From contig CM022676.1 in assembly GCA_012295275.1 (NCBI GenBank), positions 11,532,001 through 11,596,000 on the forward strand: a DNA stretch of 64,000 bases, read 5' to 3'. The translations under genes were made by a program, and so were the position numbers. The DNA comes from Chrysomallon squamiferum (lineage: Eukaryota; Animalia; Mollusca). The notes under the pieces are model-generated. The model had not been told where the DNA came from. It was given only the letters and a program-made list of their open reading frames with translations, and ran no database searches. The stretch's first letter is position 1. The number at the start of each line of letters is the position of its first letter. Shown in pieces: positions 1 to 64,000 of the stretch.

Positions 1-3000
1 GGGTCGAATGCCTCGCTTTCACATGTTCCTCTAGCTTGTCTGACGTGAAGAATGTTCTAGAGCAGGAGGGACAGCTGTACGTCACGTGACCGGCGTGAGT
101 CTTCCTGTGAGCGCGCAGGTTGCTGCTCACACTGAAGTGGCGGCCGCACACGGGACACGTGTAGGGTTTCTCTCCGGTGTGAGTTCTCCGGTGAACGGTC
201 AGCTTGCTGCACTTGGAGAAGCGCTTCGGACAGTGCGGACACGTGAAGGTCTCTCGCCCGTGTGTTGACGTCTGTGCACGCTGAGGTCCCCCGCGAAGTT
301 GAACGCCGCCCCACACACGTCACACACGTGTGATTTACGCTGCGTGTGGACCAGCACGTGCTTGCCCAGTCTGCCCGCGTCGGTGAAGGTTTTCTCACAC
401 ACCGGACACTGGTGGGTTTCCTCTCTGGTGTGTGCTCTAACATGTCTGTTTCGAACCCCGGAATCGGTGAACCGTTTGTCGCAGAAGGGACAGACGTACG
501 GCTTTTCGTGAAAATGACTTCGTCTGTGCACTTTGAGGTGACACGTCTGTCTGAACGTCCTGCCACACACGTCACAGACGTGTTTAACGTCACGAGTTTT
601 CTCACCACGCTCGTCTCCATGGCGATTCTTCACGTGTTTTCTGAGACCACCGCGAGTACAGAAGCGCTGACGACACACAGGACAGGAGTTAGGTTTCTGA
701 CCTGTGTGAGTGTTCACGTGTTCCTTCAGCTGAACAAACTTTGTGAACGATTTCTCACAAATTTCACACTGATGTCTTCTCAAGCATTCTTTACTTTCTG
801 GACACTCGCTCTGAACAGGTTTTGGTTCTGGCTCATCCTGATGTGACTTTTCGTTACAAACAGACTGGTCTAACTGTAAGATTTTGTCAGATGACAAAGG
901 TTTGTTGTGATCTGGTTGATGATAAATCTGGCTGTCTTCCACTGGTTTCTTGCACTGTTCAGTCTCCTGACTGCAAACACTGCGCTTCTCTTCACAGCTT
1001 TTCTCACAGGTTTTACTCATGAATGGTGATGCTGTAGCTGTGTCTGACATTTTCTTTTTCTCGATGTTGTCTGAGTGGATGTGGAGGTGAGCTCTCAGGT
1101 TGCTGGACACTGCGAATGTTTTGAGACAAACCGAACACGAGAACGGTTTCTCTCCAGTGTGAACGCGATAGTGAACTTTGAGCTTGCTTGATTTGCTGAA
1201 ACCTTTCCCACACCTGTCACACACGTACGGACGTACACCAGTGTGTGAGCGCATGTGAACCTGCAGCTGGCTGGAATGGGAAAAGCTCTTGCCACACACA
1301 GAACAGCGATGAGGTTTCTCCTTTGTGTGGGTTCTTGTGTGACATTTGAGAGAGTAGGAATCAAGAAATGACTTGTGACATGTGACACACGTGTGTCTGC
1401 GTGTGTCTGTGTGTACTCTGGTGTGACGTCTCAGAGACGAGACATCTCTGTAACATTTGAGACACTGACGACACTGATACTGTCTGTCCGCATGTCCGTC
1501 ACAATTCACAGAATTTTCTAATTGACTGTCAGTATTCATAGAGTTATTCCTAGAATTTTCTAAACACTGGTCACTATTCATAGAGTTATTCATAGAAACT
1601 TGTGAACTTTGGTCAGTATTTGTAGAATTATTCCCAGAACTTTCTAAACTGTGGTCAATATTTACAGAATTATTTCTAGATTTTTCCAAACAATGGTCAG
1701 AACTGTTCACAGAATGATCTAGATGATAGTCACGCTTTTTAGAATTATTCCTGGAACTTTCTGGTGGGTGGCAAACATTTTTCACACGATTAGAATCGTT
1801 TACCTGACGTCTGCTGTCTGTCAGGTTAGAGTCACAAACAGAAAACTTGTTTGAAATTTTACTCTCGTCTCTTTTCTCTTTGATTATAATTTCTTTCACT
1901 TTCTCACAGTTTACAGTTTTAGTTGGATCTTTCTCACAGTTGATAGTTTTCCTTGGATTTTTCTCAAAGTTTATAGTTTTAGTTGGATCTTTCTCATAGT
2001 TTATAGTTTTCCTTGGATCTTTCTCATAGTTGATACTTTTGTTTGCATCTTTCTCATAGTTTACAGTTCTGTTTGCATCTTTCTCATAGTTTACAGTTCT
2101 GTTTGCATCTTTCTCATAGTTTACAGTTCTGTTTGGATATTTCTCATAGTTTATAGGTTTAGTTGGATCTTTCTCATAGTTCACAGTTCTGTTTGGATAT
2201 TTCTCATAGTTTATAGGTTTAGTTGGATCTTTCTCATAGTTTACAGTTCTGTTTGGATGTTTCTCACAGTTTACAGTTTTTATGTGTGTTTTGTCACTCA
2301 CTGAAGAAGATGTCTGTGTAGCTGCTCTGCTGCTCACACTGGGGTGTAGGGACAAGCTGTTCACACTGGGGTGTAGGGACAAGCTGTTCACACTGGGGTG
2401 TAGGGACAAGCTGTTCACACTGGGGTGTAGGGACAATGATCTGTGATCTGTTTCTGACGTCCTGTCCAAAGATTGTGTACGAAACTGAAAAAACTGATTT
2501 TCAGAATTTACAGAGAACTCAGTCTGATGTGACTTTGCAGACTTGTGAAGGTAATTTTGAGTGTGTAAAAGAAAATCTGTGCAGGTACTGCAGCTTTTTT
2601 CTTTTTTAGCCGCAGCTGTTACTCTGACAGTATCCGACTGTTTAGGAATTGCACTAAAATTGTCCTCACTGCTGTGTTGACTGACTTCGGTTCTGCCTGA
2701 GTGGAGATTTGAGCCTGAGGCCGTCTGTCTGCCATGAACATCACTTGTGTGATCAAGAAAGAACTGCTCAAGAAATGGATCCAGTCTGTCTGCAAGTGTG
2801 TTTGTCTGTAGGTCTGTGTGCGAGTCTATGCTGAGAAAGGACGACACAGAAAATGGTCTGCACGGTGGTGACATGACGATGTTGTCACTGCTGTAGCTGT
2901 GAGACACGGGTTTTGATGTTGTGTGTGGTGTTACGGGAAGTGGAAGCACTAACTGAGGATCTGGAAAAATCACCGACTGTTTTGTTTTCTCTGCTGCTGA

Positions 3001-3710
3001 AGTCTCAAACAAGCCTCTGTCCAGCGATAACCTGTACACAGGTGCGAACGAACGCATGTGTTCGCGGTTCACTGGACACAGAGGCGCAAATGAACGGACA
3101 TGTTCCGAGTTCACTGGACAGAAAGGTGCAAAAGAACTTAAATATTGAGAGCTAGCTGGATCTGGAACGCTGGGGAGAGGCAGTGTCAGTGACGGAGGGT
3201 TTCTAGAACACTCTGGAAGAAAGCTTTGTTTGTCTGGGAGGTCAGAGGTCAGCTGCTGCAAGGTGAGTGATGGTGAGGACTGACACTTGACCGGTCCGGT
3301 TGAGTCAGGCTGCTGTTGTTAGAGAAGATTCTAGAAGTCTGTGAGCTGAGACAGAAGTCAGGACTTAGAAAAGATTTCTGCAGCTGACTGAGAGCAGCGT
3401 TTTGAATGATCTGTCTCATGCTCAGCCTGGGGTCCACGCCGATGATCTGCGCCAGGGGACCCTGCAGGTGGGGGGGTCGCTCCACCACATTCTGTGTGAC
3501 GTTCGGAGGAATCACCTTCCCAGACTGAGTCTTGTTCACGTTCCCTCTCACGTCAGCATCGTCAGCATGCGCAGCACACAGTTTCCTGTGTTTTGACTGA
3601 CGAAGTGAACAGTCAAAACTTGTCTTCTGACTCATCGTCCTTTCAACTGAACCATACTGGCACCCACCTTCCTCTCCCACCTGTACCCAACACCCAACCC
3701 ATGTCTCCAC
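1..3710 (-). CDS. Multi-C2H2 zinc-finger protein (at least 14 fingers in two clusters), 3'-truncated by the window edge, with two apparent 1-nt frameshifts
   Basis: ORF 199..3261 has 11 CxxC-x12-Hxxx(x)H fingers with TGEKP-type linkers (HTGEKPFSC, HTKEKPHRC, HTGQKPNSC). Adding one base near 247-250 continues the frame as [54 protein letters not shown]...CPSCSRTFFTSDKLEEHVKARH to position 1 (3 more fingers). ORF 3249..3710 overlaps the 5' end in another frame and is probably the N-terminus (1-nt shift near 3262). The true start codon is uncertain. Confidence 0.88.
1895..2285 (-). repeat. Coding 30-bp minisatellite (10-aa unit such as KTVNYEKDPT / RTVNYEKDAN, about 13 copies) in the zinc-finger gene
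   Basis: Period-30 repeat ttctcatagtttacagttctgtttgcatct, visible directly and in the translation. Confidence 0.92.
2335..2437 (-). repeat. Coding 27-bp repeat (SLSLHPSVN x4)
   Basis: cacactggggtgtagggacaagctgtt repeated about 4 times. Confidence 0.9.
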
Positions 3711-3754
3711 CCTTTAGTCCTGAATCCATCTTTTCACACCTTATTGTTGAATCA

Positions 3755-3975
3755 ACCTTCTTACGTATTTATTCCTGAATCCACCTTCTTGCATATTTAT
3801 TCCTGAAACCACCTTCTTGCATATTTATTCCTGAATCCATCTTCTTACATATTTATTCCTGAATCCACCTTATTGCATATTTATTCCTGAAACCACCTTC
3901 TTACATATTTATTCCTGAATCCACCTTCTTACGTATTTATTCCTGAATCCACCTTATTGCATATTTATTCCCACC
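3755..3975. repeat. 28-bp minisatellite, about 8 copies, upstream of the zinc-finger ORF
   Basis: Unit ccaccttcttgcatatttattcctgaat. The length is not a multiple of 3, so it is likely non-coding. Confidence 0.88.
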
Positions 3976-4262
3976 ATCTTTTGGAAACTACCGATCACTT
4001 GCATGTTTTCTTTTAGCATTCTCTGTAATTATAAAAAAAATATAATAATAACAAAAAATGAAAAAATACATACAGTAAAAATATTTCTGAAAAAGAAAAA
4101 TTCTAATTACCTTTGAATTTAGTTTAAGAAAAGTTTAAGTTTATGTGAAGTGTTTGTTACTAACATGATAGATTAAAATTATCGAATTCTTTTATACTAA
4201 CATAAATTATTACTTGTTTTCATTTTTACACTGCTAACAGCAAATCTTTAAAATATTTCTTA

Positions 4263-4300
<38 letters not shown>

Positions 4301-4926
4301 TATACACTATAAAACATTAAAAACTGAAATTTAATATCAAAAAATGTGTGCTGCATTAGATTTATTCGACACTTATTATTTATTCTCTTTTCTTTTTTTT
4401 AACAACAACAAATGAAAACTTCATCTGTCCAGGTTTAGCAAGGAGATGACTAAAACAACAAATTTACTGTTAATAACTAAATAAGTAAGTAAACCTGTTG
4501 ACACTGACAGTACTGCGAAAATAACTGAAACACCAACTTTCTTATTTAGCTTGTTATTCCTTCTTCCTCATCTAGATTCGTTAAGCCTTTCTTTCTTAAA
4601 AATAAAATAAGTTCTTCTAACATAATTAAAATAAAAGCCTAGATCTCAAAACTTCGGCAAAACTTTTATTGTTTTGTTTTTGTTTCTTCCATTGCAATTT
4701 CGTCACAAATGTAATTTCCTTCATCGAAACATGGCGCTCCACAATACAAATAAAAATTTAGGTTCTAAAATTTACCTACGATGTTAAATATACGATAATC
4801 AAACTACGAAATGAAAGTAGAGTCTTCTTATCTCTTAGTTATTCTGCTCATAAACCTTAATTTTCTATTAATTTATAAAACAAGTTATTTAATTAGCTTA
4901 TTTGAACTTGTTTATCCATATACCAT

Positions 4927-4978
<52 letters not shown>

Positions 4979-5394
4979 AAGCTTTAGGGTTTTTTTAATT
5001 ATTATTATTATTTTATTTTATTTTTATGTCTTGATTTTATTACTAATTTTATACACCAGTATCTATCACATGTAGTTTTGGTAGGAATGTTACTTTTTAA
5101 GCTTTTTGATCAGAAATGAATTACCTTGACTTTCTAAACCCACGTGAATTTAACTTCCCGCCAGATGTTCGCTGAAGAGGACAGATCAGTTTTGTAGCGA
5201 GTCTGTGTAATCCTGTCTTCATGTTACGTCTGCTCCAGAGCTCAGAGATGTTAACCAACTTCACAACATCTGACACAACATCAGTATGGTAAATATACTT
5301 TTTTCTTCATATTTTGTTTTTTATTTTTATTTTTTTATTTTTTGAGATCGTTGTAGCAGGACATACAACAACATTCTTAGTTGTTTTTTTATTT

Positions 5395-5429
<35 letters not shown>

Positions 5430-5651
5430 CCATTTGTATAAATTATTTCCAACGTTAAAAACTGTTTTTTCATTTTTTATCTTTTTTTTTTTTTTTTTTT
5501 TTTTTTTGTATTCCTACTGTCTACAAAAATAATGTACGTAAAATACAACATATTAATAATATATAATTGTGTTTTAAAATGAAAAGTTAGCGATGTAACG
5601 AAATCTATGGTAGAGAGTTCAAAATTTGAATTCCACGAAAGGAAATATTTC

Positions 5652-5659
5652 TGACGTCA
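5652..5659. promoter_or_regulatory. CRE/ATF palindrome TGACGTCA upstream of gene A, with equivalents upstream of B (14413-14420), C (TTACGTCA 23536-23543), D (30044-30051) and F (47614-47621)
   Basis: 8-bp CRE about 155-250 nt upstream of the ATG in five paralogs, perfect in A, B, D and F, with one mismatch in C. Function is not demonstrated. Confidence 0.5.
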
Positions 5660-5824
5660 TTAATTAGATTACGCAGCATGTTCCGTCATCTGCGCATTTC
5701 TTAGGCTTGACATCCTTTTTATATCTTTAAAACACAGAAATCTGCAAACATATATATATATATTTTTTTTTCTTTAGTTAAATTGTTGACAGTGATTAAT
5801 AAGTGAAGTTTTGAAATTATTACA

Positions 5825-7825
5825 ATGTGGCAGCCATATAAACTTAGGTTCATTTTATGTCTACAGCTAAGTCTAAGGTATGTGTTTTTGGTTATATGTA
5901 TAGCCTTTTCATTTCACGTGTACAAACTGACCAGTTAATGAACTTCCTCATTCAAATATATGTTCTGTGAAACGAAGAAGAAGAATAAAAAAAAAAAAAA
6001 TAAATAAATAAATAAATAAATAATAATAAATGGTGAAACATTTGGGCTTTTCAAGAAAACATGTTGGGGATCATTCATAATAACTGATATCAAGTTCTGC
6101 TGTGCTGCCTTGAATACTCGTCAGCAAGTTAACAAAGTCTTAATAATTAGTATGTATGTATATAGGTTATTTAAGTATATGTATGTATGTATAGATGTGT
6201 GTATGCACATATGTATGTATACGAATATGTATCTATTTGTACACACACACACACACACAAACCAAGCAGTAGTCAGATATATATAATATAAATGTATATA
6301 GTTGAGTGTAGAAAGACATATTACAACAACTACTGTTTATTTTATTCACAGTTTCCTTATAATATCAGCGGAGAGCATTAACAACACAGAAATCTGTGAC
6401 AACACTGACAATACTGAGAATACAAAGACCATTGAAAACAGAAATGTCACTGACAATACTGACAATAGAGAGAGCACTGAAAACAGGAATGTCACTGACA
6501 ATACTGGCAGAACACTAACAACACTGCCAAAACAACAGAGAGCATTGAAAACAGGAATGTCTCTGACAATTCTGACAATAGACAGAGTACTGATGTCATT
6601 GAAAATACAATTGATAATTGAAAACAGGAATGTCACTGACAATACTGACAATAGAGAGACACTAACAATACTGCCAGTACTGACAATAGAGATACCACTG
6701 AAAAAAATGTCATTGATCATTGAAAACAGGAAGAGCACTGACACTGACATTACTGACAATACACAGACCACTGAAAACATGGATGTCACTGACAATACAG
6801 ATACCACTGAAAACAGGAATGTCACTGACATTACTGACAATACAGACAATACCACAGACCACTGAAAACAGGAATAATGTCACTGACAGTACTAACAATA
6901 CTGACAGTACTGACAAACTGAGGATACAGAGACCACTGAAAAACGGGACAATGTCACTAATAATACTGACAATACAGAGACCACTGAAAACATGGATGTC
7001 ACTGACAATACTGACAACACAGATACCACTGACAAAACATTACTGACAATGACCACTGAAAACAGGAATATCAATGACAGATGACCACTGACAAACAGGA
7101 ATAACACTGACATTACTGACAATACAGATACCACTGAAAACAGGAATGTCACTGACAATAGAGAGAGCACTAACAATACTGACAATACTGAGAATACAAA
7201 GACCACTGAAAACATGGATATCACTGACAATAGAGAGAGCACTGAAAGCGTAGGTGTATGCAACTCACAACACTATTTAGGTAGGAAACCCAAAACAAAC
7301 AGATATTTCAATTTTCTTTAACGTTTGATTACACTGAATCACTTACCAGCCTTCACTATTCTGAAATGTGTCTAACCACCATAACTGAAATTTTGAAATC
7401 TCTAACTTCTCAAAATCACCATCACTATGAATACAATCACAAAAATCACTATCACAACCTGTTACTGCTGCTTTTATTACCAATTCTAGTTTCCTTTACT
7501 ATAACTACCACTATCATTAATAAAACTGTTATGATGTTGATTACTACCACTACTGTTATTACAGCTAATAATACTACTAGTATCAGCACTATTACTACTA
7601 CCGCTGCTACCTCTAATATTACTAGAACTACTAAAGCTACCAGCACCACTATTACTAGTACTATTACTACCACTATTATTTCTGCAGCTACAACTATGTC
7701 TACTACTATTACTGTTACTACCTCACATTGTATTGCTGTTGTACTACAACTACTACAATTACTTCTGTTACCTACAAAACAAAACAGTACTTCTACTTTT
7801 ACTGCATTAACGCCGGTACTATCAA

Positions 7826-7892
<67 letters not shown>

Positions 7893-10800
7893 AAACAGGA
7901 GATAAATTTTTCTACGAAGACGTTCAAGAGGACTGTCCATTTCTCAGAAAGACAAGTGTGGTCAGAGATATGCCAGTAAGATTTGTTTTCTTAAGACAAC
8001 AATTGTAATCAGAGATACGTTGTCTTCTAAATATTTTTCTTTCTCCGAATAAGTATAATAAGTAACACGACAGTTAGATTTGTCTGTATAAATATATATA
8101 TTTCTTAGAACTTCAAATACAGTCAGAGATATGACAGTAAGAGTTGTCTCTGTAGACATGATAATTTCTCAGGACAACAGTCAGAGATACAAAGTATTTG
8201 TCTCCCAGTGTTTGTTTGTCTTTTTCAGTTTAACTTTGTCTCCATTTTGTTCTAGTTACAAGTTAACATTTGTTCATCTACATCTTTCTGTGTTTATCCT
8301 TCTTCGTTTATCATTCTTTCTGTTTCTGTCTCTACTTTCCTCAATAGTTTTATATTTATATATTGGATATTTAAATAGTTTGTACTATTTGTACATGTAG
8401 ATAAGTGTTTGTATATGTAAACAGTTTGTTGTGTTTATATATGTAGATAGGTGTGTATATTTTAAATCTGCATTTATATATGTAGATATGTGTTTTATAT
8501 TTTTATATTTGCTAGGTAGTCAGTGATGGTTCAGAAGAGGACATGGCAGAGCTAAGTTTGCCGCCAGGTTTTGAGTTACGACATTTCGAAGAAACCTGGA
8601 ATATTGGAGTTTGGACAACACAGTTCTTTCCCAGTGGAACACGATTTGGTCCGCTCATTGGAGCTGTACGCATAGAGAAGATGAACGTTTTGGAAGACAG
8701 ATTCCAGGTGAAAGGAAATAGGGAACAGTGATCAAATGATATTTAAATAAGTAAACTAATTGTATACATGCTAACTGACACATATCGATTGTAAATTAGG
8801 AAATTAGATTTCTTACTACAAAACGTTTTGTATATATTACTTTTTTTTAAAAGATTGTTTGATTACCAAGCTGATATATATTTTTAAATCTTATTTTAAC
8901 TAGAAGCAAAACAACTAATTATAACAAAATATACAATAAAATGTTTCCGGTCAGGCAAAGATCTGAACTGGAAGATTATCAGTTAATAGTTACATTTTAA
9001 AACGTTTTGTTGAAAGTTACTTTAGTAATAGTTTCATAAAATTCAGGTCCGGTATTATGTGAATAATGAACCTAAATTTTTGTCAAACTGGTTGAGGTAC
9101 GTCATGTGGTCACCCGCTGTTGCTGATAGCAACCTCGTCAGACGTAGTGATGAGTCAAATATATATTACTACGCAGTGAGAGATATCCAGCCAGGAGAAC
9201 AACTGAAACTGTGGGCCGGATCACTCTTTGCCGAGAGTATAGGTCAGCCAGGATCTTGTAGAAATATTAAACATGACGGTAAGTACAAACAGCAAACAGT
9301 AATGACAACAACTGCTAATACTACTACTACTACTACTGCATCTATCATTACTACTACAAATACCTCTAGAGCATGTATTAGTATTGCTATGACTACTACT
9401 ATGACTAACATGAATGCTTCTAAGAGTTTTACTTCAACTAAGACTTCTAGTGTAACATTACATACACTACATTATTTCTTTTTATCTTTTAAATTGATTT
9501 CTTTTTTTTTTTTTTTTAAGAGTCGTGCTGGCCATTTTTTTATCACTGTGAAAAAGGATCATGTTTGATTGACAGCTGCTCACTGGAGGAGGGCGTGGTT
9601 TTAGAACATCTTGAAATGGAAGAAGAGATGAAAGTAAAGGAGGATGAGAAAGGTAAGTAATTGCTGTTAGTAAGTTAGTAATAATAACACTATTGTTAGT
9701 AAGTTAGTAATAATAACACTATTGTTAGTAAGTTTGTAATAATAACACTATTGTTAGTAAGTTAGTAATAATAACACTATTGTTAGTAAGTTAGCAAATA
9801 ACTTCTATTTTTCAAGATATCGATGCTTTGCGATTCTTGAGCACACCAGAACTCAAATTAACTGAGTGGTGACTCATAGATGAAATGTTTTCTTTCAGCA
9901 CACAGACAGACACACACACATACACAGAAACACCACACAATACACACACATACAACAGAGACAGCAACAACATACGAACACACACAGACACACAAACACA
10001 CACACAAAAATATACACATGCAAGTTTGAACTTGAAGAAACGTGTCGCTCATTATTACTTGCACACAGCAAGATTTGGGTGGAATGGGTAAACACAAAAC
10101 CACTCTGCTATCAAAATTATTTTGTTGCCATATTCATACATTTCATTTCAGCAACTGGCTACAGCTCATATCCTGACCTTTTTGAACCTTTATATGTTGT
10201 TAGAAACATTAAGGTAAATAAATAATTAAAATTGTTGTCTTCATGTTACAAGCAAAAATAGTGTGAGAAAATCAGAGACAGAGCATTTCTTAATTTTATT
10301 ATTGTTGTTTTTCAACATTTATTTGTTTATTTACATTTAGTCAGTGCTGTGTACGACATTACTTTTATACAGTGCTGTGTATGACTACGTTTACATAGTG
10401 CTGTGTATGAGATTACATATATACTGTGCTGTCTATGATATTACATTACACAGAGCTGTGTTTGAGATTACATTTATACAGTGCTGTGTATGTGATTACA
10501 TTTATACTGTGCTGTCTATGAGATTACATTTATACATTGCTGTGCATGACGTTACATTTATTTAGTACTGTGTATGACATTACATTTATACAATACTGTG
10601 TATGACATTACATTTATACAATACTGTGTATGACATTACATTTATACAGTACTGTGTATGACTACGTTTATACAGTACTGTGTATGACTACATTTATACA
10701 GTACTGTGTATGATATTATATTTATACAGTACTGTGTATGAGATTACATTTATACAGTACTGTGTATGACATTACATTTATACAGTACTGTGTATGAGAT

Positions 10801-12521
10801 TACATTTATACAGTACTGTGTATGAGATTACATTTATACAGTACTGTGTATGACATTACATTTATACAGTACTGTGTATAATATTATATTTATACAGCAG
10901 TGTTTTATGACAACATGTATATGATATTACAGTATACAGTGCTTTTGTACATTTGCTCTTTGTTACAAGAATGGTTTGTGATGATTTAATTATATGGATT
11001 ATGATGGAGATTTTTGTAAAAATGTGTTTATGACTGCAGCTACCAATGGATGGTTCTGTAAAAGACAGAGCAATGAGGACTGTGCCTCCGTACATCACAA
11101 TAAAACAATCTAACATAAAAGGAGCTGGTCTCGGTGCGTTTGCCGCACACGATATCCCCAGCAGAATGAGATTTGGTCCGTATGAAGGTCTTAAAATTGT
11201 CGACGTTATGAACAGTGGAGTAAAAAGTTATGCGTGGAGGGTTAGTAAACTGCTAAATAATAATAAACAGAAAAACAAGAACAACAAGAGTAAATAAATC
11301 AATAAATCAAACAGAAAATAAAACAAGGAGGAGAAGAAGAAGAGTGACAACAACTATAATAAGGATAATGACGATAATAACAAGAAAATTAACGAACATA
11401 ATTAGTAATATTGGAGAATACAGTAGACTGTAAGGCTTTAATTTGCAAAAAAAAAAATAAACTAAAAAAAAAGCAACACAAACAAATGAGAGTTCAACAT
11501 TTACAAATCTGTTTGTTGGAAAAGAAAACAATAGTTACGTAATAATACTGATGCATATTAGAGAACACCACAGCAAACAACAGTTGTACAATTAATTGAA
11601 TGTTTACTGTAACAAGAGTCAACCCTGTTATCTCGATTTACTTCTTTGTTTGCTTTTCAATGTAAATGTAAATTATGTTTTACTCGAATTTTAAGTGGCA
11701 AAAATGTTTTCATTTATTAATTCCACAGTGTACCTCGTTTTCCTACATCTGTCGTTTTTTAAGTGATTACTTTGTGTTATCCTGGAAATATTTACGTGTC
11801 CTAACAAGATAATGTACACATTAGATAAACCATCTGAACTTAGTTCAGGTTAACACTTTTAGTCATACAAGCACTGAAAAATAACGAAAACGATTTATTT
11901 CAAATAGTTACTTGGCTTATAATTTCTGTACATAATTACTTCATAAAGATGTTCGAACCCTGAATATATATATATATCGTTTATGACACATGGTTATTTT
12001 AATCACATATCCACTTAGAAATAATAATAATAAAAACAAAAAAAGTTTCTTTTAAATAGTTACTTCGTTTGTAATTACCTGTTGTCGTGGCTACATTTAC
12101 GTCATAGAGAGGTTTTTATGACGTACTTACAGGTCTATTATGAAGGAGACAAATTTTTCTATTGGGATTCTAAACGTGTATCGCTTTCAAACTGGATCCG
12201 TTACATCAACACAGCGAATTATTTCAAAGATCAAAACATGGACACCGTTCAAATCAGAGAGAACATATACTACTACTCGGTACGACCTATTCCGAAGGGA
12301 ACCGAACTGCTCACGTGGTATGGACATTCCTACGATGAAATTATCGGAATAACAACTCGACATAAGGATGATTGCTGGAACTATTTGCTGTTCGGTATCA
12401 TTTTTATATATACTTTAATAAATCAGCTTATTAATTACCATCTCTTTTTTGTTTTATTTTTCTTCTTTTTGTTTTTGTTTTAATCATTATCATCGTAATC
12501 ATACCACTACTACACCTACTA

Positions 12522-12553
<32 letters not shown>

Positions 12554-12667
12554 ACTATTATTCTTTTTTCTTTCTTTCTGTTTTTCTCAGAAACAGCTTG
12601 GCCGTTTTTCTTCATTTGTGCGAAAGGAAACTGTGCGAATCAGCTGACTTGTCCAATAGAGGAATAA
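5825..12667 (+). CDS. Gene A: putative secreted protein, acidic N/T/D/E repeat plus two PRDM9/7-like PR/SET domains; exon 2 frame-disrupted as assembled
   Basis: GT-AG exons 5825-5877, 6352-7280, 7899-7975, 8516-8707, 9047-9278, 9521-9652, 10152-10213, 11040-11240, 12133-12394, 12591-12667. N-terminus MWQPYKLRFILCLQLSLSFLIISA-ES is signal-like. Domain 1: AELSLPPG..GVW..RFGPLIG..SNWLRYV..IYYYAVRDIQPGEQLKLW. Domain 2: GAGLGAF..RFGPYEG..YAW..SNWIRYINTA..NIYYYSVRPIPKGTELLTWYG. Ends CAKGNCANQLTCPIEE* followed by AATAAA. Exon 2 has compensating frameshifts and an in-frame TGA at 6863-6865. Confidence 0.85.
6380..7245 (+). repeat. Coding low-complexity repeat of gene A exon 2 (TENRNVTDNTD-like units rich in N-x-T sequons)
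   Basis: Recurrent actgaaaacaggaatgtcactgacaatac units. Confidence 0.85.
9661..9795. repeat. 29-bp intronic minisatellite (about 4.5 copies in A; about 9 copies at 18161-18410 in B)
   Basis: Unit tattgttagtaagttagtaataataacac directly after the exon 6 donor. Confidence 0.88.
10340..10945. repeat. 28-bp intronic minisatellite (paralogous arrays at about 18980-19610 in B and about 27780-27965 in C)
   Basis: Unit acagtactgtgtatgagattacatttat, period 28. Confidence 0.88.
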
Positions 12668-13414
12668 ATCCAGTCTCCATGGTTACAAGAAATAAACTTA
12701 CGTTGTGACAGTGTATGTAGGTGTGATGAGATCAATGTATGTAAATTAATATGTAGTATAATACTTATGTTTTACAATTTATACATTTAAAATATATATA
12801 TATATATATTTTATTTTTTCATTTTGTTTTTAAAATTATAGAAAACTTAAATCATTTATTTCTTGTTAAAGAATCAGTCCTCATTTATTGTTGTTGTTTA
12901 TTTATTTATCTATTTATCAAGATGCTAGTGAAAGCAGTGCAATTGTTTTGGTAGTTTTCAAAGTCAGATTATGTTATTGTTGATTTGTTTAACTAACTCA
13001 GTGTCTAACTCTGTTATGATAATAGAGGAGACTGTAGTTCAAATATTTCTCGAATAAACAGTTTGTCACAACTGTAGTTATTCTAATCTGTTTGGTCAGA
13101 ACAAAAACTGTTCAAACACCTCTATGTTAGTATGTTAGTATATTAGCAGATTAGTTAGGTGATATTTTAGTATAATCCTCATGTGTATTAGTGAAAAAAC
13201 CCACAATTAACCTTCAAATGACCTCCTAACTTTTGATTAATAAAAGCCCTTCCATTGTTTTGTTTAACTTAAATTAACTTCTCACTTTTGATGAATGCAA
13301 CTCTTCCAGTGTTTTATATGTTTAAATTATTAAAGTTAACTTCTGAGTTTCAACTCACAGTCCTGTTAGTCGCATGACCCTCAGTTCGCTGTGGTAGCTG
13401 TTTGACTATCCGTC

Positions 13415-13860
13415 TTGAAAACTTCAACTGTCCAGGTTTAGAAAGGAGATGACTAAAACAATACATTTATCGAGTAAGTCCACCTGTTGACAGTGACAGT
13501 TTACTGTGCATTGTGAAATATACTGAAACAGTTCACACCGTTTAGGTTCTTATTCCTTATTGCTTATCTAGATTCGTTAAGGCTTTGTTTTTTTAGAAAT
13601 AAAATTAAGTTCTTCTAAAATAATTAAAATAAAAAGCCTAGACCTCAAAACCTCGACAAAACTTTTATTGTTTTCTTTTTGTTTCTTCCAATTGCATTTT
13701 CTTATAAACCTATTATTAATACTCCATTAATTTATGAAGTATTTTACTTTAATTAGCTTATCTAACTTTGTTGACGCTGACTAAATTCTACATTGTGAAT
13801 CATCCATCGACACGAAATAATACTGACAGCAAATGCAGTTTTGGTATAGGTAACGATTTA

Positions 13861-13908
<48 letters not shown>

Positions 13909-14130
13909 GTATTTACTCAATGTTGTGTATGACCTTGACCTTGTACAACCAAGTGAATGTTAACTTTCCGCCATATTTTGACAAGATGTCCGCTGAAGAG
14001 GACAGAGGAGTTTTGTGACTTGTCTGTGTAATCCTGTCTTTATTATGCGACTGCATCAGAGCACAGAGTGTTAAACTGCTTCACAACATCAGCCACAACG
14101 CTGCAGAAACAATGAACTGCACCTGTGTGG
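13415..14130 (+). repeat. Diverged duplicate of the region upstream of gene A (about 4415-5300), marking an approximately 9-kb tandem duplication unit
   Basis: Shared blocks such as tgtccaggtttag.aaggagatgactaaaacaa, atctagattcgttaag, aaaacttttattgtttt and gctgaagaggacaga. Confidence 0.85.
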
Positions 14131-14604
14131 TAAATATATACATTTTGCCCCCGGTTTTACTTTGCGAAACGCAAAAACAGTATATATAAATGAAAACAAA
14201 GAAAAAGTTATAAAAAGGCTTTATAAATAATGTTAGTACTACAAATATAAAAATATACATTTGTGTATGTATGTATATATATATATATATAATTAGCGAT
14301 ATCACGAAATCTATCGTAGTAGAAAATTCGATATAATTTAAATTATTTAAATTTCTTTTTTTTTTCTTTTTTTTTTTCTTCTTCTTCTTTTTAATTTCCA
14401 GGAAAGAAAACGTGACGTCATTAGCTAGACTACGCAGCATGTTTACTAACATCATCTTTTTACGTCATTGTATCTTTTTAATACAACAAATTTGTAAACC
14501 TTTAATATTTTAAAACTATTTTTAATTTATTTATTATAATTTTTAAAAATAATTTAGTTAAACTGTTGCGATTGATAGGAATTAATGAGTTTTGAATTGT
14601 TACA

Positions 14605-15970
14605 ATGTGGCAGCCAGACAAACGTGTGTTTATTTTATTTCTGCAGCTAAGTACAAGGTACGTTCTTTTGTGCTGATTATTTTTATTCTTTAATAATCTT
14701 TAATTATTTATTCAAAACATTTATTCACGATTCGAATCAAAAACAATAGGAAATAAAATAAACAATTTCTTAACCACTTTCTTTACGTCTCGATAATACG
14801 TCACTGATAAAATTACTTTGGTTTGGACTGACTTCGTATTTTTTCATTTACATACATACATACATTGTCTTGGCCTAGTTTTGATTTCTAATATCTAAGA
14901 CTCAAAAACAAATTATCAGTGAACAAATAAATATAACTTAAAGTTTTGTTACATTGTTGGATTAATTTTTTAAAAATTTCTTAACGTCAACCAACTGAAC
15001 AATAAAAGAAAATTATTATTTCTATACATATTCTGTGAATATACAAAGACAACAACGTAAAGTATAATAAATAATGAACATTTATATATAGATGTGTGTT
15101 TGTTTATAGGGTCCTTATGATATCAGTGGAGAACACTGATAACGTTGACAACATGCAGAGCACTGACAACATTGATAACATCGACAACATGGTTAACACT
15201 GACATTGACAACATGGAGAGCACTGACAACATTGACAACATAGATATCGATCATTTATTTGACAACAAAGAAATTAATGAAATTATAAAGTACATGAAGA
15301 TCAATGAAATATTTGAGAACACGGATGTCAGTGAAAACACTGACAACACGGAGATTAATGAAAACACTGACAACACGGATATCAGTGAAAACACGGAGGT
15401 CAATGGAGATTCTGACAGCACGGATATCAGCAAGAACACTGACAGAACGGATATCAATGAAATCACTGACAACACGGATATCAGTGAAAACACTGACAAC
15501 ACGGAGATTAATGAAAATATTGTCAACATAGAGATTAATGAAAATATTGACAACATGGAGATTAATGAAAACACTGACAACACTGACAACATAGATATCA
15601 ATGATATCACCGACAACACGGAGATTAATGAAAATATTGTCAACATAGAGATTAATGAAAATATTGACAACATAGATATCAATGAAAACATTGACAACAT
15701 AGATATCAATGAAAACACGGATATCAATGATATCACTGACAACACGGATATCAATGATATCACTGACAACACGGAGATTAATGAAATCACTGACAACATG
15801 GAGATTAATGAAAACATTGACAACACTGATATCAGTGAAAACACTGACAACACGGAGACTAATGAAATCACTGAAAACACGGAGGTCAATGAAATCACTG
15901 ACGACGAATTTGAGATCATGTACTCACAGAATTATTTCGGTAAAAAGAAATTTAATTGTTTATTTATTTA

Positions 15971-16048
<78 letters not shown>

Positions 16049-16309
16049 CAGTCACTTTCCAGATTTCTCAAATGTTGCTAACTAAATTTATCTAAACTTA
16101 TATAATTTTATTTCACAAAGTTTGTTAATTTTCTGACTGTCTTAAACTTCTCAAAATTAGCACCTCACTACAACACAACCACCAACATCACTACTACTGC
16201 AACCACCACCACTACTGCTTCCGCTACAACAATGTTTCCTATTACTACTACTGCTACCACTACTGCTACTACTATTACGACGTCAACTATTAACGCAGGT
16301 ACTATCAAA

Positions 16310-16373
<64 letters not shown>

Positions 16374-19300
16374 AAACAGGAGATAAATTTTTCTACGAAG
16401 ACGTTCAAGAGGACTGTCCATTTCTCAGAAAGACAAGTGTGGTCAGAGATATGCCAGTAAAATTTGTTTTCTCAAGACAACAATTATAGTCAGAGATACG
16501 TTCTCATCTAAATATCTCTGTTTCTCAGTATAGTCAGAGATATATTGTCTGTCTGATTACTTCTCTCTATAGATCTACTATTTACATATATATTTACATA
16601 TTTTGTGTAGATAAAAAGTAATTGTTAATTGTTAAGTAAGTAGATAGGTGTAATATACAGTTCTTAACATTGTACATGTTGAAAGGTTTTTAATTGTAAT
16701 ATGTAAACAATTATATTTATGCATGTAAATACCTTTAAACGTATATACATCAGCAGAAGGGATTCATGTTTTTATGTGTAGATAGGTGTTTACATATGTA
16801 ATTTTAGTTTTTCTGTAGCTAAGTAGCTGTTATTATGTATATGTAATTGTTAGTTTTATGTATATAAATAATTGTTATTATCTATTTATGTAGATAGGCG
16901 TTTTTATTTCATAAATGTAAACAATGTAAATTTAAAATATGTGCATAAACAATTAATTAAAATATATAAACAGGCATTTATATTTGCTAGGTAGTCAGCG
17001 ATGGTTCAGAACACGACATGGCAGAGCTAAGTTTGCCGCCAGGTTTTGAGTTACGACATTTTGGAGAAAAGTGGAGTGTTGGAGTTTGGACAACACATTT
17101 CTTTCCCAGTGGAACACGATTTGGTCCGCTCATTGGAGCTGAACGCTTAGAGAAGATGAACGTTCGGGAAGACGAATTCGAGGTGAATGGAAATAGGGAA
17201 CAGTGATCAAATGATATTTAAATAAGTAAAATAATTATGTACATGCTAACTGACATATACTGACTGGAAATTAAGAAATTAGACGTCTTACTACAACAAG
17301 TTTTGTTTTATTATTTAAAAAAAAAAAAATGTTTAACAAGCTAATATAGACAATTATATATATATTTTATTTCAACTAGAAGCAAAACAATTGCTTATAG
17401 CAAAATATTCAATCAAACATTTTCTGTCAGGCAAAGATCTCAACTGCAAGGTTACAAGTTAATAATTAAATTTTAAAACATTTTGTTAAAAGTTATAACT
17501 TTAGTAATAGTTTCATAAAATTCAGTTCCGGCATCGTGTGAACAATGAACATAAATTTTTGTCAAACTGGTTGAGGTACGTCACGTGGTCACCCACAGTT
17601 GCTGATAGCAACCTGGTCAGACGGAGTGATGAGTCAAAGATATATTACTACGCAGTGAGAGATATCCAGCCAGGAGAACAACTGAAACTGTGGGCCGGAT
17701 CACTCTTTGCCGAGAGTATAGGTCAGCCAGGATCTTGTAGAAATATTAAACACGACGGTAAGTACAAACAGCAAACAGTAATGACAAATACTACTACTAC
17801 TACTACTCTTCATCTATCATTGCTACAACAAAAACCTTTAGTGCATCTAATAGTATTACTATGACAACTACTATGACTAACATGAATGCTTCTAAGAGTT
17901 TTACTTCAACTAAGACTTCTTCTGAAATATTACATACGCTATATTATTTCTTTTTATCTTTTAATTTGATTTATTTTTTGTTTTTTTATCTTATGTTTTT
18001 TTGTTTTTGTTTTTTTTAAGAATCCTGCTGGCCATTTTTTTATCACTGTGAAAAAGGATCATGTTTGATTGACAGCTGCTCACTGGAGGAGGGCGTGGTT
18101 TTAGAACATCTTGAAATGGAAGAAGAGATGAAAGTAAAGGAGGATGAGAAAGGTAAGTAATTGCTGTTAGTAAGTTAGTAATAATAACACTATTGTTAGT
18201 AAGTTTGTAATAATAACACTATTGTTAGTAAGTTTGTAATAATAACACTATTGTTAGTAAGCTAGTAATAATAACACTATTGTTAGTAAGTTAGTAATAA
18301 TAACACTATTGTTAGTAAGTTTGTAATAATACAACTTTTGTTAGTAAGCTAGTAATAATAACACTATTGTTAGTAAGTTAGTGATAATAACACTATTGTT
18401 AGTAAGTTAGCAAATAACTTCTATTTTTCAAGATATCGATGCTCTGCGATTCTTGAGCACACCAGAACTCAAATTATCTGAGTGGTGACTCATAGATGTA
18501 CTGTTTTCTTTCAGCACACACACACACACACACATACATACACAGAAACACCACACAATACACACAGACAACACACATACATACAACAGACACAGAAGCA
18601 CACAGCACACACGAACACGCACACACAACACACACAGACATAAACACACACATACAAATATACATATGCAAGTTTGAACTCGAACAAATGTGTCACTCAG
18701 TATTACTTGCACAAAACAATAGATTTTGGGTGGAATGTGTAAACATAAAACCACTCTGCTATGAAAATTATGTTGTTGCCATATTCATACATTTCATTTC
18801 AGCAACTGGCTACAGCTCATTTACAGACATTTTTGAACCTTTATATGTTGTCAGAAACATTAAGGTAAATAAATAATTAAAATTGTTGTCTTCATGTTAC
18901 AGGCAAAAATAGGCAGAGACAAAGCATTGTTTTATTTTATTATTGTTGTTTTTCAACATTTATTTGTTTATTTGTATTTATACATTACTATGTATGAGAT
19001 TATTACATTTATGGTCCTGTGTATGACATTACATTTATATAATGTTGTGTACGGCATTACATTTATACAGTACTGTGTACTAGATTATATTTATATTGTG
19101 CTGTTTGACATTACTTTTATACATTACTGCGTATGTGATTATATTTATGCAGTACTGTGTATGAGATTACATTTACACAGTACTTTGTATGACATTACAT
19201 TTATACAGTGCTGTATATGATATTACATTTATACAGTGCTGTGTATATAATTACATTTATACAGTGCTGTGTATATAATTACATTTATACAGTGCTGTTT

Positions 19301-21038
19301 ATATAATTACATTTACACAGTACTGTGTATATAATTACATTTATACAGTGCTGTGTATATGATTACATTTATACAGTACTGTATATGTGATTACATTTAT
19401 AAAGTACTGTGTATGTGATTACATTTATAAAGTACTGTGTATGTGATTACATTTATAAAGTACTGTGTATGTGATTACATTTATAAAGTACTGTGTATGT
19501 GATTACATTTATAAAGTACTGTGTATGTGATTACATTTATAAAGTACTGTGTATGTGATTACATTTGTACAGTGCTGTGTATGACATTACATTTTTACAG
19601 TATACAGTGCTTTTGTACATTTGCTCTTTGTTACAACAATGGTTTGTGATGTTTTATTTACATGGATGATGATGTAGGAAGTAGTAATAATTTGTACTTG
19701 TAAAGATAGAGAAGGTTGTATTAATTTAATTATATGGATTATGATGCAGATTTTTGTAAAAATGTGTTATGACTGCAGCTACCAATGGATGGTTCTGTAA
19801 AAGACAGAGCAATGAGGACTGTGCCTCCGTACATCACAATAAAACAATCTAACATAAAAGGAGCTGGTCTCGGTGCGTTTGCCGCACACGATATCCCCAG
19901 CAGAATGAGATTTGGTCCGTATGAAGGTCTTAAAATTGTCGACGTTGTCAACAGTGGAGAGAAAGGTTATGCGTGGAGGGTTAGTAGACAGCTAAATAAT
20001 AATAAACAGAAAAACAAGAACAACTAGAATAAATAAATAAATAAATAAATAAGAAGAAAAAGAAGAAGACTGACAACAAATATAATAAGGAAAATGATGA
20101 TATTAACAAGAAAATTAGCGAAAATAATTAGTAATATTGGAGAATATAGAAATATAGACTGAAAGATTTTTATTAGCAGAATAAATAAAGCACAAAAAAC
20201 AAAAAAACAAAATGAGAGCTCAACATTTACCAATCTGTTTGTTGGAAAAGAAAACAATAGTTTCGTAATAATACTGATGCATATTAGAGAACACCACAGC
20301 AAACAACAGTTGTACAGTTAATTGAATGTTTACTGTAACAAGAGTCAACCCTGTTACCTCGATTTACATAATTACGTCATAAAGATGTTCATACCCTGTA
20401 TGTTTGTCACCATGTTTGTCACCATGGCTATTTTAATCACACATCCACTTAGAAATAATAATAATAACAAATTTCTTTTAACTAGTTACTTCGCTTATAA
20501 TTTCTTGTTGTCATGGCTACATTTACGTCATAGAGAGGTTTTTATGACGTATTTACAGATCTATTATGAAGGAGAAAAATACTTCTATTGGGATGCTAAG
20601 GATTTACCTCATTCAAACTGGATTCGTTACATCAACACAGCGAATTATTTCAAAGATCAAAACATGGACACCGTTCAAATCAGAGAGAACATATACTACT
20701 ACTCGGTACGACCTATTCCGAAGGGAACCGAACTGCTCACGTGGTATGGACATTCCTACGATGAAGCCCTCGGAATAACGACTCGACATAAAGATGATTG
20801 CTGGAATGACTTGTTAATGGGTATCATTTTTATATATACTTTAATAAATCGACTTAGTAATTACCATCTCTTTTCTTTTTCTTCTTTTTTGTTTTAATCA
20901 TTATCATCATACTCATACAACTACTACTGCTGCTTAGTTCTAAGTTTTCTGTTTTTCTCAGAAACAACTTGGCCGTTTTTCTTCGTTTGTGCGAAAGGAA
21001 ACTGTGCGAATCAGCTGACTTGTCCAATAGAGGAATAA
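14605..21038 (+). CDS. Gene B: putative secreted acidic-repeat double PR/SET protein, intact, 705 aa by hand-splicing
   Basis: Exons 14605-14657, 15110-15939, 16380-16456, 16991-17182, 17526-17757, 18021-18152, 18803-18864, 19779-19979, 20559-20820, 20962-21038. All are GT-AG, phases are consistent and the frame is open throughout. N-terminus MWQPDKRVFILFLQLSTRVLMISVE, then about 270 aa of ENTDNTEIN-type repeats, then the same two PR/SET domains as A. Confidence 0.9.
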
Positions 21039-21146
21039 ATCCAGTCTCCATGGTTACAAGAAATAAACTTACGTTGTGACAGTGTATGTAGGTGTGATGA
21101 GATCAATGTATGTAAATTAATATGTAGTATAAAACTTATTTTTTAC

Positions 21147-21186
<40 letters not shown>

Positions 21187-22488
21187 CATTTTGTTTTTAA
21201 AATTATAGAAAACTTAAATCATTTATTTCTTGTTAAAGAATCAGTCCTCAGTTATTGTTGTTGTTTATTTATTTATCCATTTATCAAGATGCTAGTGAAA
21301 GCAGTGCAATTGTTTTGGTAGTTTTCAAAGTCAGATTATGTTATTGTTGATTTGTTTAACTAACTCAGTGTCTAACTCTGTTATGATAATAGAGGAGACT
21401 GCAGTTCAAATATTTCTCGAATAAACAATTTGTTACAACTGTAGTTATTTTAATCTGTTTCGTCTGTTAGAACAAAAACTGTTCAAACACCTCTATGTTA
21501 GTATGTTAGTATGTTAGCAGATTAGTTAGGTGATATTTTAGTATAATCCTGTGTATTAGTGAAAAAGCCACAATTAACCAATCGAATTCCGCCCTGTTAA
21601 TTAATACACATCATTCCAGTGTGTTTTAACTGTTAAAATTAACTTCTCACTTTCAGTTAACACAACCCTTCCAGTGTTTTATATGTTTAATTATTAAAAT
21701 TATTTTCTAACATTTAAGTGTTTTATATGTTTAACCTATCAAAATTATCTTTTCACTTTCCATTGCTTTATACAAATTACCTATATAACTATAAGATGTG
21801 TGTGTGACTGTGTGTGTGTCTCTGTGTGTATGTGTGTGTGTATATATTCATTTAATTACAGCGATAAATATATTACCCGGTTTCTATTGAATTTCGATGA
21901 CTGCACATGATGCAGTGACTTCTCTAAGTACCAGTAATTTAAGAAATTGTCTCTTTTCTGTGAATGATCAAACGCAGCATAATACTCACAATTTAAACGT
22001 TTATCTATGAGATTTCAGAAAATATCAGTTTCACTGGGCAGTTTGCATAAATAATAGTGATGAGTCCAGGCATGTTCTGACGATTTTAGTCTAAAGAGAA
22101 CTTTCCAAGTTTGACGCGATGTTGTGTCATGTAGCAAAATTACTCGGTATAGGATCAGTTTACATTTCTGTCCATTAGAGCTAACAAATCATTCAGAAAG
22201 AGGCTTGAGCTTGTAAATCACGTGACTATCTGCTCAACAAAACAGTAGTCACAGACACAAACAACACAGCAGACACAACAAACAACACAGCAGACACAAT
22301 AAACATCACAGCAGACACAAACAACACCAGCAGAAACAACAAACAACACAGCAGACAAACAACACCAGCATGAATGATACGAGTGGGTGTCTAATGGTTC
22401 AATTTTGAACGCAGCCTAATTTTGCTAAATATGTTGACGAATGCGGTTGGTCCCATTGCTGAAACAGAAAGAAACAAACAAATATGTA

Positions 22489-22522
<34 letters not shown>

Positions 22523-23692
22523 GATATATACACATATATATATCACTCACATACTATACTTATTTCTTTTCGGACGAATATTTTTATGAAATATTTGTAC
22601 CCTGCGTTTTTCACTTCCCTTATGTTGTTATGCAAATTTTAGGGTAGATGCAATCAACTGCATCACAACCTTCTGGTTCATATTGTGGACGTTTACGTTT
22701 GCTTTTATCAAAAAGAAACAGCTTCCATTAGAAACTTTATTATAGTAGCTGGAATAAAACACACATTATAACATTTATGTATATATGAATAGCTTCTGTC
22801 AAACAATTCTTGCTTAACTTTAAACATAAATGAATATCAAACTATGTTCGAAAAAGTGTTTAATAATTGAAAAGAATGAACACGAAACTGACCAAATATT
22901 TTTGAATGAAAACAACGCAATGATGTTCTAGAGAAATTCATAGCGCAGTGCTCGGTCAGACAAACATTAACTTGAATTACGTGATTCTAAACAGATAACC
23001 AAATGAAGCTCAGAACATAAAATGAAATCAAAACCATTTACTAGGAAGTCTTATTATTAACTAATCTTTTTCAACGACGGAATATGACGTCATCCAACCA
23101 AACTCCTTACGCTATAAATTAACATAAAATATGCAAAGTGGTGGAAGCTGATTAACGAAAGAGGTTGGGCGGCCGAGGCTGATGTGATGCACACCGCCGA
23201 CATGGTTGACATCACTGACGTGAATGCTGCCAACATAGTGGTCAACGTCGACATAGTTACACTCAAAGTTTCAGTTAACATCATATTCACCGCCGGTTAA
23301 GACTCTTTTTTCAGCGTTTTTTTTTTTTTTTTTTTGTGAACACGCAAACACATGTTAATTGCATATACAAAAAGCACTCACGTACGTACATACCTACACA
23401 CATACTCGGGAACTCCATCTACAACAAATAAATAAATATATGCAGAGTAAAATAAAGTATCAGTGTCATAAATTCTAGTGTAGAGCGTGTTGAATTCGAT
23501 ATAGTCCATTTCTTAATTTTAGGATGGAAAACATGTTACGTCATTATCTGCGCATTTCCTAACATTCTTTTTATACGTCACTGTATCTTATTTTAAAATA
23601 CAGGAATGTGTAAACATTTTCTTTTCTTTTAACAATTTAGTTAAACTGTAGCGACTGATAATAAATATTTAGTGAATTTTGAAAATATAACA

Positions 23693-26600
23693 ATGTGGCA
23701 GCCAGATAAACTTTTGTTTATTTTGTTTCTACAGCTTAGTCTCAGGTATGTTTCTTTGCTATGACTTCTAGTTGTCCACCATTTTCGTCCTCTAATGATT
23801 CATTTCTTTTTATATTTATTCATTATCAAAATATTCATTCCCCATTGAAATCAAGAAGAACAGCAAATAAACAATTTCTTAACCACTGTCTTTATGTCGC
23901 CGCAAAACTATCAGACGAGTCTGACCATTGCTTGGAATAATCTCGAACATTCTTGATTTTGGTTTCCACTGAGAAATGGACTGTTCTCTTGAACGTCTTC
24001 GTAGAAAAAATTATCTCCTGTTTTATAATAATAATAACTGTAATAATAATAATAAGAAGAAGAATAACTGGTCATAATAATAATGATGAATAAATAAATA
24101 AATATGTAAATAAATAAATAAAGTTAATAAATAATTAAATGAATATTCGAAATAAGAGATATACTTTTCCCCTGCTGTCTGTATATAAACTATTATTCAT
24201 AGCTTACTTATAACATCAGTGGACGTCAGTGACAACACGGAGGTCACTGGAAATCGGAGGTTACTGAGGACAAGGAAGTCACTGAGAACAAAGGAGGTCA
24301 CTGAGAAATCGGAGGTCACTGAGAACAAGGAGGTCACTGACAACAAGGAGGTCACTGAGAACAAGGAGGTCAATGAGAACAAGGAGGTCACTGAGAACAA
24401 GGAGGTCACTGAGAACAAGGAGGTCACTGAAAACAAGGAGGTCACTGAGAACAAGGAAGTTACTGATGAACAGAGGTCACTGAGAACAAGGAGGTCACTG
24501 ACAACAAGGAGGTCACTCAGAACAAGGAAGTCACTGAGAACAAGGAGGTCACTGAGAACAAGGAGGTCAATGAGAACAAGGAGGTCACTGAGAACAAGGA
24601 GGTCACTGAGAACAAGGAGGTCACTGAGAACAAGGAGGTCACTGAGAACAAGGAGGTCAATGAGAACAAGGAGGTCACTGACAACAAGGAGGTCACTGAG
24701 GAATCTGAGATCGCTGAGAACAAGGAGGTCGCTGAGGACAAGGAGGTCACTGATGAATCTAACAACCTGAAGTCGATGTATTCAGGTAAGAAAAAAAAGT
24801 TTATTTTATTTCATTTTAATATATATATATAGAACTCTGAGTAGACTTCGCTATTGTTGTCTAACTAAAGTTGTCTGAAATTTTAAGATTTTGTTTAAGA
24901 AAGTTTCTGATTTTTGTGATTGTCTCAAGCTTTTCAAAATCAGCACATCACTACAACGCAACCACCACTACTTCAATCACCTAGTACTGCAGTTGCGTTT
25001 ACTACTACTGCTTTGTATTCTACTACAACAACTCCTACAACTGCAACCAGCACAACTATTATAACTGCAAATATGTCTAGGAACTACTACTGCTCCTATT
25101 ACTATTACTATTATCTCTATACTACTACTACTACTACTACTACTACTGCTATTATTATCTCTACTACTACTACTGTTACTGGCTTCACCAGATTAATTTA
25201 CTACAACTACCAATATCACTGCAGCTTCCCCTACTATTACTACTACTACCACCACCACCAATACCATTACTATTATTAGTACTAGTACTGCTGTTGTTAC
25301 TATGACTACAGGCACGTACGCATGGCCGGTTGCAAGAAGTGCCTATGTACCATTCACAAGCTGCAGGAATACATTGGTGGATCTGTAAAAAATTTAAAAT
25401 GATCCGACGAGCATCTCTAGTTCTTTATGCCGTCGATTACACACACATACACCGTCATTTCAGTTTCTGCGTTCTAGTCTAGACTATTTCTCCTACTACT
25501 GTTATTTCTATTTCTACCACTACATCTTCCACTGCTATTGCTACTGTTATTACTACATACCATTAACGCCACAGCGATCAATTTATTATTTTTATTTTTT
25601 CATGATTATAAAACAGCAGATAGATTTTTCTATGAAGAGGCTCAAGAGGACTGTCCATTTCTCAGAACAGCAAGTACAGTGAGAGATATGCCAGTAAGTT
25701 TGTGTAAATATGTCTAATTCTCAGAACGGCAAGTACAGTGACAGATATGCCAGTACGTTTGTGTAAATATGTCTAATTCTCAGAACGGTAAAATGTCTAA
25801 TTCTCAGAACGGAAAGTACAGTCAGAGATATGCCAGTACGTTTGTGTAAATATGTCTAATTCTCAGAACGGCAAGTACAGTGAGAGATATGCCAGTACGT
25901 TTGTGTAAATATGTCTAATTCTCAGAACGGAAAGTACAGTCAGAGATATGCCAGTACGTTTGTGTAAATATGTCTAATTCTCAGAACAGCAAGTACAGTG
26001 AGAGATACGCCAGTACGTTTGTGTAAATATGTCTAATTCTCAGAACGGAAAGTACAGTCAGAGATATGCCAGTACGTTTGTGTAAATATGTTTAATTCTC
26101 AGAACAGAAAGTACAGTGACAGATATGCCAGTACGTTTGTGTAAATATGTCTAGTTCTCAGAACAGCAAGTTTACTTATGTAAACAACTGTTTAAAATAT
26201 ATAAACAGGCATTTATATTTGCTAGGTAGTCAGTGATGGTTCAGAACACGACATGGCAGAGCTAAGTTTACCGCCAGGTTTTAAGTTACGACATTTTGGA
26301 GAAAAGTGGAGTGTTGGAGTTTGGACAACACAGTTCTTTCCCAGTGGAACACGATTTGGTCCGCTCATTGGAGCTGTACACACAGAGATGGTGAAGCTTC
26401 GGGAAGACGAATTCAAGGTGAACAAAAAAAAAAAATTAATGAATAGTGATAAAGTGATATTTATTTGTATAGTCCTAAGTGGAAATTAGATTTGTTATTA
26501 TTGAATTATTATTACTGTTGTTGTTGTTGTTGTGTTAAAAGTAAAGTTTTCATAAAATACAGGTCCGGCATCGCCTGACCAATGAACATAAATCTTTGTC

Positions 26601-26825
26601 AAACTGGTTGAGGTACGTCACGTGGTCACCCGCTGTTGCTGATAGCAACCTCGTCAGACGTAGTGATGAGTCAAAGATATATTACTACGCAGTGAGAGAT
26701 ATCCAGCCAGGAGAACAACTGAAACTGTGGACCGGATCACTCTACGCGGAGAGTATAGGTCAGCCAGGATCTTGTAGAAATATTAAACATGACGGTGAGT
26801 ACAAACAGCAAACAGTAACGACAAA

Positions 26826-26869
<44 letters not shown>

Positions 26870-28393
26870 TCATTGCTACTACAATTACATCTATTAGTAT
26901 CACTAACGTTACAATATGTCTAACACTACTACTCCCAGCACTACCACTACTATCACTTGAACTAAAACTTCTACTGAATTATTACTTACACTACAAACCT
27001 TTTTTATTTTTTTTTGAGAATCCTGCTGGCCATTTTTTTATCACTGTGAAAAAGGATCATGTTTGATTGACAGCTGCTCACTGTCAGAGGGCGTGGTTTT
27101 AAAACAGCTTGAAAAGGAAGAAGAGATGAAAGATGCGGAGGATGAGAAAGGTAAGTAATTACTGTTAGTAAGTTAGTAATATAAATAAGCTAGTAAGTTA
27201 GTCATATAAGTAAGCTAGAAAGTTAGTAATATAAGTAAGCTAGTAACTCACAGGTAAATATCTGCTATTAGTAAACAGCAAGCAAACAGCTGCCGCGAGT
27301 AGCACAGAACATAAGTTAGTAAGTTAGCAGATAACTTGTTAGTAAGTTAGCAGATAACTTGTTAGTAAGTTAACAGATAACTTGTTAGTAAGTTAGTGAA
27401 TAAGTGTTGTTTTACGTTGAAAATCTAGATTTATGTGTTATGAAGCACACCAAGAAGGGGATGATACCAGTGCAACAGACGTTCTGTGATTTTAACTGTC
27501 ACATGACGTCATCCAGCACACAGACAGACAGAGACACACACGCGTCACTCATTATTGCTTACAGCAGTACATTTTATTGTGTTGTTCGTATATTTGTACA
27601 TTTTATTTCAGCAACTGGCTATGGGGAATATATTCCGGTTTTCCAACCTTTATATGTTGTCAGAAATAGCAAGGTAAATAAATAAATGAAACTGTTGTCT
27701 TCATGTTACAAGGAAAAATAGTGTGAGAAAATCAGCTTTGTTTATTTTATTATTATTGTTTGTTTTTTCTCACATACTTTCTGTACCGAGTATAACATTA
27801 CACTTACACAGTACTGAGTTTGACATTTTATTCATAGAGTATATCTTTATATTTATATACACTGAATATAACATCACATTTACACAGTGCTGTGTTTAGC
27901 ATTATATTCATAGAGTACTGAGTATATGTTTATAGACACTGAATATAACATTACATTTGTACAGTTTTGAATATTTTTATATTTATGTAATAGTTTAAAT
28001 AATTAAGTATAATAATTAAATTATATGGATAATGATATAGAAAGTTGTCATAATTTATTTATGTGGATGATGATATAGAAAGCTGTAATCATTTATTTAT
28101 ATGAATAATGATATAGAAAGCTGTAATAATTTAATTATATGGATTATGATGCAGATTTTTGTAAAAATGTGTTTATGACTGCAGCTACCAATGGATGGTT
28201 CTGTAAAAGACAGAGCAATGAGGACTGTGCCTCCGTACATCACAATAAAACAATCTAACATAAAAGGAGCTGGTCTCGGTGCGTTTGCCGCACACGATAT
28301 CCCCAGCAGAATGAGATTTGGTCCGTATGAAGGTCTTAAAATTGTCGACGTTGTCGGCAGTGAAGGAAAAGGTTATGCATGGAGGGTTAGTAG

Positions 28394-28432
<39 letters not shown>

Positions 28433-29451
28433 TCAACAACAGCACTGAGGATAGTCATAATAACAAGAACATTAATCATATGCAGAGATATACTGTAAGG
28501 CTTTAATCAGCAATACTATTGATGTATCATATTACGTAATAATATTGATGCATGTTATATTAGTATTAGAAAATGCATAGTAAACAAACGTTGTATTATT
28601 AACTGAATGCTTACTGACAAGAACTCACTACCCTACTTTTGTTTTCTTTTCAGTACAAATGGATTTTATTTTAACTGGAAATAATTATAGGCTGGTCTAT
28701 CCTGTACTTGTACATATTAAATAAACCATATGAACTATGAAAAACCCGTTTAGCTCACATAGATAATTAACATTAATCGCAGAACCACTGAAAAAATAAA
28801 GAAAACTGTTTATTTTAAATAATTATTTGCCTTGTAATTTTCTGTCATGACAGTATAATGACGTCATATACATGTTACTAATGACGTATTTACAGATCTA
28901 TTACGAAGGAGACAAATACTTCTATTGGGACGCTAAGCATGTATCTCGTTCAAACTGGATTCGTTACATCAACACAGCGAATTATTTCAAAGATCAAAAT
29001 ATGGACACCATTCAAATCAGAAACAACATGTACTACTACTCGGTACGACCTATTCCGAAGGGAACCGAACTGCTCACGTGGTATGGACATGCCTACGATG
29101 AAATTCTCGGAATAACGACTCGACATAAAGATGATTGCTGGAATGATCTGTCGATGGGTATCATTCTTTTTTTTAATTAATTAATTAATTTGTTGTTTTT
29201 TTTCATTCTGTTTATATTTGCGTGTGCTGTGTGTGTGTTTAGTATATAGTACTTATCTGTCATTTTAAAATCATTTGTTTCTTCTTTTTCGTATTAATCA
29301 GCGTCATCATGATCATAATCATTATCATCATCATCATCATATTATTATTATTTTATTCTTTTTTTCTCTCTCAGAAACAGCTTGGCCGTTTTTCTTCGTT
29401 TGTCCGAAAGGAAACTGCGCTAACCAGCTGACCTGTCCATTAGAGGAATAA
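23693..29451 (+). CDS. Gene C: putative secreted EVTENK-repeat double PR/SET protein; net frameshift in repeat exon 2 as assembled
   Basis: Exons 23693-23745, 24203-24785, 25617-25693, 26226-26417, 26563-26794, 27019-27150, 27612-27673, 28185-28385, 28896-29157, 29375-29451. N-terminus MWQPDKLLFILFLQLSLSLLITS-VD. Exon 2 is an 18-bp repeat (gaggtcactgagaacaag); its 583-nt length is out of phase, with a slip near 24470. All other exons are intact. Confidence 0.85.
23969..24037 (-). pseudogene. Inverted copy of family exon 3, with its splice acceptor, inside intron 1 of gene C
   Basis: The reverse complement reads tattattataaaacag|gagataattttttctacgaagacgttcaagagaacagtccatttctcag, nearly identical to exon 3 of A/B/D (GDKFFYEDVQEDCPFL). 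Confidence 0.85.
25659..26171 (+). repeat. 59-bp tandem repeat (about 8.5 copies) built from the 3' end of gene C exon 3 plus its donor site
   Basis: Unit ttctcagaacggcaagtacagtgagagatatgcca|gtacgtttgtgtaaatatgtctaa. The first copy is the real exon end (cca|gtaag). Confidence 0.92.
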
Positions 29452-30239
29452 ATCCAGTCTCCATGGTTACAAATCAGTAGTTAGAATAAAATAAATAAAC
29501 AAAAATAGAATGAACATAAACCAGTTTAAACCACTCTTGATATTTTTATTATTTTTTATAAAATCATAGAAATATTGAAACATTTATTTCCTGTGCAGAA
29601 ATAAATCTTCAGTCATCATCAACATCATCGTCATCATCATCATCATCATCATCAACATCAAACTGTGGTGAAATCAATGATATTGCTTTAGTGCCTTTTA
29701 TAGTCGGACTACAATGTTTTATTTTTTTTATTATTTTTTTAACGATAACCCGAGTATTCTCTGGCGGAGAACATCTCAGAAGGAGATTTGGATGAAGAAC
29801 CAGCGATGTCCGTCCAGTAGTCCGACTGAGCTGTTGTCTGGCAGAGCACACTTGGGCTATGATGACGAAGCAGACGGTAATTAAAAAATAAAAATACACA
29901 TTTGTGTTCTAAAATATATAAGCGATATCACGAAATCTATGGTAGTAGAAAATTCGAAAAAATTTAAATTATTTTTAGTTTCTTTCTTTTTTCTTTTTTT
30001 TTTTTTCTTCTTCTTCCTTTTAATTTCCACGAAATAAAACGTGTGACGTCATTAGCTAGACTACGCAGCATGTTTACTAACATCATCTTTTTACGTCATT
30101 GTGTCTTACTTTATAAAACAAAAAATTTGTAAACCTTTAATATTTTTAAACTATTTTTAATTTATTTATTATAATTTTTGAAAATAATCTAGTTAAACTT
30201 TTGCGATTGATAGGAATTAATGAGTTTTGAATTGTTACA

Positions 30240-33200
30240 ATGTGGCAGCCAGACAAACGTGTGTTTATTTTATTTCTGCAGCTAAGTACAAGGTATGTTC
30301 TTTTGTGCTGATTATTTTTATTCTTTAATAATTTTTTATTATTTATTAAAAACATTTATTCACGATTCGAATCAAAAACAATAGGAAATAAACAATTTCT
30401 TAACCACCTTCTTTACGTCACGATAATTCGTCACTGATAAAATTACCCGCGAATTTGTTCATTGTTTTGGACCGACTTCGAATATTTTCATTTACATACA
30501 TTAGCATGGACCAAATACTTTTTTAAAAATAAAAATAGGAAACTCATTGTTTGCATACATAATAGTACATGATTTAGAAGTTGAATGCTTTTTGTTTTAA
30601 TGAAAAAGTGAAAAATTAATTTTTAACAAATGTTTTTAAAAGGCCGGCTGACGGACGTTTATTTATTTTATTTATTTATTTTTATTTTTTAATTTTTTTG
30701 GGGGGGAGGCATTTTCTTTTCTTTCTTTTTAATTTTTCTGTTGTAAAACTGCATCAAGCATTATAATGAATGTATCAAGGTAGCCATTCAAATAGCACGT
30801 GATCAGTTTGCTTTTTGCATGTAAATACGACATCTAACGCATTGAAAATGGAAATAAATATTATTTAAAAAAAAGAAGAATTATGATGGTTTCAAGTATC
30901 GTTTTACAACTACGTACTCAGAACTGTCTGCAATGGAGTTTTAGCAGAGTAACGCGCACACATGGTACCTAATGAGAATAGTCATCTTCATATTCACGCG
31001 CCAGTGTCTGTGAAAATTATTTATTTTATTTTATTTTATTATTATTATTATTATTTTTATTTATATTTTTTATATTTTTTATTTTTGTTCGGGTTGCGAC
31101 GTCATAATAATATCTGAAAAAAAAAATATATATTACGAAACGTGTTCGAGATGATATGACGTCAAAGTCACCAACAAAAAATAAAGGTTTCCTAACTACT
31201 TTTTCAACTTAATCAAACTTTTCAAACTGGATTATTTTTGTGCAAATGCGTGCATAATAAACTGAAATTATAATTCGGAATAAGATTAATGAATTAACTT
31301 TTGTCGTTGTCAATGTTCCTCTGTCAGAACCCAGCAGAAAAGAACACATGGATTGTTTGTACCTATTAAATCGACCAAATTTCTGGAGGCATTTTTTTCC
31401 GTAACGTAATTTGTGCCGTTGCGAGTTATCGTTCCTGTTGGTTCATCTACATACGTACATACATTCATACACTGTTTCGGTGTAGTTTTGATTTCTAATG
31501 CCTAAGACTGAAAAATTTTCTTAACGTTAACAAATTGAACAATTAAAGAAGATTATTATTTCTATACAAAGACAACAACGTAAAGTGTAATAAATAATGA
31601 ACATTTATATTTATGTGTGTGTGTTTGTGTACACAGACACATGTACATACAGTTATGAGTATTATTCATAGGGTCCTTGTGATATCAGAGGAGAGCCCTA
31701 ACAATGTGGAGAACATTGACAACATGGAGAGCTTTGACGACATAGATATCGATCATTTATTTGACGACAAAGAAATTAATGAAATTATTAAGTACATGAA
31801 GATCAATGAAATATTTGAGAACACGGATGTCAGTGAAAACACTGACAACACGGAGACTAATGAAAACATTGACAACACGGAGATTAATGTAAACATTCAG
31901 AACACGGAGACTAATGAAATCACCGACAACACGGATATCAGTGAAAACACTGACAACACGGAGATTAATGAAAACTCTGATAACACGGAGATTAATGAAA
32001 ACATTGACAACATAGATATCAATGAAATCACCGACAACACGGATATCAGTGAAAACACTGACAACACGGAGATTAATGAAAACACTGATAACACGGAGAT
32101 TAATGAAAACATTGACAACATAGATATCAATGAAATCACCGACAACACGGATATCAGTGAAAACACTGACAACACGGAGATTAATGAAAACACTGATAAC
32201 ACCAATGTCAATGACAACATGGATGTCAGTGAAAACACTGACAACACCAATGTCAATGACAATACGGATATCAATGAAAACTCTGACAACACGGATATCA
32301 GTGAAATCACTGACCACTCGGATTACAGAGACGAATTTGAGATCAAGTACTCACAAGATTATTTCGGTGAAAGATCAATGAAGATCAATGAAATATTTGA
32401 GAACACGGATGTAAGTGAAAACACTGAAAACACGGAGATTAATGAAAACACTGACAACACGGAGACTAATGAAAACTCTGACAACATGGAGATTAATGAA
32501 AACACCGACAACACGGATATCAGTGAAAACACTGACAACACGGAGGTCAAGGAAAACATTTACAACACGGAGGTAAATGAAAACTCTGACAACACGGAGA
32601 TCAATGGAGATTCTGACAGCACGGATATCAACAAGAACACTGACAGCACGGATATCAATGAAATCACCGACAACACGGAGATTAATGAAAACATTGACAA
32701 CACGGAGATTAATGGAAACATTGACAACACGGATATCAGTGAAAACACTGACAACATAGATATCAACGAAATCACCGACAACACGGATATCAGTGAAAAC
32801 ACGGAGGTTAATGAAAACATTGACAACATGGAGATTAATGAAAACATTGACAACACTGACAACATAGATATCAATGAAATCACCGACAACACAGATATCA
32901 TTGGCAACACGGAGGTTAATGAAAACATTGACAACATGGAGATTAATGAAAACATTGACAACACGGAGATTAATGAAAATACTGACAACACGGAGATCAA
33001 TGAAAATACTGACAACACGGAGATTAATGAAAATACTGACAACACGGAGATTAATGAAAATACTGACAACACGGAGATCAATGGAGATTCTGACAGCACG
33101 GATATCAACAACAACACTGACAACACAGATATCAATGAAATCACCGACAACACGGATATCAGTGACAACACGGAGACTAATGAAAACATTGACAACACAG

Positions 33201-33711
33201 AGACTAATGAAAACTCTGACAACATGGAGAGTACTAACAACATTGACAACATGGAGAGCTTTGACGACATAGATATCGATCATTTATTTGACAACAAAGA
33301 AATTAATGAAATTATTAAGTACATGAAGATCAATGAAATATTTGAGAACACGGATGTCAGTGAAAACACTGACAACACGGAGACTAATGAAAACATTGAC
33401 AACACGGAGATTAATGTAAACATTCAGAACACGGAGACTAATGAAATCACCGACAACACGGATATCAGTGAAATCACCGACAATACGGATATTAATGAAA
33501 ACATTGACTACACGGATATCAGTGAAAACATTGACATCACTGACAACACAGATATCAACGAAATCACCGAAAACACTGATATCAGTGAAATCACTGACAA
33601 CACTGACAACACTGAGGTCAATGAAATCACTGACGACGAATTTGAGATCATGTACTCACAGAACTATTTCGGTAAAAAGAAATTTAATTGTTTATTTATT
33701 TATTTATTTAT

Positions 33712-33782
<71 letters not shown>

Positions 33783-34040
33783 CAGTCACTTTCCAGATTT
33801 CTCAAATGTTGCTAATTAAATTTATCTAAACTTATATAATTTTATTTCACAAAGTTTGTTAATTTTCTGACTGTCTTAAACTTCTCAAAATTAGCACCTC
33901 ACTACAACACAACTACCAACATCACTACTACTGCAACCACCACTGCTACTGCTTCCGCTACAACAATTGTTCCTATTACTACTACTGCTACCACTACTGC
34001 TACTACTATTACGACGTCAACTATTAACGCAGGTACTATC

Positions 34041-34115
<75 letters not shown>

Positions 34116-36306
34116 AAACAGGAGATAAATTTTTCTACGAAGACGTTCAAGAGGACTGTCCATTTCTCAGAAAGACAAGTATGGTCAGAGATATGCCAGT
34201 AAGATTTGTTTTCTCAAGACAACAATTATAGTCAGAGATACGTTCTCATCTAAATATCTCTGTTTTTCAGTATAGTCAGAGATATATTGTCTGTCACGAT
34301 TACTTCTCTCTACTTTTAAGATATATATTTACATATTTTGTGTAGATAAAAAACAGTTGTTAATTGTTAAGTAAGTAGATAGATGTTTACATATGTAATG
34401 TTAGTTTTATGTATGTCAATAATTGTTATTGTATATATGTAGCTGTTAGTTTTATGTATGTCAATAATTGTTATTGTATATATGTAGATGTTAGTTTTAT
34501 GTATGTCAATAATTGTTATTGTATATATGTAGATGTTAGTTTTATGTATGTCAATAATTGTTATTGTATATATGTAGCTGTTAGTTTTATGTATGTAAAT
34601 AATTCTTTTTATGTATTTACGTAGATAGGTGTTTTTATTTATAAATGTAAACAATGTAAATTTAAAATATGTACATAAACAATTATTTAAAATATATAGA
34701 CAGGTGTTTATATTTGCTAGGTAGTCAGTGATGGTTCAGAACAGGACATGGCAGAGCTAAGTTTGCCGCCAGGTTTTGAGTTACGACATTTTGGAGAAAA
34801 GTGGAGTGTTGGAGTTTGGACAACACATTTTTTCCCAGTGGAACACGATTTGGTCCGCTCATTGGAGCTGAACGCTTAGAGAAGATGAAAGTTCGGGAAG
34901 ACGAATTCGAGGTGAAACAAACAAAAAAAACAAGATAAAAATAATAATGAATACTGATAAAATGATATTTAAGTAAATAAAAAGTAACTAATTATTACAC
35001 GCTGACACATAGTGAGTGTAAAATCAAGAAATTAAGTTTCTTGTCATTGTAATGTATTTATTTCAACTGTTTCAATAATAATAATAATAATAATAAGGTC
35101 AACAAAAACAACATCAATAGCAATAATATTTTACAGGGTTAAGTAGCCTTAGGCAATTTTCATGTTTTTTTTTTTCCTTGTATATATTAAAACTAGAAGC
35201 AACATGACTAATAATCAAAACATTGAAAATCTGAACATCAGGTTTTATTAAATTTCAAAAAGCTGTAGTAACATTCTCACCATATTCAGATCCGGCATCG
35301 TGTGAACAATGAACATAAATTTTTGTCAAACTGGTTGAGGTACGTCACGTGGTCACCCGCTGTTGCTGATAGCAACCTCGTCAGACGGAGTGATGAGTCA
35401 AAGATATATTACTACGCAGTAAGAGATATCCAGCCAGGAGAACAACTGAAACTGTGGGCCGGATCACTCTTTGCCGAGAGTATAGGTCAGCCAGGATCTT
35501 GTAGAAATATTAAACATGACCGTGAGTACAAACAGCAAACAGTAACGACAAATACTACTACTACTACTACTACTACTTCTACTACTACAACTATTGCTGC
35601 TGATGCTGCTAATGCTTCTACAGTTATTGCTACTTCATCTGTTGTTAGTACTACCATTACTATCATGATTAACTCTGCTGCTTTTAGTACTTTTGCTACT
35701 GTATCACTACTATTACTATACTAGTGAAATAGTAAGTCTACCACTACTGTTACTATACTAGTAAACCTACCACTACTATTACTATATTAGTAAACCTACC
35801 ACTACTATTACTATACTAGTAAGACTACCACTACTATTACTATACTAGTAAACCTACCACTACTATTACTTTACTAGTAAGACTACCACTACTATTACTT
35901 TACTAGTAAACCTTTCACTACTATTTCTATACTAGTAAACCTACCACTACTATTACAATACTATTTAGACTACCACTACTATTACTATACTAGTATGACT
36001 ACCACTACTATTACTATACTAATAAGACTACTCTACTATTACTATACTAGTATGACTACCACTACTATTACAATACTAATAAGACTACTCTACTATTACT
36101 ATACTAGTATGACTACCACTACTATTACTATACTAATAAGACTACTCTACTATTACTTGAATTAAGACTTTTACTGGAAGAATTATTAGCTGCACTACAT
36201 TTTTTATCGTTTTTGGTTTTTATTTATTTATTTATTTATTCATACATTCATTCGTTCATTTATTTTTATTTATTTATTTATATATATATTTACTTATTAT
36301 TATTAT

Positions 36307-36352
<46 letters not shown>

Positions 36353-36918
36353 ATTTTTTTTTTTAAAGAATCCTGCTGGCCATTTTTTTATCACTGTGAA
36401 AGAGGATCATGTTTGATTGACAGCTGCTCACTGGAGGAGGGCGTGGCTTTAAGACAGCTTGAAACAGAGGAAGATCTGAAGGAAGAAGAAGATGAGAAAC
36501 GTAAGCAACGATTGATAGTAAGTTAGTAATGTTAGTAAATAAGATATCAGTAACTGCTGTACACACACAGACACAGAGATATGAACTCAAAGAAATGTGT
36601 CACTATTACTTTTACACAACAACACATTTCTGGTGTATGAGTATACACAAAAGTACTTTGAAATAACAGTTATGTTACTGACATACTTGTCCACTTTATT
36701 TCAGAATCTGGCTACATGAAAGATCAAAATCTCTTTGAACCTTTTTATGTTGTCAGAAATAGCAAGGTAACGTTAGAAATATATAAATGAAATCGTTGTC
36801 TACATTTTACATGATTGTTTTATTTTATTATTACTGCTTTTGTTTTTCAACATTTATTCTGAACTGAATATATCTATTTTATAGATAGATACATAGATAG
36901 ATAGATAGATAAATAGAG

Positions 36919-37008
<90 letters not shown>

Positions 37009-37431
37009 ACAGTACCTGATATAAAATATATTGATAGAAGTTATATTTGTTCAGTAGGTGGTATAACCAATGACTGTTTGACATTATTAAGGAAACATAT
37101 CTTTGTCTTTTATTAATCATACAGAAAGTTGTAATAATTTAAATTATATGTATAATTACACAGAATTGTGTAACATTTGTTTAATTGTCTGAAAGTTTTA
37201 TTTATGACTGCAGCTACCAATGGATGGTTCTGTAAAAGACAGAGCAATGAGGACTGTGCCTCCGTACATCACAATAAAACAATCTAACATAAAAGGAGCT
37301 GGTCTCGGTGCGTTTGCCGCACACGATATCCCCAGCAGAATGAGATTTGGTCCGTATGAAGGTCTTAAAATTGTCGACGTTATCAAAACTAGAGGAAAAG
37401 GTTATGCATGGACGGTTTGTAGACATTTACA

Positions 37432-37472
<41 letters not shown>

Positions 37473-38495
37473 ATAATAATAAGAATAATAAAAGAAGAAG
37501 AAGAAAGAAGAAGAAGTAGAACAACAACAACAAGCAACAAAAATGATCTCAAGTGATTACTTTGTGTTATACTGGAAATATATATATGTGTCCTAACAAA
37601 CTAATGTGCACATTTAGTAAACCATCTGAACCATAGACACACACACACACGCACACACACACACGCACGCACGCACACACACAGTGATATAATTTGAATT
37701 TTTTTTTCTTTTTTTTTTTTAGGACAAGGCAAGAGTTGTTCTGGGTTTAATGAAAATGTTAGGGCCCCAAGGCAACTTATTTTTCACTGATTCTTATTTT
37801 TTACTTATTAGTGAATATTGTTGGGTTTTTTTTATTATTATTATTAATGTCTAGCACCGCTTGCTAATGATTGGCTGAATATAAAATCCAGTTTGTTGTC
37901 GCAGATGCTCTGTTATCTTTTCTTTAAATTGACTCATGACAATTAAAATAAAGACACACCCTCCAAGTAGACCAGTCATGTCGTTTTTTCATAATTAGGA
38001 CATTAACGCAGTAATGAGCCAAATGTCAAAGATTTTATGGAGTGATAGCATGATTATCACATCACGTAAATAGGGTTTCATTAGCCTATTAATATTAACG
38101 TGATTTTTGGTTGATATTTTGCAAGGATCAGCCTTGGGAAATGTTTATTGTAAATATTTTTTTCGCTTATAATTTTGCTGTTGTCATGGCTACATTTACG
38201 TCATAGAGAGGTTTTTATGACGTATTTACAGATCTATTATGAAGGAGACAAATTCTTCTATATGGACGCTAAGCATGTATCTCGTTCAAACTGGATTCGT
38301 TACATCAACACAGCGAATTATTTCAAAGATCAAAATATGGATACCATTCAAATCAGAAACAACATGTACTACTACTCGGTACGACCTATTCCGAAGGGAA
38401 CCGAACTGCTCACGTGGTATGGACATGCCTACGATGAAAGTCCTCGGAATAACAACTCGACATAAAGATGATTACTGGAATCATTTGTTGATGGG

Positions 38496-38572
<77 letters not shown>

Positions 38573-38761
38573 GTCTATCTATCTGTCTGTGTGTCTATCT
38601 ATCTATCTATCTTCATTCATGTATCTGTATCTATCTGCTATATATCTATCTATATATCTATCTGTTTTACTTAATAATTGTGATTATTATTTACCATTTT
38701 TAAATCCATTTCTTTATTGCTTTAATTTTTCTTCTTTTCATTTTAATAATCACCATTTTTA

Positions 38762-38792
<31 letters not shown>

Positions 38793-38948
38793 GTTGTTGT
38801 TGTTGTTGTTGTTGTTGCTGCTGTTGTTATTCTTCTTTTTTGTTTCTTTTTTTTTTTCTGTTTTTTCTCAGAAACATCTTGGCCGTTTTTCTTCGTTTGT
38901 CCGAAAGGAAACTGTGCGAATCAGCTGACCTGTCCATTAGAGGAATAA
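30240..38948 (+). CDS. Gene D: putative secreted double PR/SET protein with a 2000-nt acidic repeat exon (about 1095 aa if two 1-nt indels are corrected)
   Basis: Exons 30240-30292, 31672-33671, 34122-34198, 34721-34911, 35290-35521, 36369-36500, 36705-36766, 37214-37414, 38232-38494, 38872-38948. Relative to the paralogs, exon 4 is 1 nt short (T run 34828-34833) and exon 9 is 1 nt long (A run 38437-38439). This is either assembly error or recent pseudogenisation. Confidence 0.82.
35735..36160. repeat. Approximately 28-29-bp intronic minisatellite (ctaccactactattactatactagtaaac)
   Basis: Tandem units in gene D intron 5. Confidence 0.8.
36880..37007. repeat. (GATA)n microsatellite; a complementary (TATC)n tract lies at about 38496-38610
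   Basis: Direct inspection. Confidence 0.92.
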
Positions 38949-39209
38949 ATCCAGTCTCCATGGTTACAAGACAGTAACCAAAAATGAAATAAAATAAAAT
39001 AAAATTGTAGTAGTAAAAAATAAAATTATATTGTGACGCTTCATAGACGTGTACAAGTAAACTAACGAGCTTTTTAAAACTGACTTCTTAATTTTATTTA
39101 TTTTTGTTCACGCAGTGACGGAAATCTTAAAACATTTATTTGTTGCTAAAATACCAGTCGTCAGTCATCATCTTCATCGTCATTATCATCATCATCATCA
39201 TCATCATCA

Positions 39210-39303
<94 letters not shown>

Positions 39304-39780
39304 ATGCTAGTGAAAGCAGTTATATTATTGTTCAAAGTCAGGTGATGTTATTGTTGATTTGTTTAACTAACTCAGTGTCTAATTCTGTTATGATAATAGA
39401 GGAGACTGCAGTTCAAATATTTCTCGAATAAACAATTTGTTACAACTGTAGTTATTTTAATCTGTTTGGTCAGAACAGAAACTTCAAACACCTCTATGTT
39501 AGTATGTTAGTGTGTTAGCAGATTAGTTAGGTGATATTTTAGTATAATCCTCATGTGTATTAGTGAAAAAAATCCCACAATTAACCATTCAAATGACCTC
39601 CTAACTTTTGATTAATAAAATTCTTCCATTGCTTTATGTTTCTTCTTTAAAATTATTTTGTCAGTTTTAATTAATACAACTCTTCCAGAGTTTTATATGT
39701 TTAATTATTAATTTTCTTGTCGCTTTTAATTAATATTACCCTTCCAGTGCTAATTATTAAAATCAGTTCTCATTTTTAGC

Positions 39781-40277
39781 TTCCAGTATCTATTTCACAT
39801 ATCTGTATGACTATTTCTTGTTTCACAGTTAAGTGTTCCAGTATCTATTTCACATATCTGTATGACTATTTGTTGTTTCACAGTTAGGTGTTCCAGTATC
39901 TATTTCACATATCTGTATGACTATTTGTTGTTTCACAGTTAAGTGTTCCAGTATCTATTACACATATCTGTATGACTATTTGTTGTTTCACAGTTAGGTG
40001 TTCCAGTATCTATTTCACATATCTGTATGACTATTTGTTGTTTCACAGTTAAGTGTTCCAGTATCTATTACACATATCTGTATGACTATTTGTTGTTTCA
40101 CAGTTAGGTGTTCCAGTATCTATTTCACATATCTGAATGACTATTTGTTGTTTCACAGTTAGGTGTTCCAGTATCTATTACACATATCTGTATGACTATT
40201 TGCTGTTTCACAGTTAGGTGTTCCAGTATCTATTTCACATATCTGAATGACTATTTGTACTTTAACAGTTAAGTGTT
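39781..40277. repeat. 55-bp minisatellite, about 9 copies, between genes D and E
   Basis: Unit ttccagtatctatttcacatatctgtatgactatttgttgtttcacagttaggtg, starting at 39781, 39836, 39891 and so on. Confidence 0.92.
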
Positions 40278-40632
40278 AAATTATGATTGTTTCATATTTT
40301 CTCTCGAGAATCAGAAAATACATATAATAATAATACCACTAAAGTAACGGTTCAGTCGTCTTTTTGTTACCTGTATATAGAAGTAAATAGAAGTCACGGG
40401 TCAGTGCACTTTATGTTATCTACATACTGAAGTCACGGGTCAGTGGTTTTTGTTATCTGTATCTGTGTCGGTGAAAGAATTTTTCATTTATTTGCTTTCT
40501 TTGCAGTGTTTATTGTTTACGTCCTCTCTTCCTAGCCACGTCAATCATTGTCACCTTTTTTTTCTTTTCTTTCCTTTTTTTTTTTTTCTTCTTCTCTTTT
40601 CAGTATCGGAAATTTTCAGTCTTTAGTGAAGG

Positions 40633-46113
<5,481 letters not shown>

Positions 46114-47509
46114 ACACTTTAAATGTGAAGACGCTGTGTTGGAACATTCACCTCACGTACACAACTTTCACACGTTATTTCCATGAAGACTTCGCCTGTT
46201 TAAACATGCAGAGAGCTGTGCAAGCGGGTAATTTTCTCTGGAGTTTATCATTTCATCATTTCAACTTGTCTCCGTGGTATTCATCTCATCCAGACGCAAT
46301 TCTTACTAATCCCCTGCATACCTGTGTGTGTCATAAACGTGTACACAACTAATCTCACACACAGGTTACCAAGGAAACAAGCTGACCAGGCAGACATGAG
46401 TCCAAGATCTGAACTGAGAATTACCAGAGAATGGGAAGCAGACATTCAGGTCACGGAGTTTATAATGACGCTGTCGTTGTACAAAGAAAGAGTTTCCTAC
46501 GTCACGATTTGACATCCGGCTGACATTTATATCTTGTCCACAGTTTGTCATCCGTTTTTCGCCAGTTTATTTTGCCAGACAGGTTTTCCAGTGTACAACA
46601 GTTTTCTTTCTGACCTAAATGTGGGTAGATAAAGAGATAACTAACTATTAAACTGATATATCACATTTATTTACAATATTCTGTAGTTTTATTCAGTTAA
46701 TTTATATTACTAACACAATGAATAGCAGTAAGTTTTTAATGGGATAAAATGAAAAAGAAACTTTTTTTTTTTACTTTTTTTTTTACACTGTGTAGTAGTA
46801 TTTTTCTGTGTACGGGTTGTTGTTTTATTCTTTTCATTTCTGAGTATGCATCTGTTCCAGTGTTTACCTTTAATTAAAAACCTGTCACATTATACTAAAA
46901 ACTTAATTATTAGCTTCTGTAATATACACAACAATTAAGAATAATGGAAAATATGTTTGTTTTGTTTTTGTTTTTAACTCCAATTACCATATATTAACTT
47001 TTCTAATATTTCAAAATTGTGTCGTTATATTTTAATAATATTATCATAATGATGCCTTTTTGTCGAGACATCCTGAAACAATAAATAATAAGCTGAAGAG
47101 AAGTTACTTTGTATTAAATAGAATATATAAAAGTGAATGTCTACACATAATGTGTGCTTCATAACGTGAAACGAAGCTGAATATGATGATTAATATTTAA
47201 AATAAAATTAGAAACAGAATGTCGCGAATTTACGAAATATTTTTAACTGAACAATTAACTTCTGAATATTGTAACGAAAGACTCATTTGACAGACCTACC
47301 GAGATTTTAACATTCTTCAGTCATAATTTCAACATCGCAAGTTACTGGAAGAAATTCGCGATCATGAACTCAGCAAGATTTTTGTAACTTTTTTTCACAG
47401 GATCTGTCCTAGCAACAGTCAAACTGTAGAAACTGATCTTTTTTTAAATACAAATATTTAATTTTCCGTGATAGTACTTACTAATGTAATAAAATTTTAG
47501 AGAACTAAA

Positions 47510-47541
<32 letters not shown>

Positions 47542-47863
47542 CAGAAATTAAAAAGAAAAGTTTGAAATAAGAAGTATATAAAGTTTTGAAACTGCCGCCA
47601 TGGTAGATATTTGTGACGTCATGAATACATGACGCAACCTGAGTTTCCCGACTTCCACTGCGAAATACATTTTTGAAAATATTTCGATAATTCGGTTGAC
47701 GTTTATTTGAACTTTTGAAATTATCTTTAATTTTGTTTGTTTTAACTTTTTGTATTAGTTTTTCTAATTAACTAAACTGTTGGGGTTTGATTGAGTAAGC
47801 TAGTTAAACTACTTCCATTGTTTGTGAGTACAAGAAAATAAAAAATTTTTTACTTTTCTTAAC

Positions 47864-47936
47864 ATGTGGCTCATTCTCCAACGCTTCCTTATTGTTTTGT
47901 TTCAACTGCTAAGGTATGTTTTTATTATTATTATTA

Positions 47937-47969
<33 letters not shown>

Positions 47970-50450
47970 CTTGTAGCAGTAAATCTAAATAATAACTGAT
48001 CGCTTTGTAATGGAACATATTTAATAAATCTGTCAATGTCTCTATAAATCTGTATTATGTTTATCTGTTCATCTTTCTGTCTACCTATGTGTGTGTTTGT
48101 GTTTATGTATGTATGTATGTATGTATGTATGTATGTATGTATGTATGTATTTATTATTTGTAGCTTGATTTTGTTACCAAGCGGGACTGACGTCGGAAAG
48201 TCAGAGGAGTTATACTTAGGTACAGTAAAAACATTTACTTTTTATTTATTTATTTATTTATTTAATTTTATCTAAACTTAAATTTTGTCACATAAAAAGA
48301 AATTTTAAAATCTTTTCCATTTTATTAGGAAACAGATAAAAAAAAAAATAACAACACTGGTTATATAACAGTATTTTTCTACAGCACATTTCTACCAGCT
48401 ATAACTTGTCAAACGAGTACAACTGTTACTATTTGTATTTTTAACAGGAGACAAGTTTTTTCACGATGAAGCTCAAGAGGACTGTCCATTTCCCAGAACA
48501 ACAAGTGTAGTCAGAGATATGCCAGTAAGCTTTGTTTTATCTAAATATACTACTTACATATATATGTATATGATGTATGTATGTATGTACATATGTGTGT
48601 GTGTGTGCATATACATGTATATATATAGAGAGAGACACACACACGCACACACACATTTATATGGCTATAAGTATATAACTATATATATATATATAGACAG
48701 GTGTTTATATTTGCTAGGTAGTCACTGATGGCTCAGAAGATGACATGGCAGAGCTAAGTTTGCCGCCAGGTTTTGAGTTACGACATTCTGGAGAAAACGA
48801 GCGTGTTGGAGTTTGGACAACACATTTCTTTCCCAGTGGATCGCGGTTCGGCCCGCTCTTTGGAAAGATTTACATGGAGAAGAAGCTGAATATTCTGGAC
48901 AAAAGTTTCAAGGTAAAAGAAAAACAGAGACAGTGCTTTGGGTAGTTGATGCATACAATATGGCACCTGCAAAAGGTTTTATCTTATACAAGAACAAAAC
49001 TCATATTTCACATTGCGGGCCACATTAACCTAGTGCTGCACTGTAGCTTGTGTTACAACGTGAGCCTAAATTAAAAAATTAAATTAAAAATTACAAAACA
49101 CAAAACAAATTTTAGACATTTTGTTCAGTGTCTTTATAATCCGTACGACACGCTAAACACGTGTCAAAGTTCTCTGTGATTTACACGTAAAACTGAACTA
49201 AAATTCTGATCTAAAACTTGTACGTTTCTGTGATGTGCGCAAAACTGAAAATAAGGGGAAAACAGACGTACACGACAGTGAGGAGTCAGGAATTGTGTAG
49301 TACTACATAAAACAACCCGCTTCATTATCGTCACTGACAACACCGACACCAACCTCTGAAAACCACATCACACTTTCGAGTAGGAGTCAGGAATTGTGTA
49401 GTACTACATAAAACTTAAAAAAACAACCCGCTTCATTATCGTCACTGACAACACCGACACCAACCTCTGAAAACCACATCACACTTTCGAGTAACAATTA
49501 CCGCTCCAACACAATAAAAACAAATTCAAACTGAACTAATTAGATGCAACATGGCGAACAAAGCAATATCTTAACATCTAAACATCACAAACTGTAACGT
49601 GATTTAATAATGAATAATTAAAAAGACTATACTAAAAGTTGTAACTTTAGTAATATTGTCATGAACTTCAGGTCCGGTATCGCGTGGACAACGAACGGAA
49701 ACATTTCTCGAACTGGTTGAGGTACATCACGTGGTCACCCGCTGTTGCTGATAGCAACCTCGTCAGACGGAGTGATGAGTCAAAGATATATTACTACGCA
49801 GTGAGAGATATCCAGCCAGGAGAACAACTGAAACTGTGGACCGGATCACTCTTTGCCGAGAGTATAGGTCAGCCAGGATCTTGTAGAAATATTAAACATG
49901 ACGGTAAGTACAAACAGCAGACAGTAACGACAAATACTACAACTACTACTACTACTACTACTACTACTAATCTTGCAACTACTCCATTACAACTACAGCA
50001 GTTACTTATACTACATATATGACTACTAGTAGAACATGCTGCTACATACTTCTCTAATACTGCCACTACAACAGCAATGGTTACTACTACCTCTACCACC
50101 ACCACAATACTACTACAATTGCTACTACTACTATTCTTGCGACTACTCCTGCATCTGCTACTACAACAACAGTTACCTGTACTAAATACACGACTACTAA
50201 TAAGAAAATGTTGCTATTACTACTCCTACGTCACTAATACTCCTATTACAGCAACAACAATGACTACTACTACTGCTAATACCACTGCTATGCTTAGCAC
50301 AAATATTACTAGTACACTATTCTGACAAGGACTAACGTTACTACAACTACAACGACATTTACTACTACTGCAGGTTCATTGTCAGTTTTCCGGACACTGC
50401 TAGTTCGGAACGTCTGTAAGTCCAGACAAAATTAGGACGGGTAAACTAAC

Positions 50451-50481
<31 letters not shown>

Positions 50482-50867
50482 TTAATAATACGATTTTATT
50501 GTAGTTGCCTGTACCTTTTATACTAATATATTTCATTTAATTATTACATTTTTAATGACTAACCTGATTTTTTGTGTTGAAGATTGTTCTAATAAACTTA
50601 TTTCATTTTTGCTAATCTAGTTCACTTAATTTACAGATAATATTTGTTAGAAAATCTAATAGTACATATGACTACTTTATTAATACTACTGTTTTGTTTC
50701 AGTTCTAAAACGATTACTTCTGTTTCTCTTACTGAACGATTTCTCGACATCTGTTACCATAACGACGATTATCTGTACTCTTACAACTACTACTACCTCC
50801 ACGATTATTACTTGTGTTATTTTGTTAAAAAAAAAATTATTTTTATTTTTTATCTATTATAATAATA

Positions 50868-50903
<36 letters not shown>

Positions 50904-53900
50904 TTATTTATTTATTTATTTTTTAAGAATCCTGCTGGCCATTTTTCTATCACTGTGAACAAGGATCATGTTTGATTGACAGCTGCTCACTGGAGGAGGG
51001 CGTGGCTTTAAAACAGCTTGAAATGGAAGAAGAAATGAAGGAAGAAGAAGATGAGAAAAGTAAGTAACCACTGTTAGTAAGTTAGTAAGTTAGTAAATAA
51101 ATACAATCAAATCTCTTCCCAACGAAGATATTGGTGCTCAGGTTTTTATTGGCTTAACAATGTTTCTGAGGTTGTGAATTACTGCATGAACCAAACCTCA
51201 GTATAACCAAGTTGTCTCGTAGAATAGCAAAAAGTATTCTGAGTTACAAACACCTTCATTTAGACCGTCTCTTGAGTACTGACAAACGAATTTAAGGAAG
51301 CTAAGAAAGTGAGCACAAAAAAATATAGAAAAGAAAGCTGAACAATTTACATCGCTTTATTCCTTTCAATGACTTTTACGTTTTGAAGAATTGCAAGACA
51401 GACATTTGTTTTGAAGTCAGTGATGTGAGGAAATTAACAGGAAATCACGTGACGAGTTGTAGTAAGGGAAAATATTATACTGAACCGCCATCTTTAGTAC
51501 AGATGCAACTCATTCAACACGTCGTTAAACAGCCAGAGTAACTGACGATGAGAAACAATGATGTTGTTGTGACAGTCAGTAAAATATCCTGCGATATTTG
51601 ACAGACCTCACATACACTGATGTTGAAAACCTGCAGCTCGCTGATGTGTGTCTGTGTGTGTGTGTGTCTGTGTATGTGTTTAGTTTTCTTTGTGTCTATA
51701 TTCGCCTGTATGTTCGAAATTTGCCAGACGCCCCTCCTCTCCACTGATGACGGTTTTTCTGTTGACGTATGTGATGTCATCCCCCCCATATCAGTACGTC
51801 AGTCACTGCCAGTACGCAATCTCAGTACAAACTGGGCGTGGCTTGAGAATGTACGTCCAACACATTAGCCACAGATCAAACCACCAAGTCGCAATCATTA
51901 TAGTCAACATGCTGTAATACAGAACCGACTCCAGCAGTTTGTTCTAACTGTACTATTCATGTTAATCAACTGACAGCCTTTTTCAGTGTACATTTTCACC
52001 AGTATACTCTTGTATGACCGTAATTACAGCTAGACAAAAACATGCTGGTGACGTGACGAATAGATTCGATTTAATGTGTTTCTAATTTAGTTGTCAATCT
52101 GTGATGCTTTCTGTTAGTAAGTTAGTAAATGACACTGCTGCTTGTGGGAAGGTGCTTACAAACAGTTCTTTGCAGCTAGTTAATTAGCCTTGATATGACA
52201 GCAGAATGTTTATGTTCTTCATCTGTGTGTGACGTGATACATACAAAGAACATACACACAGACATACACACAAAACACAGACTCATTACCTGTACATATA
52301 TATATATATACAGACACACACAAACAGGAAAACAAGCAGAACTAAACTGTGAAAATGATTTTTCTGACATCGTGTTTTTTCTTAACTTCCAGTAACTGGT
52401 TTCTCGGGATATTTCCGGTATCAGCTGCATATTCCTTTAGCTATCTTTGAACCTTTGTATGTTGTCAGAAATAGTAAGGTAACTTTACTATTAATAAAAT
52501 AGTGTCAGAAAATCAGAAATAAAGCGTTGTTTTAATTTATTATAATGTTCCTTACAGTTGTAACCAGTGATTATATTTTACACCACTTCTTTAATCTGTC
52601 TTTATACACAGAGTAACTCTTACATTTAGTTTTAACCTAGTTTATTGAATGTTAGTTTTATATTATCATCATCATCATCATTTTTCTTATTATTATAATG
52701 CAGCTACCAATGGATGGTTCTGTAAAAGACAGAGCAATGAGGACTGTGCCTCCGTACATCACAATAAAACAATCTAACATAAAAGGAGCTGGTCTCGGTG
52801 CGTTTGCCGCACACGATATCCCCAGCAGAATGAGATTTGGTCCGTATGAAGGTCTTAAAATTGTCGACGTTATCAAAGACAGAAACAATGATTATGCTTG
52901 GCAGGTTTGTAAACATTTACAACAACAACGACAACAAAGATAATAATAATAATAATAATAATAGCGACAACAAGAACAACAATACTACTACTGCTACTAC
53001 TGGAAATAATAAAAATCTTACAATGAAAGTTATTCACTTTTCAGCTATTACTTCCGTTGCGCTTTTTTTTTTTTTTTTTTACAATACGTCATAATGAGGG
53101 TAACGTAATATTTATGACGTCACTGCAGGTAATCGACGGTAAAGAAAGCTACTTAGTGGACGCCAGGGACGTCTCTCGTTCAAACTGGATTCGTTACGTC
53201 AACACAGCGAACTATTTCAAAGATCAAAACATGGACGCCATTCAGATGCGGAACAACGTCTACTACTACTCGATACGACGTATTCCGGCGGGAACCGAGC
53301 TGCTCACGTGGTTTGGCAGTTACTATGACAACGTCCTGGGAATAAAAACTCGTGAGCCGGAGGACTGCTGGAACGATTTGCTGATCGGTGAATCATCTTT
53401 TTGTTCTTTCTTCTGTTTCTTCTTCTTTATTCTTTAGCAGTAATAATAGTAGCAGTAGCAGTAGTAGTAGTAGTAGTAATGATAATAGTAGTAGCAGTAA
53501 CAGTAGTAGTAGCAGTAATGATAATAATAGTAGCAGTAGTAGCAGTAGCTGTAGTAGTAGTAGTAATCATAATAATAGTAGCAGTAGTAGTAGTAGCAGT
53601 AGTAGTAGTAGCAGTAATAGTAGTAGTGGTAGTAATAGTTGTAGTAGTAGTAATGGTAGTAGTAGTAGTAATAGTAGTAGTAGCAGTAGTTGTAGCAGTA
53701 GTAGTAGTAGTGGTAGCATTAATAACAGCAGCAGGTGCACATTTCTAAAGGCACAAACAATTTTAAATTTATTTTATATTTAAAATAAAATATAAAAATT
53801 ATAGTAATCTTATAAACATTTAAAAAAAAAAATTGATAATAATAATAATAACCACCAGAACAACAATAACAGTTCTAAATACAAAATGAAAATAAAGCGA

Positions 53901-53935
53901 AGTACTAGGTACTACTAATAATAATTATAATAAAA

Positions 53936-53973
<38 letters not shown>

Positions 53974-54064
53974 TTTCTTTTTCTCAGAACCTTTCTGGCC
54001 GTTTTTCTTCATTTGTTCGAAAGGAAACTGTGCGAATCAGCTGACTTGTCCAATAGAGGAATAA
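47864..54064 (+). CDS. Gene F: putative secreted double PR/SET protein lacking the repeat expansion, intact, 454 aa by hand-splicing
   Basis: Exons 47864-47913, 48164-48219, 48448-48524, 48718-48912, 49672-49903, 50928-51059, 52393-52478, 52704-52904, 53129-53387, 53988-54064. The frame is open throughout. N-terminus MWLILQRFLIVLFQLLSLILLPSG-TD is strongly signal-like. Domain 2 has ELLTWFG. Confidence 0.9.
49281..49492. repeat. Direct duplication of an approximately 100-bp intronic segment in gene F intron 4
   Basis: aggagtcaggaattgtgtagtactacataaaac...cacatcacactttcgagt occurs twice in tandem. Confidence 0.88.
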
Positions 54065-54102
54065 ATCCAGTCTCCGTGGTTTAATAACTGAAAAATTAGT
54101 TT

Positions 54103-55022
54103 TCAGACACACAGAGACACATTATCACAGACAATGTTGACACACAGAGACACATTATCACAGACAGTGTTGACATATAGAGACACATCACAGACAATGT
54201 TGACACACAGACACATTATCACAGACAGTATTGACACACAGAGACACATTATCACAGACAATGTTGACACACAGAGACACATTATCACAGACAGTGTTGA
54301 CATATAGAGACACATTATCACAGACAATGTTGACACACAGAGACACATTATCACAGACAGTATTGACACATAGAGACACATTATCACAGACAGTATTGAC
54401 ACACAGAGGCACATTATCACAGACAGTACTGACACATAGAGACACATTATCACAGTGTTGACACATAGAGACACATTATCGCAGACAGTATTGACACATA
54501 GAGACACATTATCACAGTGTTGACACACAGATACACGTTATCACAGACAGTGTTGACACATAGAGACACATTATCACAGTGCTGACACACAGAGACACAT
54601 TATCACAGTGCTGACACATCTAGACATATCATCACAGAGTATTGACACATTGAGACACATTATCACAGTGTTGACACATAAAGACACATTATCAGACAGT
54701 GTTGACACATAGAAACACATTATCACAGACAGTGTTGACACACAGAGACACATTATCACAGTGCTGACACATAGAAACACATTATCACAGACAGTATTGA
54801 CACAGAAACACATTATCACAGTGCTGACACATAGAGACACATTATCACAGACAGTGTTGACACATGGAGACACATTATCACAGCCAGTGTTGACACATAG
54901 AAACACATTATCACAGACAGTGTTGACACATAGAAATACATTATCACAGACAGTGTTGACACATAGAAACACATTATCACAGTGCTGACACATAGAAACA
55001 CATTATCACAGACAGTATTGAG
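54103..55022. repeat. 33/27-bp minisatellite immediately 3' of gene F, followed by (ACT)/(AGT) and (CA/CATA) low-complexity tracts to about 56310
   Basis: Unit gacacatagagacacattatcacagacagtgtt with 6-bp deletion variants. Confidence 0.9.
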
Positions 55023-55175
55023 ACTACTATGATACTAATGCAACAACTATTATTACTATAGCTTTTACTACTACTACAGCACTACTAAGACAAATACTAT
55101 TAGTACTACTTCCAGGATTATTAATACTGCTGTTGCTGCTGTTACTACTTCCACTACCACTACTGCCATTATTGT

Positions 55176-55217
<42 letters not shown>

Positions 55218-55427
55218 CACTCTTTGCTACTCCTACTCCTACCGTTTGTGTTTTCGTGTTTTTTGTTTGTTTGTTTTCCCCACAAAACTCTTACCGTTTG
55301 TGTTTACGTGTATTACTTGTTAACAATACTGATCGTGGTGACGATGATGCTGATATTAACATTACAACTTGAAATGTATAAATATTATTTATTAGAAAAG
55401 TATTCAGTATATCATAGTGATAGTGTT

Positions 55428-55459
<32 letters not shown>

Positions 55460-56651
55460 ATGGTGGTGTGTTAGTAGTATCAGAAGTAATAATGGTATCA
55501 GTGGTGGCAGTAGTATTGGTGAGGGTGGCATTTGTAGTAGTAGTAGTAGTAGCAGTAACTGTAGTAGTGATAGTAGTAGTAGTAGTAGTAGTAATAGTAG
55601 TAACTGTAGTAGGAAACGTACTATAAATTGTACTAATAATAATAGTAGTAGTAATACCAGTACTAGTAGTACTTGTGGTAGCAGTAGTAGCTGATGCTGT
55701 TGTGATTGTTGTAGTGGTCTTCTGATCTTCGTCACAACATGAGTGATAAAACAGTGAACACGACATCAGTTGTATCAAACCATGCTGCCAGCAATGGCGC
55801 TGTTCAGCTTTGTTTGGTCACAGTTGTTGCACTAGAAGCCGTCGTGGTCGGTGTAGCCACAGTTTGACGGAGAAGTGACGTCATAATAATCGTTTTTCTG
55901 TGAACCCACTGACGTCTCCGATGTGGAGTTTAAAATAATTGTTCTCGGTGGACGCACAAAGAGTGTGTAGATGACGTGTCTGGTGACGCCGATGTTGGTT
56001 ACCATGACAACTTGTAAATCTTGTGTCTGCCCTGTAACCTGACTCAAACTGAGACAACCAATAGATACACACATACATATACACATACATACACACATTC
56101 ATACATACACACATACATACATACACATACATACATACACATACAGACACACTCATACACACACACCGACACACATACACACATACATAGACACACACAT
56201 ACATACACACACATACACATAAACACACAGACACATACACACAGACACACACTGACACACATACATACACACACACACTCATACATTCACATACATATAC
56301 ATACATATACATCCATAACGATTTATGTAAATTACAGAAATTGTATTTTTTTTTTTTTTTTTTTACAAATGTTCAATTCTTCAAGAAGTAAAATATTGAT
56401 TAATCAATAACTCAATACTCTGTTTTGTTTCCTTGGTAACCACTATTTAGGTTAATACTCTGGGTACTTCATTATATGTGCTGAACTTACTGGTGGTATA
56501 CACGTTAACAACTCGCCGAATTAGATGAAGCAAATGTATATGACCTAATATTTCTCCGTTGCTTTTGTTTGTATTAAAAAAAAAAAAAAAAAAAAAAAAG
56601 GTAATAATAATAATAAGTAAGAAGAAGAAGATGAAGAACCGTAAATTCTCT

Positions 56652-56711
<60 letters not shown>

Positions 56712-58007
56712 GTATTTATTATTATTATTTTTAAATAACGTTTATATAATACATATACCGGTGTATTTGTTTATCGTATTTGTTGAAGATTTCTCCACTA
56801 CATATATTTTATTTTATTTTCCTTGTTTTATTAAATGATTAAAAAGCAAACGTAAAAGTAAATTTAATTATAACTTAAGATTTTAAAAATAATATTTAGA
56901 TATTCACTTCACCCGTGCTCGAAACGAAAGTAATACAGAATACAGTTAGTGCTCATAAAATGGAGGAAACACTCACAAAGAATAAAATCGATGGCAGCTT
57001 ACGTGTTAGTAAACGATCGAATTATGTTTTAAATTACAATTCAAAGTCTATTCCAAGGAAAAAGGTAAACGGATTTAATTCTTATTAACGAAAATAAAAA
57101 TAGCGCTTCTTGTTACTGAAGCTTTTAAAAGTTTGTAATGGTAACAGAAGAAAAAAAGGTATGTTAAATCTCTTTGTGACGTTTGTCGTTTAAGTTACAC
57201 TACAACGTTTTGTAACTCGAAATCACGAAATAGGAAGTAAAGTATAAATGACATAAGTGCTTTATTTTTGCTTTTAAAGTAGGAAGTTTAAAATATTTCA
57301 TATCTTTTGCGTAATGAAATTATATTGCTGTTTGATATTAATCATAAATACATCATACAAATGATACAGTATCATGATTATTATTATAAAATATTTTATA
57401 TGGAACTGACAAATATTGAATTAGATAAGATGGAATGGAATGGAAAAAATTTAACGTGTTAATCAGAGCGAGTAGTTGTGAAGCACGTCTGCGACATGCA
57501 CGCTTTCTGACAGGTCAGCGGGCGTGTCTGTCGTATAGATAAAATGTTAGAATGTTTCTTTTATACAGTATATTTGTTGGAAAATTAAACTGAATCTCAG
57601 ATGAAATACTTGAATGAGTATCAAACTGCAATAGTGAAGGCAATGTTACATTTTCATAATGGACTTCTTGTTTAACAAATGACTGAAATAAGTAAACAAT
57701 ATTTATTTTATGTAACAAGACAGTTTTTATAAAAATGATCTTACTGATTGTCATTTGTTTATTTTCAGTTTGAGACAACAGGTGGTTTTCATGTTTGCTA
57801 ACAGTTTAATTGTGTATGAGGAAGATCTGCTAAAATGAGCCAATTCAGCTTAACTCGAAGAAATGGATGCACATTGTTCTAACAGAAACTATACTCTGAC
57901 TACAAACATAACTCAAAACACAGACAAGATTTGAGCTACAGAGATAACTCAAAATATACGGATAACTGAGTGTAGACTTTACTGATGAATCATCACCGGT
58001 GACAAAC

Positions 58008-63523
<5,516 letters not shown>

Positions 63524-63656
63524 CGTCATTAAAACTGTTTTTTGGGGGGTTTTTAGGGGTGTGGTTTTTATTCTTCCCTTGATTTCCTTTAATGAAATCT
63601 GTATTCAGTATTATCACTATTATTATTATTTATTTTATTATTATTAGTGTTATTAT

Positions 63657-63691
<35 letters not shown>

Positions 63692-63727
63692 CCTCCCTTG
63701 ATTTTCTTGAGTGAAATCTGTACTCAA

Positions 63728-63824
<97 letters not shown>

Positions 63825-64000
63825 CCCTATTTATTAATTATTGGTGATTTGGAAGGTAAAGAAGTAAATATTTGTTCATTTTCTTACAAAGAAGGAAGAT
63901 GAATATGTTATATCACCATGGTAACGCACAGTAGTTTGTTGCTATGACAATAATCAAGTGCCTTTTTTTATGATGTGTTTTTTTTTTTTCGTTTGCTTGT

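What the first reader, a model, noticed from the sequence alone, without database searches (positions are those of the whole stretch)
8516..12394. Pseudo-enzyme plus enzyme pairing: PR domain 1 degenerate, PR domain 2 catalytically intact
Established: PRDM9 activity depends on three tyrosines (human Y276 in FGPY, Y341 in IFY, Y357 in WYG) and on SAM contacts from the GLG and RYVNC segments. Seen: domain 2 of A-E keeps FGPYEG, xYYY, WYG, GAGLG and RY[IV]NTA (F has WFG). Domain 1 of A-D and F has FGPL[IF]G, LW[AT]G and RY[VI][MT]WS, and a shortened YSW region. Domain 1 of E is intermediate (FGPVDG, YSWK, RYVNPA, AWFG). Exon 5 of the degenerate domain is nevertheless almost invariant in five paralogs. 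Inference: an inactive binding or scaffold domain coupled to an active methyltransferase. This also raises the question of SAM supply in the secretory pathway.
Basis: partly seen in the sequence, partly recalled or inferred. Interest (0 to 1): 0.75.

Follow-up and report, generated by a model that had tools for sequence, protein, structure and literature searches.

The report
Secreted twin-domain PRDM9-like snail proteins
Six neighbouring genes of what is likely a deep-sea snail encode proteins with a predicted export signal and two copies of the PRDM9-type methyltransferase domain; the second copy keeps the three catalytic tyrosines in five genes and the first copy lacks the full set in all six, so they would likely be half-inactive, half-active enzymes that methylate lysines outside the nucleus, which is untested.

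Summary
The region is gene A of six tandem, spliced genes. Each encodes a likely signal peptide, an acidic stretch and two PR/SET domains with Cys-rich tails, and no zinc fingers. Domain 2 keeps Y276/Y341/Y357, AGLG, N320, W293 and Y361 (Y357F in F). Domain 1 of A-D and F has lost Y276, Y357, N320, AGLG and W293 but keeps Y341. Three two-domain genes of the vent snail Gigantopelta aegis show the same asymmetry, so it is old and family-wide. Corrections: E's domain 1 is the ancestral state, not an intermediate. The identity of domain 2's first half across paralogues is gene conversion, not six retentions. Only B and F are open in the assembly. The triad is the default in this subfamily (173 of 215 domains), so it does not prove activity. 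Domain 2 lacks PRDM9's acidic histone contacts, so any substrate is probably not H3. Activity, secretion and coupling of the two domains are untested. I found no description of this family in the held literature.

The parts
5825..5877 (+). Gene A coding exon 1: start codon and first half of a likely signal peptide
   Evidence: upstream non-coding exon at about 5125-5287 is in an RNA contig; the exon 1-2 joint is not among the joints listed
6352..7280 (+). Gene A exon 2: end of the signal peptide and acidic T/D/N/E repeats; out of frame several times in the assembly
   Evidence: contigs lack one base at 6609 (X1, X4) and 6852 (X1)
7899..7975 (+). Gene A exon 3: remnant of the PRDM7/9 pre-SET knuckle (one Cys, no His)
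   Evidence: RNA joint 7975-8516 GT..AG in X1 and X2
8516..8707 (+). Gene A exon 4: first half of PR domain 1; AGLG replaced, Y276 to L, YSW segment deleted
9047..9278 (+). Gene A exon 5: second half of PR domain 1; N320 to M, Y341 kept, Y357 to A, Y361 to F
9521..9652 (+). Gene A exon 6: family-specific Cys-rich tail of domain 1 and charged spacer
   Evidence: RNA contigs join exons 5-6 and 6-7-8
10152..10213 (+). Gene A exon 7: knuckle remnant before domain 2, no Cys left
   Evidence: 62 nt between exons 6 and 8 in RNA contig 5
11040..11240 (+). Gene A exon 8: first half of PR domain 2 (AGLG, Y276, W293); first 150 nt identical in A, B, C, D, F
12133..12394 (+). Gene A exon 9: second half of PR domain 2 (N320, Y341, Y357, Y361 kept; C321 to T, R342 to Y)
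12591..12667 (+). Gene A exon 10: Cys-rich tail of domain 2 and stop codon; no zinc fingers follow
14605..21038 (+). Gene B, same ten exons, open from ATG to stop
23693..29451 (+). Gene C, same layout; acidic exon out of frame in the assembly
30240..38948 (+). Gene D, same layout; frameshifts in exons 4 and 9 in the assembly
40987..46113 (+). Gene E, the divergent paralogue closest to G. aegis LOC121386784; start exon only a candidate; frameshift in exon 8
   Evidence: RNA contig joins exons 9-10
47864..54064 (+). Gene F, open; very short exon 2; domain 2 carries Y357F

Best explanation
These genes encode zinc-finger-less, two-PR-domain proteins that are likely exported through the secretory pathway, in which domain 2 is predicted to be a SAM-dependent protein-lysine methyltransferase for a non-histone secreted substrate, while domain 1, which lacks the catalytic tyrosine set, likely serves as a non-catalytic structural or substrate-holding module. 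Shown: gene structure, splicing of most joints, residue states, the same asymmetry in G. aegis. Inferred: a PRDM7/9-type knuckle+PR unit gained a signal peptide and a Cys-rich tail, lost the zinc fingers and knuckle His, and duplicated internally. Domain 1 fixed Y357F and C321P before the split from G. aegis. After a further duplication the A-D/F ancestor remodelled domain 1 quickly (loss of AGLG, Y276, W293, N320) and then held it under purifying selection. Methylation would take place in the ER/Golgi lumen or after release; the acidic N-terminal repeats could attract basic, Lys-rich substrates (inference only).
For: Register to PRDM9 by alignment. Domain 2 keeps the whole lysine channel named for PRDM9 (W293, Y357, Y361, Y276, Y341; PMC12122940 passages) plus AGLG and N320 in A-E; domain 1 of A-D/F keeps only Y341 (Y361 also in C). 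Triad: domain 1 0 of 6 and 0 of 3, domain 2 5 of 6 and 3 of 3 (window, G. aegis). Stem of A-D/F: 1.25 changes per column in domain 1 against 0.31 in domain 2. w about 0.23 in exon 5 (p 0.007) and 0.40 in the exon 9 core (p 0.026). RNA contigs put domain 1's tail and domain 2 on one transcript. Hydrophobic N-terminus (9-residue Kyte-Doolittle at least 2.3) in 5 of 5 window genes with a known start and 3 of 4 G. aegis proteins scored, against 5 of 162 other full-length hits. Ten Cys in the mature part of A, B, C, F. AlphaFold models of two G. aegis relatives fold both domains as PR domains; best match PRDM9 4c1q, rmsd 1.9 A. Precedent for a secreted methyltransferase: METTL9.
Against: No activity data. 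The triad is the default (173 of 215 complete domains), so keeping it may reflect fold or binding. Domain 2 has C321 to T and R342 to Y, unlike the canonical PRDM7/9 rows aligned, and lacks D359/E360/E364. F has Y357F in domain 2, one of the two changes in a dead PRDM9 mutant. The first half of domain 2 is homogenised by gene conversion, so its conservation in the array is one observation. Exon 4 of domain 1 is not distinguishable from neutral (w 0.64, p 0.2), and the exon 5 core alone gives p 0.07. The models leave tails and linker unresolved (pLDDT under 50; pTM 0.52 and 0.44). Four of six genes are frameshifted in the assembly. No SignalP was available; B and D have an Arg inside the hydrophobic stretch. 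I know of no animal ER/Golgi SAM importer (recalled, not searched as such).
Confidence: 0.45

Rival explanations
1. Both domains are non-catalytic in vivo. The secreted protein uses the PR fold as a binding module; domain 2's aromatic channel binds lysine, methyl-lysine or a small amine, and there is no SAM where it works.
For: F has lost Y357 in both domains and is open and otherwise conserved. C321 and R342 are changed in all family domains. Few PRDMs have defined activity (PMC9861158 abstract). SAM supply outside the cytosol is unexplained.
Against: The SAM-side motifs AGLG and N320 are kept in domain 2 of all six window genes and of both complete G. aegis domain 2 models, and are altered in domain 1. 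A pure peptide binder need not keep them.
Confidence: 0.28
2. Domain 2 is an enzyme but domain 1 is a passenger: it decays under relaxed selection and looks conserved only because the copies are young and convert each other. There is no functional pairing.
For: Low pS in exon 5 (0.06-0.13) and proven conversion in exon 8. Exon 4 w 0.64. Domain 1 degenerates differently in each lineage (L/Y/A-T, L/F/I, M/F/P). Low pTM of the full-length models.
Against: E and G. aegis domain 1 are 71% identical over exon 5, with branches as short as domain 2's. Exon 5 w 0.23. Domain 1 is retained in 9 of 9 two-domain genes.
Confidence: 0.15
3. The signal peptide is a modelling artefact or is not used; the proteins are intracellular PRDM-like methyltransferases, or the array is mostly pseudogenes.
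For: The exon 1-2 joint was not among the RNA joints listed (27 joints not shown). Four of six genes are frameshifted in the assembly. E's first exon is only a candidate.
Against: Independent NCBI models in G. aegis also start with a hydrophobic stretch. Phases of exons 1-3 agree across genes. RNA and DNA contigs disagree with the assembly at several frameshifts. w under 1 in exons 5, 9, 10.
Confidence: 0.1

Closest known systems
PRDM9/PRDM7 PR/SET domain (PDB 4c1q, 4ijd, 6nm4)
   Same: Fold (on the G. aegis orthologue), AGLG, FGPYEG, YxW, NWxRYxN, Y341, WYG, Y361 in domain 2; traces of the pre-SET knuckle.
   Different: No KRAB, SSXRD or C2H2 fingers; likely signal peptide; two PR domains; knuckle His lost; C321, R342 and the acidic H3 contacts D359/E360/E364 changed; new Cys-rich tail.
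PRDM1 and PRDM4 PR domains (PDB 3dal, 3db5)
   Same: Domain 1's FGPLIG is letter for letter theirs; RYVNP of E-type domain 1 matches PRDM1. Degenerate PR domains as such are ordinary.
   Different: Domain 1 groups with the G. aegis orthologue, not with PRDM1/4-like rows, so the likeness is convergent. PRDM1/4 are nuclear zinc-finger factors with one PR domain (known).
Gigantopelta aegis LOC121386784, LOC121385797, LOC121386925, XP_041373100 (uncharacterised NCBI models)
   Same: Same family: hydrophobic N-terminus, two PR domains, same Cys tail, domain 2 triad kept, domain 1 triad incomplete. XP_041373100 is a single-domain or partial model.
   Different: No long acidic repeats; the orthologue's domain 1 keeps Y276 and W293; annotated only as uncharacterised.
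METTL9, secreted histidine methyltransferase (bioRxiv 10.64898/2025.12.23.696137, passages)
   Same: A protein methyltransferase with a signal peptide that passes through ER and Golgi and is disulfide-linked.
   Different: Different fold (recalled), histidine not lysine, single domain; activity on plasma proteins shown in vitro with added SAM.
Diatom BacSET proteins (Nemoto et al. 2020; seen only second-hand)
   Same: Lineage-specific expanded SET family tied to making an extracellular structure; ER targeting is recalled, not seen in a call.
   Different: Not PR-type, not tandem as far as I recall; unrelated lineage.
Pseudoenzyme-enzyme tandems such as JAK JH2/JH1 (recalled)
   Same: An inactive copy in front of an active copy in one chain.
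   Different: Regulation of domain 2 by domain 1 is not shown here.

Membership tests
PRDM family (PR domain + C2H2 zinc fingers) | PR-type SET domain | tested here: met
   PF21549 on all PR exons tested; two full domains in G. aegis relatives; Foldseek to PRDM9
PRDM family (PR domain + C2H2 zinc fingers) | C2H2 zinc-finger array | tested here: not met
   Stop codon follows the Cys tail in all six genes; none in P0001, P0008, P0018
PRDM family (PR domain + C2H2 zinc fingers) | Nuclear, chromatin-bound | not testable with these tools
   Hydrophobic N-terminus and no basic cluster point the other way
PRDM7/9 subfamily | Y276, Y341, Y357 | tested here: met
   Domain 2 of A-E only, reading D and E with X at frameshifts; not met in F domain 2 or in any domain 1
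PRDM7/9 subfamily | SAM-side motifs AGLG and RYVNC | tested here: inconclusive
   Domain 2 keeps AGLG and N320 but has T at C321; domain 1 of A-D/F has lost both motifs. No docking done
PRDM7/9 subfamily | Pre-SET zinc knuckle CxxC-x7-CxxH | tested here: not met
   One or no Cys, no His in the window; the three Cys without His survive in two G. aegis paralogues
PRDM7/9 subfamily | KRAB and SSXRD domains | tested here: not met
   No Pfam hit in P0001, P0008, P0154; N-terminal exons are signal-like and acidic
PRDM7/9 subfamily | Acidic H3-tail contacts D359, E360, E364 | tested here: not met
   Absent from 7 of 7 family domain 2 rows tabulated (roles)
PRDM7/9 subfamily | Phylogenetic nesting in PRDM7/9 | tested here: inconclusive
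   Family clade 84/84, next to molluscan and cnidarian PRDM9-like rows with weak support
PRDM7/9 subfamily | Lysine methyltransferase activity | not testable with these tools
   needs assay
Secretory-pathway protein | Cleavable N-terminal signal peptide | tested here: inconclusive
   Hydropathy only; no SignalP; exon 1-2 joint not seen in the listed RNA joints
Pseudoenzyme-enzyme tandem | Both domains in one chain | tested here: met
   RNA contigs join exons 5-6-7 and 6-7-8-9; NCBI models in G. aegis
Pseudoenzyme-enzyme tandem | Inactive domain contacts or regulates the active one | not tested
   needs structure or assay

The most novel reading that the evidence does not exclude
A chromatin enzyme of the PRDM9 type was rerouted into the secretory pathway of vent snails and expanded as a pseudoenzyme-enzyme tandem that methylates lysines of secreted proteins. 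This would be an animal system for lumenal or extracellular lysine methylation, implying a SAM supply there, and signal-peptide PR proteins in a nemertean and an unnamed assembly suggest that the move happened more than once.
Probability: 0.35. Interest if true: 0.85.

Novelty: new variant of a known kind. Interest (0 to 1): 0.6.

Why it matters
PR/SET domains are known as nuclear. A family that is likely secreted, keeps a complete active site in one domain across two genomes and has expanded in tandem makes a concrete question testable: do animals methylate lysines of secreted proteins, and where does the SAM come from? A 2025 preprint calls METTL9 the first secreted methyltransferase, and it acts on histidine. 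The pairing of a degenerate with an intact domain is the lesser part: degenerate PR domains are common and tandem PR proteins exist elsewhere. The family does give a natural series (domain 1 from one lost tyrosine to all three) for studying how a pseudoenzyme forms.

Tried and rejected
No genome is held for the window, so copy number elsewhere and orthologue dN/dS could not be had. A homologue search with exon 9 alone found nothing (8 candidates). A search with the linker of P0008 found only itself among 6 candidates; both searches are insensitive and do not bound the family's range. A profile of the Cys tail hit 6 of 267 fetched proteins, all G. aegis; it was built from them. ESM Atlas gave only generic PRDM/SET clusters. 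My first triad census was off by one residue and was redone. A 'PRDM9-like' row in the supplement of a peltospirid shell and sclerite proteomics paper (PMC11871041) looked like a proteome hit but sits in the table of expanded gene families; rejected as evidence of secretion. No family accession was found in that file (the file was cut when stored and one PDF was unreadable, so members under other names may be missed). PMC7142155 gave nothing (one supplement not searched). RNA cover of E's exon 8 frameshift and of the first exons of E and F was absent or not listed: no conclusion. Run X3's small share is not used. That C321P inactivates PRDM9 is recalled; I could not find it in the library, so it carries no weight. 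Rejected readings: E as an intermediate stage; domain 1 as a PRDM1 domain fused to a PRDM9 domain; exon 8 identity as protein-level selection.
Full report
What is there. The finding covers exons 4-9 of gene A, the first of six tandem genes (A-F, 5825-54064, + strand) between a C2H2 zinc-finger gene (199-3261, minus) and an aspartyl-protease gene (BACE-like by my reading). Each has ten coding exons with GT/AG ends and matching phases (scripts label exons 1-10 as e2, e3, e3b, e4, e5, e6, e6b, e7, e8, e9). The order is: signal-like start, acidic stretch, knuckle remnant, PR domain 1, Cys-rich tail, spacer, PR domain 2, Cys-rich tail, stop. E's first exon is only a candidate. RNA contigs join exons 3-4, 5-6-7 and 6-7-8-9, and E's 9-10. 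Contigs come from one study and some derive from paralogues; they show splicing, not level or tissue.

Observation check. All motifs are as written. The register to PRDM9 is fixed by ungapped alignment around FGPYEG, NWxRY, IFY and WYG and by a 43-row domain alignment (its middle was cut from view, the residue table was seen). Domain 2 of A-E has A-G-L-G, Y276, G278, W293, N320, Y341, Y357 and Y361; F has F357. Domain 1 of A-D/F has L276, no W293 (six residues deleted), M/T320, W321, A/T357, F361 (Y in C), and keeps Y341. PRDM9's lysine channel is W293, Y357, Y361 with Y276 and Y341 (PMC12122940, passages), so domain 1 has lost the channel as well as the SAM side. It is therefore unlikely to be a lysine reader of the PRDM9 kind.

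State of the reading frames. Only B and F (2 of 6) are open in the assembly. A and C are shifted in the acidic exon, D in exons 4 and 9, E in exon 8 before FGPYEG. Contigs differ from the assembly at 6609 and 6852 in A and at 34830 and 38437/38442 in D. Those in D may be paralogue contigs. E is undecided. Assembly error is likely for most, not shown for all.

Relatives. A profile of eight window exons against 1.84 billion representatives gave 2915 hits at E 0.001; the best 150 were listed. The best is G. aegis LOC121386784. With LOC121385797, LOC121386925 and XP_041373100 it shares the Cys tail, found in 6 of 267 fetched proteins, all G. aegis, and after each of the 12 PR domains in the window. 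The window is thus probably from a related gastropod (inference). Triad states are YYF+YYY, LFI+YYY and MFP+YYY in the three two-domain G. aegis genes (the last model lacks the middle of domain 2). So domain 1 is incomplete in 9 of 9 genes and domain 2 complete in 8 of 9; these are related genes, not nine independent events. Other tandem-PR hits (fish, a butterfly) mostly keep both triads, and a shrimp protein shows the reverse order. Of 305 domains aligned, 90 were incomplete and dropped; 173 of the other 215 have the triad, so it is the subfamily default.

History. In a 43-row tree window domain 1 groups with the orthologue's domain 1 (98/96) and domain 2 with its domain 2 (99/95). The internal duplication therefore predates the split of the two lineages. 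The family as a whole has weak support (84/84), and its place among PRDM7/9-like rows is unresolved. E's domain 1 is 56 of 79 identical to the orthologue over exon 5, A's 34 of 77. The A-D/F stem is 1.25 changes per column for domain 1 and 0.31 for domain 2. E is thus ancestral, and A-D/F went through a burst of change in domain 1.

Is domain 1 under selection? Minimal change counts among paralogues: exon 5 from SNW on, 8 synonymous and 6 non-synonymous (w 0.23, p 0.007); its core alone w 0.32, p 0.07; exon 4 w 0.64, p 0.2 (D left out); exon 9 core w 0.40, p 0.026; exon 6 tail w 0.23, p 0.16; exon 10 w 0.20, p 0.04. These are rough, one-sided, uncorrected for seven tests and made on converting copies. 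They favour constraint on the second half of domain 1. The first 50 codons of exon 8 have no DNA difference at all among A, B, C, D, F. E matches A over the first 97 nt although its pS to them elsewhere is 0.54-0.89 (chance about 4e-9), and E shares about 35 nt of upstream intron with D. That is gene conversion, so AGLG and Y276 in the array count once.

Secretion. No SignalP was on hand. A 9-residue hydropathy peak of at least 2.3 lies in the first 25 residues of A, B, C, D, F and of 3 of 4 G. aegis proteins scored (two are isoforms of one gene; the fourth scores 1.88), against 5 of 162 other full-length hits, two of which look secreted themselves. The mature parts of A, B, C, F have ten Cys; the knuckle His is gone; there is no KDEL end and no N-glycan site in that part. 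The exon 1-2 joint was not among the listed RNA joints. I put use of the secretory pathway at about 85%.

Structure. AlphaFold on two G. aegis relatives gives both PR domains at block pLDDT mostly above 75, with tails and linker under 50 and pTM 0.52 and 0.44. The alignments held few family members, so the low confidence between domains says little.

Mechanism. Most likely (0.45) domain 2 methylates a lysine in a secreted, non-histone protein: it lacks D359, E360 and E364, and E364 matters for H3K4. Domain 1 would hold substrate or stabilise the chain. Each of these steps is inferred. Against: F's Y357F, part of a dead PRDM9 double mutant (PMC13748616, passages); C321T and R342Y; no known SAM supply (recalled). 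Loss of Y357 need not abolish activity: PRDM7 with S357 is weakly active (PMC4919437, passages; PMC5519329, passages), which leaves E-type domain 1 open. A preprint notes that only Y357 has been shown to matter in vivo (10.64898/2026.09.07.749791, passages). Rivals: binding-only protein (0.28), passenger domain 1 (0.15), intracellular or pseudogenes (0.10).

Known or new. Ten full-text searches were made. Those aimed at this family (listings only) showed no paper on secreted or two-PR-domain PRDM-like proteins; 'two PR domains' had no occurrence in the 20 listed papers. A survey of 976 Prdm genes has no 'PR domains' passage (PMC4760075, passages; supplements not read). Two peltospirid papers do not mention PRDM or SET in the main text; their supplements were searched in part. 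The library lacks most subscription papers. Analogues: METTL9 (passages) and diatom BacSETs (second-hand passages). Wu et al. 2013 and Nemoto et al. 2020 were not read. It works like PRDM9's PR domain but fails PRDM membership on zinc fingers, knuckle and KRAB/SSXRD.

Verdict. Observation confirmed, interpretation partly supported. The asymmetry is real and old; activity and coupling are untested. The more surprising point is the likely secreted, finger-less PRDM9-type family itself. New variant of a known kind; interest 0.6.

Noticed in passing
window 11040-11189 and copies at 19779, 28185, 37214, 44955, 52704: First 150 nt of exon 8 identical in five genes and nearly so in the divergent gene E, with about 35 nt of intron shared between D and E: a gene-conversion tract over the SAM-side half of domain 2.
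   Followed up: yes
window exon 2 of each gene (6352-7280, 15110-15939, 24203-24785, 31672-33671, 41283-41383, 48164-48219): The acidic D/E/N/T/I repeat exon varies from 56 to 2000 nt and has different repeat units in A, B/D and C; D's holds an internal duplication that includes a copy of the exon's own end. G. aegis relatives lack long repeats.
   Followed up: partly
window about 23969-24093 and 25711-26140: An inverted copy of part of exon 3 with its upstream intron lies in gene C's first intron, and a short tandem array derived from the end of exon 3 follows C's exon 3.
   Followed up: no
window 46618-47300: One RNA contig (X1, depth 3.5) skips 681 nt with AT..AC ends between genes E and F; minor-class intron or deletion allele, unexplained.
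   Followed up: no
P0105 (Lineus longissimus XP_064643457) and P0037 (Logan, unnamed): Other PR-domain proteins with a signal-like start and an intact triad: one fused to a PLAT/LH2 domain, one with Cys-rich ends. They lack the family's tail and do not group with it.
   Followed up: partly
P0012/P0267 (Penaeus japonicus), P0005, P0006, P0013: Tandem PR proteins with the reverse asymmetry: first domain with the triad, second with Cys at position 276. Sources of the last three not looked up.
   Followed up: no
window 199-3261, minus strand: Single long frame for a C2H2 zinc-finger protein of about 1020 aa or more, running off towards the window start.
   Followed up: no
window about 57900-63520, plus strand: Multi-exon aspartyl-protease gene with a C-terminal hydrophobic stretch, BACE-like by my reading.
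   Followed up: partly
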